A stretch of 64,000 bases of DNA from the NCBI GenBank assembly GCA_040767805.1, contig JAXGNU010000002.1, positions 132,756-196,755 on the forward strand. Direction: 5' to 3'. Below the pieces are notes generated by a model, which saw nothing but the letters and a program-made list of their open reading frames with translations, searched no databases and had not been told where the DNA came from. Both the position numbers and the translations under genes were made by a program. Source of the stretch: Thermovirgaceae bacterium (GTDB lineage Bacteria > Synergistota > Synergistia > Synergistales > Thermovirgaceae). The first letter of the stretch is position 1; each line of letters opens with the position of its first letter. This document shows, one piece after another, positions 1 through 64,000 of the stretch.

Positions 1-1472
1 TAGGCGAAGGGGATCGAGTCAAGGAAAGCCCCCCTGGCGTCGCCAAGCCATAGGGCCAGCCTTGCCGAGGCGGATCTCGTCGCGGCGTCCGGGGACAGGG
101 ACAGGACCATCCTGGCGTAGATGACGAACCCCCATTCCGCCAGTTCTCCCCCCTCACCGGCCGCCCTTTGGGCGGGGAGGTCCCTGACCCTCGGCGGCTC
201 GGAAGGGAAGGCGAGGTAAGTGTAGTAATCCGTGGGGTAGCCCTTTCGAAGCCTCTCGAGGAGCCCCGAGGAGGTCCTCGAATCCCCCAGCTTCTCGTTC
301 GCCCTGGCCGCCCAGTATAGAAGGCGGGACTCCTGCCTTGGGTCGTTCCCCGCGTCTAGGGCCTTCGTCCAGGCACCGTCGGCGGCCCTGGTGTCACCCT
401 TCTTCCAGGCGGACCATCCCTTTTCCCAAAGGGCCGCGGCGGTGAAACGGCTTGTCGGGTAACGCTCCAGGAGGATCTCCTCGTACCGGGAGGCCTTCTC
501 CTCATCCCCGGCCCCGGCGAAAAGGCCCGCCAACTCGACCAGGGCTGAGGCCGCCGGGTCGCCCTGCGCGGAATCCGATATTACCATAAGCGTTTCGAGG
601 GCTTCCCCGCCCTTTTCCCTGGCCATCCTGGATATCAGTTCGATCGAGGGCTGGGAATACCTCGAACCCCCAAGAGACAGGTCCTTCCAAATCGGCAGCG
701 CTTCATCGGCCCTGCCAAGGTTCGAAAGGGCCCTAGCCCTGAAGAAGGTCGCCCTTTCAAAACGTGGGTCCTCCCGGGGGACCCTTTCAAGTTGAGCGAG
801 GGCCTCCTCGAGATTGCCGGAGAAAAAGGAAGCGTACCCCAGGGGGAAGGCGGTCCTCGGGTCTTCAGGCCCCGGGTCCTTCCGGATCATGGAAAGGGCC
901 CCACGGTGAAAGGGGGCTAACTCAAGCAGCGCCAGGGCATACTTGGGGTCCGGCTCTGGCAGCTTTAAAAGCGCTTCAAGGGCCTGCTTCCGGAGGGGGG
1001 TGTCCTTGGCGCTTTCGGCCATCGCCCCGTACCACTCTTTGGCTTCCTCCACCCGGCCCCCCTTCAGGGAGAGCCTCCCGAGGGCGTAGGCCACGTGAGG
1101 CGCCAAGACCCAGTCGTCCCCTTTCCAGAGCGAAAGGGCCGCCTCCTCGGCCTTCCGGCCATCGCCGGTCCTTTCGAAACCCAGGAGGATGAGCATATCG
1201 GCGAAGGGTTTCAACCCTTCCGGGAGGTCTTCCCTCTCCTCCAGCAATATCTCGAGGGCCGGCGCCCACTTGCGCTGGAGCCACAGCGCGTTGGCGAAGA
1301 TGACCCTTTCCTTCGGCGAAGCCTGGTCGCCTAGGGATCGGACCTTCGTCTCGAGGGCAACCCACTGCCTCGACCAGAAAAGGTCCTCTATCTCCGAGGC
1401 CTTCACCGCCGACGTCGGGAAAAGGAGGATCACGAGGAGGGCCGCCCCAAAAAACCTTAGGCTTTTTCGCAT
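1..1472 (-). CDS. Secreted TPR-rich protein, likely N-terminal part of a soluble lytic transglycosylase (Slt70-like); runs off the window edge
   Basis: Not in the ORF track because there is no stop in the window. Manual translation from ATG 1472: signal peptide MRKSLRFFGAALLVILLFPTSAVKA, then helical repeats including LYWAARANEKLG and YPTDYYTYLA. The catalytic domain is not visible in the window. Confidence 0.65.
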   Translation of the reverse strand, partial: MRKSLRFFGAALLVILLFPTSAVKASEIEDLFWSRQWVALETKVRSLGDQASPKERVIFANALWLQRKWAPALEILLEEREDLPEGLKPFADMLILLGFERTGDGRKAEEAALSLWKGDDWVLAPHVAYALGRLSLKGGRVEEAKEWYGAMAESAKDTPLRKQALEALLKLPEPDPKYALALLELAPFHRGALSMIRKDPGPEDPRTAFPLGYASFFSGNLEEALAQLERVPREDPRFERATFFRARALSNLGRADEALPIWKDLSLGGSRYSQPSIELISRMAREKGGEALETLMVISDSAQGDPAASALVELAGLFAGAGDEEKASRYEEILLERYPTSRFTAAALWEKGWSAWKKGDTRAADGAWTKALDAGNDPRQESRLLYWAARANEKLGDSRTSSGLLERLRKGYPTDYYTYLAFPSEPPRVRDLPAQRAAGEGGELAEWGFVIYARMVLSLSPDAATRSASARLALWLGDARGAFLDSIPFA

Positions 1473-1957
1473 CCCCTTCGGTCTCCCGGGAAGATCTCGC
1501 CGCACCGGTCACAGGGGGGCGGTTCCCCGGTCAGGGAGAAGTGCCGGAAGTGGTCGAGCCACTTCGGGGCACCCCTCCCGCAGATCTCGAGGAACCTGAT
1601 AAAGGAGACAAGCCGTTCCCTGCACGTGGGGGTGATAAAATGCTCAACGTTACAGGCGTTCTGGGTCGCTTCCCCGCTGTCGAGGTTCAGCACTTCCTCG
1701 AAGAAGGTCCTGAGGAGTTCCTCGTTCTGAAGGAGGGTCTCGGCGACGGCCCTGCCTTCAGGGGTGAGAGAGATGTACCCGTAGTGCTCCTGGTCGACGA
1801 GGCCGCCCTCCTTGAGGCCCGAGACGACCCCGACGACGGTGGGGGACCTCACCCCCAGGAGCTGGGCCAGGTCCTTGACGCGGACCACCTTCTTCCGGTC
1901 CTGGAGCCTCAGTATGGCCTTGAGGTAATCTTCGCTTCTCGCGCTCAGTTTTGACAT
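1457..1957 (-). CDS. DtxR/MntR-family metal-dependent transcriptional regulator
   Basis: SEDYLKAI, HTH VRVKDLAQLLGVRSPTV, LTPEG, ACNVEH metal-binding motif. Confidence 0.9.
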   Translation of the reverse strand: MSKLSARSEDYLKAILRLQDRKKVVRVKDLAQLLGVRSPTVVGVVSGLKEGGLVDQEHYGYISLTPEGRAVAETLLQNEELLRTFFEEVLNLDSGEATQNACNVEHFITPTCRERLVSFIRFLEICGRGAPKWLDHFRHFSLTGEPPPCDRCGEIFPGDRRGCEKA

Positions 1958-1977
1958 TGTTAGCCTCGCCTACTTTT
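1958..1977. promoter_or_regulatory. Candidate DtxR/MntR operator over the regulator's own translation start region
   Basis: TTAG-CCTCGC-CTAC-TTTT (imperfect TTAG-N6-CTAA dyad) directly upstream of the ATG. Confidence 0.45.
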
Positions 1978-2034
1978 GTTATTATCTTCATAAGTATCCG
2001 CCCGATGGAGCGAACCGTCAAGGGAGAGTAAGGA

Positions 2035-3030
2035 ATGAACGTTCACGTGGTCCTCGGCGCCCTCGCCGCGTCGGCGGCCGCAGCGGAGGTCTTCATCGCC
2101 CCCAAACCCGGCCTCGTCGACCGTTTCGGCCCCGGTTCCCACCGGGACATGGATTTCAATGCCTTTCTCTTAAGTTTGATGGCCCTCGCGCCCTTCTGGC
2201 AGCGGCAGGCCTTGTCGGGCCTGGCAGGGGTCCCCCCCGGAGAGGCTCTCCCCTGCCTGAGGCGGACGGGGCTAAAGATGGACGCCGCCATGTACCGGGC
2301 CACCTCCGGCGTGAACACCCATAAGGGCCTGATCTTCGCCCTTTCCCTCCTTCTTTACGGGGCGGGGCGCTGCCTTTTGCTCGGCGAGGGCCTTCGGCCC
2401 TCTAAGGTGGCCGCCGCCGCCGCTTCGGCGGCCCGGGGTTGCTGCGAGAGGGAACTCCTCTCGCTGGCCAAATCTCCTCCCTCCAGGCCCCTGACGGGGG
2501 GAGAGAGAATATTCCTGGAGCACGGCGTCACCGGCATCAGGGGCGAGGTCGAGGGAGGCTTCCCCACTGTCCTAAGACACGGTTTGCCTTCTTTCAGGAA
2601 GGCCCTCTCACGCGGGGCTACGAGGCACGACAGCGCCCTTTACACCCTTTTCGACCTCATGATGCACGGGGAGGACACGAACGTCATCGCAAGGAAGGGC
2701 CATTCCTTCTGGAGGGGCGACTACCGGCGCCTTGTGGGCGGGCTCCTGGACCTGGGTACGCCCCCCTACGACGACGCTGCCCTGGCTTCCCTCAAGGAAG
2801 CCGACGAACAATTCCGACTCCAGGATATCAGCCCCGGCGGGGCAGCGGACCTTTTGACCTGCACCCTGTTCCTTCACGACTGCGATACCCTCCTGGTCGA
2901 TATTGTAAACATTCAGAGCGCCAGGTATAATATATGTAACATAACGTACGGAGGTGCGGGCCATGAGCCTGGGACTGAGGATCAAGACCCTTCGCAGGTC
3001 GAAGGGGCTCACCCAGAAAAGACTCTCTGA
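2035..3030 (+). CDS. citG: Triphosphoribosyl-dephospho-CoA synthase CitG
   Basis: PKPGLVDR, GSHRDMD, GVNTHKG, TGIRGE, DTNV, SPGGAADLL motifs. Confidence 0.9.
   Translation: MNVHVVLGALAASAAAAEVFIAPKPGLVDRFGPGSHRDMDFNAFLLSLMALAPFWQRQALSGLAGVPPGEALPCLRRTGLKMDAAMYRATSGVNTHKGLIFALSLLLYGAGRCLLLGEGLRPSKVAAAAASAARGCCERELLSLAKSPPSRPLTGGERIFLEHGVTGIRGEVEGGFPTVLRHGLPSFRKALSRGATRHDSALYTLFDLMMHGEDTNVIARKGHSFWRGDYRRLVGGLLDLGTPPYDDAALASLKEADEQFRLQDISPGGAADLLTCTLFLHDCDTLLVDIVNIQSARYNICNITYGGAGHEPGTEDQDPSQVEGAHPEKTL
2903..2931 (+). promoter_or_regulatory. Sigma70-type promoter inside the 3' end of citG, upstream of the XRE gene
   Basis: TTGTAA (2903-2908), 17 bp, TATAAT (2926-2931); GGAGGT RBS before ATG 2963. 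Confidence 0.65.
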
Positions 3031-3319
3031 AATGGTCTATGTCAGCCGCATTTATATCCAGTCCCTGGAGAGCAACCGGCGGCTGCCCTCGATGAAGCTC
3101 CTCAAGCGGCTGGCCGCGGCCCTCGACGTGGAAGTGGTCGACCTGGTCCACGACCCCGGCAGGGACGGTTCGGGCAGGCTTATGCTCGAAGAGGTGCTCA
3201 ACGACAGCGAACCCGTCGAAATATGGTACCGGAGCAGGAAGCTCTCCAGGGGAGAGGTGCAACTTGTCCAGAAGCTCATCGAAGCGGCGCTCTCCGATTG
3301 GGACAGGGAGAATGCCTGA
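2963..3319 (+). CDS. XRE-family HTH transcriptional regulator
   Basis: LGLRIKTLRRSKGLTQKRLSE...LESNRRLPS HTH; RBS-supported ATG. Confidence 0.88.
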   Translation: MSLGLRIKTLRRSKGLTQKRLSEMVYVSRIYIQSLESNRRLPSMKLLKRLAAALDVEVVDLVHDPGRDGSGRLMLEEVLNDSEPVEIWYRSRKLSRGEVQLVQKLIEAALSDWDRENA

Positions 3320-3740
3320 AACGGCCCTGGACGGGAAGACGGGGGACGGGTTCCTATGGCCCGAGCCGCCCGAGTTCATCCCGGAATGGGCTTCCCTTGA
3401 GGCCCGCCAGTGGAAAGACCTTGACGACTTCGACCTCCTCGCGAAAGTTGAAGCCGCCTGCGGCAGGTCCGTCGAGATCGTCAGGGCCCCGTTGCCCGTC
3501 TCCCTATGGGGTCTCCACGTCGCCAGGGGTCGGAGGGCGCGCATCTACGTGAACGGCCTCCTCCCGGAAATATGGAGGCGTTTCGCCCTCTTCCACGAGA
3601 TCTACCACCTAACCCACCACGCCAGGGGCGAGGATTTCTGGTCCCACACCGCCACCCCGATGACGAGTTTCGAATACCAGGCCGACCTGTTCGCCTGGGC
3701 CGCCATAATCGACGAATGGGGCGAAGGTGCCTGCTGGTGA
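3312..3740 (+). CDS. ImmA/IrrE-family metallo-endopeptidase
   Basis: IYVN...RRFALFHEIYH (HExxH)...EYQADLFA; overlaps the XRE stop. Confidence 0.85.
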   Translation: MPETALDGKTGDGFLWPEPPEFIPEWASLEARQWKDLDDFDLLAKVEAACGRSVEIVRAPLPVSLWGLHVARGRRARIYVNGLLPEIWRRFALFHEIYHLTHHARGEDFWSHTATPMTSFEYQADLFAWAAIIDEWGEGACW

Positions 3741-4678
3741 ATCGCGCCCCCTTCTTCCTACCCATGAGGGACTGCCCCAACCGGTGCGTTTACTGCGACC
3801 AGAGGGCCATAACCGGTCACGTCGTTTCCCCGGAACCCCGGGACGTGAGGGAGGCGCTGCGGGGGATCGCAGAACCCACCGAGGTCTGCTTCTTCGGCGG
3901 CAGCTTCACCTGCCAGCCGCTGGGCCGACAGAGGGAATACCTCGAGGCGGCCCTGTCCGCCCCCTTCCCAGTAGACCTGAGGCTCTCCACCCACCCCCTC
4001 TGCGTCGACCCGTCGATACTGGCCTTTCTTTCCCGTTTCCCGGTGAGGATAATTGAACTGGGCGTTTCCTCCCTCGAGGACGAGGTGCTGGAGAAATGCA
4101 AAAGGGGGTACACCGGGGCCGAGGTCCTGGAAAAGATTTCCCTGTTAGCCGCGAACCCGGTTTTCATCCCCGGGGCGCAGCTGATGACCGGCCTCCCCGG
4201 GCAGACCCCTTCGTCGTCCCTGGAGGACCTGCGCCGCCTTGCCGCCGTGAAGGGCGCGGGTCCCATGCAGATCAGGATCTACCCCTGCCTCGTCCTGAAG
4301 GGAACTCTCCTCGAAAGATGGTACCTCTCAGGCGACTACACCCCGCCCGGCATCGAGGAGAGCGCCCGTTGGGCGGGTAGGATGATCAAGTACGCCCGGG
4401 AGGCCGGTTTCGAACTCCTGCGGGTGGGCCTCCAGGAGACGGTCTCCCTCTCCGGCAGCGTGGTGGCGGGGCCTCACCACCCGGCCCTGGGCGAACTGGC
4501 CCGGTCCTTCGCGCTGGCCCTTTCCCTGGTCGAGGAAAGCCCCCAGGGACCGTGGCTTGTCCCAGCAAGCTCCCGGTCCCTCCTTTCGGGCCACGGCGAG
4601 TGGGGGCTCAAGGAACTGGCGGCCCTATCCTCGATTACCGCCGAAAGAGCGAGAGGCCTCGTGCGATGGGTCCCTTGA
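3737..4678 (+). CDS. Radical SAM protein (Elp3/YhcC-like)
   Basis: CPNRCVYC (CxxxCxxC), FFGGSFT, ELGVSS, QLMTGLPG, RIYP; GTG start overlapping the upstream TGA. Confidence 0.85.
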   Translation: MNRAPFFLPMRDCPNRCVYCDQRAITGHVVSPEPRDVREALRGIAEPTEVCFFGGSFTCQPLGRQREYLEAALSAPFPVDLRLSTHPLCVDPSILAFLSRFPVRIIELGVSSLEDEVLEKCKRGYTGAEVLEKISLLAANPVFIPGAQLMTGLPGQTPSSSLEDLRRLAAVKGAGPMQIRIYPCLVLKGTLLERWYLSGDYTPPGIEESARWAGRMIKYAREAGFELLRVGLQETVSLSGSVVAGPHHPALGELARSFALALSLVEESPQGPWLVPASSRSLLSGHGEWGLKELAALSSITAERARGLVRWVP

Positions 4679-4695
4679 TCCCGACGGAAGGACAT

Positions 4696-4724
4696 TTGCC
4701 ACGGGAGAAGATTTTGCCTACAAT
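4696..4724 (+). promoter_or_regulatory. Sigma70-type promoter for the MATE gene
   Basis: TTGCCA-17 bp-TACAAT upstream of the GGAGG RBS and ATG 4754. Confidence 0.55.
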
Positions 4725-4753
4725 GCTCTGAGTTTTTTGTCGCGGAGGGATCG

Positions 4754-6118
4754 ATGGCCATTCTGAAGAGGAACATCGACATGGGAGCCGGCGGCGTCGC
4801 AGGGACCCTTTGGCAACTGGCGCTTCCCTCGATGTTTTCCATGCTGTTCCATACCCTGTTCCACCTGGTGGATACCGTCTTCGTGGCGTGGCTGGGGGAG
4901 TCCTCCCTGGCGGCCATGTCGCTCACCTTTCCCCTGATGTTCGTCATCTTCGCCCTGGTGAACGGCATGGCCGTCGGGACCACGACCAGGATGAGCAACG
5001 CCCTAGGCCGGGGGCGGGTGGATGAAGCCCAGGGCTACGCCGACTCGGCCCTCCTCCTTGTCCTTATCCTCACGACGCCGGCCCTCCCCCTGGTCTTCCG
5101 CCCATCTTCGGACGCCTTTTTCTCCCTCCTCGGCGGTTCCGGCGACGTACTCCCGGAGAGTTACCGCTACGCCGCCTGGTTGGTGCTCGGCACCCCCCTG
5201 ATGGCCTTTTCTCTCATCGCCGACTCAACCTTCAGGAGCCAGGGAGATACGGTGACCCCCATGAAGAGCATGATCCTCGGCAACGCCATCAACGCCGTCC
5301 TCGACCCCATTATGATCTTCACCTTCGGGTGGGGGATCGCCGGCGCGTCGATAGCCACCTTCATAGGCCGGCTGGCGTCATGCCTTTACCTCTGGTCAAG
5401 GCTGAAAAAACGGAGCGCCCTCATCCCCGGCATAACCTGGAGGCCCGATCACCCGCGGAAGTGGGTCAGCATCGGCGAGATCGGGCTCCCCGTGGCGATA
5501 TCCCAGGGGAGCATGGCCGTGGGGAGCGCCCTGCTCAACCGGATACTCTCCGGCTATGGCCCCGCCGCCATAGGGGCCTTCATGCTCGGGAACAGGGTTG
5601 AGATGTTCGTCTTCCTGCCCGTCTTCGGTTTCAACAGCGCCCTCGTCCCCTTCATCGGCTACAACATAGGCAAGGGCGACTTCTCCAGGGTCCGCGGGGC
5701 CCTAAAGGTGGTCCTGCTCTCCTCGACGGCCATGATAGGCGTGATAGGGACCCTGGTATACCTGTGGCCCGACCTCGTCCTGGCCCTCTTCCGCCCCTCC
5801 GACCAGGTCATGGGGATGGCCATGGCCTCGATAAGAGCTTCGGCGACGGCCTATCTCTTCGCCGCCGCCGATATCTCCTTCTGGGGGATCTTCCAGGGGA
5901 GCGGCCGCCCCGTCTACGGCATGGCGGCCCAGATACTGCGGACGCTGGCGGTCCGCATACCCTCCGCGGCCGTCCTTTCAAGGCTCTTCGGCCTGCCGGG
6001 GGTCTGGTGGTGTCAGCCCCTTTCGGCCTTCGCCTCCTTCCTGCTGTCGACCTTTTTCATATTCAAGGTCATGGAGAAGATAAGGGAAGAGATACGATCC
6101 GGCTTCGGCGGGGACTGA
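4754..6118 (+). CDS. MATE family efflux transporter
   Basis: About 12 hydrophobic segments; LVDTVFV, RSQGDTVTPM, NAVLDPIMIF, GIAGASIAT motifs. Confidence 0.92.
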   Translation: MAILKRNIDMGAGGVAGTLWQLALPSMFSMLFHTLFHLVDTVFVAWLGESSLAAMSLTFPLMFVIFALVNGMAVGTTTRMSNALGRGRVDEAQGYADSALLLVLILTTPALPLVFRPSSDAFFSLLGGSGDVLPESYRYAAWLVLGTPLMAFSLIADSTFRSQGDTVTPMKSMILGNAINAVLDPIMIFTFGWGIAGASIATFIGRLASCLYLWSRLKKRSALIPGITWRPDHPRKWVSIGEIGLPVAISQGSMAVGSALLNRILSGYGPAAIGAFMLGNRVEMFVFLPVFGFNSALVPFIGYNIGKGDFSRVRGALKVVLLSSTAMIGVIGTLVYLWPDLVLALFRPSDQVMGMAMASIRASATAYLFAAADISFWGIFQGSGRPVYGMAAQILRTLAVRIPSAAVLSRLFGLPGVWWCQPLSAFASFLLSTFFIFKVMEKIREEIRSGFGGD

Positions 6119-6239
6119 CCCGGGGTCCGGGCTCGAGGGCGGAAAAAGGTGCCCCTTGGTTTTCACCGGTGTTGAGAGTATACTTAAATTGATTTTCCGA
6201 TAGGACAGTTTACTTTTTTCTTTATGGAGGGCTCCCCAA

Positions 6240-7109
6240 TTGGAAACCGAACAGCTCCAGGCTCTTTTCCGGGAAAAAATGCAGGCCATGCCCAAAAAAG
6301 CAAGGCGCGTCGTCGAATACCTCCTGATGAACATGAGGGAGGCGGCCTTTCGATCCATAGGCGATGTGGCCGATGGCCTAGGGGTGTCCAAGGCCCAGAT
6401 GGTGAGGGTCTCGAGGTTGCTAGGTTTTGAAGGTTACTCCAACCTGAAGGAAGCCCTCCAGGAAGCCGTGCTCGGAGAGGTCAACCCGGCGGCGATGCTG
6501 GCCCGGGTGACGGACAACCGGCAGGACCTTCCCGTCACGATCCACAGGCTGGAGCACGCGAACCTGGATGACACCTGGTCCCAGTTGAAGCCTGAAAAGG
6601 TCTCCGCCTTCTGCTCGAGGCTCCGCGGGGCCGATGCCGTCTATTGCGCCGGTTGGGGGATCTCGACCCTGGTGGCCCAATCGCTGTTCATGAGGCTGAG
6701 GATCATGGGAATGAAGGCCTTCCTGATGACCCGTTCCACCATGACCCTACTGGAACAGGCCAGGGGTGTCGGGAGGGGGGACGTGGTCGTCGTGTGTGAA
6801 CTCCCGAGCTTCGTGATCGAGGTCACCCAGGCGGTGGAGAGGGCCAAAACGAAGGGGGCCGGGATCATCACCATCACCGACAACCCCGCGGCCCCGATCT
6901 GCCGATACTCGGACCTTTCATTCTTCGTGAGCGCCGCCAGCCCGATGTTCGGGAGCAGCGTCATCGGCCCCCTCTTCCTGGTGCACATTCTTACCTCGGT
7001 CCTCGCCGTCAACATGGGCGACTCGGCGAGGAAAGCCCTGGAGGAACAGTCGGAGTTCCTTCACGATGAGAGGATCTTCCACCCCGTCTTCGGGTTGAAG
7101 TACTCCTGA
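6240..7109 (+). CDS. MurR/RpiR-family transcriptional regulator
   Basis: N-terminal HTH (SIGDVADGLGVSKAQMVRVSRLLGFEGY) plus SIS domain (ITITDNPAAPI). Confidence 0.9.
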   Translation: METEQLQALFREKMQAMPKKARRVVEYLLMNMREAAFRSIGDVADGLGVSKAQMVRVSRLLGFEGYSNLKEALQEAVLGEVNPAAMLARVTDNRQDLPVTIHRLEHANLDDTWSQLKPEKVSAFCSRLRGADAVYCAGWGISTLVAQSLFMRLRIMGMKAFLMTRSTMTLLEQARGVGRGDVVVVCELPSFVIEVTQAVERAKTKGAGIITITDNPAAPICRYSDLSFFVSAASPMFGSSVIGPLFLVHILTSVLAVNMGDSARKALEEQSEFLHDERIFHPVFGLKYS

Positions 7110-7125
7110 GCGAGAGCGGCGGATG

Positions 7126-7809
7126 TCAGACTTCCAGGCTCTCCCCGGGTTTCAGGACCCTTATCTCCGCGAGTCCCGAAGCCTTGGCGGCGAAATCCTC
7201 GGGGGAGGCCTTTATCAGCGGGAAAGTGTTGTAGTGCATCGGGACGGCCACCCGGGGTTTTATCATCCTGACGGCCCTGACAGCGTCGTCGATATCCATG
7301 GTGTAATTCCCGCCGATGGGGAGAAGGGCCACGTCCACCCCATCCTCGGCGAGGAGCCCCATCTCGACGGTGAGCCCCGTGTCACCGGCGTGGTAGATCC
7401 TGCGGCCGTCGACTTCTATGAGGAACCCTCCCGCCACGCCCCCGTAGACCATCCCCTCGCCCTCACCGACCTGGACGCCCGAACCGTGCCAGGCCGGCGT
7501 CATCTTCACCCTCCCGAAGGGGAAGGTAAAAGCCCCGCCTATCTGCAGCGCGTGGCACTTGACCCCTTCCAGCACACCGCACATCTCCACCGTGGCGACC
7601 ACCGTGGCCCCGGTCCTCTTCGCGATGTCCGGGGTGTCCCCGAGATGGTCGCCGTGCCCATGGGTCACGAAAATGTAGTTGACGTCCTTGAAGTCTCCAG
7701 GGGAGAAAGGGGTCATGCTGTTCCCCGTGAGGAAAGGGTCGATCAAGCCATCGAGGCCGCCGCCCTCGACCCGGAAGGCCGCGTGCCCGAGAAAGGTCAA
7801 CCTGGCCAT
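7126..7809 (-). CDS. Metal-dependent hydrolase, metallo-beta-lactamase fold (UPF0173-like)
   Basis: FLGHA, IDPF, THGHGDHLGD, YHAGDTG, PMHYNTF. Confidence 0.9.
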   Translation of the reverse strand: MARLTFLGHAAFRVEGGGLDGLIDPFLTGNSMTPFSPGDFKDVNYIFVTHGHGDHLGDTPDIAKRTGATVVATVEMCGVLEGVKCHALQIGGAFTFPFGRVKMTPAWHGSGVQVGEGEGMVYGGVAGGFLIEVDGRRIYHAGDTGLTVEMGLLAEDGVDVALLPIGGNYTMDIDDAVRAVRMIKPRVAVPMHYNTFPLIKASPEDFAAKASGLAEIRVLKPGESLEV

Positions 7810-7865
7810 TGTCCCGCCTCCCTTTCATATCGTTTTCCCTATTATAACTTTAAAAGCCCGGCGGG

Positions 7866-8144
7866 TTACACCTTCGGGCTATCGCGGGAGGCGAGGGAGC
7901 CCTCCACCTTTACACTGCTCTCGCTGTGGTGGCCCGTCTCCTGAATCCGTAGACCCTTGGGGGTGAGGAGGGCCCGGCCCAGGCCCTCAAGTTCCACCTC
8001 GACCCCTTTCCCAGCGTGCTTTTCGAACCAGGCATTCATCTCCAATGAACCGCTCCAGCCAAGGGCACGCAGTTCGCCCGCCAACAGGCCCTGCCGCTCT
8101 TCCAGGAGGAAGCGCCAGGGCCTCTTCTCCACCCCGGTCGTCAC
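7866..8144 (-). CDS. Small hypothetical protein coupled to aspS
   Basis: GTG overlaps the aspS TGA (GTGA); 92-aa C-terminal part of ORF 7866..8630. Confidence 0.45.
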   Translation of the reverse strand: MTTGVEKRPWRFLLEERQGLLAGELRALGWSGSLEMNAWFEKHAGKGVEVELEGLGRALLTPKGLRIQETGHHSESSVKVEGSLASRDSPKV

Positions 8145-9964
8145 TCCCCGTCCCCGGAGGAGCATCCTGGGTCCTTTCGATTCGGGACCAGGGAAATGTG
8201 GAGTTCGGCCAACTGACCGGGGTCGACGTTGTTGGGGGCGCCCGACATGAGGCATTGGGCCTTTTGGGTCTTCGGGAAAGCGATCACGTCCCGTATGGAA
8301 TGAGCACCCGCCAGGAACATGACCAGCCGGTCGAAACCGATAGCGATCCCGCCATGGGGAGGGGTGCCCGAGGCGAGGGCGTCGATCAGGAAGCCGAACC
8401 TCTCCCTGGCCCGTTCCGGGGTGAAGCCCATAACCTCGAAGACCCTCCGCTGGAGCGAGGGCTCGTGGATCCTGATAGAGCCTCCCCCTATCTCGGCGCC
8501 GTTCAGGACCAGGTCGTAAGCCCTGGACCTGACCCCGCCGGGGTCCGCCTCGAGTTTTTCGAGGTCCTGAAGGTTCGGCGAGGTGAAGGGGTGGTGGACC
8601 GCCGTCCAGCGGAGTTCCTCGTCGTCCCACTCCAGCAGGGGAAAACCGTTGACCCAGAGGAAGTGCCAGGCCCCTTCCCTCCTGGGGAAGAACCTGGCCC
8701 CTAATTCGAGCCTGAGTTGGCCCAGCATCTCGCAGGTCTTCTTCCAGGGTCCCGCGGCGACGGCGAGGGCGTCCCCTTCCCCGAGGCCGGTTCTTTCAAC
8801 GAGGAGCGCCTGGGCCCCGCCGGAAAGGTACTTAACCAGGGGCCCCTTGAGGGCCCCCTCCCGAAGCGTGAAGAAGGCGAGACCTGAGGCCCCGAGATCC
8901 CTGGCCCTGGCCTCGAGGTCCGACATCTCCTTACGCGAGAGTGAGGCCCCGCTGGGTACGCGAAGTCCCCTCGCGACACCGCCCTCTTCGAGGGTTTTTC
9001 GGAAGGCTTCGCAAGGGCAGCCCCGGAAGCACTCGTCCAGGTTGAGCAGTTCCCCCTCGATCCTCAGGTCGGGCCGGTCGCTGCCGAAGCGGTCGATGGC
9101 TTCATGCCAAGACAGCACCGGGAAGGGTACCTCCAGGCACTCGCCCAGGACGCTCTGGAAAAGCCCTTTCATCAGCCCTTCCATGAGGGCCATGATGTCC
9201 TCCTCGGTGATGAAACTCATCTCGACGTCGATCTGGGTGAACTCGGGCTGACGGTCAGCCCGGAGGTCCTCATCCCTGAAGCACTTGACGATCTGGTAGT
9301 AGCGGTCGATGCCGCCCACCATGAGAATCTGCTTGAAGATCTGGGGTGACTGGGGAAGGGCGAAGAAACGTCCAGGCGTCACCCTCGCCGGGACGAGGTA
9401 GTCCCTGGCCCCCTCCGGGGTCGACTTGGTCAGCATGGGCGTCTCAACTTCGATGAACCCCTCGCCCGCGAGGAAAGAACGGGTGAACTCCGCGGCCCTG
9501 CTTCTCAGCCTCAGGTTGTCCTGCATGGGGCCCCTCCGGAGGTCGAGGTACCTCGACCTCAGCCGGAGGTTCTCGTCGACGCCGTCGGCTTCGGACATCT
9601 CAAAGGGGAGGGGCCTCGAAGGCGAAAGGACGATGAAATCCTCGGCCAGAACCTCCCTGTCGCCGGTGGCCATGGCGGGATTCTCCGTCCCTGGGGGCCT
9701 CTTCCTTACCCTGCCTTTTATGGCCAGGACGAATTCGTTCCGCAAGCCCTTGGCCTGCTCGTAGAGGCTTCCCATCTCCGGGGCGAAGACCACCTGGACC
9801 GTGCCGGTATGGTCCCATAACTCGATGAAGATGATGCCGCCTAGATCCCTCCGCCGACGAAGCCACCCGTTGAGGGTCACCTCGACCCCCTCCTCGGCGG
9901 CCGCCGGGATATTCCCGCAGTAAGAGCTCCTCTTCCACTCCTGGTCGAAAAACCGGTCTTTCAT
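8141..9964 (-). CDS. aspS: Aspartate--tRNA ligase
   Basis: RRDLGG, TPEGARDYLVP, LPQSPQ, FRDEDLRADRQPEFTQ, GGGSIRIH, PPHGGIAIGFDRL. Confidence 0.98.
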   Translation of the reverse strand: MKDRFFDQEWKRSSYCGNIPAAAEEGVEVTLNGWLRRRRDLGGIIFIELWDHTGTVQVVFAPEMGSLYEQAKGLRNEFVLAIKGRVRKRPPGTENPAMATGDREVLAEDFIVLSPSRPLPFEMSEADGVDENLRLRSRYLDLRRGPMQDNLRLRSRAAEFTRSFLAGEGFIEVETPMLTKSTPEGARDYLVPARVTPGRFFALPQSPQIFKQILMVGGIDRYYQIVKCFRDEDLRADRQPEFTQIDVEMSFITEEDIMALMEGLMKGLFQSVLGECLEVPFPVLSWHEAIDRFGSDRPDLRIEGELLNLDECFRGCPCEAFRKTLEEGGVARGLRVPSGASLSRKEMSDLEARARDLGASGLAFFTLREGALKGPLVKYLSGGAQALLVERTGLGEGDALAVAAGPWKKTCEMLGQLRLELGARFFPRREGAWHFLWVNGFPLLEWDDEELRWTAVHHPFTSPNLQDLEKLEADPGGVRSRAYDLVLNGAEIGGGSIRIHEPSLQRRVFEVMGFTPERARERFGFLIDALASGTPPHGGIAIGFDRLVMFLAGAHSIRDVIAFPKTQKAQCLMSGAPNNVDPGQLAELHISLVPNRKDPGCSSGDGE

Positions 9965-9986
9965 CCAAGTCCCTTCTTCCCGCTTA

Positions 9987-11249
9987 TCAAAGCGCCGTCT
10001 TCAGGAAATCCACCAGTTTCGCCCTTTCGACAGCCTGCTGCTCCCCGGAACGGAGGTCCTTCAGGGTCACCTTCCCCGAGGCTATCTCCTCGGGTCCCAG
10101 GACACAGGCGAAGGCGGCTCCGCTGGCGCCGGCCGTCTTGAAGCGGGCTTTCAGGGTCCTGCCGGTGTAATCCATATCCCCGGCCATCCCGGCCCGGCGG
10201 ATTTCGTAAAGGGCCGAAACGGCCCCGTCCAGCGATGAATCGTCGGCGTGGACCACGAAAATATCGCATCGAGGCGGCTCCCCAAAGGAACAGCCCTGCT
10301 CTTCCATGGTCAGGACGATCCTCTCCACGCCGGCGGCGAATCCCATCCCGGGGGTGTGGGGCCCACCGATGGACTCGGCGAGGTTATCGTACCGGCCACC
10401 GCCGCAGACCGCGTTCTGGGCCCCCAGTTCTCCCGATAGGACTTCGTAGGCCGTCTTGGTATAGTAATCGAGCCCCCGGACGAGCCGGTTGTCGATCTTG
10501 AAGGAGGCCCCGATCATCGTCAGCCCCTTCTTGACGGCGTCAAAGTGCACGGCGCACTCGTCGCAAAGGCAGGATATGGTGCTGGGGGCGTCCTCCGTGA
10601 GGGCCTGGCAGGTGGGGTTCTTGCAGTCCACGATCCTCAGGGGGTTGCGGTCGAATCTCCCTCGGCAGGACTCGCAGAGTTCCTTCAGCCTGGGCCTCAG
10701 GAAATCCTGGAGGGCTTTCCTGTGGACCGGCCGGCAGGCCGGGCACCCCACGGAATTGACGAGCACCTCGAGGTTGGAAAGGCCCAGCCTCCTGAACAAC
10801 TCCAGGGACAGCTCGATGGACTCCACGTCCAGTAGGGGATCCTGGCTTCCTATGGCCTCGAAGTCTATTTGCCAGAACTGTCGGTACCGCCCCTTCTGGG
10901 GCCGTTCATAGCGGAACATGGGCCCCGCGCTCCAGAGCTTGGCCGGCTGGTGCTGCTTATCCATCCTGTTCTGCAGGTAGGACCTCACCATGGGGGCCGA
11001 AAGTTCCGGGCGAAGGGTAAGGCTCCGGCCGGAGCGGTCTTCGAAGGTGTACATCTCCTTCTCGACCACGTCGGTGGTCTCGCCGACGCCCCGGGAGAAA
11101 AGTTCGGTGTGTTCGAACACGGGGAGGTGGATCTCCCGGTAACCGAAATCACCGGCGACCTTTCTCGTGACGGAAAAAACATGCTCCCACTTCCACGATT
11201 CAACGGGGAGTATGTCCCGGACCCCCCGCGGGGCTTTGATGCTGGACAT
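9987..11249 (-). CDS. hisS: Histidine--tRNA ligase
   Basis: PRGVRDILP, KEMYTFED, FRYERPQKGRYRQF, LVRGLDYY, GGGRYD. Confidence 0.98.
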   Translation of the reverse strand: MSSIKAPRGVRDILPVESWKWEHVFSVTRKVAGDFGYREIHLPVFEHTELFSRGVGETTDVVEKEMYTFEDRSGRSLTLRPELSAPMVRSYLQNRMDKQHQPAKLWSAGPMFRYERPQKGRYRQFWQIDFEAIGSQDPLLDVESIELSLELFRRLGLSNLEVLVNSVGCPACRPVHRKALQDFLRPRLKELCESCRGRFDRNPLRIVDCKNPTCQALTEDAPSTISCLCDECAVHFDAVKKGLTMIGASFKIDNRLVRGLDYYTKTAYEVLSGELGAQNAVCGGGRYDNLAESIGGPHTPGMGFAAGVERIVLTMEEQGCSFGEPPRCDIFVVHADDSSLDGAVSALYEIRRAGMAGDMDYTGRTLKARFKTAGASGAAFACVLGPEEIASGKVTLKDLRSGEQQAVERAKLVDFLKTAL

Positions 11250-11353
11250 GAAAAAACCCTCCCTGCTTTGTTATGCCTGATCGGGATCGTTAGATTGTAG
11301 CACTACTTTCGTTTGGGACGAACCCGTTCCTCGCCATGTCCCCCTGGGGCCGC

Positions 11354-11387
11354 AAAAAAACCGCGGACCCCGGGGGCCGCGGTTTTT
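11354..11387 (-). terminator. Rho-independent terminator after spoVS (symmetrical, possibly bidirectional)
   Basis: AAAAAAACCGCGG...CCGCGGTTTTT inverted repeat. Confidence 0.75.
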
Positions 11388-11413
11388 CCTTGCCGGATCG
11401 TTTACGAGGAGGC

Positions 11414-11674
11414 TCAGCGGTTCTCAAGCTGGAACTTCATGGCCGTCCTTTCCTCGCCGTCAATATCTATCTTGGCGAAGGAAGGGATGCAGACAAGATC
11501 TATCCCGTTGGGCGAGACATACCCCCTCGCTATCGCGATGGATTTGACCGTCTGGTTGACGGCCCCCGCCCCCACCGCCTGGATCTCGACGGCACCGCTC
11601 TCCCTGACCACCGCCGCGATCGCGCCGGCAACAGACTTCGGCTGAGAGTTTGCAGAGACCTTGAGTACTTCCAT
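11414..11674 (-). CDS. spoVS: SpoVS family protein
   Basis: MEVLKVSANSQPKSVAGAIA...QAVGAGAVNQTVKSIAIARG. Confidence 0.93.
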   Translation of the reverse strand: MEVLKVSANSQPKSVAGAIAAVVRESGAVEIQAVGAGAVNQTVKSIAIARGYVSPNGIDLVCIPSFAKIDIDGEERTAMKFQLENR

Positions 11675-11875
11675 GGAATATCGCCCTCCCCCTGGATTCC
11701 ACGATACTACTCCGCTGTAGCCTTCGATCCCCTCTTCAGCGTGTTAGGAAACTGTTACGATAAGTATAACTTTATTTTCCCCTGTCAACAATAGCCTCAC
11801 CCAGTGAATATTTCAAGAAAATGAAATCGCGGGCTCTTGACGGTCCAAAAAGGGCCATACCGGTCTATTCCTTCT

Positions 11876-12145
11876 TTACCCGCTCTCGATGAGTCCCAGG
11901 AATAGGACCGTGGAACCCGGGGGCACCTCCTCGTCCCCGCCGAGGGCCTTGGGGTCACCTTCTTCGTCGAATAGGCAGATCAGCCCTTCCTCCCGAGCGG
12001 GGAAACCCTCCCCGTAAACGCCGGCCAGCCTCTCCACTAGGCTCGATACCTTCACGGGTTCCTCGAGCGGCAAGAAAAGTACCTCCGCCCCGGCCGCCCG
12101 TTGCCAGGGGCCGAAGAACTTGACGCGGACGCCCTTTTCCGTCAT
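11876..12145 (-). CDS. MoaD/ThiS-like ubiquitin-fold protein
   Basis: VRVKFFG start, 89 aa, ends ...LIESG (no di-Gly). Confidence 0.65.
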   Translation of the reverse strand: MTEKGVRVKFFGPWQRAAGAEVLFLPLEEPVKVSSLVERLAGVYGEGFPAREEGLICLFDEEGDPKALGGDEEVPPGSTVLFLGLIESG

Positions 12146-12600
12146 CAGTCGGAGGGTTCCTTTTTCGAGTGAAGTATGTAATCCAGTAGGTCCGACCGGC
12201 TGAGGACCCCCGAGAAGACCCCGTCCTTCACGACGGGGGCCCTCTTCAGGCTTTTCGTTATCAGCACCATCGCGGCGTTCAGGTCCGTATCCTGCTCGTC
12301 CAGTACGATCACCTGGGTCTGCATGTACTTGTCGACCCTTTCAAGGCTTATCCCCTGGAGCCTTTTCTGGAACTGGCCGTAATCCGGTAAAAAGGAGGAA
12401 TCCCGCAAAAGGTCGAAATAGCCGGGCAAGGCCGCCTTTACGATATCCTTCTCGCTGAGGAAACCCACCACCTTCCCGTCGTCGCCGACGACGGGAATAC
12501 CGGTGACCCTCTGCCCGGCCATGATCTCCACGGCTTCCGCGATGGTCGTCTCCGGTGAAACGGCGGTGAGATCCCTGTCCATCAGGTCACCCACGAGCAT
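12145..12600 (-). CDS. CBS domain pair protein
   Basis: VGDLMDR, GIPVVGDDGKVVGFLSEKDI, APVVKDG...GVLSRSDLL. Confidence 0.88.
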   Translation of the reverse strand: MLVGDLMDRDLTAVSPETTIAEAVEIMAGQRVTGIPVVGDDGKVVGFLSEKDIVKAALPGYFDLLRDSSFLPDYGQFQKRLQGISLERVDKYMQTQVIVLDEQDTDLNAAMVLITKSLKRAPVVKDGVFSGVLSRSDLLDYILHSKKEPSD

Positions 12601-12673
12601 TGGCCCGCCCCCCTTTCTTGGTTTCGACAAGTATCCCCCTTCCGGGCAGGGAGGTAAACAGGTCCGCCGCCCA

Positions 12674-13957
12674 TCAGAAAAGGCCTCCCCACCGGATCAC
12701 GACATAGAAGCTCGCGGTGGCCAGGGAGATGAAGACCACCTTGAGCCCCGTCCTCATGAAGGTCTTGAAGTTGATCCGGTTGCCGCTTTTTTCAGCTATA
12801 TCGGCAACGACCACGTTCGCAGCGGCGCCGAGGAAAGTGCCGTTGCCGCCCAGGCAGGCCCCCAGCGACAGGGCCCAGAACAAGGGTGCCGCGGCCATCC
12901 CCGTGGAGGCGGCCAGGTCCCGGGCTACGTATACGAAGGTGACCGTGAAGGCCACGTTGTTGATGAAGGCGCAGACCAGGCCGGAAAACCACAGCATGGC
13001 GACCATGGCGGCCAGCGGACGGCCCTTGAAAAAGGAAATGAACAGTTCCGAAGTGGCGGCAATGACGCCCGTCTCGTTGAGGGCGCCGACGATTATGAAG
13101 AGCGAGACGAAAAACATGATCGTGGGCCACTCGATGTCCCGGTGGATCACCTCGTCCCCGTCCACGGGGACCACGGCGAGCAGGACCGTCGCGCCCAAAA
13201 GGGCTATGACCGAAGCGGGCAGGTCCAGGATGTGGTGGACCACGAAACCGGCCACAACGAGCACCATCGCTGTCGAAGCCCTGATCATGAGCCCCTTGTC
13301 CTTTATCAGTTTCGACTCGTCGACCTTGGCGATGCGCTCCGTGGCCCCTTCGCCGCCCTCCAGGTCCTTCCGGAAGTGGTACAGGAGCCAGGCCGTCACG
13401 ACGACCATCACCAGGGACACGGCCGGTGTAAGGTTGACGATGAAATCCATGAAGGAGAAGTGGGCGAAGGAGCCGATGATCATGTTGGGGGGGTCGCCTA
13501 CGAGGGTGGCGGTACCGCCGATATTCGAGGCGAAGGCCTCCCCGATGAGGAACGGGAAGGGGTTGACGTCCATCAGGTCCACGAGGGATATCACCACGGG
13601 GCTAATGAGGAGGACCGTGGTGACGTTGTCGAGGAAAGCCGAGAGGAGTGCGGTGACCGCCAGCACCGCTATGTAGGTCAGGTGGATCCTGCCGCCGGTG
13701 GCCTTGACGGTGAGGACAGCGATGTACTGGAAAAGCCCCGTGCCCGAGATGACGCCCACGATGATCATCATCCCCATGAGGAGCCCGATGGTGTTGAAAT
13801 CGATGTAGGAGACCGCCTTCTGGGCGGGGATGATGTTGAGCCCCATGAGCAGGCTCGCCGCAAGGAGCGCCGCCACGCTCCTGCGCATCTTGCCCGTCGC
13901 TATGACCATTATCGTCAGTATGAAGACCACCGATGCCGCAACAGGTTGTATCGACAT
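12674..13957 (-). CDS. ArsB/NhaD-family (SLC13/P-permease-like) transporter
   Basis: SAFLDNVTTVL, SNIGGTATLVGDPPN, LGACLGGNGT..GAAAN. Confidence 0.88.
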   Translation of the reverse strand: MSIQPVAASVVFILTIMVIATGKMRRSVAALLAASLLMGLNIIPAQKAVSYIDFNTIGLLMGMMIIVGVISGTGLFQYIAVLTVKATGGRIHLTYIAVLAVTALLSAFLDNVTTVLLISPVVISLVDLMDVNPFPFLIGEAFASNIGGTATLVGDPPNMIIGSFAHFSFMDFIVNLTPAVSLVMVVVTAWLLYHFRKDLEGGEGATERIAKVDESKLIKDKGLMIRASTAMVLVVAGFVVHHILDLPASVIALLGATVLLAVVPVDGDEVIHRDIEWPTIMFFVSLFIIVGALNETGVIAATSELFISFFKGRPLAAMVAMLWFSGLVCAFINNVAFTVTFVYVARDLAASTGMAAAPLFWALSLGACLGGNGTFLGAAANVVVADIAEKSGNRINFKTFMRTGLKVVFISLATASFYVVIRWGGLF

Positions 13958-14233
13958 GTCCAGGATCCTTCCCCCGTGATCCGGCCCGGTCCTTTCGTCG
14001 TGACAGTACGGGCGGATCTTCATTGTAGTAAAATGATAAATCGCGTCAAGTCCGCCCGGGGTCACCCTGCGAAACGATGAAGGAGCGATCCCGGGGATGG
14101 CCTGTCGGAACAAGCGATATTTATACTCCCAAGGCCCGGGGGTTTCAAGGCCCCCGGCGGAATATGACGGTGACCGCCCGTCGATGGCTTATAATCATGT
14201 CGACTGTTCAAGACGAACCCGGGAGGAAGAGAA

Positions 14234-15034
14234 ATGGTCGCGGAACCCGAAAGGCAACAAAACCTGGCGGTGCTGATCGATGCGGACAACACGTCCCCTT
14301 CGGTGATCGAGTACCTTTTCGCCGAAATCGCCAAGTACGGCATGGCCAGCGTTAAGAGGATATACGGGGACTGGACGTCACCCTACCTCAAGGGCTGGAA
14401 GGAGGTCCTGCTGACCTACGCCATCCACCCCATCCAGCAGTTCCACTACACCGTAGGCAAGAACGCCACCGACAGCGCCATGATCATCGACGCCATGGAC
14501 CTGCTCTACTCCAACCGTTTCGACGGCTTCTGCCTGGTCTCCAGCGACAGCGACTTCACGCGCCTGGCGACCCGTATCAGGGAGGGCGGGATCACCGTCT
14601 ACGGGTTCGGGAAAAAGGGAACCCCCAACGCCTTCGTCAGCGCCTGCGACAAGTTCATCTACACCGAGATCCTGGAAAAGCAGGCGGAGGAGGACGAATC
14701 GGAGCATCCCGCCGGGGAGGAAGAACAGGCGGCGAAAAAGAAACAGGCCCCCAAACTGCTCAGGGGCGACACGAAGTTGACTAACCTCCTTCGCAACAGC
14801 GTCGACGCCGTCGCCGACGAGGATGGTTGGGCCGCCCTCGGCAACGTGGGGCAACACATCTCCAACCAGTCCCCTTCCTTCGACTCCCGGAACTACGGGT
14901 TCAGGAAGCTGAGTTCCCTGGTGAAGGCCACGGGGCTCTTCGAGGTGGAATCCCGGGCCGTTAACGGGGAATCGGGCAACCGGGTCATATTTATACGCCA
15001 CCGGCAGCGAAAGGCCCAAAAAACGGGGAAATAG
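14234..15034 (+). CDS. NYN (LabA/DUF88) domain protein with C-terminal OST-HTH/LOTUS domain
   Basis: LIDADN, RIYGDW, GKNATD, VSSDSDF; C-terminal FDSRNYGFRKLSSLV. Confidence 0.9.
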   Translation: MVAEPERQQNLAVLIDADNTSPSVIEYLFAEIAKYGMASVKRIYGDWTSPYLKGWKEVLLTYAIHPIQQFHYTVGKNATDSAMIIDAMDLLYSNRFDGFCLVSSDSDFTRLATRIREGGITVYGFGKKGTPNAFVSACDKFIYTEILEKQAEEDESEHPAGEEEQAAKKKQAPKLLRGDTKLTNLLRNSVDAVADEDGWAALGNVGQHISNQSPSFDSRNYGFRKLSSLVKATGLFEVESRAVNGESGNRVIFIRHRQRKAQKTGK

Positions 15035-15109
15035 CCCATCCCCGGCACCTCCCCGGCCTGTCGCGCTATATGTGTGTTCCTGGCTCCCCCCGGAGGCTTT
15101 GCCGGGGTC

Positions 15110-15922
15110 TCAGTATTGATAGTTGTCGAGGCTCGCGCCGGCCAATTCGAGCATCTCCCGCCGGTTTGACCCCCGGTAGGGCACAAAGGGCCGGCCCCTC
15201 ACTCCGATGGCTTCCCGGGGGCAGAGCGACACGCACCGCTGGCAGAAGAGGCATCCCACCCCGAAACGTGGGAATGTCTCCATGGTGATGTTCGAGACGG
15301 GGCAGACCTCGGCGCAAAGGCCGCACCTCGAGCACTTTTCCACATCGACCGAGAGAGGGTACTTCCGGCGGAGAGCCGCCCAGGCCCCGCCCTGGGGGCT
15401 TCGGCCCAATCCCTTGACAAACTCCGGCAGCAGGGGGATGGAACGCCAGGAAGTCCTCCCCGCGGCCAGCTTTCTCGCGAAGGCATCCGCCCTTTTCAGC
15501 CCCCGCCGCCGCAGCCGGTCGTCCTTGGGCCCCTCCCGCTCTGTCCTGGCGTAATTGGTGGGCATTCGGATTTCGACGGCCCCTACGGGGCGGTAACCCC
15601 TGGCGGATACGACCCTTTTCATCGGGCCGACGACCCCGCCGCTGAACCCGGCCAGGGTGTCCACCATGAAAATCTCCTTGCCCCGTCCAGGAGCGAGGTT
15701 TTCGGCGAACTCCCAGACAAAGGGGTAGGTCGAGAATAACGCCACCGGGAAGGCTAGGCCGACGGTGCCAGCGGAGAGCGTATCCCCGGGATCGCTCCTT
15801 TCGAGGGGCCTCAACTGGGCGGCGACCCCTTCCTCGAGCAGGGTCGTTACGACCCTCCCGGCCACGGCATGGGTATTCCCGGAACCGGAGAAAAGGTATA
15901 TTACGACGGGTTCCCTCAACAA
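15110..15922 (-). CDS. EFR1-family flavodoxin-ferredoxin fusion
   Basis: FSGSGNT flavodoxin loop, MPTNY, two CxxCxxCxxxCP clusters. Confidence 0.85.
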   Translation of the reverse strand: MLREPVVIYLFSGSGNTHAVAGRVVTTLLEEGVAAQLRPLERSDPGDTLSAGTVGLAFPVALFSTYPFVWEFAENLAPGRGKEIFMVDTLAGFSGGVVGPMKRVVSARGYRPVGAVEIRMPTNYARTEREGPKDDRLRRRGLKRADAFARKLAAGRTSWRSIPLLPEFVKGLGRSPQGGAWAALRRKYPLSVDVEKCSRCGLCAEVCPVSNITMETFPRFGVGCLFCQRCVSLCPREAIGVRGRPFVPYRGSNRREMLELAGASLDNYQY

Positions 15923-15992
15923 GGGGGCATCACTCCCGGCCTGACGAGATGGCCCGATTATAAGGGATGGCCCCTTCCCTGCGGCGATGTCC

Positions 15993-17219
15993 CTATTCGT
16001 ACCTCAGGGCCTCGATGGGGTTGAGGAGGGAGGCCTTCCAGGCCGGGTAATACCCGAAGAAGACGCCCACGAAGGCCGAGAAGCCGAAGGCCAGGGAGAT
16101 CGAAAAGGGGGAGACCTCCACGGCCCAGCCGAAGCCCCTCGATATAGACAAGGCTCCCGCCACGCCGAGTATTATGCCTGTCGCTCCCCCGAGCAAGGAG
16201 AGCATAAGGGCCTCCACGAGGAACTGGAGCCTTATGTCGATGGTCTTGGCCCCCAGGGCCATCCGGATGCCTATCTCACGGGTCCTCTCCGTGACGGAGA
16301 CCAGCATGATGTTCATGATCCCTATCCCGCCCACGAGGAGGGAGACCCCCGCCACCGCCGTGAGGAGCAGCGTCATAGTCCTCGTAGCGGCCTTGGCGTT
16401 CTCGATCATCTGGGCCATGTTGCGGACGGTGAAGTCCTCCTCGCCGCCCTCGCGGATGCGGTGCCTCATCGAAAGGAGCGACGTGACCTGATCCTGGGCG
16501 GCTCCCAGCAGTTCCGAACCGCGGGCCTTCACCATGATGGTCGAGACCGAACCCGACCTGGAAGAACTGAAGAGCCTCCTCTGGGCCGTCGTCACCGGCA
16601 CGAGGACGACGTCGTCCTGGTCCCTGCCCATGGGGTTGGTCCCGATCTCATCGAGGACCCCGACCACTACCATGGGGACGTTCCTGACCCTCACGGTCTT
16701 CCCGAGGGGATCCTCCCCGCCGAAGAGGTTGTCCACGATGGTCTTGCCCACGACGCAGACCTTGGCGGCGCTCCTCACGTCCTGGTCGGTGAAGACCGTA
16801 CCCGATCCCATGGCCCAGTCCTGGACGAAAAGGTAATCGGGCGTAGTTCCCGTGATGTTGGTGGACCAGTTCTGGTTGCCGTAGACGACCTGGGCGCCGC
16901 CGCCGTAGACGGGGGCGGCGTAGGCCACGGCCGCGCACTCCTCCGCTATAGCCCTGGCGTCGTCCACGGTGAGGGTATTGACCGAACCGCTCCGCACGCC
17001 GCCCGGTGCCTGGACGGCCCCGGGCCTCACCGTCAGCAGGTTGCTCCCCATGCTGGAGAACCGGTCGGAAATCTCCCGGTTAGCGCCCGCCCCGATGGCG
17101 AACATCATGATCACCGCCATGACGCCGATGATTATCCCCAGCATCGTCAGGGCCGAGCGCATCTTGTTGACGGCCAGGGCCCTGGAGGAGATCCTCGCTG
17201 TTTCCCAAAGGGATATCAT
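15993..17219 (-). CDS. MacB-like ABC transporter permease
   Basis: RSALTMLGIIIG, GGIGIMNIMLVSVTERTREIGIRMALGA, PIEALRYE. Confidence 0.93.
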   Translation of the reverse strand: MISLWETARISSRALAVNKMRSALTMLGIIIGVMAVIMMFAIGAGANREISDRFSSMGSNLLTVRPGAVQAPGGVRSGSVNTLTVDDARAIAEECAAVAYAAPVYGGGAQVVYGNQNWSTNITGTTPDYLFVQDWAMGSGTVFTDQDVRSAAKVCVVGKTIVDNLFGGEDPLGKTVRVRNVPMVVVGVLDEIGTNPMGRDQDDVVLVPVTTAQRRLFSSSRSGSVSTIMVKARGSELLGAAQDQVTSLLSMRHRIREGGEEDFTVRNMAQMIENAKAATRTMTLLLTAVAGVSLLVGGIGIMNIMLVSVTERTREIGIRMALGAKTIDIRLQFLVEALMLSLLGGATGIILGVAGALSISRGFGWAVEVSPFSISLAFGFSAFVGVFFGYYPAWKASLLNPIEALRYE

Positions 17220-17917
17220 GGCCCGCCGGTCCTTTCGTCCTTTAGTACCATCCCGTCCCTGAAGGTGATGGTCCTCTTCCCGAAGGCAGCCATTTCGGCT
17301 TCGTGGGTGACCTGGATAATGGTCCTGCCGAGCTTTTCATTCAATTCCGTGAAGAGACCCATGATGTCTCTGCCGGTCCTGCTGTCCAGGTTCCCCGTCG
17401 GCTCATCGGCCAGGATGATCGAGGCGTTGTTCACCAGGGCGCGGGCGATGGCCACCCTCTGCTGCTGTCCGCCCGACAGCTGCTGGGGCTGGTGCTGGGC
17501 CCTGTCGCCCAGCCCCACCATCTCCAGGGCCTCCATGGCTTTCCCCTCCCTCAGGGAGGGGGGGACGCCGTTGTAGAGCATGGGCAGCTGGACGTTCTCC
17601 AGGGCCGTCATGCGAGGCAGCAGGTTGAAACCCTGGAAGACGAAACCGATCTTGTGCTTGCGGATGTCCGCCAGTTCGTCCCTCGACAGGCCGCTGACAT
17701 CAAAGCCCTCCAGGAAGTAACGGCCCCTGGTCGGCGTGTCGAGGCACCCCAGGATGTTCATCAGCGTCGACTTGCCCGAGCCGGAAGCCCCCATGATGGA
17801 AAGGAACTCCCCCTCGGCCACGGAAAAACTGACGTCCCTGAGGGCCTCCACCTGGACATCGCCGAGGTCGTATATCTTCGTGATGCCCTCCAGGTGGACC
17901 ATCCCGCCTGTCGCCAT
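17216..17917 (-). CDS. ABC transporter ATP-binding protein (MacB/LolD type)
   Basis: GASGSGKST, LSGGQQQRVAIARAL, ADEPTGNLD. Confidence 0.95.
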   Translation of the reverse strand: MATGGMVHLEGITKIYDLGDVQVEALRDVSFSVAEGEFLSIMGASGSGKSTLMNILGCLDTPTRGRYFLEGFDVSGLSRDELADIRKHKIGFVFQGFNLLPRMTALENVQLPMLYNGVPPSLREGKAMEALEMVGLGDRAQHQPQQLSGGQQQRVAIARALVNNASIILADEPTGNLDSRTGRDIMGLFTELNEKLGRTIIQVTHEAEMAAFGKRTITFRDGMVLKDERTGGP

Positions 17918-17924
17918 CAGGGCC

Positions 17925-19106
17925 TCACCGGGGTCGGCCCCCGAACCCGAAGGCGCTGGGGGCCCTCCCCGCCGTCGTGGCGGACATGTAAGTCACCACC
18001 ACCATGCCCTCGCTCACGCCCTCGCCGGAGACCTCGGTGTACATGCCGTCGTAGATGCCGGTCTTCACCGGGTGGGGCACCAGTTCCCCCTTTTCAAGGG
18101 TCCAGAGGACGGCCCCCTTCGGCCTGGAGCTGCCGCTCTCCCCTGTGGGCTTGAACCTCAGGGCCGAACTGGCCACCTTCAAAATATCTCCTTTTTTTTC
18201 GACGATGACCGAAACGTTGGCCGTCATGCCCGGCATCAGGATCTTCCTCTCGTTGTCCACGGAAATGACGACCCTGTAGGTCACCACGTTGTCCGTGGTA
18301 GCGGCGGCGAGGCGGACCTCCTTGACGGAGCCGGTGAAGGATTCCTCGGGGAAGGCGTCCACGGTGAATTGGACCGTCTGACCCCGGCGGACCTGGCCGA
18401 TATCGGCCTCGTCGATATTGGCTTCCACCTGCATCCTCGCCAGGTCCTCGGCGATGGTGAAGAGCGTCGGCGCCGACTGGCTCGCGTTGACCGTCTGGCC
18501 CTCATCCACTTCCCTGTCGATTACGACCCCGTCGATGGGCGACACGATGCTGGCGTGCCCAAGGTTGATCTTTTTGTACTCCAGGTCCGCCCTGGCCTGG
18601 GAGAGGTACGCCTCGGCGCTCTTAAGCCGCGAGAGGGAGGTCTCGTAAGCCGTCTTGGACTGGTCGAGTTCCATGGCCGCGATATAACCTCTCGAAAAGA
18701 GGTCCCGGTTGCGTTCCAGGTTCTTTTTCGCTTCGGCCAGGTTCGCCCGGACCTCCTGGAGCGAAGCGGAGGCGGAGAGCACACTGGCCTCGGACTGCCT
18801 GATGTTGGCCTCGAGCAGAGACGGGTCTATCTCCGCGAGGAGCTGCCCCTTGGCCACGACGGAGTTGTAGTCCACGTGGATCTTCTTTATCGTGCCCGAG
18901 ACCTGGGCCCCGACGTTCACCGTGTTGACGGCGTTCAGCGACCCCGTGGCGGAAACGGTCTTCACGATACCCCCCCGCAGGACGGTGGTGGTCTGGACTT
19001 CGGGCAGGCTTGAGGAACGGCCATGGTAGAACAGGAAACCCGCCGCGGCCAGCAATAGTGCCCCCGCAACCAGGAATTCTCTACTTTTCAACCTGACCTT
19101 CATCAT
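17925..19106 (-). CDS. MacA-like periplasmic adaptor (membrane fusion protein)
   Basis: N-terminal TM, VGAQVSG, SPIDGVVI, EADIG, PGMTANV. Confidence 0.92.
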   Translation of the reverse strand: MMKVRLKSREFLVAGALLLAAAGFLFYHGRSSSLPEVQTTTVLRGGIVKTVSATGSLNAVNTVNVGAQVSGTIKKIHVDYNSVVAKGQLLAEIDPSLLEANIRQSEASVLSASASLQEVRANLAEAKKNLERNRDLFSRGYIAAMELDQSKTAYETSLSRLKSAEAYLSQARADLEYKKINLGHASIVSPIDGVVIDREVDEGQTVNASQSAPTLFTIAEDLARMQVEANIDEADIGQVRRGQTVQFTVDAFPEESFTGSVKEVRLAAATTDNVVTYRVVISVDNERKILMPGMTANVSVIVEKKGDILKVASSALRFKPTGESGSSRPKGAVLWTLEKGELVPHPVKTGIYDGMYTEVSGEGVSEGMVVVTYMSATTAGRAPSAFGFGGRPR

Positions 19107-20383
19107 CGCTCCACTCCCATCGCCTTCTCGAGGGCGGCCCTCGCCGTCATCCCGTCGTAGAGCGCCCCGTACCACGCGGCTTTCGCCTCGGCAAAGTTCT
19201 TCGTCGCGTCCGAGACCTCCAGGGGCGACCCGACCCCCGTCCTGTACCTTCCCGCGGCGATCTCCAGGTTCTCCGATGCCATCTTCAACCCCTCGGCGGC
19301 GGCAAGCTCGGCCTCGGCCGAATCGGACGCGGCGAGCCAGGCGCTCGTGACATCCTTCAGCACCTGTTGCCGGTAGGACTCGAGCCGGGCTTCGGCGCCC
19401 TCGAGGTTGGCCCCGGCCTCCCGGATCTTTTCTCTCCTCAGGCCGCCATCGAAAAGAGGAAAGGACAGGGTCAGCCCAGCTCTCCAGCTGTCCTGCCCCC
19501 AGAAATCGGTCGAACCCCACCCGTAGCCCGCCGACAGGTCCAGTTTCGGGGCGTTGTCCAACCCGGCGAGGGCGGCTGACGCTTCCGCCGACGCCAGGTT
19601 CACCCTGTAGATCTCCAGGTCGGGCCGGTTCTCTAGGGCGGAGCTCACGGCGGCGTCCAGCGTAGGCAGTTCGGCCGGAGATATCGATCCCGGGTCCTCG
19701 GCGACCTCCGCCAGGGAGAAGTCGGGCATCCCGGGGGAACCCATCGCCGCCTTCAGCGAGGTCATCGCTTCCTTGAGGGCGGTCCTGGCCTGCACGAGGG
19801 CCAGGTTGGCATTGCTCCTTGAAACCCGGGCGGCCGTCACATCGTACCTGGATACGCGGCCCACCTCGAAAAAGGCCTCGGCCTGCCCCAGCCTCTCGTC
19901 GTTCAAGGCCAGGCTCTCTTCCGCGACCTCGAGGTTCTTCATGGTCTTCAGAACCTGGTAATAGGACCTCGTGACCTCGAAAACGATGTCGGAGCGCTTA
20001 GCCTCCAGCGCCAGGGCCTTCCCCTCGGCGTCGAGCAGGCTTCTCCTGAGGGAGATGTGAGTTCTCCCCCAGTCGCTCACGACCTGTGATAGGGTTATAC
20101 CGCTCGACCAGGAACCTTCCGAAGGACCCGGGGAGGACCTCTCGGAAAAACCCGAGGAGAAACTCATCGATGGGTAAAATCCTGCCCTGACTTGGCCCGT
20201 CCTGGCTTCCGAAGCGGCCAGGTCAGCCCGTCCGGCCGCCAGGTCCGGGTGACCCGAGAGGGCTCTCTCGATGCACTCACCCAGGCTCATCATAGCCGGC
20301 GCGGCTTCCTCCGCCGCGACCGCCGGGACCAAGAGCAGGAGTAACAGAAAAACCAGGGGGAACGCTTTCTTCGTCAGCGCCAT
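19103..20383 (-). CDS. TolC family outer membrane protein
   Basis: Signal peptide, NRPDL, LSFPLFDGG, RYRTGVGSPLEV. Confidence 0.9.
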   Translation of the reverse strand: MALTKKAFPLVFLLLLLLVPAVAAEEAAPAMMSLGECIERALSGHPDLAAGRADLAASEARTGQVRAGFYPSMSFSSGFSERSSPGPSEGSWSSGITLSQVVSDWGRTHISLRRSLLDAEGKALALEAKRSDIVFEVTRSYYQVLKTMKNLEVAEESLALNDERLGQAEAFFEVGRVSRYDVTAARVSRSNANLALVQARTALKEAMTSLKAAMGSPGMPDFSLAEVAEDPGSISPAELPTLDAAVSSALENRPDLEIYRVNLASAEASAALAGLDNAPKLDLSAGYGWGSTDFWGQDSWRAGLTLSFPLFDGGLRREKIREAGANLEGAEARLESYRQQVLKDVTSAWLAASDSAEAELAAAEGLKMASENLEIAAGRYRTGVGSPLEVSDATKNFAEAKAAWYGALYDGMTARAALEKAMGVER

Positions 20384-20580
20384 GGCTTACCACCTATCTC
20401 GCCCTGTTTGCCCACAATTTTAATCTCTCGATGATGAAGACGGGGTAGAGAAATGTAAAGGATGGTTAAGGGGGACCGGGACTCCCGCGTGGCTCTTTCA
20501 GGGGTATCACTTTTTTAGACCTTCCGTCGGTTAAGCCCTGCACTCCCGGCGGAACCTGGGAGAAACTGCGACGCTCCTTT

Positions 20581-21123
20581 TCACTCGACCAGCAGCAGGG
20601 CGAAGCGGTCCGGTTCTTCGAGGCGGTCCTTTTTGACCGAAAGGGTGTACCCGTACTTTTTCACGCTGGAGTAAACGTCGATGGCAAAGGCCTCCATAGT
20701 GGGCCGCCTTTTATAGGGCAATCGGCAGTCGCTGGGCTCGGCCACGCATTCTTCGCAGAGGTTGCAGTTATCGAAGGAGAGGAGGAAGGCTTTCTCAAAG
20801 CCCGAGAGGAATACCCGCCTCTCGGCCTCGATCAACCTCTCCTGGTTCTCGAGGCACCACTGCCGCCTCCCCTCGGGGGGGACTCTGCAGGACAAGTGTA
20901 TCAGGAGGGCCCGGGAGTATTCCCGCAGGAATTCCCGGCACTCCGGCACCGAGGGGACATGGGGTGGGCAGGAAGCGTTCCTGCCGTAGTCGGGGCACCC
21001 GAACATGCACTTGGCCCTCACCCACTGGGATACCACCAGCTCCGAGGGCTGCACCCACTGGTGGTCGTGAAACCCGGCCTCAGCCAGTATCCGGGTGACC
21101 CCGGCGGCGGCATCCTCATTCAT
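20581..21123 (-). CDS. DUF2284-like Cys-rich metal-binding protein
   Basis: KCMFGCPDYGRNASCPP, CNLCEEC...CRLP...RPTMEAFAIDV. Confidence 0.75.
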   Translation of the reverse strand: MNEDAAAGVTRILAEAGFHDHQWVQPSELVVSQWVRAKCMFGCPDYGRNASCPPHVPSVPECREFLREYSRALLIHLSCRVPPEGRRQWCLENQERLIEAERRVFLSGFEKAFLLSFDNCNLCEECVAEPSDCRLPYKRRPTMEAFAIDVYSSVKKYGYTLSVKKDRLEEPDRFALLLVE

Positions 21124-21281
21124 TGATCCTCGCCCTCCCCATCTTCCGGGGGCCGGTACGAAAATGGCCCCCCTCAAGGCCAACCATTATAGCAAGGAAG
21201 AAAGACATGGATGACAAAACCCTGCGTGCAAAGTAGAATTTGCTGGACGGGGACAAAACGAGGGTCGGGAGGTTCGCTTAA

Positions 21282-21809
21282 GTGTCAAGGCCGAAACGGG
21301 GCTTCACCCTGGTAGAGATCCTCCTCACGATACTGATCATAGGCATCCTCGCCGGGAACCTGCTGCTGACCTCGGGCATCTCGAGGGATCGGTCCGCCGC
21401 GACGAGGATCGTCTCGGACCTGATGACCCTCAAGAGAACGGCCATGCTGTTCTTCTCCGATAACGACCGCTGGCCCGGCGAAAGCGACTACGACAGGCTC
21501 AACGCCTACATGAGCGGCCACATCCAACTCCAGGCCTGGGACGAGGATTCGGGGGTCTACGCCATCAGGAAGCACGAGTCCCGGGGTACGGTCTACGCCG
21601 CCGCGAGGGTGGCCGACGAATTCGGCGGTTCGCCCCGCATAAGGGAGTTCCTGGAAAGGGACTCATCAGAGTACGGCCTCCTTAACGGAGATCTGCAGCC
21701 CTATCGCGCCGACCCCGTCGTGGCGGTGAGGATAAAGGACATCGCGCCGGGGTCCGACGAAGACGGAGAGGATAATCCCTCCGTGCCGGAAGGCCCCGGC
21801 GGCCCTTGA
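21282..21809 (+). CDS. Type IV pilin/pseudopilin-like protein (reading frame continues past TGA to 21938)
   Basis: Prepilin peptidase motif KRG|FTLVEILL. Confidence 0.88.
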   Translation: MSRPKRGFTLVEILLTILIIGILAGNLLLTSGISRDRSAATRIVSDLMTLKRTAMLFFSDNDRWPGESDYDRLNAYMSGHIQLQAWDEDSGVYAIRKHESRGTVYAAARVADEFGGSPRIREFLERDSSEYGLLNGDLQPYRADPVVAVRIKDIAPGSDEDGEDNPSVPEGPGGP

Positions 21810-21938
21810 CGGGGTTCCAGGTCGGATACCGGCGGCGATACCGTTATTTATGACGGGAAGCAGTACAAGGCTAAATGGTACGTTGACCCCGGGGAGGACC
21901 CGCCGGGGTCATCCGGTGCCTGGGAGTTGATCCCTTGA
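21810..21938 (+). pseudogene. Cryptic CBM5/12 (chitin-binding-type) module in frame after the pilin stop codon
   Basis: In-frame translation RGSRSDTGGDTVIYDGKQYKAKWYVDPGEDPPGSSGAWELIP* fits the pattern GD-x-V-x-Y-x-G-x-x-Y-x-AKW...PG...W. Confidence 0.7.
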
Positions 21939-21963
21939 GCATTACCCCTGGGGAGGAACTGGA

Positions 21964-22470
21964 ATGGCTACGGTGATCGCCGTCTGCGCCGGCGAGGACC
22001 GGCAGAAACCCAAGAGGGCCCTCGAAGCGGCCTGCTTCGTCGAGGGGATGGGCATCGCCGGCGACGGGCATTTCGGGATGGGGGATCGCCAGGTTAGCCT
22101 CCTCCGGTCCGAGGACGTGGCCCTGGCGGAGGCCGAGGCTGGTTTCCCCTTCCCCCCGGGTTCCCTGGCGGAGAACCTCGTGGTCCGAGGGCTGCCGTCG
22201 GAACTGGCTCCCGGGTCACTGCTTTGGGTAGGGGCCGAGGTAGTCCTGGAAGTGGTCGAAAAGGGGAAAAGGCCCGGTGAGCCCCACTCCTACGACTACC
22301 GAGGGTGGTGCCTCCTGCCGACGGCGGGTTACTTCCTGAAGGTATTGACCGGCGGCGGGGTGAGCCCCGGCGACACCGTGGTCCTGGAGGTAAAGCACCT
22401 TAAGGCCTTAAGGGAGGATCCTGCCCCCTCGAAGCCGCGGGCCTCGGGCAGGTCAGGGCGCGCCGGGTGA
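21964..22470 (+). CDS. MOSC domain protein
   Basis: GIAGDGH, RQVSLL, GSLAENLVV, GGGVSPGD. Confidence 0.85.
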   Translation: MATVIAVCAGEDRQKPKRALEAACFVEGMGIAGDGHFGMGDRQVSLLRSEDVALAEAEAGFPFPPGSLAENLVVRGLPSELAPGSLLWVGAEVVLEVVEKGKRPGEPHSYDYRGWCLLPTAGYFLKVLTGGGVSPGDTVVLEVKHLKALREDPAPSKPRASGRSGRAG

Positions 22471-23313
22471 AGCGGCACGGGTCAGCCCCTCGATGAAAAG
22501 CGCCGTCTCCGCAGCGCCGCCCAGCCGGTAGGTCGCCAAGGTCCCCCTGTCAGTTCCCGCTTCGGCGACGATGACACCCGCCCCCCTACCCGCGACGGCC
22601 CTGAAACCGTCCTCGTCGGTGATATCGTCCCCCACGTAGAGGGCGAAGGAATTGGCTGGGGTCATCCCGAGGCGGTCCAGGAGCCATAGGACGGCGGAAC
22701 CCTTGTTCCATTCCATGCCGGGCAGCACTTCCACGGCTTTCTTGTCGGGCCTCGCCCTCAAGCTTCCTACGCCGGCGGCCGCCTCCTCGACGAGAGAGAT
22801 CAGCGAGCCCACGTCCTCCTTGGCCACGAGCCTGTAATGAACCGTCAAGCAGAACCGTTTCCTCTGGAGGATTGCGCCGGGGAAACCGTCCAGGATCCTT
22901 TCAAAGCGTTCACCCGCCTCTTCCAGGGCATGGGCGTACTCCTCCCCCGTCCGGAAGGCGACGCCGCTCCCGGGGGGACCGGTTATCTCGAAACCGTGGC
23001 ATCCGGAGTAAAAAAGGTCCGGAAGTCCCACTCTCATCCGGATATCCTCCAGGCCTCTCCCCGTCACGACGGCCACGGCGGCGACCCTTGAAAGGGCTTC
23101 CAGCCTCGACCTCATGGCCGGGTCAAGGTAAGCCTCGTAGGGGTCCTTCACAATAGGGGTTAGAGTGCCGTCGAAATCGAAGGCTGCAAAAAGCCGCCTT
23201 CCCCGGGCGGCTTCCTCGATGAGTCCCATGCTATCCAGCGCCGGCGGGAGCCTGCACGGCAAGGCGCCGGAGGATTCTCCCTTCATGGCGGACGGCCTGC
23301 CGGTCTCACCCAT
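22453..23313 (-). CDS. otsB: Trehalose-6-phosphate phosphatase (HAD IIB)
   Basis: DFDGTLTPI, VTGR, GCHGFE, WNKGSAV, GDDITDEDGF. Confidence 0.88.
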   Translation of the reverse strand: MGETGRPSAMKGESSGALPCRLPPALDSMGLIEEAARGRRLFAAFDFDGTLTPIVKDPYEAYLDPAMRSRLEALSRVAAVAVVTGRGLEDIRMRVGLPDLFYSGCHGFEITGPPGSGVAFRTGEEYAHALEEAGERFERILDGFPGAILQRKRFCLTVHYRLVAKEDVGSLISLVEEAAAGVGSLRARPDKKAVEVLPGMEWNKGSAVLWLLDRLGMTPANSFALYVGDDITDEDGFRAVAGRGAGVIVAEAGTDRGTLATYRLGGAAETALFIEGLTRAASPGAP

Positions 23314-23776
23314 TCTGCTTCCCCGTCATCTCCTCGATATCGACCCTGATGATCACTATCCTCGCCAGGGCCTGGGCCGGGAACTCGTACTCCTTCCCCG
23401 TGTAGTGCCCCATGATGAGGTTCATCCCGCGGACTTTTTCATCGGGTTCCCTCAGGATTTCGGCCCTCCCCCAGGCGATCACGCTCTTGTAGTACATGGA
23501 GAAATCGCAGGCCTCCTGGGCGTACTTCATCTGCAGGTCCGCCTCGAACTCGAGGCAGACATAGGGGTTTTTCCCGATGACGTCAAGTTTTCTCCCCTCC
23601 GAGGCGCAGTGCATGTATACCTTGCCCTCGTGGTAACCGAAGTTCATGGGCACCACGTAGGGCCTGTCTCCGTCACACAAACCCATCCTGCATACGGAAG
23701 ACCCCCTTATGATCTTCTCCATCGTCGCCAGGTCCTTTATCTCCCTTTCCTTCCTTCGCATCTCCTTAACCCCCAT
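23306..23776 (-). CDS. Pyridoxamine 5'-phosphate oxidase/NimA-like flavin-binding protein
   Basis: MRRKEREI, PYVVPMNFG, HCASEGRK, YKSVIAWG, MTGK. Confidence 0.85.
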   Translation of the reverse strand: MGVKEMRRKEREIKDLATMEKIIRGSSVCRMGLCDGDRPYVVPMNFGYHEGKVYMHCASEGRKLDVIGKNPYVCLEFEADLQMKYAQEACDFSMYYKSVIAWGRAEILREPDEKVRGMNLIMGHYTGKEYEFPAQALARIVIIRVDIEEMTGKQNG

Positions 23777-24099
23777 TTATCAAGGAAAAGATTTTTCACA
23801 GCCCGACGCCTTACAATTTAACACGATCAGACACCCCCTTAAAAGGCTCAATTGAAGAACCCGACAGGGAGTAACAGGTTCCGCTGTCATCCGGGGCCTC
23901 GAGGCCTGCACGAGCAAGGGGTCTTAACCCCGGTCCCGAGAGAAGGTGCTGACAGGGATGGCTGAAATGGCTTTCGCGCCGACGCTTGTATCGGCAGTGG
24001 ACATGATCGCCTTGTCGGCTGCACAAAAGGATGCGGCCCGTTGCGAAACCCAAAGGGCCCCGCGATAAAGGCGGCCAGGCAGGCTCTGGAATATCGAGA

Positions 24100-24300
24100 G
24101 CGAAATGTCCATGATCATCAACCCCATGCACAGTTCGAACCTGAGACATCTTGACCAGCCGGTTGCCCAGGGTCTGTCTGTGGATTATCGGTATTTTGGC
24201 GGTACCCTGCCTGTTCCCCTCCCAAGGTATGCTCTTGAGGTCCGGCACAGAATACCCTTGTGCCTTTCATCGTATTCCCCCGGGGACAATAAATACTCCC
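24100..24300 (-). pseudogene. Degenerate fragment of a PucR-family C-terminal HTH
   Basis: Across frameshifts reads EYDERHKGILCRT..., EGNRQGTAKIPIIHRQTLGNRLVKMS, RFELCMGLMIMDI; collinear with the 3' end of the PucR pseudogene at about 27160-27380. Confidence 0.7.
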
Positions 24301-24430
24301 ACTCTTGTCTTGGAAAACTACAATTGCAAGCTCCTGTGCACTATTGATTTTTTTTGCGATGAATATTTATACTGTTAACAGGTGGAACAAAAAGTACTTT
24401 CACGAACCTACCAATGGGAGGTGAGCTCTA

Positions 24431-25249
24431 GTGAGATGTCCAGTAAGAGTAGTATTCATTGCCGTTCTTGTTTCCCTTTTCGCTTTTCCGGCGTTTCCAT
24501 CCGATGTGCCCGGAAGCAAGGATTACCCTCTTCTGCCCCGGATCACGGGTTACTACATAGGAGACTACCAGGAGGTTGAATTCGGTTCACACGACTTTAT
24601 CGACCCCGAAGGCGACTATCTGACGGTGGAAGGACGCCGTATCCAGATCGAATACGATATCAACGAGGGGGAGTCACCTCCGGGTGATCTTTTCGTGATA
24701 GTGAACTACGAAAGGGCCGCCTCGGGAGAAGGAGGCAGTTTTTACCGTCACAGGGAGGATATGACCTACCTGACGCTCCAACAGGACAGCACAGAGACCT
24801 GGGCTGAGGTCATGAGCCAGGGTGACGGCCAGACCTATTGGCTGGTCATCGTCGAAAAGGGAGTGGCTCAACAGCGGATCTCCGCCGATGAAATGGCTCG
24901 GACTTTGAAAACCGCAGGAAGGGTATCCCTTTCCATCCATTTTGATACCGGCAAGGCTGTCATCAAGACTGAATCACAGGGGATCATCGACGAGATCTTC
25001 CAGATGATGACCGAGGATGGCCGGATGAGGCTCAAGGTGGAAGGTCATACCGATTCAGTCGGGAATGAAGCCGATAACCTCGCGCTTTCGAAGGACCGCG
25101 CCATGGCGGTGGTTCAGTCACTTGTAGAAAAGGGTATTGAACCCGAGCGCCTTGAATACGAGGGTTTTGGAGAATCACGCCCGGTAGCCGACAATGAAAC
25201 GGCATCCGGAAGGGCTAAAAACCGCAGGGTCGACCTGGTCCTGCTTTAA
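24431..25249 (+). CDS. OmpA family protein with N-terminal periplasmic domain
   Basis: Signal peptide, DVPGSKDYPLLPR; OmpA-C motifs HFDTGKA, EGHTDSVG, NLALSKDRA, GRAKNRRVDL. Confidence 0.9.
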   Translation: MRCPVRVVFIAVLVSLFAFPAFPSDVPGSKDYPLLPRITGYYIGDYQEVEFGSHDFIDPEGDYLTVEGRRIQIEYDINEGESPPGDLFVIVNYERAASGEGGSFYRHREDMTYLTLQQDSTETWAEVMSQGDGQTYWLVIVEKGVAQQRISADEMARTLKTAGRVSLSIHFDTGKAVIKTESQGIIDEIFQMMTEDGRMRLKVEGHTDSVGNEADNLALSKDRAMAVVQSLVEKGIEPERLEYEGFGESRPVADNETASGRAKNRRVDLVLL

Positions 25250-25260
25250 GGCCCGACGCT

Positions 25261-27135
25261 ATGATCAACAGGGCAGTTGAACGTATCGCCCTTACGGTCC
25301 TGCTCGCTTGCGCTGTACTTATTGGTATTCATTCGGGTGCGCAAGGAGCACTTCCCGACAGTATTCCCGTGTCGATCCATCTGGAAGCGTCCTGGAACAC
25401 CGATGAAGGGGATTCCCAACTCTTCGAGACGGGGTCGTGCAGCATACATGTCTCGGGACAGATGGTCAGGAGCGCAGGCGACAGCATCTTTTTTTCCCAT
25501 TACATCCCTTCGGGCGTCACGGCTTCCTACCGTTACGATGAATCTATCATAGCCCGCCCATCCGACGAAGAGAGCGAATGCCGAGGGGAGATAGGCAGGG
25601 TTTTTGCTTCCGGTTCCATCGGTGTCGGTTTTGAGCCGGGAACCGACAAGGCATCTCTCTTCTTGCAGTCCTTCACCGGCCCGCTTGGGGTCGGCGCATT
25701 TCTTCAAGCTACGGCAGACCCGGTTATCCTCGACCCCGAAGGCCTTATCGAGAGAATGGCGAATGATCCCGACAGGACTGTCTACTCCTTCTTCCTTATG
25801 GTCCCGGTTACAGCGTCGGTCGAAGAGGTGAGCGGGTGCGAAACCCTGTTCACAAAGACCCTTGATCTGGCCCTTGCTGCAAACGCTGTTTCGGAAATGG
25901 GCATTACCGGGTTGACCGGCAGTTATTCCTGGGATGCTGAGGATCCGCCAAAAAGCGGGGCATCTCTTTTCGCGGTCGGGGAAAAGATCCATTACGGTCC
26001 GGAACCAGGTACGAAAAAACACGGCAGCGTGACTTTCTCATGGACCTTCGGGGAAATTGAACCAGTGGTAGCCCTTTACTGGGTAAAGGAGACCGAAAGG
26101 GTCGAATTCACCGGTGAAGAGATCGAGGTAATGGCAGGAAGGAAGGTAATGCTCGAGGCTGAAGTTTTCCCCCCGGCCGATGAAGCCTCAGCAGGGCAAT
26201 GGGAGCTCCCGTCCTCTTTTATCGCGGGCCTCGAGGGGTATGACCGCGGAAACTTCGCCAGGGGTAAGGCTATCCCACTGGCCGAAGGGGATAAACGAAG
26301 GAGGCGGATCGAATTCTACTGCCTGGACGGGGCTTTCCAGGGCAAAGACCAAAAGATAGCTTACGCTGCGACGATAAAGGGGGAAAAGGTCGAAGGGAAA
26401 GGGACGGTGAAAGTATTTTCCCCTGAAGCGGACATCGACGTCATCCCAGAAAAGAGGGTTTCGATAGGGGTCGTTCCCCCGGAGAAAGGATGCTCGGCAT
26501 ACCTCGGAAGGATAGCCCCGCCCTTGTCCATCCCGGGGATAGAGATCAAGGGCAAGGCAAGATTCCCGGCCGGTTTCGAAAAGGAAGAGGCGGAACACTC
26601 CATCTGCTACGTCCAGTTGCTCAGGGAGAACATCCTCGAAAGGAAAGGCGGGTTCGGGCAACAGGGGGGGGACTACTTCCAGCTTGTATCGGAGAATTTC
26701 TCTCTTGACACAAGGTTCCCCTACGGCGGGCTCGAAGGGAAAGAAAGCCTTGAAATGAACGACGTTCCCAGCGACGAGATCGGCCCACTGACCCAGAATA
26801 TCCATCATTTCCAGGATTTCCGCACTACCCTTCTTATAAGGCCCGGGCCCGACGGGAAGGCCATCTGGCTGCCGATCGAGACCATTCCCTGGTCGTGGCG
26901 GTTTTCCCTTGAGAGGGTGAAGGACAATCCAGGGTGGGACGAGACCTGTCTGCCCGGGAACTTCAGGATAACCAATACCCGTTTCGTCATTCCAGGAAAA
27001 AGAGAAAAGTTCAGCGGAAAGCTGGAGGACGTCCCTTCATGGGACAAGGTCCTGGATGGTTCCGAAAAGGCCATGCATCATAATGATGACAACCGATGGC
27101 TGGACGATGTCAATACCTTCAGGAAAATAAAATAG
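25261..27135 (+). CDS. Large secreted hypothetical protein (624 aa)
   Basis: Long ORF 11 bp after ompA, N-terminal signal-like segment, no family recognised. Confidence 0.75.
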   Translation: MINRAVERIALTVLLACAVLIGIHSGAQGALPDSIPVSIHLEASWNTDEGDSQLFETGSCSIHVSGQMVRSAGDSIFFSHYIPSGVTASYRYDESIIARPSDEESECRGEIGRVFASGSIGVGFEPGTDKASLFLQSFTGPLGVGAFLQATADPVILDPEGLIERMANDPDRTVYSFFLMVPVTASVEEVSGCETLFTKTLDLALAANAVSEMGITGLTGSYSWDAEDPPKSGASLFAVGEKIHYGPEPGTKKHGSVTFSWTFGEIEPVVALYWVKETERVEFTGEEIEVMAGRKVMLEAEVFPPADEASAGQWELPSSFIAGLEGYDRGNFARGKAIPLAEGDKRRRRIEFYCLDGAFQGKDQKIAYAATIKGEKVEGKGTVKVFSPEADIDVIPEKRVSIGVVPPEKGCSAYLGRIAPPLSIPGIEIKGKARFPAGFEKEEAEHSICYVQLLRENILERKGGFGQQGGDYFQLVSENFSLDTRFPYGGLEGKESLEMNDVPSDEIGPLTQNIHHFQDFRTTLLIRPGPDGKAIWLPIETIPWSWRFSLERVKDNPGWDETCLPGNFRITNTRFVIPGKREKFSGKLEDVPSWDKVLDGSEKAMHHNDDNRWLDDVNTFRKIK

Positions 27136-27159
27136 AACAGGCGCTGAAAGCTGTCGGGA

Positions 27160-28378
27160 TCAAAAATATCCAATATCAGCAACCCCCATGTACAGGTCGA
27201 ACCTGTCTTTCGGGAAGTTGAGATCACCCCTTACAACTTCCGATATCTCACGGAGCCGGAAGTCCAGGGTCCACCTGTGAATTACCAGTTTGAAAGCCGT
27301 TTTCCACAGGTTCCTTTTTTAGAGAAACACTCTTAGGGTACGACAGAGGACTCCCTTATGACGGGAGTCATATTCAAATAGAGGCAAGACCGCCTCTTCC
27401 AGAAAATCCCTCAGCACCTTCTTGGCCTTGACTTGGCAGGTGATGCGATAAAGACCCAGGTCTTCGTAGCGGTCGACCATTCCGGAAGAAAAGAGGAATT
27501 TTCCTGCCTCCAGCTCTGTTAGGGCCTGAGAGAAGCTTTCCTTGTAATCCTGCCAACCTCTCGTAGTATTCCCTTCCCCCACAGAGAGGCTGCCGCAGTT
27601 CAAACCATCGGCTACAGTCCTGCCGGTGTTCCGAAAAAGGGTCTTCTCCTCCTCGTAGTTTGTTCAGCAAGATGGACAAGTACGATGCGGCTCCCCCTCA
27701 ACCGGCTGCTAAGACCCTTGGGAGCAAAGGGGATGGGAGACAATAAGGTCCCGGGCCCCTTTGAGATCACGAAGGGGAAGGGTTTCCGACTCATGGTCCT
27801 TCCCCGCAGCATAAACAACCGCCACCCTGTAGGGAGATGAAACCTCCAGCCCCATCGACCCCGCACGGGTTAGTGCCTCATGGTAGGAGTGGAAGTTCCC
27901 TTCCAGGAGGTCATCGAAGAACTCCTTTAGTATCCCTCTTCTCTCGCTTTCAATGACTCCCCTGTGGAAAAGGATCGGTGATTCCCTCCGGCTCATTGCA
28001 TTGTAGGTTAGAAAATCAAGGATCGCCCTTGTGACCTTTCCGAAAGTGATCTCGGGCTGAAGGCGTATGATCGGGAAATCAAGTCCGTCAGCCTGTCTTA
28101 TCATTTTTGACGGGATATCAGTAACGTAGTACCTGGGTTGAATCACGATCCCTGCCAGGGTTCTTTCGTTAAGCCGGGCGACAAGGTCTGAAGCCAGGAG
28201 TGAATCCTCACTGAGACCGTAACAGGTGGATAGGAGGAGCTCTCCCGGCTGCAGCTGGTCGAGTGAGTCGAGTATCTCCATCATGTTTACCCATGAGACT
28301 CACGTGAGAGCCCCCTCGCCCCGCTACCACCTCTGATCCGCTGAAGACATCAAGTTCCAGGAATTGCCAGAGTTCCAT
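27160..28378 (-). pseudogene. PucR-family transcriptional regulator, pseudogene with several frameshifts and an internal stop
   Basis: Fragments in different frames: MELWQFLELDVFSGSEVVAGRGG / MMEILD..GELLLSTCYGL..ADGLDFPII / LSVGEG..YEDLGLYRI..EYDSRHKGVLCRTLRVFL* / TAFKLVIHRWTLDFRL. Confidence 0.85.
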
Positions 28379-28665
28379 GAGCCTCCACCTCACTGGCTCT
28401 GCGAAAATGGATTATTTTTGTAATTGATTTATTATACAGAACTTATAAAATTGAATGGATAAAATTATTCGAAGCATCCAATTGCTAATTGGCACCTTCG
28501 CAACGACACTACAATACATTAATGGTTATTACTGCCATTAGGTGTCACCAACACCCATATGATGGATCTAAATTTACATCCAGATTCCCGCACATGGATA
28601 CAATCTTGAGGTGAAGTCTTGTAAACGGATATGGCATTCTTTGTTCAGGAAGGACCTGGACGGGG

Positions 28666-29952
28666 GTGCCAACCGTGGCGAAGCTAAAGGAGCATCACAT
28701 CATGTGCGCGGAAGAACTAGCAAACCACAAAAGCATCAGGGATATAGCGTCCACCTTTTGCGTGGACGAAAGCACCTTGAGATACAGGCTCGAACGGCAT
28801 CGGACAGGAGCCGTGGATGGCAGATCGCTCCAGGAGGAAGCGTGCGCTCCCTTCCGACCCCTTGTCCTCGAGTGGATACAGGAGCAGGAAGGGCAGGAGC
28901 GGCCGGAATCCGTTCAGGCATTGTATGAGAGACTCTGCGCGGACCACGGATACACGGGGAGCTATATGAGTGTCTACAGGTTCGTCAAAAGGAGGCGCAA
29001 GGCCCCTTTCCCTGCCCCCTTCCGCCGGGTGGAGACCAAGCCGGGGGCGCAAGCTCAGGCCGACTGGCTTCAAAAGAAGATCTATATCCACGAACTTGGC
29101 GGAGAGACAAAGATCTCGGCATTCATAATGACCCTGTCCCACTCCCGGATGTGGTCCGTCGTCTGGAGCCGGAGCGAAAACATGCTCACCTGGCTTACCT
29201 GCCACAACAGGGCCTTCGAATTCCTGGGAGGTGTCCCGTCCACGGTCAGGATCGACAACCTCAAAACGGGAGTAGCCTGCGGCTGCGGAGCCTGGGCGAA
29301 GCTCAACGAAGGGTACGCCTCCTACGCGAAGCAGATGGATTTCGCCATAGACCCCCACAGGGTCAGGACACCCAGGGACAAGGGCAAGGCGGAACGTAGG
29401 GTCCAGGATGTGAAGACGCTCCAGATTACGGAGAAGGACCGGTTCGAGGATATGGAGGACCTGCAGGAGACCAGCACCCTCCGGATCCTTGCCAGATCAC
29501 GGAAGTTACTATGCCCAGTAACGGGCAAAAGCATCTACGACAGCTGGAACCTTGAAAAGCAGCATCTAAAGCCCCTTCCATTTTTTCTTCCTGTACCCTT
29601 CGATGTACAGGTCTCGAGGGAAGTTGGCCGGGATTGCCTTGTCTCCTTCGAGGGAAGACGTTACAGCGTCCCCTACACTTGGACTAAACGGACAGTCCAG
29701 GTCAGGGGGTGTACGGACACCGTCGAGATATGGGGAGAGGGGAAACTGCTCTGCACCTTCCCGCGCAAAACGGACTGCAGGCTTCTCATTGACCAGGGCC
29801 ACTACGAAGGGGCCAGCGAAGGCACGGGAAAGACCCCTGTTCCTCTTGGGAAAATTGGCAGGGAGATCGTAATACCCAGAAGCTGGGAGATAGAAGATGC
29901 CCCCAGGCGTTCCATAGATCGCTACGCGGAAGCTGTGGGTACACGGTCATGA
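28666..29952 (+). CDS. istA: IS21 transposase IstA
   Basis: ETKPGAQAQADW, LSHSR, RIDNLK, PRDKGKAER (DDE). Confidence 0.95.
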   Translation: MPTVAKLKEHHIMCAEELANHKSIRDIASTFCVDESTLRYRLERHRTGAVDGRSLQEEACAPFRPLVLEWIQEQEGQERPESVQALYERLCADHGYTGSYMSVYRFVKRRRKAPFPAPFRRVETKPGAQAQADWLQKKIYIHELGGETKISAFIMTLSHSRMWSVVWSRSENMLTWLTCHNRAFEFLGGVPSTVRIDNLKTGVACGCGAWAKLNEGYASYAKQMDFAIDPHRVRTPRDKGKAERRVQDVKTLQITEKDRFEDMEDLQETSTLRILARSRKLLCPVTGKSIYDSWNLEKQHLKPLPFFLPVPFDVQVSREVGRDCLVSFEGRRYSVPYTWTKRTVQVRGCTDTVEIWGEGKLLCTFPRKTDCRLLIDQGHYEGASEGTGKTPVPLGKIGREIVIPRSWEIEDAPRRSIDRYAEAVGTRS

Positions 29953-30740
29953 CCAGGCTTCAAGAGGCAGTGACCGGTCTGGACGCGAGCAGGTCTTTGC
30001 TGGAAGAGATGGGCTTTGAGCATGCCCAGCACCTCGTGGCGGAGCTCATGGAACAGGCCGTAAAGGACAATGCCTCCTACGGTGACTTTCTGGAAAAAGT
30101 TCTGAGGAGAGAACGTGAATACCGGGAAGAGCGCAGGATAAGGACCTCCCTGAAGTTGTCCGGCTTGCCCCAGGGCAAGACCCTTGAAAGCTTCGACTTC
30201 ACCTTTGGTCGGAGCGTGAACAAAAAGGAGATCGAGCTGCTTTCGACCTGCGAATACGCCAAGAGGAAGGAGAACATCCTCCTCCTCGGCCCGCCCGGAG
30301 TGGGCAAGAGCCACCTCGCCGCGGCGTTAGGGGTGCGGGCCGTCCAGAATGGCTTCTCCGTCTCCTGGCTGACTGCCGACGACCTGCTTTTTCGCCTCAG
30401 GCGGGACGAGGAGAACCCTTCCAGGCGAAACAGGAGGAGGAAATACCTCTCCTCGGGTGTTCTCGTGATAGACGAGCTGGGGTTTCAGGTCCTGGACCGG
30501 GGCGACGCCCACCTGCTCTTCAAGGTGGTAAGCGCCAGGTACGAAAGGGCGAGCACGATCATCACGTCGAACAAGAGCATACGGGATTGGCCGGAGATGC
30601 TTGCAGGAGACGAAGTCCTCACTACCGCTATCCTGGACAGGCTTTTACACCATTGCCACGTCGTTCATGTCGACGGAAGCAGTTACCGCCTCTGGGAGAT
30701 GGAACAACGGACCAGGCCCGCACCGCGGAAGGAGGGATGA
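29949..30740 (+). CDS. istB: IS21 helper ATPase IstB
   Basis: GPPGVGKSHLA, LVIDELG, RYERASTIITSN, AILDRLLHH; ATGA overlap with istA. Confidence 0.95.
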   Translation: MTRLQEAVTGLDASRSLLEEMGFEHAQHLVAELMEQAVKDNASYGDFLEKVLRREREYREERRIRTSLKLSGLPQGKTLESFDFTFGRSVNKKEIELLSTCEYAKRKENILLLGPPGVGKSHLAAALGVRAVQNGFSVSWLTADDLLFRLRRDEENPSRRNRRRKYLSSGVLVIDELGFQVLDRGDAHLLFKVVSARYERASTIITSNKSIRDWPEMLAGDEVLTTAILDRLLHHCHVVHVDGSSYRLWEMEQRTRPAPRKEG

Positions 30741-30917
30741 CCTGAACGGTCAAACATTTCAGGTTCACGAATCACCCCAACGCGTTCAAGAAGGAATGTG
30801 TATATCTGCGGGAAAGTGGATGTAAATTTACTGCGGGAATCTGGGTGTTAATTGACATTAGGGAAGAGAAACCGGCCCTCAGGGTACTAAGACTTCAGAT
30901 CGACGGAGGTTATTAGA

Positions 30918-32108
30918 ATGCCGGAGAAAAGGACATCCTGTGTTAACGAGAAAGAGATCATCGAACTTCTTCAAGACCTTGTCGCCATTCCCAGTTATCC
31001 TGGCATACCGGGGCAGGAGACAGGAGTGGCAGAACGCATCCACCTCTTCTTCAGAAATGAAAGGATCGATTCCGAGGTCATCCCGGTAGTCGATGGAAGG
31101 TGCAATGTTATTGCCAGGCTTCCAGGCGCCGGCGGGGGCAGATCCCTCCTTCTGACAGGCCATACCGATACCGTCCCTCCCTACGACATGGAAGATGCCT
31201 GCATTATGAAAATTGAAGGAGATAAATTGATCGGTCGCGGCGTTGTCGATATGAAGGGAGCGCTAGCCTGCATGATGCTCTCTATGGCTGCCATTAAAAG
31301 ATCCGGGATCGCATTGAGAGGTGACGTAGTATTCGCGGGCGTTATCGGCGAAGAGGGGAAGAGCGAAGGAACCTGCGCCCTTTTGAAAAATGGTTTGAAG
31401 GCAGATGCAGCCATTGTAGGAGAACCCTTCGGCTGGGATATCGGCATCGGCCAAAAGGGCCTTGAATGGTTTGAATGCAAGATCCTAGGGAAGGCAGTCC
31501 ATGGGGGAAAACAGAAGGAAGGGATCAATGCCATCTCCAAGGCTGGGAAGCTTATCAGCGCGATTGACCAGGAACTGGTCCCCAGGATAGAGAGCCGCAT
31601 ACACCCTGTCATCGGGGAGTCCTCCATGAATTACGGAATGATCAGTGGTGGCTTCCAACCCAGCACAGTTGCTGGTGAATGCCTTTTACAATTCGACCGG
31701 CGCTGGGTCCCGGGAGAAAAGTATGAGCTCGTTATAAGGGAGTACGAGGAGTTGATCGAAAAACTCTCAAAGGACGACCCGGAATTCAAAGCTGAACTGA
31801 GAGTCATGGATTCGAGCCTGATGGAAGACGGGTTTATCCATGAGGCTATGGAGTTGCCTTTGGACCACCCATTGGTAATACTGGCGGAAAGCTCCATCTT
31901 TGAAATAACCGGGCACCGGGCCGAAAAGAAGGCATTTCCTGCATGGACTGATGCAGGTCTTCTGAGCACTTATGGCGATATCCCTACGGTCATCCTAGGC
32001 CCCGGCGATCCTGGAAGCGCTCACACCTCGGAGGAATTCCTTGAGAGATCCTTCCTAGTCCCCTTCACGCGTCTCTATTCGCTGATGGCGGAAAAGTACT
32101 GTCAATGA
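30918..32108 (+). CDS. M20 family metallopeptidase (ArgE/DapE-like deacylase)
   Basis: GHTDTVP, GRGVVDMKG, GEE, VGEP, GKAVHG, GPG...AHTSEE. Confidence 0.9.
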   Translation: MPEKRTSCVNEKEIIELLQDLVAIPSYPGIPGQETGVAERIHLFFRNERIDSEVIPVVDGRCNVIARLPGAGGGRSLLLTGHTDTVPPYDMEDACIMKIEGDKLIGRGVVDMKGALACMMLSMAAIKRSGIALRGDVVFAGVIGEEGKSEGTCALLKNGLKADAAIVGEPFGWDIGIGQKGLEWFECKILGKAVHGGKQKEGINAISKAGKLISAIDQELVPRIESRIHPVIGESSMNYGMISGGFQPSTVAGECLLQFDRRWVPGEKYELVIREYEELIEKLSKDDPEFKAELRVMDSSLMEDGFIHEAMELPLDHPLVILAESSIFEITGHRAEKKAFPAWTDAGLLSTYGDIPTVILGPGDPGSAHTSEEFLERSFLVPFTRLYSLMAEKYCQ

Positions 32109-32244
32109 TGGTTCCACCACCTACACTTTCAAAGAATGACAACCGACAACCCTGGACGCGCTGAAAAGGAGTGATGCCATGGTTTTAGGTTGAAAGACCG
32201 GATCGGACAAATTCCAAGGCAACATCAAAAGGAGGGTGGACGAG

Positions 32245-33666
32245 ATGAGCAGTACCGGGACGGAAAAAGAGGGAACGAGCGGGAGGGTTTTCAAAGTCCC
32301 CCATGTCTATATCATTTTACTTACCGTCGTCGCAATATGCACAATACTGACCTACTTTGTACCGGCAGGCCTTTACGAAAGGGTTGCAGGTCCTGGTGGC
32401 AGGATGATAGTTGACCCGCTGAGTTTTGGCTACGTGGATCAGTCTCCCGTGGGTCTTTTCGACTTTCTCCTTGCGGTACCCAAGGGGATGGTTGAGATCG
32501 CCGAGATTATATTCTTCATCTTAATCGTGGGAGGTGCGTTCGGCGTCGTTAACGCGACCGGAGCGATCGAAGCCGGGATCGGAAAAATCACAAAGAAGAT
32601 GGCCGGCAAGGAGAGGGCGATAATACCCATTGTCATGATCCTCTTTTCCATCGGCGGGGCCATCTTCGGTATGGCCGAGGAGACTTTGCCCTTCGTGCCG
32701 ATCATGGTGACCCTCACGGTCGCTCTTGGTTTTGACTCGCTTACGGGAGCCGGCATCGTCCTCGCTGGAGCGGGCGCCGGATTCTCCGCTGCCTTCATGA
32801 ACCCCTTCACCGTGGGGGTTGCCCAAGGAATAGCTGAACTGCCGCTCTTTTCGGGTATGGGTTACAGGATATTCTGCTACATTTCAATGGTCGCTCTGAC
32901 AGTAGCTTTCATCTACTGGTATGCGGGGCGTGTCAAAAAAGAACCAACCCGGAGCCTTTTGTACGATATCGACAGGACCAGGGAAGAGGCCCTTGACCTG
33001 AATGTTATGAAGGAGTTCACCACCTCTCATCAACTCGTGCTTCTGGTGTTGGCGGGAACCATGGTCCTCCTGGTTTACGGCGTGATGAAATACGGATGGT
33101 ACATCCAGGAGATCTCAGGACTCTTCCTCGGAATGGCGATCCTGGCCGCTATCGTCGGCAAGCTCGGTTTAAACGGGTTCGCGATCAACCTGGCAGAGGG
33201 AATGTCTGCTCTCACCACTGGTGCCCTGGTTGTCGGATTCGCAAGGGCTATCCTGGTAGTCTTGGCCCAGGGAAACATCCTGGACACGATACTTTACGGA
33301 GCAGCTACGGCAGTTGCATCTCTGCCATCAATATTCTCGGCCATGGGGATGTACGTATTCCAGTGTCTTCTCAACTACATTATCCCCTCAGGCAGCGGCC
33401 AGGCGGCTGTAGCGATGCCTATCATGGCCCCGCTGGGGGACCTTGTTGGCGTCACAAGACAGGTCGCGGTCCTTGCATACCAGTTCGGCGACGGTATATC
33501 GAACATATTCACGCCGACCTCTGGTTATTTCATGGCTGGTCTTGCCCTTGCCAAGATCCCCTGGGATCGTTGGGCAAAATGGATCCTGCCGCTGATACTA
33601 CTTCAGTACCTGTTGGGAGCGATACTTGTCACGATAGCCCACTTCATCAAATTGGGACCCTTTTAA
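32245..33666 (+). CDS. YfcC family (C4-dicarboxylate anaerobic carrier-like) transporter
   Basis: PHVYII, VPAGLYER, GMAEET, NPFTVGVAQGIAELP, PSGSGQA, QFGDG. Confidence 0.9.
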   Translation: MSSTGTEKEGTSGRVFKVPHVYIILLTVVAICTILTYFVPAGLYERVAGPGGRMIVDPLSFGYVDQSPVGLFDFLLAVPKGMVEIAEIIFFILIVGGAFGVVNATGAIEAGIGKITKKMAGKERAIIPIVMILFSIGGAIFGMAEETLPFVPIMVTLTVALGFDSLTGAGIVLAGAGAGFSAAFMNPFTVGVAQGIAELPLFSGMGYRIFCYISMVALTVAFIYWYAGRVKKEPTRSLLYDIDRTREEALDLNVMKEFTTSHQLVLLVLAGTMVLLVYGVMKYGWYIQEISGLFLGMAILAAIVGKLGLNGFAINLAEGMSALTTGALVVGFARAILVVLAQGNILDTILYGAATAVASLPSIFSAMGMYVFQCLLNYIIPSGSGQAAVAMPIMAPLGDLVGVTRQVAVLAYQFGDGISNIFTPTSGYFMAGLALAKIPWDRWAKWILPLILLQYLLGAILVTIAHFIKLGPF

Positions 33667-33676
33667 CGGAAGTCCG

Positions 33677-33720
33677 CTTCAAAAACGGGGGCGCCCCTCG
33701 GGGGCGCCCCTTCTTTGAAG
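33677..33720. terminator. Hairpin terminator after yfcC
   Basis: CTTCAAA...GGGGCGCCCC-TCG-GGGGCGCCCC...TTTGAAG inverted repeat. Confidence 0.7.
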
Positions 33721-33912
33721 TCCGTAGTAATTATTGACCGGGGCCTATACGGCCACATCCAGCACCGCCCCGGAAGCCTCGCGGTCCACCACCCTACCAC
33801 TACAGAAGAGAGAGTGAAATTTGCACCCTTTAAGCGAAGGACCTGCTCAAAAGGTCCAGCACCACAGGAAGGGGATCCGTTCCTGGTACGATCCTGCTGT
33901 CTTGAACCCCTG

Positions 33913-34524
33913 TCACGGCCGGGGCACCAGTCTCTCGAAGCAGGCGAGGCATAGGACGCGGCCGTCGCAGAGCCTGGCCTTGGTCTCCATGACCAACTCT
34001 CCGCAGGCATCGCAAAGGACGCTCCTTTTCATGGGAGCGAAGGGTGGGGCTGGTTCCAGGGGCTCCCCGATGATGAAAAGGGATTCCGGTTCGGACTCGA
34101 GGATGCGGGCGCTCCGCTCCCTACGGAGTTCCTCGAACCTCTCCGACTCCTCCGGCGTCAGGGCGCCCTCGTTGCTCTTTTCCTGGAGGGTCCTGTACTC
34201 CTCGCCGCCTCCTCGCGCCGCGTCGGGGCGGCTCACTATCCTGAAGGACTTCCCGTCACTCCTCCTGTAAAAGCTGAAGGCCGACTTGCCCATGTCCTTC
34301 ACGATCATGTTGCCCTTCCCCACGGTGCAGCCCGTGAGGAACTGGATCGCGTCGACGGCGCAGTTATCGGTCTCCGCGACGGCGACGATCTCCTCGTCGG
34401 TGGTCCGTCCGAGCTTGTCCAGGACAACCTCCGATATCTTTATCCCCGTGGCCAGCCCCGGGCACCAGTGCCCGTGGAACGCTATAAGGGCCTTCAATTC
34501 CTCTTCAGGTATCTTCGATCCCAA
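33913..34524 (-). CDS. FmdE family protein with C-terminal zinc finger
   Basis: FHGHWCPGLATG, ETDNCAVDAIQFLTGCTVGKGN, CDACGE...LCLAC. Confidence 0.9.
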   Translation of the reverse strand: MGSKIPEEELKALIAFHGHWCPGLATGIKISEVVLDKLGRTTDEEIVAVAETDNCAVDAIQFLTGCTVGKGNMIVKDMGKSAFSFYRRSDGKSFRIVSRPDAARGGGEEYRTLQEKSNEGALTPEESERFEELRRERSARILESEPESLFIIGEPLEPAPPFAPMKRSVLCDACGELVMETKARLCDGRVLCLACFERLVPRP

Positions 34525-34683
34525 GTCATTCACTCCCTTATGTCGATCACCGGTCCCTTGCCGCCGGCCGATCAAAGGACCGGCCATCCTGGACCCACGA
34601 GGGAAGGGGTCCGACATATTCGTAAACCGCGGATCGCGGCTAGTGGATCTTGAGGCCTTAGGTCAGGACCCTCTCTTGTCCCT

Positions 34684-35100
34684 CTCTGTGTCTTTTGCGA
34701 TGAAAAAGGTCAGTCTTTGCTTCAGGCTCTACAGCCCTGCCACTGTATCCAATAAATAGGACCCTCTCTGTGTCCTCCGTGATGCAAATGGTTTGATTTT
34801 TCACATACAAATGGGTTTTCTCTGTGTCCTCTGTGTCCTCCGTGGTGAAAAAGGTCTGTCTTTGCTTTGGGCTTCTGCGGCCCTGCCCCTGTACCCAATA
34901 AATAGGATCCCCTCTGCGTCCACCGTGGTGCAAATGGTTTGATTTTTCACATACAAATGGGTTTTCTCTGTGTCCTACCCTAGTCCGGCGATTCGCCGGC
35001 TAGGGCACTTCGTCTGTGTCCTCCGCGGTGCAAATGGTTTGATTTTTCACAAATAAATGGGTTTTCTCTGCGTCCCCTGTGGTGAAAAAGGGTCTGCTTT
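34684..35100. repeat. Intergenic array of six degenerate 19-bp cores (CTCTGYGTCCTCCGTGGTG) separated by two recurring linker types
   Basis: Cores at 34684, 34766, 34829, 34912, 34966/35014 and 35066; linkers in order A,B,A,B,B,A(partial); A+B period 145-146 bp. Confidence 0.9.
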
Positions 35101-35120
35101 TCGCCCCTCAGGTCCGACCG

Positions 35121-35900
35121 TTACGCCCCAGGCGTCGCTTCCCCTGATTTCACGGGCACCACCACCGGGTACCCCTGGACCTTCTCTATCACGACGGGTA
35201 TGCCGTAAACCTCCCTCACCATCGCCGGCGTGATCTCCTCCAGGCCGGCCACGGCGAAGACCCGGCCGCCCTTCAAGAACACCACCCTGTCGGCGAAGCG
35301 AAGGGCGGAGTTTATGTCGTGCATCGTCATCACCGCCGCCATCCCGTGGCCCGTCACGATATGCCTGATGATGGACAAGATCTCCTGCTGGTTTTTGAGG
35401 TCCAGGCTGCTGGTGGGCTCATCGAGAAGGAGCACCTTCGGCTCCTGGACCAGGGCTCGGGCTATGCATACCTTCTGGAGCTCGCCGCCGCTCATCTCGT
35501 CGAGGTGCCTGAGCGAAAGATGTTCAAGTCCGAGGGTCCGAATGATAGCATCGACCTTCCGGATATCCTCCCTGCCGACCTTCCAGGTTATATGGGGCCT
35601 CCGGCCCAGGAGGATGGCGTCGAAGGCGGTCAACCTCCCCCCCTGCTCCTGCTGGGCGACGTAAGCAAGGTCCCTGGCTATTTCCAGCTTCTTCATGCGC
35701 AGGAGGTCCCTCTCCCCGACCCTGATGGCCCCTGTCGCCGGACGCAGGATGCCGTTCAGGCACTTCAGCAAAGTCGTCTTCCCCACCCCGTTCGGGCCGA
35801 GGACGGCCACCAGTTCGTTCCTTCCCAGGCTGAAGGTTACCCCCTCCAGTACGGGCCTGCTGTTGTAACGGAAGGAAACGTCGCGGACGTCTAGGATCAT
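35121..35900 (-). CDS. FecE/FepC-type ABC ATP-binding protein
   Basis: GPNGVGKTT, MSGGELQKVCIARAL, LLDEPT, MHDIN. Confidence 0.93.
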   Translation of the reverse strand: MILDVRDVSFRYNSRPVLEGVTFSLGRNELVAVLGPNGVGKTTLLKCLNGILRPATGAIRVGERDLLRMKKLEIARDLAYVAQQEQGGRLTAFDAILLGRRPHITWKVGREDIRKVDAIIRTLGLEHLSLRHLDEMSGGELQKVCIARALVQEPKVLLLDEPTSSLDLKNQQEILSIIRHIVTGHGMAAVMTMHDINSALRFADRVVFLKGGRVFAVAGLEEITPAMVREVYGIPVVIEKVQGYPVVVPVKSGEATPGA

Positions 35901-36967
35901 CGCCGGTACCCCCGGACGAGCAGGTAAAGGAACATGGGAGCCCCGACGAAGGAGGTCAGTATCGCCACGGGCAGGACATTGGGGGCTATCATAGTCCTCG
36001 CCGCCGTATCGGCCGCCAGGAGAAGGATGGAACCCATGATGATCGAACCCGGTATGAGGAAGCGGTTGTCGTCGCCGATGAGGCGCCTCACCATGTGGGG
36101 GCAGACGAGGCCCACGAAGCCGATAACACCCACGAAGGAGATTATCACCGCCGTGACCAGCGAGGCCAGGCTCATGCCGAGAAAGCGCACCATCCTGACG
36201 TTGACGCCGAGGCCGGCGGCCGTCTCGTCACCGGCGTCGATGGCATTGTAGTTCCACGAATTGAAGGCGAAGTAGAGGGCGCAAAACCCGGTAACGAGGG
36301 AAATGATGCCTATCTCTCTCCACCCGGCCCGGGAAAGGTCCCCGAAGGTCCAAAAGACCATGGCGGCCAACTGGACATCGTCGGCGAAGTACTGCAGGAA
36401 CATCGTCGCCGCCGAGCACAGCGAACCCATCGCCACGCCAGCGAGGATCATTACCTCGGGGGAGCCCCTGCGGAGCCTGGCGATCACGATCACCACGCCC
36501 GTAGCCGCCATGGCCGCCGCGAAGGCCAGGGCCGTGGTCATCCCCGGCCGCACCACGGTGATGGCGTCGGAGGCGGCGCTCTGCATGAACCCCGACCCCA
36601 GGACCATCACGGAGAAGGCCGCACCGAAGGCGGCTGCCTGGGAAATACCCAGCGTGAAAGGCGAGCCCAGGGGGTTGCCCAGGACGGACTGCATGACCAC
36701 GCCCGCCACGGAGAGACCCGCGCCGGCGAGGACCGCGGCCAGGACCTGGGGCAGCCTGATGTTGAAGACCACCACGTCGAGTTGCCTCGAGACATGCCCC
36801 AGGAAGAGGGTCCTCAACACCTCCACGGGCCGGTAGCTGACGGGTCCCGTCGCGATGGACAGGACCGCCAGAATGAACAGGAGGACCAGCCCCAGCAGGA
36901 GGAGGAGTACCTTCGTCCGGATGTATTTAACGTAACCCGCAGGGATGGTCCCTTCTTCCAGGTGCAC
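35897..36967 (-). CDS. FecCD-type ABC permease
   Basis: IRLP, MQSVLGNPLGSPFTLGIS, GVIGFVGLVCPH, GAPMFLYLL. Confidence 0.93.
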   Translation of the reverse strand: MHLEEGTIPAGYVKYIRTKVLLLLLGLVLLFILAVLSIATGPVSYRPVEVLRTLFLGHVSRQLDVVVFNIRLPQVLAAVLAGAGLSVAGVVMQSVLGNPLGSPFTLGISQAAAFGAAFSVMVLGSGFMQSAASDAITVVRPGMTTALAFAAAMAATGVVIVIARLRRGSPEVMILAGVAMGSLCSAATMFLQYFADDVQLAAMVFWTFGDLSRAGWREIGIISLVTGFCALYFAFNSWNYNAIDAGDETAAGLGVNVRMVRFLGMSLASLVTAVIISFVGVIGFVGLVCPHMVRRLIGDDNRFLIPGSIIMGSILLLAADTAARTMIAPNVLPVAILTSFVGAPMFLYLLVRGYRR

Positions 36968-36980
36968 TTCGCCCGGCCTC

Positions 36981-38111
36981 TTATAGGTCGATCTTTTTGA
37001 AGACCATGCTCCCAAAGCCCTCGTTCATCCGGTCGAAGACGGGCTTGCCCACCAGGAAGGAATAAATCTCGTCAGCCTTCTTCACCGGGTCGACGTCCTC
37101 GAACCTCTCCGGGTACAGGACTTTTCCTATGAAGTAGGCGTCGGCGAGGATGGAGCCCTGGTTCTGGGAGTACCAGTTGTAGGGCAGCACCCCGTAGACC
37201 TCGCCTTTCTCCACCGCCGACAGGACCTGGTAGGGGGCCTCGGTCCGCAACTGGTTCAGGGCGTTCACCTCGGCCCCTCCCTGGAGGGTGGAGAGGTCGA
37301 TGAATATCTTGTCCGGGTCCATCGACACCAGGCTCTCCACGGAGAACGTCGACTGCTGCAGCTGTTCGGAGGCCTTTCTCGAGGGATCGGCGGCGATGTT
37401 CCTGGCGTTCACGAACATGAAGGGAGGATAGGCCGGTTCGGTGGAGGTCATGCCGTGGGGCCCCTTGAAGGCCACGCCGCCGATGTAGCAGCTGGGCCTT
37501 TCATCCTCGGGGATATCGGCCGTCCTTTTGGCCAGGTCCCCGATGATCCCGTCAAAGAAGGCGATGACCTCCCTCGCCCTCTGCTCCTTCCCTATAACGC
37601 GCCCCATCAGGAGGAGCGTTTCGTCCATCTCCTTCTTGCCGATGCCCAGCTGCCCGTACTCCAGGATGATCACCGGTATCCCCGTCTTGTTCTGCAGTTC
37701 CACCGGGTCATGGCCCATTTTGCCGTTGACCTTGAATATGACCTGCGGAGCGGGGTCCAGGGCGACGATCAGCTCGGGGTTGTCGAAACCCCTGAACTCC
37801 CCGAAGAGGGGTTTATCCTTCAACTCGGGGTGGGCCAGGTAATAGGGGCGGGACTCGAACATGCTCCGTGACTTTTCCATGTCGTCCACGGCCACGGCCA
37901 GGTCCTGTCCCTGGAGGTAAACAAGGTAACGCAGGCACCCCGATCCGGAGCAGATCACCCGGGTCACCTTTTCAGGGACGGTGACCTCCCTGCCCCAGGA
38001 ATCGGTCACCGTGACCTCCGCGGCCGAAACGGCCGCGACGCCGCCGAGAAGCGCGAAGAGGACGATAACACCGGTGAGAACAAGGCGCTTGGGGGATACG
38101 AAGAAGGACAT
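36981..38111 (-). CDS. Metal-chelate ABC substrate-binding protein (FecB/BtuF-like)
   Basis: Signal peptide, VTDSWGREVTVP, LSAVEKGEVY, KVLYPERF. Confidence 0.88.
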   Translation of the reverse strand: MSFFVSPKRLVLTGVIVLFALLGGVAAVSAAEVTVTDSWGREVTVPEKVTRVICSGSGCLRYLVYLQGQDLAVAVDDMEKSRSMFESRPYYLAHPELKDKPLFGEFRGFDNPELIVALDPAPQVIFKVNGKMGHDPVELQNKTGIPVIILEYGQLGIGKKEMDETLLLMGRVIGKEQRAREVIAFFDGIIGDLAKRTADIPEDERPSCYIGGVAFKGPHGMTSTEPAYPPFMFVNARNIAADPSRKASEQLQQSTFSVESLVSMDPDKIFIDLSTLQGGAEVNALNQLRTEAPYQVLSAVEKGEVYGVLPYNWYSQNQGSILADAYFIGKVLYPERFEDVDPVKKADEIYSFLVGKPVFDRMNEGFGSMVFKKIDL

Positions 38112-38133
38112 CACTATCACCTCGAAGGCAAGA

Positions 38134-38161
38134 TTATTACGATTATTCTATTTCGTAATAA
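38134..38161. promoter_or_regulatory. Perfect dyad TTATTACG-N12-CGTAATAA (NikR-like 6-16-6 geometry) upstream of the ABC-fmdE genes
   Basis: AT-rich palindrome in a GC-rich background, about 20 bp upstream of the SBP start. Confidence 0.6.
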
Positions 38162-38288
38162 ACGATTGGGCAAGGGTTCGCCCCCAAGGGTCCTTCAGCG
38201 GAGTTCCAAGGGGATGGGTTTGAAGGGGCTTCCTTTATAATGGGCACGGGACGAGGGATATATCGCCGCCTGAAGGAGTTGAGGCCCC

Positions 38289-38654
38289 ATGTACCTCAAG
38301 AAGGATTTCTCCTTTGACGCCGCCCACAGGCTGGAGCACTACCACGGGAAGTGCGAGAGCCTCCACGGCCATACCTACCGCTTCCAGGTGACCCTGAAGG
38401 GGGAACCCGACCATGAGTCGATGGTGATGGACTTCGTGCGGCTCAAGGATTTGGTGGAGCGCCTCGTGGTGGAGCGCCTGGACCACTCGCTCCTGAACGA
38501 CACGATCCCCCAGCCCACTGCCGAGAACATCGCCCTCTGGATCTGGAGGCAGATAGAAAAGGAAGTAAGGGGCGACAACTGCGACCTCTACTCGGTCCAG
38601 GTCTGGGAGACGGCCACTTCGTCGGTCCTCATTCACGGCGAGGACCTTCGATAG
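38289..38654 (+). CDS. queD: 6-carboxytetrahydropterin synthase QueD
   Basis: FDAAHRL, CESLHGHTY, MVMDF, LDHSLLND, PTAENIA, WET. Confidence 0.93.
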   Translation: MYLKKDFSFDAAHRLEHYHGKCESLHGHTYRFQVTLKGEPDHESMVMDFVRLKDLVERLVVERLDHSLLNDTIPQPTAENIALWIWRQIEKEVRGDNCDLYSVQVWETATSSVLIHGEDLR

Positions 38655-38659
38655 GTACT

Positions 38660-39436
38660 TCAGTGCCGGTGACGGCGCCCGTCGCGCCGACGGCCGTGGT
38701 GGGCGTCACCGACCTCGAGGTCTGCCTCTTCCAGCAGCGTCCCCTGGAGGACGTTGGCCAGTTCCGTATCGGCGTCTCCAAGGCCGTATCCCGTCCTCAC
38801 GATGACGCCGGGCGGGATGGTACCGAACTCCGAGGCGAAAACCCTTGCCAGGGCCGCTCCCGTGGGAGTCGTCCTTTCCATGGGCTCTCCCAGGGAGAAG
38901 ACGGGGACCCCCTCCAGGAGCTTGGCCGTCGCCGGTGCGGGGACGGGCATTTCGCCGTGGGCGCACTTCACCGTCCCTGAACCCAAGTTCAGGGGTGAGA
39001 TGACCACCCTGGCCGGGTCTAGGGCTTCCAGCAGGATACAGGCCCCGACGATATCGACGATGGAATCGACGGCGCCCAGCTCGTGGAAATGGATCTTCTC
39101 CGGCGATGTGCCATGGACGGCGGCCTCGGCATCGGCCAGGAGCCGGAAGGCTTCAGAGGCCCTTGCCGCCGCTCCCGGGCCGATGGAGCTCTTTTCGATG
39201 ATCTCCATTATCTCCGCCAGGCCCCGATGGGGATGATCCTCCCCCGATGTGACCCGGGCGCTCAAGCCGGTGATCCCTCGCCTCTTCGTCCGGGTCACGC
39301 TTACCTCGTAGTTTTTGAGCGCCAGCCCATCGAGAAAGGGCTCCAACTCCTCCCGCCCAAGGAGGTCGAGCAGGACGCCCAGCGTCATGTCCCCGCTTAT
39401 ACCGGAGAAACAGTTGAGGTAAAGCGTCTTCTTCAT
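38660..39436 (-). CDS. larC: LarC N-terminal domain only (nickel insertase LarC1)
   Basis: CFSGISGDMTLG, IHFHELGAVDSIVD, CAHGEMPVPAPAT, ERTTPTGAA, GYGLG; ends before the C-terminal domain. Confidence 0.9.
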   Translation of the reverse strand: MKKTLYLNCFSGISGDMTLGVLLDLLGREELEPFLDGLALKNYEVSVTRTKRRGITGLSARVTSGEDHPHRGLAEIMEIIEKSSIGPGAAARASEAFRLLADAEAAVHGTSPEKIHFHELGAVDSIVDIVGACILLEALDPARVVISPLNLGSGTVKCAHGEMPVPAPATAKLLEGVPVFSLGEPMERTTPTGAALARVFASEFGTIPPGVIVRTGYGLGDADTELANVLQGTLLEEADLEVGDAHHGRRRDGRRHRH

Positions 39437-40215
39437 TCTTGTCGGTCCCCTTCCCCGTCCTTTGCTTTTCCCTTGTCAGCAATAAGTGCTGCGGTGAAGC
39501 CGGCGCCGACGCCGTTGTCGATGTTCACCACCGATACGCCCAGCGCGCAGGAGTTGAGCATCGTGACCAGGGGGCCGATGCCGCCGAGGGCTACCCCGTA
39601 GCCCACGCTGGTGGGCACCGCTACGACGGGGCAACCCACGATGCCCGCCACGACGCCGGGAAGGGCTCCGTCCATGCCGGCTACGGCGACGATCACATCG
39701 GCATCGAAAAGGACGTCAAGATGGGCCAACAAGCGATGCAGGCCCGCTACGCCCACGTCATAAAGCCTCCGGACCTCGCACCCCATCGTCTCGGCGGTGA
39801 CGGCCGCCTCCTCGGCGACGGGAACGTCGCCGCTCCCGCCGGTGACGATAAGGACCATACCCCTCGAGGGGGCTTCCCTCTCCGGCCACAGGCGTCCCAT
39901 CCCGGCCTTAGGCAGGTACTCAAGGCCCGGGAGGATTCCCAGGACCCACTGGTGCTGTTCCGGCGTCATCCTCGAGAACAGGGCCTTGCCGGGGCATTCC
40001 GCCAGGGCGCCGGCCACCCCTTCGAGCTGCTCCCTCGTTTTGCCCGGGCAGTAGATGATCTCGGCGAAACCGTTCCTCAAACCCCTATGGGTGTCCAGCT
40101 TGACCTCTCCCAGGTCCTTAAAGGGCAGCCCTTTCAGGGACCTGACGAAATCATCGACCTTTATCTCGTTCCTTCTCAACTTGTCCGCCAGCAGGCGGAG
40201 TTCCCTTTCATCCAT
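39433..40215 (-). CDS. larB: Nickel pincer cofactor carboxylase/hydrolase LarB
   Basis: LDTHR, EIIYCPGKT, DVPVAEEA, DVGVAGLHRL, AGMDGAL, PTSVGYG, VVNIDNG. Confidence 0.95.
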   Translation of the reverse strand: MDERELRLLADKLRRNEIKVDDFVRSLKGLPFKDLGEVKLDTHRGLRNGFAEIIYCPGKTREQLEGVAGALAECPGKALFSRMTPEQHQWVLGILPGLEYLPKAGMGRLWPEREAPSRGMVLIVTGGSGDVPVAEEAAVTAETMGCEVRRLYDVGVAGLHRLLAHLDVLFDADVIVAVAGMDGALPGVVAGIVGCPVVAVPTSVGYGVALGGIGPLVTMLNSCALGVSVVNIDNGVGAGFTAALIADKGKAKDGEGDRQE

Positions 40216-40446
40216 GGCCGCTGTTCGCTCCATTCCGCGGGGACGGGCCCTTCAAAGGGCGCTCCCGCCCCGGGGCTGCGGTTCATTATACTAAAAAAGG
40301 CCCTCGAAACGTGAATAAGTGGAGCTTGTGCTCGACGGGGATTTCTTGGCCGACATGCCTGCCGGTGGGCTTTGAGACCGGCGGGACGAAGATGTGGTAT
40401 CGTTTCCGGTGGTAGATCAAAAAGACAGGAAAGGGAAGGGACGCCG

Positions 40447-41655
40447 TTGGACAAGGCCGAAAGGGTCCGATCCTTCTTCAGGGATAACCCCTCCACCCTG
40501 GTGCTCCTCTCTGGAGGGGTCGACAGCGCCGTCCTGGCCCTGCTGGCCTCGGAAGGGGTCCCTGGGCGTGTCAGGGCTCTGACCTTCCGCACGCCCCTGG
40601 TAAAGGAGGATGAAGTGCGGATGGCCCGGGAGGCGGCCGAGAGGCTCGGCATCGACCTTCACGTGGAGGACGTCGATGTACTGCTGGCCCCGGAGGTCCT
40701 GTCCAACCCCCCTGACCGCTGCTACTTTTGCAGGAAAGCCCTCCACCGGGCAGCGAAAAGGTACGCTGAAGAAGCGGGGCTCTACCTCGTAGCCGACGGC
40801 CTCCAGGCCGATGACCTCGGAGATAATAGGCCCGGCGTGAGGGCAGCCGCCGAGGACGGAGTGGTCCATCCCCTGGCCGAGGCCGGCCTCACGAAACTGG
40901 AAGTGCGGGAACTGGCGAGGGAAGCGGGGCTGCCCAACAGCGAAAGGCCGGCGGCGCCCTGCCTCGCGACGAGGTTTCCCCCGGGCGTTCCCATCTCCCG
41001 GCCCTTGCTCGGGAAAATTGAAAGGGGGGAAGCCTTCCTGGCGGGGGAGGGTTTCGAGAACTCGAGGGTCCGCGTCTTCCCTCCGGGGTTGGCCTCCCTG
41101 GAGATAGAAAGGGGCGACCTGCCCCGGTTTTTCGACGGCCGGGAGAGGATCGTCGAAGCCCTGAAGGATATCGGTTTCCCCGTGGTGTCCCTTGACCTGG
41201 AGGGGCTGGAACGGGGCAAGATGGAGCGTTTCCAGGAGGTGGGCGGCATGGAGGAAGTCTGGCTCGTGGAGGCGTCCCTCGACGACGCCACGGGGGAGGA
41301 GATGGGAAGAGCCCTGGAGGTGCTCCAGGAGGTCTCCCTGGAGGCCCATATACTGCAGGGGCTGGGGAAAAAGGGAAGGCCCCTTTTCATCCTGAGGGCC
41401 CTGGCGCTGGCGGAGAACCTCGACGAAGTCCTGGACAGGTTCTTCAGGGACACTCCCACCATAGGGGTGCGCTACTGGCCCGTAGAGAGGGAAAAGATGA
41501 CCAGGGAGATTAAGGAGGGCGACCTGGTGGTGGACGACCTCAGGCTGCCCGTCAGGATAAAGATCTCCCGCTTCGGCGATATTTTGAAAGGCAAGGCCGA
41601 AGCGGACGACGTGGCGAAACACCTCTACGGGGGACAGCCGGAAAAGGACGACTGA
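40447..41655 (+). CDS. larE: LarE sulfur insertase fused to a LarC C-terminal domain
   Basis: SGGVDS PP-loop, DRCYFCRK, RPG, PAAPCLATR; continues in frame into EASLDDATGE, GKKGRP, TPTIGVR, VRIK, KAEADDV (LarC2-like). Confidence 0.9.
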   Translation: MDKAERVRSFFRDNPSTLVLLSGGVDSAVLALLASEGVPGRVRALTFRTPLVKEDEVRMAREAAERLGIDLHVEDVDVLLAPEVLSNPPDRCYFCRKALHRAAKRYAEEAGLYLVADGLQADDLGDNRPGVRAAAEDGVVHPLAEAGLTKLEVRELAREAGLPNSERPAAPCLATRFPPGVPISRPLLGKIERGEAFLAGEGFENSRVRVFPPGLASLEIERGDLPRFFDGRERIVEALKDIGFPVVSLDLEGLERGKMERFQEVGGMEEVWLVEASLDDATGEEMGRALEVLQEVSLEAHILQGLGKKGRPLFILRALALAENLDEVLDRFFRDTPTIGVRYWPVEREKMTREIKEGDLVVDDLRLPVRIKISRFGDILKGKAEADDVAKHLYGGQPEKDD

Positions 41656-41703
41656 CCGCCTCGGCGGGCTGATTTTGAGGCGCTTTTTTCAAAGGACCGG
41701 GGA

Positions 41704-42747
41704 TCACAGGCTGTCGCCGAGGAGCATGTGCCTTTTTGCTTCCTCCTCGGTGATCCTCCCCTTCTTCACGGCTTCCTTGATATTCTGCAGCAGCGTATGC
41801 ATCCCCGCGTCCTTCCTCATTTCAATGGAACTGGGGATCTGGTGGGGTTTGCCCTCCCTTATATGGTTCCTGATGGCCGGGTCGCCCCAGGCCACCTCGT
41901 GGAGCCAGACCCTCCCCTTTTTGGAGTTGGCCAGCCGTAGCGCCACGGCGCCGAAGAACGTCTGGGAGAGGCGTATGCACTTGTCCTGCCTGTCCCCCGG
42001 GGGGAACATGCCGATGGCGCGCTCCATGATCCCGGCCACGTTGGGGGCGTGGATGGTCGCGAGGACCAGGTGCCCCGTCTCGGCCGCCGAAAGGGCCGCC
42101 GACACCGTGTCGGGATCCCTCACCTCGCCGATCATTATTATATCGGGGTCTTCCCTCAGGCTGTTCCTCACCCCGAGAGCGAAGGACTCCACGTCGTCGC
42201 CGAGTTGCCTCTGGGAAACGGTTCCCTTGCCCTCGCCGAGGACGTACTCGACGGGGTCCTCGATGGTCACGATGTGGCGGGGCTCGTTTTGGACGTACCA
42301 CGAGAGGAGTGACGCCAGGAGCGTCGTCTTGCCGCTGCCGACGGGGCCGCAGATCCAGATGATGCCGGGGCGGATCGTGAAAGCCTCGTGGAAAAAGTCG
42401 TCGATGCCCAGATCCTTAACGGAAGGGATCTCGTTGAAGAAAGCCCTGAGGAAGAGTTGGGGTTTGCCCAGGGAGAAGGTCCTCCTGACTCGCACCCTCT
42501 TGCCCGAGGGGAAGACCGCGATATAGTCGGGCCGGTCGACCCCGGAGAGGGCGCCATGAAGTTCATCCAGCGTCTCCCCCGACGGCCTGCACCCCTGGCC
42601 GGGGCCTGCGAGCCTCGCCATTTCGCCCCGCGTGGACCTCACCCATATCCTCTCGTCGGCGGTGAGGTGGATATCGGTCACCTCTCCCGATCCGAGTATG
42701 GACTCTATCCTCTCCACCAACTGGTTCATTCTTTTCGCGTCGGCCAT
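41704..42747 (-). CDS. pilT: PilT/PilU family type IV pilus ATPase
   Basis: DIHL, GPVGSGKTT, TIEDPVEY, LREDPDIIMIGEVRD, AAETGHLVLATIH. Confidence 0.88.
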   Translation of the reverse strand: MADAKRMNQLVERIESILGSGEVTDIHLTADERIWVRSTRGEMARLAGPGQGCRPSGETLDELHGALSGVDRPDYIAVFPSGKRVRVRRTFSLGKPQLFLRAFFNEIPSVKDLGIDDFFHEAFTIRPGIIWICGPVGSGKTTLLASLLSWYVQNEPRHIVTIEDPVEYVLGEGKGTVSQRQLGDDVESFALGVRNSLREDPDIIMIGEVRDPDTVSAALSAAETGHLVLATIHAPNVAGIMERAIGMFPPGDRQDKCIRLSQTFFGAVALRLANSKKGRVWLHEVAWGDPAIRNHIREGKPHQIPSSIEMRKDAGMHTLLQNIKEAVKKGRITEEEAKRHMLLGDSL

Positions 42748-42954
42748 CTTTTCCCCTCCCGTGACCTTTCGTGAAACGCCTGCCCTGTATAATAACGGAA
42801 CATCACCCCCGTCGCACCGCGGCGGCGGGCCAGGGACGGGACCCCTGCCCCGTTCCCATTGCGGTCCTTGCCGCCCCTCCTTCACCAAACCCAAGCCCCT
42901 TGAAGGAAGATGCTATACCCTTCGTCTAGATTTTAGGTGAGGCAACTCGTATCC

Positions 42955-42983
42955 TTGACATTTTTGTTGAACGACAATAAACT
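42955..42983 (+). promoter_or_regulatory. Sigma70 promoter for the OCD-family gene, overlapped by a shared operator-like motif
   Basis: TTGACA-17 bp-TAAACT; spacer and -10 carry TTTGTTGAACGACAATAAAC. Confidence 0.7.
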
Positions 42984-43105
42984 TATTGGCGTAACATGAA
43001 ACAAATCGCGGGCGACACCCCCGGCCACGAAAGGCCGCTCCGGACTGGTGGGCCGAATGGAACCGGGGAAATGCCCGTCACACCTTTCGAGGAGGGGATC
43101 GTCCC

Positions 43106-44098
43106 ATGTCGACGGTACTGCTGAGCCGTTCCGAAGTGAAAAGCCTCATGACCATGAAGGAAGTGGTCGAGATCGCCGAGAAGACCTTCAAGGGCTTCGG
43201 GGAGGGCACCACGATCAACCCCACCAAGGTGGGCCTGGACCTCGGGGAAACCGCCGAGTACCCCCCCTACGAGGGCTTCATGAACGCCATGCCGGCCTAC
43301 GTGGGCTGGCTGGACACGGCGGGGATCAAGTGGGCCGGCGGGTTCCTGGGGGAACGCAAAAGACTGGGCCTCCCCTACATTACTTCCCTGATACTCCTCA
43401 TCGACCCCAGGGTGGGCAACTTCAAGGCCGTCATGGACGGCGAGTGGATCACCTCCATGCGCACCGGCGCCCAGACTGCGGTCTCCCTCAAGTACCTCCA
43501 CAAGGGGCCGTCGATCCGGCTCGGCCTTTACGGGGCCGGGGGGCAGGGGCACACCCAGACCGAGGCCGTCGCCGCGGTCTTCGATATCGAGGAAGTAAGG
43601 GTATTCGACATCAACCGCGAGTCCGCCCTGAAGTACGCCGAAAATATGAAAGGGGTCGTCAAGGGCAAGGTGACCGTCGTCGACGACCCCAGGGACGCCG
43701 CCTGGGGGGACGCCATCGTCTGCGTCACCCAGTCCAAGGAGAAATTTCTCAGGAACGAATGGATCGCCCGGGGGGCGAACGTCTTCCCTATGGGCTCCTA
43801 CCAGGAGGTGGACGACGACTTCATACTGTCCGCCGATCGGGTTATCGTGGACCACGTCGGGCAGTGCCTTCACAGGGGGGCCCTCAAGGAGTTGGTCGAG
43901 GTCGGGAAGTTCCAGGAGTCGGACATCGACGCCACCATCGGCGAGGTCGTGGCGGGGAAGAAACCGGGACGGCTCTCCGACGACGACAGGGTCCTCTGTA
44001 TACCCATTGGGACGGGCGCCATGGACATAGCCGTCGCCACGGTCATACTCGAAAGGGCCAGGGAGAAAGGGATAGGGGGTCATTTCGACTTCGTGTAA
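43106..44098 (+). CDS. Ornithine cyclodeaminase/mu-crystallin family protein (paralogue 1)
   Basis: NAMPAY, GIKW, ITSMRTGA, GAGGQG, GTGAMDIAVA. Confidence 0.9.
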   Translation: MSTVLLSRSEVKSLMTMKEVVEIAEKTFKGFGEGTTINPTKVGLDLGETAEYPPYEGFMNAMPAYVGWLDTAGIKWAGGFLGERKRLGLPYITSLILLIDPRVGNFKAVMDGEWITSMRTGAQTAVSLKYLHKGPSIRLGLYGAGGQGHTQTEAVAAVFDIEEVRVFDINRESALKYAENMKGVVKGKVTVVDDPRDAAWGDAIVCVTQSKEKFLRNEWIARGANVFPMGSYQEVDDDFILSADRVIVDHVGQCLHRGALKELVEVGKFQESDIDATIGEVVAGKKPGRLSDDDRVLCIPIGTGAMDIAVATVILERAREKGIGGHFDFV

Positions 44099-44138
44099 GG
44101 CCCCAGGACCCGCACTCCCGTCCCCGCACGACCCGCCG

Positions 44139-44747
44139 CTAGGGGTTCCTGGGGAGGACCAACAGGAGGGCAAGGCACTTCTCGCCGCCCAAGGCCCTCC
44201 CCCCGTGAGGGAGGCTGCCGTCGACGAAGAGGCAGTCCCCGGGGTCCAGTTCGTACTTGCTCTCGCCGCAGAAGAACTCGAGCCTGCCCTCCAGGACGTA
44301 GATGAATTCCTCGCCCTCGTAATTGAAGCCCGGCGAGGTGTGGGGTTCGGGCAGGGGTTCGTAAGTCATAAGGAAGGGGCTCCAGCTCTTGTTGGGCCAG
44401 CGGGCGCCGAGGGATTCAAAGGAATAACCGTAAGGCGTCTTACGGCTGGAACGGGGTTTCCTCTCCCCTCCGCGGATCAGGAGGAAACGGGTCTCCTCGG
44501 CCTCCCTGAGGAGTTCGCTCAAGGAGACGCCCAGGGAACGGGCGATCTTGGCATAGGTGGATATGGGGGATCTGACCTTGCCGTTTTCGATCTTGGAAAG
44601 GAGGGCCTTAGAAAGCCCCGTCCGCTGCGCGAGCGCGTCCAGGGTCAATTGGGCGCTCCGTCGGATCCCCCTGATCCTTCTCCCGATATGGAGGTCGACT
44701 TGGTTGCTTTCATTATCGGAAAAGGACCTTTCAAAAACCCCGGTCAT
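44139..44747 (-). CDS. XRE-cupin transcriptional regulator
   Basis: IGRRIRGIRR..LTLDALAQRTGLSKALLSKIENG; cupin GEEFIYVLEG..LDPGD..PH. Confidence 0.9.
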   Translation of the reverse strand: MTGVFERSFSDNESNQVDLHIGRRIRGIRRSAQLTLDALAQRTGLSKALLSKIENGKVRSPISTYAKIARSLGVSLSELLREAEETRFLLIRGGERKPRSSRKTPYGYSFESLGARWPNKSWSPFLMTYEPLPEPHTSPGFNYEGEEFIYVLEGRLEFFCGESKYELDPGDCLFVDGSLPHGGRALGGEKCLALLLVLPRNP

Positions 44748-44773
44748 CGGGCGCCCTCCTTTCAAAAGGCGGG

Positions 44774-44793
44774 TTTGTTGAACCACCTGAAAC
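44774..44793 (+). promoter_or_regulatory. Second copy of the operator-like motif, between the divergent XRE-cupin and grdE-like genes
   Basis: TTTGTTGAACCACCTGAAAC, 16/20 identical to 42963-42982. Confidence 0.55.
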
Positions 44794-44845
44794 CTATTCT
44801 AGCACCTGCAGGGCTCGGAAGACACCGATGAAGGAGGATCCTGCC

Positions 44846-46135
44846 ATGAAGGAATTCAATTTAAGGAAGGTCAAGGTCCACGAGGTGGCCTTCGGGGAAT
44901 ATACCGAGGTGAAAAAGGGTTGCCTTACCATCGATGCCGCCGCCCTCACCGCGGTACTGCTCGAGGACCGGCAGATGAAAAGCGTCGATATCCGGATCGC
45001 CGCCCCCGGCGATAGCGTCCGCATCGTCCCCGTAAAGGACGTCATTGAACCCCGGGCGAGACTTTCGGCAGAGGAGAACCCCTTCCCGGGCGTCTTTTCG
45101 GACCCCCACGTGGCCGGTGAGGGCGTCACCGTCTCCCTCGATGGGGTGTGCGTCGTGACGACGGGAAGAATGGTCAATTTCCAGGAAGGACTCATTGACA
45201 TGTCGGGACCCGGCGCGGAGTTCTCCATTTTTTCACGCAAGAACAACGTGGTCCTGGTCATCGAACCCGTCGAGGGGCTCACCAAGCACGAGCACGAGCG
45301 GATGGTCAGGATCGCCGGCCTGAGGGCCGCGGCCTTTTTGGGGCGGGCCGGTATCACGGCCGAGTGGGAAGAGGAACTACGCGTTCCCGGGGCGAACCTC
45401 CCCGGCCTTTACGGCACGGACCCCTCCCTTCCCAGGGTGTTGTACGTATGCCAGGTGATAGCCCAGGGGCTCCTCCACGACAACTACATCTACGGGCTCA
45501 ACGCCCAGGGGTGCCTGCCCCTCCTCATGACGCCGGGCGAGGTGCTCGATGGTGCCATCGTGAGCGGCAACTGCGCCGCCCCCTGCCACAAGCACACGAC
45601 CTACCATCACCAGAACAACCCCATCGTGGAGGACCTCCTCAAGGAACATGGTAAAACCCTCAACTTCCTGGGCGTCCTGGTCACCCCCGTCAAGACAGCC
45701 CTCGCGGAGAAGGTCAGGATCTGCACCCAGGCTTTCAAGACGGCCAAAATGCTGGGCGCCCAAGGCGTTATCATTTCCGAGGACGGCGGCGGCAACCCCG
45801 AGAACGACCTGATGCTCCTCGACCGCCTGCTCGAAGGCGCCGGGATAAAGACGGTGCTGGTCACCGACGAATATGCCGGCTCCGACGGGGCTTCACCGGG
45901 TTTGGCCGACAGCACGCCCGAGGCGGATGCCGTGGTCACCAACGGGAACGGGAACCAGAGGGTGATCCTGCCGCCCATGGATACCGTCATCGGGTGGCCC
46001 GAGAGCATCGACAGGATAACCGGCGGCCACGCCGGCAGCCTGGGCCCCGACGGCTCCGTGGACATGGAGATCGCGGGGATCATGGGATCCACCAACGAGC
46101 TCGGTCTTGAGAACCTTACGACCGTGGCGATGTAG
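44846..46135 (+). CDS. Glycine/sarcosine/betaine reductase component B proprotein (GrdE/GrdG-like)
   Basis: PVKDVIEPR, QEGLIDMSGPGA, DGAIVSGNC (pyruvoyl-forming Cys position), TYHHQNNP, GGNPENDL, TDEYAG. Confidence 0.9.
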   Translation: MKEFNLRKVKVHEVAFGEYTEVKKGCLTIDAAALTAVLLEDRQMKSVDIRIAAPGDSVRIVPVKDVIEPRARLSAEENPFPGVFSDPHVAGEGVTVSLDGVCVVTTGRMVNFQEGLIDMSGPGAEFSIFSRKNNVVLVIEPVEGLTKHEHERMVRIAGLRAAAFLGRAGITAEWEEELRVPGANLPGLYGTDPSLPRVLYVCQVIAQGLLHDNYIYGLNAQGCLPLLMTPGEVLDGAIVSGNCAAPCHKHTTYHHQNNPIVEDLLKEHGKTLNFLGVLVTPVKTALAEKVRICTQAFKTAKMLGAQGVIISEDGGGNPENDLMLLDRLLEGAGIKTVLVTDEYAGSDGASPGLADSTPEADAVVTNGNGNQRVILPPMDTVIGWPESIDRITGGHAGSLGPDGSVDMEIAGIMGSTNELGLENLTTVAM

Positions 46136-46147
46136 GAGGCGGAAAAG

Positions 46148-47455
46148 ATGAAAACCATCCGTGTGGTCCACTACCTCAACCAGTTTTTCGGCCGACTAGG
46201 CGGCGAGGAGATGGCGAACCTGCCTCCCCGCGTCGTCGACGGGCCCGTAGGCTTCGGCGTCACCCTGAAGGGCATCTCCGGCGGTAGGGTGGAGATCGTG
46301 AGAACGGTGATCTGCGGGGACAATTACGCCGCCGAGAACACCGGGGAACTGGCGAAGGAGGTACTCCGGTGGGTCTCTGAAGCCTCGCCGGGCCTCTTCA
46401 TCGCGGGGCCCGCTTTCGGTGCGGGCCGGTACGGCATCGCCGCCGGCACCCTCTGCAAGGAAGTGAGGGGAAAACTGGGGATACCCGCCGTGACGGCCAT
46501 GCACCCCGTCAACCCCGGCGCCGCGGTCACGGGCCCCGAGGTTTTCGTCGTCGAGGCGAAGGATACCGCCCAGGATCTGAAGAGGGTCCTCCCTCTCATG
46601 CTCGGTATCGGCATCAAGCTTGTCGACGGGCTCCCCATAGGGAGCCCCGGGGAGGAAGGTTACCTGCCCAGGGGCGTGCGCGTCAACGTCCGGGCCTCGG
46701 AAAGGGGTTCCACCAGGGCGGTGCGGATGCTACTGAAGAAACTCGCAGGGGAGCCCTTCGAGACGGAACTGCCCATGCCGACCTATGACAGGGTCCTCCC
46801 CGCGGCGCCGGTCCGGGACCTGGCGAAGGCCGCCATCGCTATCGGGACCGAGGGCGGCATCGTCCCCCGGGGGAACCCCGACAGGATCGAGGCCCATAAC
46901 GCCTCTAAGTGGTGCCGTTACGACATAGCTTCCCTCGATGATCTTGAAAAGGGCGACTACGAGGTGGCCCACGGCGGCTTCGACCCCGTCCCCGCCAACG
47001 ATGACCCCGACAGGGTGCTCCCCCTGGACGCGGCCCGCGCCCTGGAGAGGGAGGGCCGGTTCCGCAAGCTCCACGACTGGTACCCCGTCACGGTGGGGAA
47101 CGTCACCGCCGTGAGATCGGCCGAAAGATACGGCCGCCAGATGGGGGAAGCCCTGGCGGCCGAAGGCGTCGAGGGCGTGATCCTCACATCTACCTGAGGC
47201 ACGGGGACGCGTTGCGGAGCAACGCTGGCCAGGGAGATAGAGCGGACGGGCCTGCCCGCGGTGTTGATCACGGCCATACCTCCCATCGCCTTGACCGTCG
47301 GGGCGAACAGGGTCGTGCGGGGCGTGGCCATACCCCATCCGGTGGGCGACCCCAGGGAAGAGCCGGCCGTCGAACTCGAGATAAGGAAGAAACTCCTGGA
47401 GAAAGCCCTTCAGGCCCTTTGCGAACCAATAAAGGAGCAGACCCTTTTCGAATGA
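46148..47455 (+). CDS. Reductase component B selenoprotein (GrdB/GrdF-like), Sec at TGA 47195-47197
   Basis: VVHYLNQFFG..GGEE, ICGDNY, AGPAFGAGRYG, AHGGFD, DPDRVLPLD; frame continues ILTST-U-GTGTRCGAT...VGANRVV..IPHPVGDP to TGA 47455. Confidence 0.93.
47209..47225 (+). promoter_or_regulatory. Bacterial SECIS hairpin
   Basis: GCGTTGC-GGA-GCAACGC, starting 11 nt after the in-frame UGA, G at the start of the loop. Confidence 0.8.
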
Positions 47456-47820
47456 AGGGCGAACGGGTCATCCTGAGCAACAATCCCATGGTAAGGGAGG
47501 GGTGGCAGTCCTGCCGCTGGGTCGACGGCGACGCCGCCGAGGTGGCGAGGCAGGCCCGGGACCTTGTCCACCGGGGGTGGCGTTTTCACTGCCATCCCTT
47601 GGCGGGAAGCATCCGGCTACTCAGAAACCCCTTCAGGACCATGATCCTCGACCAGGGAGGGACCTCCGCATCCCCCGAACAGGTAGCCATGGCCGAAGAG
47701 GCGCTCCGTAGGCTTCGTGCAGAGGGTCGCCCCGACGTGCCCGAGGCCGACGGGGACGACTACGCCCTCATAGACCTTGACCTGGCGTGGAGGGCCTTGG
47801 GCGGCCCCGACAGCGAATAG
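47452..47820 (+). CDS. grdX: GrdX family protein
   Basis: ILSNNPMV, RDLVHRG..HPLAGS...NPFRT, DYALID; ATGA overlap with the selenoprotein gene. Confidence 0.8.
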   Translation: MKGERVILSNNPMVREGWQSCRWVDGDAAEVARQARDLVHRGWRFHCHPLAGSIRLLRNPFRTMILDQGGTSASPEQVAMAEEALRRLRAEGRPDVPEADGDDYALIDLDLAWRALGGPDSE

Positions 47821-47822
47821 GA

Positions 47823-47851
47823 TCAGGCCCCGGTCCTGGACCGGGGCCTGA
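47823..47851. terminator. Hairpin between convergent operons
   Basis: TCAGGCCCCGGTCC-T-GGACCGGGGCCTGA perfect inverted repeat followed by ATTTT. Confidence 0.75.
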
Positions 47852-47884
47852 ATTTTCAGCTTATGATCCGGGTCCGGATACCCT

Positions 47885-48997
47885 TCAGGATACCTTGCCG
47901 GTCCCGGCGTATTCCTTCAGTTCTTCCAGGGTCATCTTGTCGAGGCCGAGTTTTTCCAGCGTGTGCCCTTCGGCGGCATAATCCGTGTCGTGGAGGAAGG
48001 ATGCCATCCTTATGACGAGGTCCACCACGGGCATGGGATATCCAGCCTTCTCCCCGATGAACTTGCAGGGGACCATAGAGAAGGGGACGTCCTCCGTCAG
48101 GTACCGGCTCCTCACGTTGTGCCCGACGATGTCCTTGTAGGGGCTCTCGGGGCTGTTGGCGTACTCGTAGATCGTCTCCGTAGAATTGTGACCGTAATAC
48201 ATCTTCAACTGGTCCATGATCGGCATGAGATCGAGGCCGAGCTTCTTCCCGGCGGCCATGCGCTCAGAATCCATCTGCATCATCTTCTCCGAGACCAGGG
48301 GGGTGATCCCGTCCATGTAATGCCGGAAGGTCTTGGGGTTCTTCTCGATATCGCCGTAGTTCAGCAGGACCGGCATCGGGTGCAGGGTGTAGTTGACGTT
48401 GTCGAAATCCATCTCCAGGATGCTCGACGCCGGGAAAAACTCGATATAGCCGCCGAAACAATCGTTGATGATCTGGAGAGCCTCCTCGTTCTTCGAAACC
48501 GGGCAGGTACCCAGCTTCATCCTGAACTTCCTCTTGTAGACCATCACCGTGTCGAACCGCGCGGTCCGGCAGGCGTAGGGGAGGCTCGAGGTCTCCGAGA
48601 CGGCCACTTCGGCCTTGCAACCGGCGTCGGCCATCATCTTCTTGAGCAGGAAGCCGCCGAAGTTGCCCGGCACTATGATCACGTGCTGTCCGTCCCTCAG
48701 GAAGGGGATGAGTTTTTCAAAGACCAGTTCATGGGCGAAGGAGGGCAGCACCACGAAGAAGACATCGGTCTCCCTCGCCGCCTCGGCCATATCGTTGGTG
48801 ACACCGAGGATCTTGCCGCCGCAGGCGATATCGCCCTCAAGATACATCTCCTTGGTCTTGTTCAGCCTGATGAAATCCTCGGTCATCGCCCGGGGCTTGA
48901 ACATCACCACCGGGTACCCCTTCGCCGCTATCTGCGCCGCGAAAGCCATCCCCCCGTTACCGCTCCCAAGGACCGCGAACCTTTTTTGTCCTCCCAT
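47885..48997 (-). CDS. NAD/NADP octopine/nopaline (opine) dehydrogenase family protein
   Basis: VLGSGNGG Rossmann motif, ETSSLPYACR, NYTLHP, SRYLTEDVPF. Confidence 0.85.
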   Translation of the reverse strand: MGGQKRFAVLGSGNGGMAFAAQIAAKGYPVVMFKPRAMTEDFIRLNKTKEMYLEGDIACGGKILGVTNDMAEAARETDVFFVVLPSFAHELVFEKLIPFLRDGQHVIIVPGNFGGFLLKKMMADAGCKAEVAVSETSSLPYACRTARFDTVMVYKRKFRMKLGTCPVSKNEEALQIINDCFGGYIEFFPASSILEMDFDNVNYTLHPMPVLLNYGDIEKNPKTFRHYMDGITPLVSEKMMQMDSERMAAGKKLGLDLMPIMDQLKMYYGHNSTETIYEYANSPESPYKDIVGHNVRSRYLTEDVPFSMVPCKFIGEKAGYPMPVVDLVIRMASFLHDTDYAAEGHTLEKLGLDKMTLEELKEYAGTGKVS

Positions 48998-49033
48998 CGA
49001 AGGATCAACCTCCTTTTCCGAATCCTGAAGGCA

Positions 49034-50014
49034 TCACAGCTCGACCCAGGTGCCGGTGTTCTTTTCAAGGGCCTTCCGGTAGATCAGGCGCCCGGTCATC
49101 ACGTCATGGCTGGCTATGCCCATCAGGACCGCGCCCCTGAGGCCCTTCCTCACCGGGGCGGCCTTTCCTGCGCAGATCTCTCCCATGTCCGCGTAGATCT
49201 CCGCCTCCAGGGGATACCCGTCCTGGAAGTAGACGCCCTGCTCCTGGGTCCAGAGGTACTGGTTCCTGTTATCGCATACGAAGGCTCCGCCCTTCATTAC
49301 CTCCTCGCGGAAGGCGGAATCGTAGTCGACGGCGATGCAGAGCACGTCCTCCTTCATCCACTCCCTCATGACGAAGCGGCGGGGGTGTTCAACGATGGGG
49401 GTGCAGGTGACCACCACATCGGCCCCCTTTACCGCCGATTCGGCCTTGTCCTCTATGACGAGGGGGGCCTTCGGGAAAAGGGGGGCCATGTCTTCCTGGA
49501 AGCGCTTGGCCTGCTCGGGGAAGACGTCATGGATGCGCACCTCCCTGATGCCGGGGAGGACTTCCTTCAACGCGGCCAGGTTGGTCCGGGCCTGGACTCC
49601 GAGGCCGATCATGGCGACCACCTCCGACCCCGGCGAGGCGAGGTGCCGGGCGCACACGCCCGACGCGGCGCCGATCCTCCAGGCCGTCATCCAGTTGGCG
49701 TCCATGACGGCCTTGATCATCCCCGTTTCGGAGTCGTTCATGCACCAAACGCCGTTGATATAGGGAAGACCCTTGGCCTGGTTGGGGGGGTAGCCGGCGG
49801 CCCACTTTATTCCCACCGCGTCTACCTCGCCGCCCATCCAGCAAGGCATGGCGTGGATAAAGCAGTCCTTCCGGGGGTGGACCCCGATCTTGGCCGGCAG
49901 TTCGCTCTGGTCAAGCCCGTTAAGCCGGAACCCTTCTTCGACGGCATCCATGACCTCCGTCATGGGTATCTCCAGGGATTCCACATCCCTCTTCGAGAGC
50001 CAAAGAGCTTTCAT
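49034..50014 (-). CDS. Ornithine cyclodeaminase/mu-crystallin family protein (paralogue 2)
   Basis: PAKIGVHP, HAMP, GIKW, MTAWRIGAAS, IGLGVQA, GIASHD. Confidence 0.88.
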   Translation of the reverse strand: MKALWLSKRDVESLEIPMTEVMDAVEEGFRLNGLDQSELPAKIGVHPRKDCFIHAMPCWMGGEVDAVGIKWAAGYPPNQAKGLPYINGVWCMNDSETGMIKAVMDANWMTAWRIGAASGVCARHLASPGSEVVAMIGLGVQARTNLAALKEVLPGIREVRIHDVFPEQAKRFQEDMAPLFPKAPLVIEDKAESAVKGADVVVTCTPIVEHPRRFVMREWMKEDVLCIAVDYDSAFREEVMKGGAFVCDNRNQYLWTQEQGVYFQDGYPLEAEIYADMGEICAGKAAPVRKGLRGAVLMGIASHDVMTGRLIYRKALEKNTGTWVEL

Positions 50015-50057
50015 CCTTTTACCTCCTCCTCAAGTAGGGGAAACCGCCCCTTTCGGT

Positions 50058-50474
50058 TCATCCTTCGCGGGTGACCTCCAGGGTGCCGCTGTCGCCGTCG
50101 ACGCGGACCCAGTCCCCGGTCCTGATCGTTTCAAAAACATCTTCCTCCAGGTCGGTCACGGCGGGGACCTTCGTCACCACCACCGCCACCCCGGTGCGGG
50201 AATCCATTTTAGGGAAGACGAACGCCGTCGGGGCCAGGCCCTTGAGCCTGGCCGTGTGAAAGTGGCTCGACCAGCCGTTGGAGCCCTTCCCGCCGGAGAG
50301 GACCAGGACGGCGCCCTTGATGGACAGGCCTTCGAAGGGGTGTCCCTTTTCTATGACCACGCCGGTCTCATCGTCGAGGCCGCTCCAGCCCTGGATCGTA
50401 TCCCTGCTGACCATGGCGGGGCCTTCGGCGACGCCGCCCCATACGCCCCTGCCCTTGATGACTGTCTTCTTCAA
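50058..50474 (-). CDS. Aconitase X small (swivel, DUF126) subunit
   Basis: GVAEGPAMVS, DDETGVVIEKGHP, GGKGSNGWS, GDWVRVDG; TTGA overlap with the large subunit. Confidence 0.85.
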   Translation of the reverse strand: MKKTVIKGRGVWGGVAEGPAMVSRDTIQGWSGLDDETGVVIEKGHPFEGLSIKGAVLVLSGGKGSNGWSSHFHTARLKGLAPTAFVFPKMDSRTGVAVVVTKVPAVTDLEEDVFETIRTGDWVRVDGDSGTLEVTREG

Positions 50475-51748
50475 CGGGGGGACCTCCTTTCCCACCGGCC
50501 CGTAACGGCCGCGTCGATGCACTGCCCCATGGAACCGAAGAGGACCGTCGCCTTCGTCTCGGGCCTGATGTAATGGGCCTGCTTCAGCGAGTCGAAAACA
50601 AGGGTGGAAGCATCCCTCGGCCAGGTCTCGCTGACCAGGGGGCATGAACTCGTAACGAGCCTGGCGCCGGAGAGCTCGACCGTCCGGCTGTACCCGGCCC
50701 TGTCGGAGAGTTCCCTCACCGCCGGCGAGGTCCATATCAAGAGGCGGCTATCGCCGTGGACCTTTCGCCCCTCGAGAAGGGACGCGGCGTCCCTGACCTG
50801 GTCGATGGAGTAATGGGGGCAACCCAGGCTGACATAATCCACGGCCTCGCCGTCGCCGGCGAAGAGTTCCGCCGCCTCCTCGATATCCCGTGGGGTGATG
50901 GCCTCTTCTGCGACGGCTTTCCTCCCCCTGAAGGCCCGGTCGAAGTCGGGCGCCTCGGGTGTCACCCCTATGATGTGGCACAGCTCCGCCCCTCCCGTGG
51001 TCGCCATCGAAGCGAAGCAGGATTTCAGCTCCACCACGCCGGGCGTTCCCAGGTCACCCGAAAGGACCGGCGTGGAGTGGGTCGGGGTCCTGGAGCCGAT
51101 GACATAACCCAGCAGGTCCCACTCCATGACGTTCCGCGGGGTGAACTCCACCCTGAAGTGATGGGTCCCTCCCCTGTTCGACATGACGTGGTTTCCCCAA
51201 AGGGGCGTCTTCCCGCAGACGGCGGAGCAGAAGGCGGCTTCTATGCCGTCGGCGTTGGCGCAGGCGCCCCAGAGGGAGTTCATGAGCGTCACGGCGTGGG
51301 ACTCGGTGGAGACGTAGTGCTCGCCCATCCTCGGGAGGAAGCCTGAAAGGTAGGGTGTGCAGGTGGCCGCCGGGTAGAGGCCGGCTCTCGTGTACTTTTC
51401 CAGGAACAACCTGTTCCTGTCGTGCCTCTCCGGTGATACTCCCAACTGCTGCCACCTGACCGGATCCGTGGGCCCCACGTCGGCCTGGGCGTAACAGGCG
51501 AAGCAGTCCAGGCTGACCTTCTCTGGAGAACAGAGGAGCATCTCCGAGATCACCTCGTCGATATCATCGGAGGCGCAGGCATCCATGTAGTGATGGGCCC
51601 CCGCGAAGAGGTGTGCCTTGGTGACGTCGCAGAGCCGTTCCGCCCCCATCACCTCGGCGTAATCAACGATAAACCGGAGGGCCACCCGCTTGAGGGGACC
51701 CTCTAGGCCATCGAGAACGGACTTTTCCGCATCGGTGAGCTTAGGCAA
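50471..51748 (-). CDS. Aconitase X catalytic (DUF521) subunit
   Basis: TCTPY, ESHAV..NSLWGA..N, GKTP..G.H, HIIGVTPEA, LGCPHYS, SSCPL. Confidence 0.88.
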   Translation of the reverse strand: MPKLTDAEKSVLDGLEGPLKRVALRFIVDYAEVMGAERLCDVTKAHLFAGAHHYMDACASDDIDEVISEMLLCSPEKVSLDCFACYAQADVGPTDPVRWQQLGVSPERHDRNRLFLEKYTRAGLYPAATCTPYLSGFLPRMGEHYVSTESHAVTLMNSLWGACANADGIEAAFCSAVCGKTPLWGNHVMSNRGGTHHFRVEFTPRNVMEWDLLGYVIGSRTPTHSTPVLSGDLGTPGVVELKSCFASMATTGGAELCHIIGVTPEAPDFDRAFRGRKAVAEEAITPRDIEEAAELFAGDGEAVDYVSLGCPHYSIDQVRDAASLLEGRKVHGDSRLLIWTSPAVRELSDRAGYSRTVELSGARLVTSSCPLVSETWPRDASTLVFDSLKQAHYIRPETKATVLFGSMGQCIDAAVTGRWERRSPR

Positions 51749-51780
51749 AGAACCGCCTCCCCGTCTTATCTATTCCCCGT

Positions 51781-52779
51781 CTAAAGGGGAAGTTTTCTAC
51801 CGGCGCCGGACGATAGGGCCCTGTCGAAGAGCGCCTTCGCAACCATCATGTCCTCCACGGCCATCCCCACGTTGTTGCAGACAATGAGCTCCTCGGGGTT
51901 CTCCCTGCCCTTTTTGAGTCCCGCGGCCACCTCGCCGGTCTCGGCGTATATCTCGGGGAGGCCGTCGGGGTAATAGCCGTACCCCACGAAGAGTTCGTGC
52001 TCCTCGATGCTGTCCACGAGGTACTTGTCGGCCCTCTTCATGGTGGCGTCCTCGTAAAGGGAGTGCATGTCGCACATGAGGATCGTCTGTCCCCGGCTGA
52101 CCCAGCTGTCCCGGATCCTGGGCCTTGGCTGGGCCGTGATCGCCGTGGCTGACGCTACGACCTGGGAGGATCGGACCACTTCCTCGATGGATCCGGCCGT
52201 CACGATCCTCGCCTTGACCGCCGGCTGCAGGTCGAGGACCAGCTTTCGGGCCGCCTCCTCGAAGACATCGTAGACGTAGATAGTCTCCAGGCGGGCCAGC
52301 ACCCTTTCGATCATTCCCACGTGAGCTCTCCCCTGGACGCCGCAGCCTATCATCCCGAAGGTCGACGCCTCGGCGGGGGCCAGGTGCTTCGCCGCGACGC
52401 AGGTTACCGCCGGGGTCCTTTTTTCGGTGATCCAGACGGCGTCCATCACGGCTAGGGGCCATCCGCTCTCCGGATCGTTGTAGACCAGGAGCCCTGAAGT
52501 CTGGGGCAGTCCGAATCGTTCCCTGTTATCGGGAAAACAGGAAGCCCACTTGATCCCGCAGGCCGAGTGGTCCGGCAGGTAGGCGGGCATGGCGTGCATG
52601 AGCGTGTCCTTTAACGGGTGCAGACCTATCTTGGCGGGCATCTCCGTCCTTTTCTCGCCGTGGGCCGCCAGGGCTTTCTCGGTGAGGGACAGGATATCCC
52701 CGTCGGAAAGGCCGATATTTTTCACATCTCCCTGGGTAAGGTAAAGGATCTCCTTCCCTACCTCCAGGTGTCCTTCCAT
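51781..52779 (-). CDS. Ornithine cyclodeaminase/mu-crystallin family protein (paralogue 3)
   Basis: PAKIGLHP, HAMPAY, GIKW, ITEKRTPA, IGCGVQG, VGMAVED. Confidence 0.88.
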   Translation of the reverse strand: MEGHLEVGKEILYLTQGDVKNIGLSDGDILSLTEKALAAHGEKRTEMPAKIGLHPLKDTLMHAMPAYLPDHSACGIKWASCFPDNRERFGLPQTSGLLVYNDPESGWPLAVMDAVWITEKRTPAVTCVAAKHLAPAEASTFGMIGCGVQGRAHVGMIERVLARLETIYVYDVFEEAARKLVLDLQPAVKARIVTAGSIEEVVRSSQVVASATAITAQPRPRIRDSWVSRGQTILMCDMHSLYEDATMKRADKYLVDSIEEHELFVGYGYYPDGLPEIYAETGEVAAGLKKGRENPEELIVCNNVGMAVEDMMVAKALFDRALSSGAGRKLPL

Positions 52780-52824
52780 CCTTTTCTTTCCACTTCTACA
52801 AGCCATTCCGGGTGTCAGCTCCTC

Positions 52825-54123
52825 TCAACAGTCACCTTTATCTTCAGCGCCCGTCAGTATCTCGAGGACGGCCCGATCGACGCCGGCCATCCCCGGGTCG
52901 GTGATCACCCTGAGGTTCCTCATGGTCTCCGCAAGGGTTTTCCCCACCAGGCCGTTCTTTTCGGGGACCGACGCCCCCTTCATGGCCAGCAGGGCCGACT
53001 GGAAAGCTACCCCTGAGGAGGTGGCCATCTTCAGCGAACAACCGAACTTGGCGCCGTCGCAGAGCATGCCGGTGATATCCGCCAGAAGCAGGTGCACGGC
53101 GGCTTCCATTTCGTTAACCGTCCCCCCGTAGAGGCGGACGATGGCGGCCGCGGCCCCGGCACCGGCTGCTACGGAACAGCCGCAGTGGGGCGTCAGGATG
53201 CCCGTGTTGGACTTGATGAGCCCCACCACGAGCAGGCCCAGGGCGAGGGCCCTGACCATCTCTTCGTCGGACGAACCGAGGTGTTCCGCCACGGTGCCTA
53301 TGGTCAGGAAGAAGGTGATGCCGTGGTTACCGCTTCCGAAAATGCCGTAGATGGGGACATTGAGGCCGGACATCCGGGCGTCGGCGGCGGCGGCCATCTT
53401 TTGCCGGACATCGTTCTCGATGTCATCGCAGAGGAGGCCTGAATCCCGTAGTTCGGCGAGGCGCCGGCCCAACCCCAGCCCCAAGGGAGCGGACTCGCCG
53501 GCCCGGGCCGCCTCCCTGTTCATCCTTACGCCTTCCTTGAGGAACAACAGGCTCTCGAGGGGAGCCTCCGCCACGAGACCGGCCATTTCTTCCAAGCTCA
53601 ACGCCCCGATCTCTTCCAGGAGGCCGTCCCCTCCAGGGCCGGCTTCCTCGGGCAAGGAGAAGACCTTTTCGCCGTTCCTCGTGACCTCCACGAGACCGTC
53701 ATGGGCGTGGCGCAGCAGGGCACGGGCGGACCCGGCGTCGGTCTCCACCTCGGCTAGGACATAGATACCCTTTACGTCCTCGGCCACCTTGAACCGGATG
53801 GGGCATTCCTCCAGGAATTCCCGGGCGGGGCCGAGGTGGGCAGGTTCGACCTTTTCAAGGAGTCGAAGGCCCTTTTCCGGTTCGCCGTAGAGTATGCCTA
53901 GCGCCACCGCCAGGTCCATGCCGCTTTCGAGGACGCCGGGGATCCCCACCGAAAAGGCGTCCTTGTATATGTTCCGGTCCATCGTGACGGTGACGGACCG
54001 CACCTTTCCGGGGACCTCCCGGTAGGCCCGGGAGGCCGCCAGGGCGATGGCCACGGGGTCGGTGCAACCCACCGTGACGAATACATGCTTGTCCAGCACC
54101 GCCGCCAGCAAGTCTTTTTTCAT
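52825..54123 (-). CDS. Serine dehydratase alpha-like / L-cysteine desulfidase (YhaM/CdsB-like)
   Basis: GCTDPVAIALA, NIYKDA..VGIPG, DARMSG, GSGNHG, PHCGC, GMLCDGAKFGC. Confidence 0.85.
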   Translation of the reverse strand: MKKDLLAAVLDKHVFVTVGCTDPVAIALAASRAYREVPGKVRSVTVTMDRNIYKDAFSVGIPGVLESGMDLAVALGILYGEPEKGLRLLEKVEPAHLGPAREFLEECPIRFKVAEDVKGIYVLAEVETDAGSARALLRHAHDGLVEVTRNGEKVFSLPEEAGPGGDGLLEEIGALSLEEMAGLVAEAPLESLLFLKEGVRMNREAARAGESAPLGLGLGRRLAELRDSGLLCDDIENDVRQKMAAAADARMSGLNVPIYGIFGSGNHGITFFLTIGTVAEHLGSSDEEMVRALALGLLVVGLIKSNTGILTPHCGCSVAAGAGAAAAIVRLYGGTVNEMEAAVHLLLADITGMLCDGAKFGCSLKMATSSGVAFQSALLAMKGASVPEKNGLVGKTLAETMRNLRVITDPGMAGVDRAVLEILTGAEDKGDC

Positions 54124-54128
54124 GGGTC

Positions 54129-55427
54129 CTACCTGACCCCTAGTATCAGGTTGGGCAGGAAGGTGGACAGGGCGGGGACATAGGTCGTCAGCGCCAGCGT
54201 GGGAAGCCACCCGAAGAGGAGCATCCAGACCGTGGGCATCAGCATCTCGTTTATCGGGGCGTTGCCGACCCTGCCGCCCAGGTAAAGGAGCGGCGCCGCC
54301 GGGGGCGTGATGTTGCCCATGCCGAGGTTGACGCCGACGATGGCGGCAAAGTGGACGGGGCTGAAGCCCAGCTTGATGATGATGGGGAGCAGGATAGGCG
54401 TTGAAAGGAGCACGGCGCTCACGTCATCCATGATCATACCCATGATTATCATGAAAATATTGATCATGAAGAGTATGGCGTACCGGTTGGTGCTCACCGC
54501 CATGAGCAGGTTCAGGACCTGGGTCGGGAGATCCTCCATTATGTAAAGCCTGCTTAGGATCATGACGGCGTAGAGCATGACCATGATGACGCCCGTCGTA
54601 GTCCCTGACTCCACCAGGACTTCGAAGAAACCCTTGCGGGTCAGACCTTTGTAGACCCAGAACCCCACCGGGATGGAGTAGACCGCCGCCACGGCCGCCG
54701 CTTCCGTCGGCGTCATGATCCCGCCGTAGATACCGCCCAGCACCAGCACGGGCATGATCAGGGCCGGGATGGCCCGTTTACCCCGGACCCGGAAGAGGCT
54801 CCACTTTTCCTTGGATGAAATGGGGGCGGCGAGGATGAGGTCTTTGTTATGGCGCAGAAGGAACATGTTGATCACCGAGAGCAGTATGGTCAGTATTATC
54901 CCGGGGATAACCGAGGAGAGGAAACTGGCCAGGACCGACTGGTTGCCCACCCAGGCGTAAAGTATCATGATGGCGCTGGGCGGGATCAGCATGCCCAGGA
55001 CCGAGGCGTTGGCCAGGAGGGCCGCCGAGTGCCCCCTGGGGTAGCCGGCCTTTTCGAGCCTCGGGAACATGATGGAGCCTATGCACGAAAGGGTCGCGCA
55101 GGCGCTGCCCGTTATGGAGCCGAAGACGGCGCAGGACACCACCGCTACGACTCCTAGCCCCCCCTTGATCCTCCCCACGAATAGGTCCACCAGGTCCACC
55201 AGCTTGTCGCCGATATTGCCCCTCTCCATTATTCCCCCCGCCATGATGAAAAGCGGTATGGCCAGGAGGACGATGGTGCTCATCTTGCTGAAGCCGTAGG
55301 GCAAAAGGAAGCTGGGCGAGTACCCGCCGGCGAAGACCAGGAGCGTGGTGGCGACGAGAAAGGCGAAGGGGACGGGTACTCCGATGATCAAGGTTATGAC
55401 GAGCAAAACAAGCGAGAATAGGACCAT
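54129..55427 (-). CDS. dctM: TRAP transporter large permease DctM
   Basis: LAIPLFIMAG, GGL, FGSITGS, LIPPS, TPTEAA, ITPP. Confidence 0.92.
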   Translation of the reverse strand: MVLFSLVLLVITLIIGVPVPFAFLVATTLLVFAGGYSPSFLLPYGFSKMSTIVLLAIPLFIMAGGIMERGNIGDKLVDLVDLFVGRIKGGLGVVAVVSCAVFGSITGSACATLSCIGSIMFPRLEKAGYPRGHSAALLANASVLGMLIPPSAIMILYAWVGNQSVLASFLSSVIPGIILTILLSVINMFLLRHNKDLILAAPISSKEKWSLFRVRGKRAIPALIMPVLVLGGIYGGIMTPTEAAAVAAVYSIPVGFWVYKGLTRKGFFEVLVESGTTTGVIMVMLYAVMILSRLYIMEDLPTQVLNLLMAVSTNRYAILFMINIFMIIMGMIMDDVSAVLLSTPILLPIIIKLGFSPVHFAAIVGVNLGMGNITPPAAPLLYLGGRVGNAPINEMLMPTVWMLLFGWLPTLALTTYVPALSTFLPNLILGVR

Positions 55428-55441
55428 GGAATGTACTCCTC

Positions 55442-56005
55442 TCAGCGGCTTCCTTCGGCCTGAGGGGTTACCTGTCCGAAGTGGCTCCGCAACTTTTTAA
55501 TGTCTTCCAGAAAGGCAAGGAAAAAGTAGAAGGTCATCAGGACCATCCCGAGAAAGACCGCAGTATAGGAGACCACCATGGGGATCCTCCAGACCGGGGT
55601 CCGGGCGCTCATTTTCACGCCGAACATGAAGAAGTCGAGCCCCCACCAGGAGAAAAGCAGGCTGAACAGGAACGTAACGGTCGAACTGAACGCGATGACC
55701 GAAGATTTCAATTTTCCCTCGGGGAAAAAGACCGAAACAAGGTCCGCCGTGATGTGGGTCCGGGTGTAACTGCCGTAGGAGCCCCCCATGAAGTAGAGCC
55801 AGAAGGCGAAGATCACCACGATCTCCTCGAGGCCGTAAAGGTCGGTCTTGAAAATATACCTGAGGATGACGGTGAGCACTATGGAGGCCACGACGAAAAG
55901 GCTGCTCACGATCAGGACGAACCTCTGGAACTTCAGGAGGAACTCCCAAAGAAAGTTTTGGATCTTCACAGGGTGTGGTTCCTCGTAGCCACATGTTCCC
56001 GTCAC
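55442..56005 (-). CDS. dctQ: TRAP transporter small permease DctQ
   Basis: 4 TM segments, VILRY, EE, HITADL, TP..IP. Confidence 0.88.
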   Translation of the reverse strand: MTGTCGYEEPHPVKIQNFLWEFLLKFQRFVLIVSSLFVVASIVLTVILRYIFKTDLYGLEEIVVIFAFWLYFMGGSYGSYTRTHITADLVSVFFPEGKLKSSVIAFSSTVTFLFSLLFSWWGLDFFMFGVKMSARTPVWRIPMVVSYTAVFLGMVLMTFYFFLAFLEDIKKLRSHFGQVTPQAEGSR

Positions 56006-56052
56006 GTTATACCTCCTATCTGCTTCCCCGAAGGAAGCAGGTCTTCAAGGTC

Positions 56053-56097
56053 CCGGTGCGGCCTTCCCAGGTGAACCCCTTGGGAAGGCCGCACCGG
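56053..56097. terminator. Strong intercistronic stem-loop between dctP and dctQ
   Basis: CCGGTGCGGCCTTCCCA...TGGGAAGGCCGCACCGG, 17-bp perfect stem with no U-tract (stabiliser or attenuator). Confidence 0.6.
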
Positions 56098-56132
56098 TCG
56101 GAATCGGTTCCTCTACCGCGAGGCAAGCGCGG

Positions 56133-57161
56133 TTATTTTACGTTGTAGGCCTCCATCATTTCATCGATGAGTTCCTTCGTGAGGCGCTTCTCGAGTTTCG
56201 GCCAGGTGACCTTCCTGGCGTGAGCGGCAAGGTCCTTGACGTCCTCGGCGGTGTACCAGAAGCTCTTTACGCCATAGTCCTGGAGCTTGTCGAAGAACTC
56301 CCTGTCCTCTCTCTCGGAGATCTCGATACTCTCTTTCGCGGCCCTGGCGCAGGCGTCGGCGATGATCTTGCGATCGGCCTCGCTCAACTTGTTCCAGGTG
56401 ACCTTGCTCATCAAGTAGGACTCGGTCTCGACGAAGTTGTTGACTTGATAATAGTACTTGAGCACGTCCCGGAAGCCCTGGTAGGAGTGCGGGGGCGCCC
56501 CGCCGGTCCACCCTTCGGCAATGCCCGTCTGGAGAGCAGTGTAGAGTTCCGCGTAGGGTATGGAGACGGTGGTATAGCCCATATCATCGGCACCAATCTT
56601 GAAGGTATCCATCGGGGGAACCCTCAGGAGGACGTCCTTCTTGACCAGGGGATTGAGCACTTCCTTGGGCTCCTTCGTCAGCCCAAAACCACCGAACCCC
56701 TCGACGTTGAACCCGAGGAACATGACACCCAGTTCACCGTGGAGTTCGGCCATCTTGTTGAAGAGCCACCCACCCTGCTTGAAGACCTCGGCGGCTTCGC
56801 CATAGTCCCGCATGAGGTACGGGACATAGATGAGCTCGAGCCTCGAGTCGAACTGGCTCGGGATCGAGATGAGGGCCATGTCGATGGTCCCCCGGATCAG
56901 TTCTTCGTAGACCAGGGTATAGTCGCCGAGCTGGCTCGAGGGGTAGGTCTTGATATCGATGCGGCCGTTGGTGGCTTCCGCGACCCACTTGGACACCTTC
57001 TGCATGCCCAGTGTGGACTGGTGGTCGGCCGGGCTCTGCCCTGCCATCCTGAGGGTGATCTCCGCTTTCGCTTCCGATGGGGACGACCACGCTCCCGCAA
57101 GGAAGACAGCCATGCAAACTGCAACAACAAGGGACACCGACAGCTTCACTCTCTTGGACAT
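56133..57161 (-). CDS. dctP: TRAP transporter substrate-binding protein DctP
   Basis: Signal peptide, TNGRIDIKTYPSSQLG, LRVP, ELYTALQTG. Confidence 0.92.
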   Translation of the reverse strand: MSKRVKLSVSLVVAVCMAVFLAGAWSSPSEAKAEITLRMAGQSPADHQSTLGMQKVSKWVAEATNGRIDIKTYPSSQLGDYTLVYEELIRGTIDMALISIPSQFDSRLELIYVPYLMRDYGEAAEVFKQGGWLFNKMAELHGELGVMFLGFNVEGFGGFGLTKEPKEVLNPLVKKDVLLRVPPMDTFKIGADDMGYTTVSIPYAELYTALQTGIAEGWTGGAPPHSYQGFRDVLKYYYQVNNFVETESYLMSKVTWNKLSEADRKIIADACARAAKESIEISEREDREFFDKLQDYGVKSFWYTAEDVKDLAAHARKVTWPKLEKRLTKELIDEMMEAYNVK

Positions 57162-57315
57162 GGATCCGTTCCTCCTCTCAGTATTGGTGTATCCGGTTTC
57201 ATTATTGCGTTCGTTCCGTATGTCCGTTGCCGCCAAACAGGTCCGACGATCCGCGCTTCCTCCTCTCACGTTTTGGTTTTCCTCCACGACAGGAGGGAGT
57301 CAGGGTCGATCAATT

Positions 57316-59139
57316 CTAAAGTCTCTCCAGGCCGAGCCTCTCCAGGGTCTCGTCGGTGGGCAGTCCCTCGCTGGACCAGCCCCTGTAACGGTAATACTCT
57401 TCCAGCTGTTTCTCCAGGTCGGGCAGCGTGTCGGCCGACTCGCCGGTCCCCCTGGGCTCCTTGAGGATCCTCTCAGGCAGGGTGTCCTCTTCCCTTCTCA
57501 TGCCCAGGGCGGCGTTGTAAAGCTTCTTCAGTGTGAAGATCCTCTCGCCGGTCTGGAGCAATTCCTCCACCGAAACATCCCAACCGGTGACCAGGGAAAG
57601 CCACCGGGCGTATTCCTCGACCCTGGTCCCGACGCTGATGGAAAACTTGCACACCTTCAACGAATCAGCCACGGCCATCAGGTCCTGGAAACGAGCCGTC
57701 ATTATACCCTTTCCCTCGTCGGCTTTCCTGTCTTGGACGGTTTCATAGCCGAATTCCGGGAAGGTCGCCGACCTTTCCCAGGGGTAGGTGAAACTGGAGA
57801 GATGGCAGGCCCCTCTTGGTGAAAGAGCGTAGCCCGAGGCCAGTCCCTTGAAGCACCTGGGGTCGTGGGCGGGCAGCTCCATGCCCTTTGAGTGGATAGC
57901 GTAGGCCTCAGCCCCCTTGCCGAACTTCTCGGCGGCCTTCCTGCTCCCCATCCCCAGGACGGCGCCTATCCCCTCGTTCCTGCCTATCTTGTGGACCAGG
58001 TCGAGCACTACCTCCGCGTCTCCCCAGGGGATATCCATGCCGGCCTCTTCCCTGGTCAGGATGCCCTTTTCGAACACCTCCATGGCGAAGGCAATGGTCC
58101 CGCCGGTGGAGATTGTATCCAGACCATAGCGGTTGCAAAGCTCATTGGCCCTGGTCAAGGCCTCCAGGTCGTCTACGAGGCACGCGCTGCCCAGCATAGC
58201 CAGGGACTCGTACTCAGGGCCGCCCATCTTCAGACCGTCGAGGGTCACTACCCTGCCGCAACGGATGGGGCAAGCGATGCAGCCGTAATCCCCGGTGAGA
58301 AGTCCCTGGGCCAACGCCTGACCCGATATGGCCTTGGCCCCCTCGGGCCAGGATCCCTGCTTCCAGTTCCTGATGGGCAGGTCGCCGAACTTCTCGGCGT
58401 TCTCCATCCCGCCGGCGGTGCCGTAAAGCCTCATGCCGGCGCCCTTTTCCTTCATCCTGTTGTTGGATTCGATTATCAGTTCGTTGAGAGCTTTGCGGTC
58501 GGCGATCGACGGGAGGCGCTTCCCCTTGGCTACGATAGCCTTGAGGTTCTTCGACCCCATAACGGCCCCGAGGCCTCCCCTCCCCGCGGCGCGGGCGTGG
58601 ATCCCGTCATGGAGGACCCCCGCGAGGGGCACCTGTTTCTCCCCCGCGGGGCCGATGCAGGACACGCCGATGCCCCAGGGCATCTCCCTGGAGAGGGCCT
58701 CCTCGGTCTCAAAGGTATCCTTGCCCCAGAGGTGGCCGCCGTCGTAAAAGGAGATCTCGTCATCCTTGGCGACCAGCACCACGGGGCTCGGGGACCGGCC
58801 GGTTATCACGAGGCCGTCGAAACCCGATCTCTTCAGGTGGAAACCGAAACTCCCCCCGCAGTCGGCCTCGCCGAAGCCGCCCGTGAGCGGGGACCGAGCG
58901 AGGATCTGGTGCCTTCCCGAGGTGGGTATGCCGGTGCCCATGAAGGGGCCGGTCATGTAGATCAGGGGGCTCCCAGGGTCCAGCGGGTCCATGGCTGGGA
59001 GGCCGTACTTCACCAGGAGGTAGGTCCCGATCCCCGATCCACCGATGTATTTCCTGGCAAGGTCTTCCTCGATCTCGATCCTTTGGACCTTCCTCGCGGC
59101 CAGATCCACCAGGGCTATGACGCCGTGGTATCCGAACAA
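57316..59139 (-). CDS. aor: Aldehyde:ferredoxin oxidoreductase (tungstopterin family)
   Basis: YIGGSG, SPLTG, IGPAGE, AGRGGLGAVMGSKNLKAI, CIACPIRC, PEYE, GLDTISTG, HDPR, RGACH, DTLPER. Confidence 0.93.
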   Translation of the reverse strand: MFGYHGVIALVDLAARKVQRIEIEEDLARKYIGGSGIGTYLLVKYGLPAMDPLDPGSPLIYMTGPFMGTGIPTSGRHQILARSPLTGGFGEADCGGSFGFHLKRSGFDGLVITGRSPSPVVLVAKDDEISFYDGGHLWGKDTFETEEALSREMPWGIGVSCIGPAGEKQVPLAGVLHDGIHARAAGRGGLGAVMGSKNLKAIVAKGKRLPSIADRKALNELIIESNNRMKEKGAGMRLYGTAGGMENAEKFGDLPIRNWKQGSWPEGAKAISGQALAQGLLTGDYGCIACPIRCGRVVTLDGLKMGGPEYESLAMLGSACLVDDLEALTRANELCNRYGLDTISTGGTIAFAMEVFEKGILTREEAGMDIPWGDAEVVLDLVHKIGRNEGIGAVLGMGSRKAAEKFGKGAEAYAIHSKGMELPAHDPRCFKGLASGYALSPRGACHLSSFTYPWERSATFPEFGYETVQDRKADEGKGIMTARFQDLMAVADSLKVCKFSISVGTRVEEYARWLSLVTGWDVSVEELLQTGERIFTLKKLYNAALGMRREEDTLPERILKEPRGTGESADTLPDLEKQLEEYYRYRGWSSEGLPTDETLERLGLERL

Positions 59140-59144
59140 TCGGA

Positions 59145-60368
59145 TCACCCCTTTATCTCCACTAGTTTCCCTTCCCACATGGATTTTACGAGGGCGAGAC
59201 CCTCCTCGGGGTTCATCGGCCTGGGATTGTTGACCCGGTAGTACTTCTCCACCATGTCGGAGGCGAAGCGCTCCACCTCTTTCTCCGGAACGCCGAGTTC
59301 CTTCAGGCTCGAGGGTATGCCCACATCGGAGACGAGCTTTTTGAAACGGGCCGCTACCCTTCGCCCCACCTCTTTCGGGCTTCCAGAAGCGTCCACGCCG
59401 GCCAGGGGGGCCATCTTCACGAGGATCGGGGCGATATTGTCGAGGTTGAACATGAAAGTATAGGGGAGGGCAAGGCCGCACCCGAGGCCGTGGGGGACGC
59501 CGGAATCGATGGTGAGGATGTAGGACATGCTGTGGGCGTACAGGCCGCCGCCCTGGGTGTAGGACATCATCCCGAAGAGGGAGGCGAAGGACATGTGGTA
59601 GCGCGCCTCGAGGTCGTTGCCGTCGGCGACGGCCCTCTGGAGGTACTGGAAGACGTATTCCACGCACTTCAAGGTGAAGGTCTCCGTTAAGGGGTTCGTC
59701 TTCCCGATCATCCCCTCCACACCGTGGGAAAGGGCGTCGAGCCCGGTGCAGGCCGTAACCTTGGGCGGCATGGTGACCGTGAGCAGCGGATCCACCAGGG
59801 CGACGGTCCCGTAGACCAGAGGGTTCCCGATGAAGAGCTTCTTATCGCCCTTGCTGGTCACTATATAGGGGCTGACCTCGCTGCCCGTCCCCGAAGTGGT
59901 GGGTACCAGGATGCAGGGCAGACCCTCCCCTTCCAGGGGGGTGCCGGTCAAGTAGTCGATCATCTCCCTGGGATTGCCCGGGGCGAGGGAAGCGGCCTTG
60001 GCGACATCCATGGGACTTCCCCCGCCAAGACCTATCACGACGGAGAAGCCCTCTTTTCTCGTGAGGTCCTGGACCTCCTGGCAGGTCTCCACGTGGGGTT
60101 CGGGCTCGACTTCGTCGAAGACCTGGACGGTGAAACCTGCCTTCTCCAGCGGGTCGACGGCGAACCGGTGGATACCGAGGTTGACCATGTTCTTGTCCGT
60201 CACGAGCAGTGCCTTGCCCGACCCCAGCCTCGCCGCCTCTTCCCCCAGGGTCTTCACGAGGCCGAAACCGACCGCGAGTTTCCCCTTGCCCTTTACACCG
60301 GCCGTTCTGAATTCGGCAGGGTTCTTAAGGTGCCCTGGTACTTTCCCTAATAAGGATTCGTAATCCAT
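59145..60368 (-). CDS. Iron-containing alcohol dehydrogenase
   Basis: GLGGGSPMDVAK, VPTTSGTGSE, DALSHGVE, HSMS, HGLGC. Confidence 0.92.
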   Translation of the reverse strand: MDYESLLGKVPGHLKNPAEFRTAGVKGKGKLAVGFGLVKTLGEEAARLGSGKALLVTDKNMVNLGIHRFAVDPLEKAGFTVQVFDEVEPEPHVETCQEVQDLTRKEGFSVVIGLGGGSPMDVAKAASLAPGNPREMIDYLTGTPLEGEGLPCILVPTTSGTGSEVSPYIVTSKGDKKLFIGNPLVYGTVALVDPLLTVTMPPKVTACTGLDALSHGVEGMIGKTNPLTETFTLKCVEYVFQYLQRAVADGNDLEARYHMSFASLFGMMSYTQGGGLYAHSMSYILTIDSGVPHGLGCGLALPYTFMFNLDNIAPILVKMAPLAGVDASGSPKEVGRRVAARFKKLVSDVGIPSSLKELGVPEKEVERFASDMVEKYYRVNNPRPMNPEEGLALVKSMWEGKLVEIKG

Positions 60369-60731
60369 AGCCGCACCCCTTTTCGTTTTCGAGATTCTTG
60401 GGAAAAACGCCATTCTACATGTTAATCAACCAAGGTTCATCGAACAATGTATGAATGATACCAAATTTTTTCCCCGGGCGCTTTTCTATTGTGCTTTTTA
60501 TACAAAAATGGTATGCTTCGCCGAGGCCATATTTCTTATGCTTTAAACGCTTGCTGGTAAAAGATCCCGTTAACAGTGCCCTCTGGAGCGGTTTAATTGA
60601 GTATTTTTTCACATGATATTAACAGGGTGATCTCCATGAGCGCTAAGAATCCTGTATGTTTTACACAAAACTTCGAGGAAAGCGCCAAACCCGACCCCTA
60701 GCGGGCGGGACCGAAAGGAGAGGAGATAAGC

Positions 60732-61949
60732 ATGCTCCTTGACCTTGCCATAGAGTTCGCCAAATCGACGGGTGCCCTCATAGGGAGGAACCTGATCATC
60801 ACCGATGAGAACGGCATCGTCATAGGCTCCGACGATCCTTCCCGTCTCTCCACACTCCACGAGGCTTCGCTGGAGGTTATAAAGACCGGGAAACCCAGGA
60901 GCCATGACGAGGCCGTGGCCGGCAGGATGATAGGGGTAAGGCCGGGCATCACCCTCCCCATCGAACTCTCGGGGAGGGTGATCGGGACCCTGGGGATTCC
61001 CGGCGACCCCGAAGAGGTCACAACCTGGGGGCGTCTCGTGAAGCGGCAACTGGAGATCTTCCTGCGGGAAAAGGCCTACCTGCAGTCCGCCTTCATCAAG
61101 GAAAGGACCCTCCAGAGCCTTCTCCAGGAGGTGGCCGAATTCGACTTCGACCGGAGCGACCCCTTCCTGCTCAAAAAAAAGATGACCGAGGTGGGTTTCG
61201 ACCTCGAGGTCCCACGGCTGGTCATGCTGGTGGACCTTTACCACTTCGGGGAGGTCACCGACAGGATAAAAAAACAGAGCCCTGGCGGGTTGATGGAAGA
61301 GGCGGAGATGCGCATCCAGGCGGTCAAGATGCAGGTGCTTTCGTCCATAAGGGAGATCTTCAGCGGCCACGGCGACCTCTCGCTGTTCTGGGGGGAGGAC
61401 AAATCGGTGATCCTGAGCCAGTTGGGTTCTACGGCCGACGACGAGGCGGCCCTGTCAAGGGAAGCGGGGAAGTGCCTCGAACTTCAGGAGAACCTTCTCA
61501 AGCAAGGAGTGAGAATTTGCATCGGCATGAGCGGTATCGCCCGGGATATCCGCCAGTTGGGACAGGCCTTCAGGGATGCCCAGAGCGCGCTCAGGATAGG
61601 CAAGAGCATGCGGCGCGGGCCGGGGTTGTACCGGATCGCCGACTTCCTGACCGAGGATTACCTCCTCTCCGTCGACGAGGGGAGGCGCAGGCGCTTCCTC
61701 GGGGCGGCCCTTGAACCCCTTAAGGGCCGAAAGGACATGAAGGACCTCTGCGATACCATACGGTGCTGGTGCGAGTCGGGTTTCAGCCTTTCCCGGGCGG
61801 GCAAGTGCCTGAAAGTCCACAGGAATACCCTCCTTTACCGCCTCGAGAAGGTGAGGAAGATCACCGGTGTGGATCCCGAGGACTTCCGGCGGCTGCTCCC
61901 CCTTTACCTTGCGGCGATCACGACACCCGTGGAGGACCAGGCCGGGTAG
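60732..61949 (+). CDS. CdaR-family regulator (sugar-diacid recognition domain plus PucR HTH)
   Basis: NLIITDENGIVIGSDDPSR...HEAS, RPGITLPI; C-terminal LKVHRNTLLYRLEKV. Confidence 0.9.
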   Translation: MLLDLAIEFAKSTGALIGRNLIITDENGIVIGSDDPSRLSTLHEASLEVIKTGKPRSHDEAVAGRMIGVRPGITLPIELSGRVIGTLGIPGDPEEVTTWGRLVKRQLEIFLREKAYLQSAFIKERTLQSLLQEVAEFDFDRSDPFLLKKKMTEVGFDLEVPRLVMLVDLYHFGEVTDRIKKQSPGGLMEEAEMRIQAVKMQVLSSIREIFSGHGDLSLFWGEDKSVILSQLGSTADDEAALSREAGKCLELQENLLKQGVRICIGMSGIARDIRQLGQAFRDAQSALRIGKSMRRGPGLYRIADFLTEDYLLSVDEGRRRRFLGAALEPLKGRKDMKDLCDTIRCWCESGFSLSRAGKCLKVHRNTLLYRLEKVRKITGVDPEDFRRLLPLYLAAITTPVEDQAG

Positions 61950-61957
61950 AATCCCTT

Positions 61958-64000
61958 TCAGTCGAAAAGGAACCCCTTGCCCAGGACCTTCTCGACCAGG
62001 ACCTCAACCATGGCGGGATCGAACTGGGTCCCCGCGCAGCGCCTGAGCTCGGCGACGGCCTCTTCCCTGCTCATGGCTTCACGGTAGGGCCTCCCCGACA
62101 CCATGGCGTCGTAGGCCTCGACCACGGCGATCACCCTTGACATGAGGGGTATTTCCTCTCCTTCGAGCCCCCTGGGGTACCCTTCCCCGTCCCAGCTCTC
62201 GTGGTGGGCGAGGACTATCTCGGCCAGCGGGTTGTATTCATTGACCGACCCGAGGATGCTGTACCCCACGTCGGGATGCCTCTTGATCTCTTCCCGCTCG
62301 GTTTCATCCAGGGACCCTTTCTTTTCCAGTACCTCGCCTCTCACGGCGATCTTTCCTATATCGTGCATGGCGGCGGCGGACACGAGCCTGTCGATCTTCG
62401 GCTGTCCCAGCCCCATCACCCGGCCCATGGCTTCGCTCAAACGGGCGACCCTCTTCGAATGGGCCTCTTCCGTGGGGAACCTCGAGTAGAGGGCCTCCAG
62501 GATCAGCCTCACCAACCCGCTATGGTAGTTGCTCTTGTCCGATATCTTGCGGCGGTACATTTGGTCTTCGGCCCTGTGCAGGGTCTTCTCGGTTCTTTCG
62601 GAAGGGTCGGTCTTGGTGGCCCCGCCGAGGGAGACCGATATGGGGAGGTTTTCCACCCGTTCCCTGGACACGGCGGCAGCAATCCTCCCCATCAGCGGTT
62701 CAAGGTGGTCCTCCCCCGTGGAGGGGAGCAGGATCACGAATTCATCGCCGCCGACCCTGGCAATGATGTCATCGGCGCGGCACTCCTCCCGGAGCACCCG
62801 GGCCACCTTCCTGAGTTTTTCATCCCCCGCCGCGTGGCCGAAGGCGTCGTTGAAAAGTTTAAGGCCGTTCAGGTCCGCCATGACGAAGGAAAGAGGCAGG
62901 TTGCGGGGCACATCGAGGCGTCGTAGTTCCTCCTCGAAAAAGCGCCGGTTGTAGAGGCCCGTGAGCTGATCGTTGTAACTCAGGTACTCGATCTCCCTTA
63001 TCCTTTGCCTCTTCTCGGCGCAGTCCCTGAAGACCACGACGACTCCCGTCGTCCTGCCGTCGCGGTCCCGGATCGGGGCGGCCCTGTCCTCGATGGGCAC
63101 CTTCAAACCCTCCCTCGAGATCAGGACGCTGTCTTCCACGAGTTCCACCGGCTGGTCGTCCTCAAGGACCTGCCTCACGGGGTCTTTGGCCCTCTCGCCC
63201 GACCACTCGTCGACGATGCGGAAAACTACATCGAAGTCCTCCCCGGCGGCTTCCTCCGCCTTCCACCCGGTGAGCTTCTCGGCGACGTGGTTCATCAGGC
63301 GGACCTTACCTTCGTTATCGGTCGATATTACCCCGTCGCCGACGGAGAGGAGGGTGGCCCTGAAGAGCTCCTTTTCAAGGAAGAGGGCCCGTTCCATTTG
63401 CTTGCGTTCGGTGATGGTCTCTGAGTAAAAAACGGTGCCCCCGATGGAGCCGTCCGGCTCGTACCAGGGCCAGCACCACCAGCGGATGAAATCCAGGGCC
63501 CCGTTGGGGCGGATGAGCTGGTCCTGCTCGGAGCCGAGGGTCTCGCCTGCCAGGGCGCGACGGTGAACACGGTACCACTTCTCGTAGATGGCGGGGGAGA
63601 TCTCGGCAAAGGTCCTACCCACGACCTTTTCCCTCTCGAGCTGGTTGTTTTGGAGGTACTTTTCGCTGACGAAGATGAACCTCATATCCCTGTCTAGGAC
63701 GAAAATGGCGTTGGGGTCGTGCCGCACGATGTACTGCAGCAGGCTCCGCCACTCCTGGATCTCCGTGATATAGCTCTCCATTCTGCCCCGGGTCTTGTTT
63801 ATGTGGTCCACCAGGAACTGGAGTTCCACGGGTTGCCGGGAGGTCTTTTCGAGGGTGAGACCCCTGGCGGGTCCCGCCGGGTCGTCGGCCTGGATGAACT
63901 CGGCGATTCGGAATAATTGCCTGCCGATCACCCGGTGATAAACCCAGGCGATGATCGTCGCCAGGACCACCGAGAGCAACAGTTGGAGGAAAAACAGGAC
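61958..64000 (-). CDS. Membrane-anchored PAS-PAS-GGDEF-HD-GYP c-di-GMP signalling protein (5' end outside the window)
   Basis: Two PAS domains, DQLTGLYNRR, RVGGDEF, HDIGK, HHESWDGEGYP; frame open to position 64000. Confidence 0.92.
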   Translation of the reverse strand, partial: VLFFLQLLLSVVLATIIAWVYHRVIGRQLFRIAEFIQADDPAGPARGLTLEKTSRQPVELQFLVDHINKTRGRMESYITEIQEWRSLLQYIVRHDPNAIFVLDRDMRFIFVSEKYLQNNQLEREKVVGRTFAEISPAIYEKWYRVHRRALAGETLGSEQDQLIRPNGALDFIRWWCWPWYEPDGSIGGTVFYSETITERKQMERALFLEKELFRATLLSVGDGVISTDNEGKVRLMNHVAEKLTGWKAEEAAGEDFDVVFRIVDEWSGERAKDPVRQVLEDDQPVELVEDSVLISREGLKVPIEDRAAPIRDRDGRTTGVVVVFRDCAEKRQRIREIEYLSYNDQLTGLYNRRFFEEELRRLDVPRNLPLSFVMADLNGLKLFNDAFGHAAGDEKLRKVARVLREECRADDIIARVGGDEFVILLPSTGEDHLEPLMGRIAAAVSRERVENLPISVSLGGATKTDPSERTEKTLHRAEDQMYRRKISDKSNYHSGLVRLILEALYSRFPTEEAHSKRVARLSEAMGRVMGLGQPKIDRLVSAAAMHDIGKIAVRGEVLEKKGSLDETEREEIKRHPDVGYSILGSVNEYNPLAEIVLAHHESWDGEGYPRGLEGEEIPLMSRVIAVVEAYDAMVSGRPYREAMSREEAVAELRRCAGTQFDPAMVEVLVEKVLGKGFLFD

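Follow-up and report, generated by a model that had tools for sequence, protein, structure and literature searches.

A LarE-LarC2 fusion and a divergently encoded free LarC1 suggest an untethered route to the nickel-pincer cofactor in a Thermovirgaceae bacterium

NPN, the nickel-pincer cofactor, is made from NaAD, ATP, CTP, sulfur and Ni by LarB, LarE and LarC, and LarC has been described as the sole natural cyclometallase known. The 64,000-nucleotide stretch of DNA analysed here (hereafter, the window) raises the question of how this pathway works when the two halves of LarC lie on opposite strands and one of them is joined to LarE. On the minus strand, larB (carboxylase/hydrolase; 39433-40215) overlaps the start of larC1 (38660-39436), the free nickel-insertion half of LarC, and both lie back to back with a plus-strand larE-larC2 reading frame of 402 aa (40447-41655). 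The divergent intergenic region between larB and larE (40216-40446) belongs to a back-to-back layout that is common to relatives, and a promoter scan of it returned nothing useful; neither tRNAs nor Rfam families were found within the 64-kb window.

Domain mapping agreed with an earlier note on this DNA, in which LarC ended at 258 aa, before its C-terminal domain, and the missing domain followed larE in frame with no stop between them. The larC1 product covers positions 1-238 of the 375 in PF01969, matches TIGR00299 above its cut-off and, past the PF01969 region, ends in a His/Arg-rich tail. The fusion is one open frame in which TIGR00268 identifies a LarE domain at aa 3-259 (40447-41223; 235 bits vs a cut-off of 150), and the whole of NF052512 (1-118/118) identifies a LarC2 domain, the CTP-binding half, at aa 271-390 (41248-41655). 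The tail of the fusion matches positions 241-362 of PF01969, complementary to the coverage of LarC1, and contains all of the motifs that had been listed for it (EASLDD..GE, KKGRP, TIGVR, VRIK and AEADD). LarB (NF033503, 260 bits vs a cut-off of 175), LarE and both LarC domains are all encoded, and all four score above NCBIfam cut-offs. Apart from the larC1 product and the fusion tail, PF01969 has no match in the window genome (G000, 80.6% complete); no second C2 domain was found in that genome, and LarC1 and LarC2, on divergent opposite strands, are not one linkered chain. Judged by its gene content, the pathway would work like LarB/LarE/LarC, but its LarC is not a canonical one-chain member.

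The larE-larC2 fusion is real and not an artefact of a lost stop. That possibility, raised in the earlier note, is excluded because two genomes of the same genus, G004 and G001, carry the same open fusion, as do 5 of 47 homologue clusters (29, 4, 4, 4 and 23 sequences, 64 in total, from JGI, NCBI, Logan and ENA). Among 41 genomes searched for this architecture, a single open match spans the whole fusion protein in G000, G004 (94% identity), G001 (87%) and G007 (45%). Close LarC2 homologues are labelled Thermovirgaceae or Synergistales in their sources, which makes this the most likely placement of the organism, and the matching runs are sludge and digester metagenomes. Contigs of 4 of 4 DNA runs compared cross the junction without a difference; these runs come from four studies, each a possible source of the locus, so they are not independent. 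Two RNA-library contigs of a close strain (X16 record 14 and X17 record 22) also bridge the junction without gaps, as contigs that carry neither strand nor level and show no transcript; run X18, which holds only small pieces, was left out of this count. When the window was compared to G004 and G001, respectively, dN/dS was 0.28 and 0.12 for LarC1, 0.12 and 0.14 for LarE, and 0.04 and 0.08 for LarC2, with a dS of only 0.13 in the comparison of LarC1 to G004. These ratios show purifying selection on all three, and LarC2 is the most constrained part. An AlphaFold model of the fusion contains two well-formed domains (mean pLDDT 94.1, pTM 0.75), with a short, less certain linker block at 66.

The catalytic residues of the pieces appear to be intact. 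The LarE domain, whose top Foldseek matches are LarE structures, has an SGGVDS P-loop (S22-S27) and cysteines C92, C95 and C172 in a CXXC-C arrangement, the motif of catalytic [4Fe-4S]-type LarE (PMC9283937), and we infer that it is of this type. In Thermotoga maritima LarE, SGGXDS and CXXC-C fall at the same numbers, but that enzyme is a stand-alone dimer, whereas the window LarE is fused to a domain that solved structures show as a hexamer. It differs at 9 of 47 near-invariant positions. The LarC2 domain matches 6BWO (E 9e-7) and keeps D12, D13, K41, K42, R44, P45, T69, T71, G73, R75, R86, K105 and E118; 13 of 19 near-invariant positions are kept, among them every charged position except one, as scored by conservation rather than by published CTP contacts. 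The last helices of canonical LarC2 are absent from it and from its whole, short-tailed lineage.

LarC1 is homologous to PDB chain 12BI and, by residue numbering moved by hand from an alignment with Moorella thermoacetica LarC, keeps D16, R71, E104, H108, H116, H118, E119, D124, D128, H160 and E187, with the His patch and acidic pocket of canonical LarC1 both present; absent from it are H53 and H226, which have a moderate effect, and H72, which has none. Ten acidic and His residues that M. thermoacetica LarC cannot lose without a drop in activity (PMC13510736) are kept in 26 of 26 free LarC1s, and R71 in 22 of them. At cleft positions where alanine variants showed a loss of more than 80% of activity (PMC13510736), the window protein has F180, A238 and E241, and it differs at 3 of 47 near-invariant positions, among them R231, which is Gln here.

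What the fusion may do was considered against the published chemistry. In PMC13510736 the LarC2 hexamer, which forms without LarC1, is the CTP-binding part and the proposed site of P2TMN CMPylation, and nickel insertion is placed in LarC1. The proposal in the earlier note that the fusion channels its sulfur-inserted product to nickel insertion does not survive this assignment, by analogy with which the fusion would join sulfur insertion to CMPylation and leave nickel insertion outside. With little more than even confidence, we favour the explanation that LarE-LarC2 sulfurates the LarB product and then CMPylates it, that the separate LarC1 inserts nickel in trans, and that the boundaries of the NPN pathway proteins have been redrawn. 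LarE-LarC2 would make P2TMN and CMPylate it to P2TCD, which probably reaches free LarC1 by release or brief contact, not through the linker cleft, because LarE occupies the N-terminal position that LarC1 holds in the canonical hexamer. The earlier note was right to place the LarC halves in trans but not to hold that they must assemble, release of the intermediate being at least as likely.

Such a handover of P2TCD in trans is plausible by analogy with two published observations: P2TCD accumulates under nickel shortage, and P2TAD, an analogue, is converted to cofactor by Lactiplantibacillus plantarum LarC (PMC13510736), so LarC can take a ready-made dinucleotide. The closest published counterpart, M. 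thermoacetica LarC (cryo-EM, PDB 12BI-12BL; PMC13510736), shares the LarC1 His patch and acidic pocket and the LarC2 core motifs, but is one chain with a 13-residue linker reported to be critical, whereas the window has no linker, two lineages and LarE in the place of LarC1. In that enzyme the CTP and nickel sites each lie ~25 Å from the cleft between them, transfer is proposed to run through the cleft beside the linker, and how the sites cooperate is left open; versions with the linker deleted, shortened, stiffened or replaced had less than 10% activity (PMC13510736), which argues for a tether in M. thermoacetica LarC. For the model in trans we counted the gene anatomy, its recurrence, the dN/dS ratios, the kept and decayed residues, the trees, the junction DNA, the presence of two LarC pieces only, the separately arisen pairs of free LarC1 and LarE-LarC2 in G007 and in a Clostridia genome, G133, the genomes of the order with larC1 and larC2 on different contigs, and the LarA-family gene on contig C17; against it we counted the linker data, the changed residues in the LarC1 cleft and interface, in LarC2 and in LarE, the shortened end of LarC2, the rarity of the fusion, and the absence of a LarA-family match in G007 and G133. 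A complex prediction of the fusion with two LarC2 and a LarC1 partner (score 0.00, mark 0.32) was counted neither way. The locus is a natural experiment without the linker and makes the tethering question directly testable: the half-reactions are carried by separate proteins that can be assayed alone, which could open the way to bulk preparation of P2TCD and to work on nickel insertion that is free of CTP chemistry.

Genes in which LarC is broken at this point are not new in themselves. As the earlier note stated, L. plantarum larC1 and larC2 (LarC2 structure 6BWO/6BWQ) are joined by programmed frameshifting (PMC13510736), and their two frames break at the same domain boundary as in the window; however, those adjacent ORFs give one protein, whereas here the genes lie on opposite strands pointing apart, and joining by frameshift is impossible. 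Nor are the window halves one larC split in two, as the earlier note had it. Most loci of the same family share this layout, except that larE ends in a stop; next comes a gene of 360-370 aa, the last 130 residues of which are LarC2 and the first 230 a decayed LarC1 (pseudo-LarC1). An hhalign comparison matches the decayed domain to LarC1 from end to end (99.9%, with C2 included in the score). When 56 N-domains were read out, with one further row, G091, found intact and set aside from the decayed set, none of the 20 decayed N-domains that remain joined to C2 kept H108 or H160. Of 19 genomes with a decayed LarC, 16 carry a full free LarC1, G016 a partial one and G012 (80% complete) none, G018 being a decayed-LarC genome that lay outside the search for free LarC1. 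The decayed domains are under moderate constraint (dN/dS 0.24-0.40 vs 0.05-0.13 for their LarC2, five pairs), and the N-domain of a pseudo-LarC1 model mostly has pLDDT 80-90; a fold search with this model (library up to April 2026) returned only LarC2 matches and no LarC1 structure.

In the trees, the window LarC2 nests among the pseudo-LarC1-LarC2 proteins, in the lineage of the full-length f5/f9 LarCs, and the window LarC1 lies beyond a split of support 100 from that lineage (a quick tree of 44 of the 56 rows, with 12 pseudo-LarC1 rows left out). Full-length, intact members of the LarC2 lineage are the sole LarC match in G022, G026, G031 and G040, and the window LarE groups with the LarEs of pseudo-LarC1-LarC2 carriers. 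The placements of LarC1 and LarC2 on either side of the supported split indicate that the two descend from different larC genes. The trees are unrooted, and the order of events that we infer begins with an ancestor carrying two larC genes of different lineages. One would have lost its C2 half to become free LarC1; in the other, downstream of larE, the C1 half would have decayed to give pseudo-LarC1-LarC2; and deletion of the dead domain together with the larE stop would have produced LarE-LarC2. Loss of a single stop was rejected as the origin of the fusion, as ~680 bp of pseudo-LarC1 separate larE from LarC2 in relatives. Loss of one half from each of two paralogues, followed by a pseudo-domain stage and refusion, would make a clean staged example. 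R231, an interface residue of LarC1 trimers (PMC13510736), is present in 196 of 198 full-length LarCs and kept in 18 of 20 decayed domains, whereas 19 of 26 free LarC1s have Gln or His instead; these 19 form one clade and so point to one event. Retention of R231 in the dead domain and its loss from free LarC1 suggest a docking role, and pseudo-LarC1 may once have docked live LarC1.

To see how far these arrangements extend, LarC was surveyed across the order and beyond. LarC is present in 125 of 131 genomes of the order, with a stand-alone N-half in at least 35 of 131 (among the rows listed) and with larC1 and larC2 on different contigs in many genomes; split LarC alone is common in the order, and it is already known, as NCBIfam has a LarC2 domain model (NF052512). 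Stand-alone LarC2 of this kind (NF052512; the family f4 split pairs of the order) is apart from LarC1 as here, but free, not fused to LarE, and the same would hold for Methanopyrus kandleri MK0293 (PDB 3C19), a 177-residue fold match. Whole LarC-LarE fusions (P0057, P0059 and P0064) and LarE-LarC (P0056) carry LarE and LarC2 on one chain, but with LarC1 still tethered. LarE-LarC2 fusions themselves are rare: of the 159 LarE ORFs from 160 fetched loci, 1 has this form. Neither a LarE-LarC2 fusion nor a two-lineage origin turned up in the literature searched, which did not extend to Desguin 2018, Turmo 2022 or Desguin 2025, where split or fused forms may be mentioned in the papers or their supplements, and the words 'fusion', 'fused' and 'split' are absent from the available part of PMC13510736. 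Genomes of this kind are easily mis-scored, with larC called 'lacking' or a 'pseudogene'.

The fusion has arisen more than once. An AU test rejects one clade for the G007 fusion and the others (p 0.021), and the G007 LarE and LarC1 also group elsewhere than those of the window; G133 has its larE-larC2 and its larB-larC1 on separate contigs, larB-larC1 ending in a true stop. On a short tree of poor resolution, the 11 fusion rows require 8 changes or more, and the supported branches allow at least 4 origins; C2 rows that were weak, partial or near-duplicates were dropped from this tree, and 30 of 78 reference rows were sampled. As a tentative extension that we regard as a serious possibility, LarC would consist of a nickel insertase and a P2TMN cytidylyltransferase that are separable as enzymes, with a CMPylated intermediate travelling between untethered proteins; LarE-LarC2 would be a new bifunctional sulfur-insertase/cytidylyltransferase that evolved repeatedly; and the ancestral pseudo-LarC1, with R231 kept, would have been a docking adaptor for live LarC1.

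Repeated origin raises the possibility, compatible with the favoured explanation, that the fusion was positively selected for channelling labile P2TMN from LarE to the CTP site. Consecutive steps are joined, the origins number at least four, and in a profile search of 1.84 billion representatives the best 150 contained 7 LarE-LarC2 and 4 LarE plus whole LarC, with one partial LarC2-LarE and one LarE-LarB. However, fusions come about easily because larE and larC often lie side by side; of the 7 LarE-LarC2 clusters, 4 are single sequences on one contig; and linkers vary from ~10 to 40 residues. The search profile was built to favour LarE-LarC2 and offers no fair control for LarE-LarC1 fusions, none of which were found among the long LarC1 homologues examined (the best 120 of 6,360), a weak test. 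Selection for channelling is possible but doubtful, and the fusion may be tolerated rather than selected.

The junction itself bears on a further alternative, in which an internal start yields free LarC2 that joins the fusion in mixed hexamers, whose open faces dock LarC1 canonically. GGAGGT (41235-41240), 7 nt and ATG (41248) are present as the earlier note described (41235-41250), and, of five lar-region starts tested, the one with this ribosome-binding site scores strongest (-11.6 kcal/mol). All 5 homologue clusters retain the Met, and G004 and G001 retain the site with its ATG; moreover, LarC2 hexamers form without LarC1 and the linker data favour close coupling (PMC13510736). In relatives, however, larE ends in GAG GTG and the next gene begins a few bases further on; the window junction keeps GGAGGT-7 nt-ATG, with the stop and dead domain lost. 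The apparent internal site is inherited from the start of the larC gene that lay downstream of larE in the ancestor, and it is weaker evidence for an internal start because GGAGG precedes an in-frame start codon 6 times within the fusion ORF. The G007 junction has neither Met nor ribosome-binding site, and sister lineages cap every LarC2 with pseudo-LarC1 and have no evident internal start. We consider such stable re-assembly unlikely.

Whichever way nickel is inserted, a client enzyme is at hand: a LarA-family match to PF09861 lies over its cut-off on contig C17 of G000, below every LarA-subfamily cut-off, and a LarA-family gene is present in G000, G001, G004 and G002, with no such match in G007 (89% complete) or G133. 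In another reading, LarC1 alone would act on an adenylated precursor, P2TAD, to give NPAD or NPMN without CTP, leaving LarC2 another or a minor role. L. plantarum LarC accepts P2TAD (PMC13510736), an NPAD-dependent ornithine cyclodeaminase is cited in PMC13524815, and two cyclodeaminase-family genes lie at 43106 and 49034 in the window. Nevertheless, LarC2 is the most constrained part, LarB is canonical, and a cyclodeaminase-like gene lies beside the locus in only 1 of 20 relative stretches mapped (G004), making this reading very improbable. Lastly, we give almost no credence to the pieces being left-overs beside an intact larC in the unassembled part of the 80.6% complete G000, or to an assembly error, as G001 (96% complete) and G004 (87%) likewise have only two LarC pieces, all parts are under purifying selection, and the fusion recurs in five clusters from four sources.

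Finally, the surroundings of the lar genes were examined for links to nickel. A BtuCD/FecCD-type ABC transporter (binding protein, permease and ATPase; 35121-38120, minus strand) adjoins the lar genes in most same-family loci and is likely to take up nickel. Upstream of this operon lies a NikR-type palindrome, TTATTAC-N14-GTAATAA (38134-38161), to be compared with the NikR consensus GTGTTAC-N13/14-GTAACAC (PMC545781), and nikR is present in the window genome. A similar box occurs in 8 of 8 relatives examined, and the conserved box and the neighbouring metal transporter fit a nickel context.

In the relative G007, larB, larC1 and a larE::larC2 fusion follow one another on the same strand (L033:6425-9488), a layout resembling the outcome of a larE insertion within the larC linker; this genome also encodes a decayed LarC at another place (L092). 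Among the representative proteins from the profile search, P0056, P0057, P0059, P0064 and P0108 are fusions of LarE with a whole LarC, in both orders, plus one LarE-LarB fusion, and the cluster of P0064 comprises 92 members, with Clostridium baratii among the names given.

Across the family, a decayed LarC1 domain (pseudo-LarC1) is joined in one chain to an intact LarC2 (L034:4507-5607, L039:8285-9403 and others alike). Every nickel ligand is gone from pseudo-LarC1, while the domain is under moderate purifying selection and retains R231, making it a candidate pseudoenzyme that may act as an adaptor. Additionally, a divergent LarC2-like ORF of 170-190 aa, covering PF01969 positions of about 245-364 (L037:5223-5747; also L078, L079 and L081), lies 2-3 kb downstream of a free larC1 in G008, G034, G043 and G062; these ORFs form a separate clade on a long branch.

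Beside larC1 in the window, a queD-like gene (38289-38654) lies head to head with larC1 and ends 5 bases from its stop, and several relatives carry a FolK-FolE2 fusion between the two (L034:8275-9753). A NikR-type palindrome (38134-38161) sits near a promoter-like site of minus-strand BtuCD/FecCD-type ABC transporter and FmdE-like genes (33913-38120). Similar boxes were present in 8/8 relatives, one of them a perfect GTGTTAC-N14-GTAACAC, and the window's own genome has another at C12:25902. The box at this operon suggests nickel import, making the transporter a candidate nickel importer of an unusual class.

On the larE-larC2 side, RNA-library contigs accumulate and fold back at a short intergenic stretch (42895-42959), where no tRNA or Rfam match was found. 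Two ornithine cyclodeaminase/mu-crystallin family genes (43106-44098 and 49034-50014), both under all NCBIfam cut-offs, flank genes for glycine/sarcosine/betaine reductase component B (44828-47455), in which the GrdB frame, about 435 aa long, continues past a TGA codon at position 350 (STUGTG), as would be expected for selenocysteine. An IS21-type IstB ATPase gene, followed by M20 peptidase and DcuC-family transporter genes (29949-33666), lies within a lower-GC stretch (about 54%) at 24-34 kb of the window.
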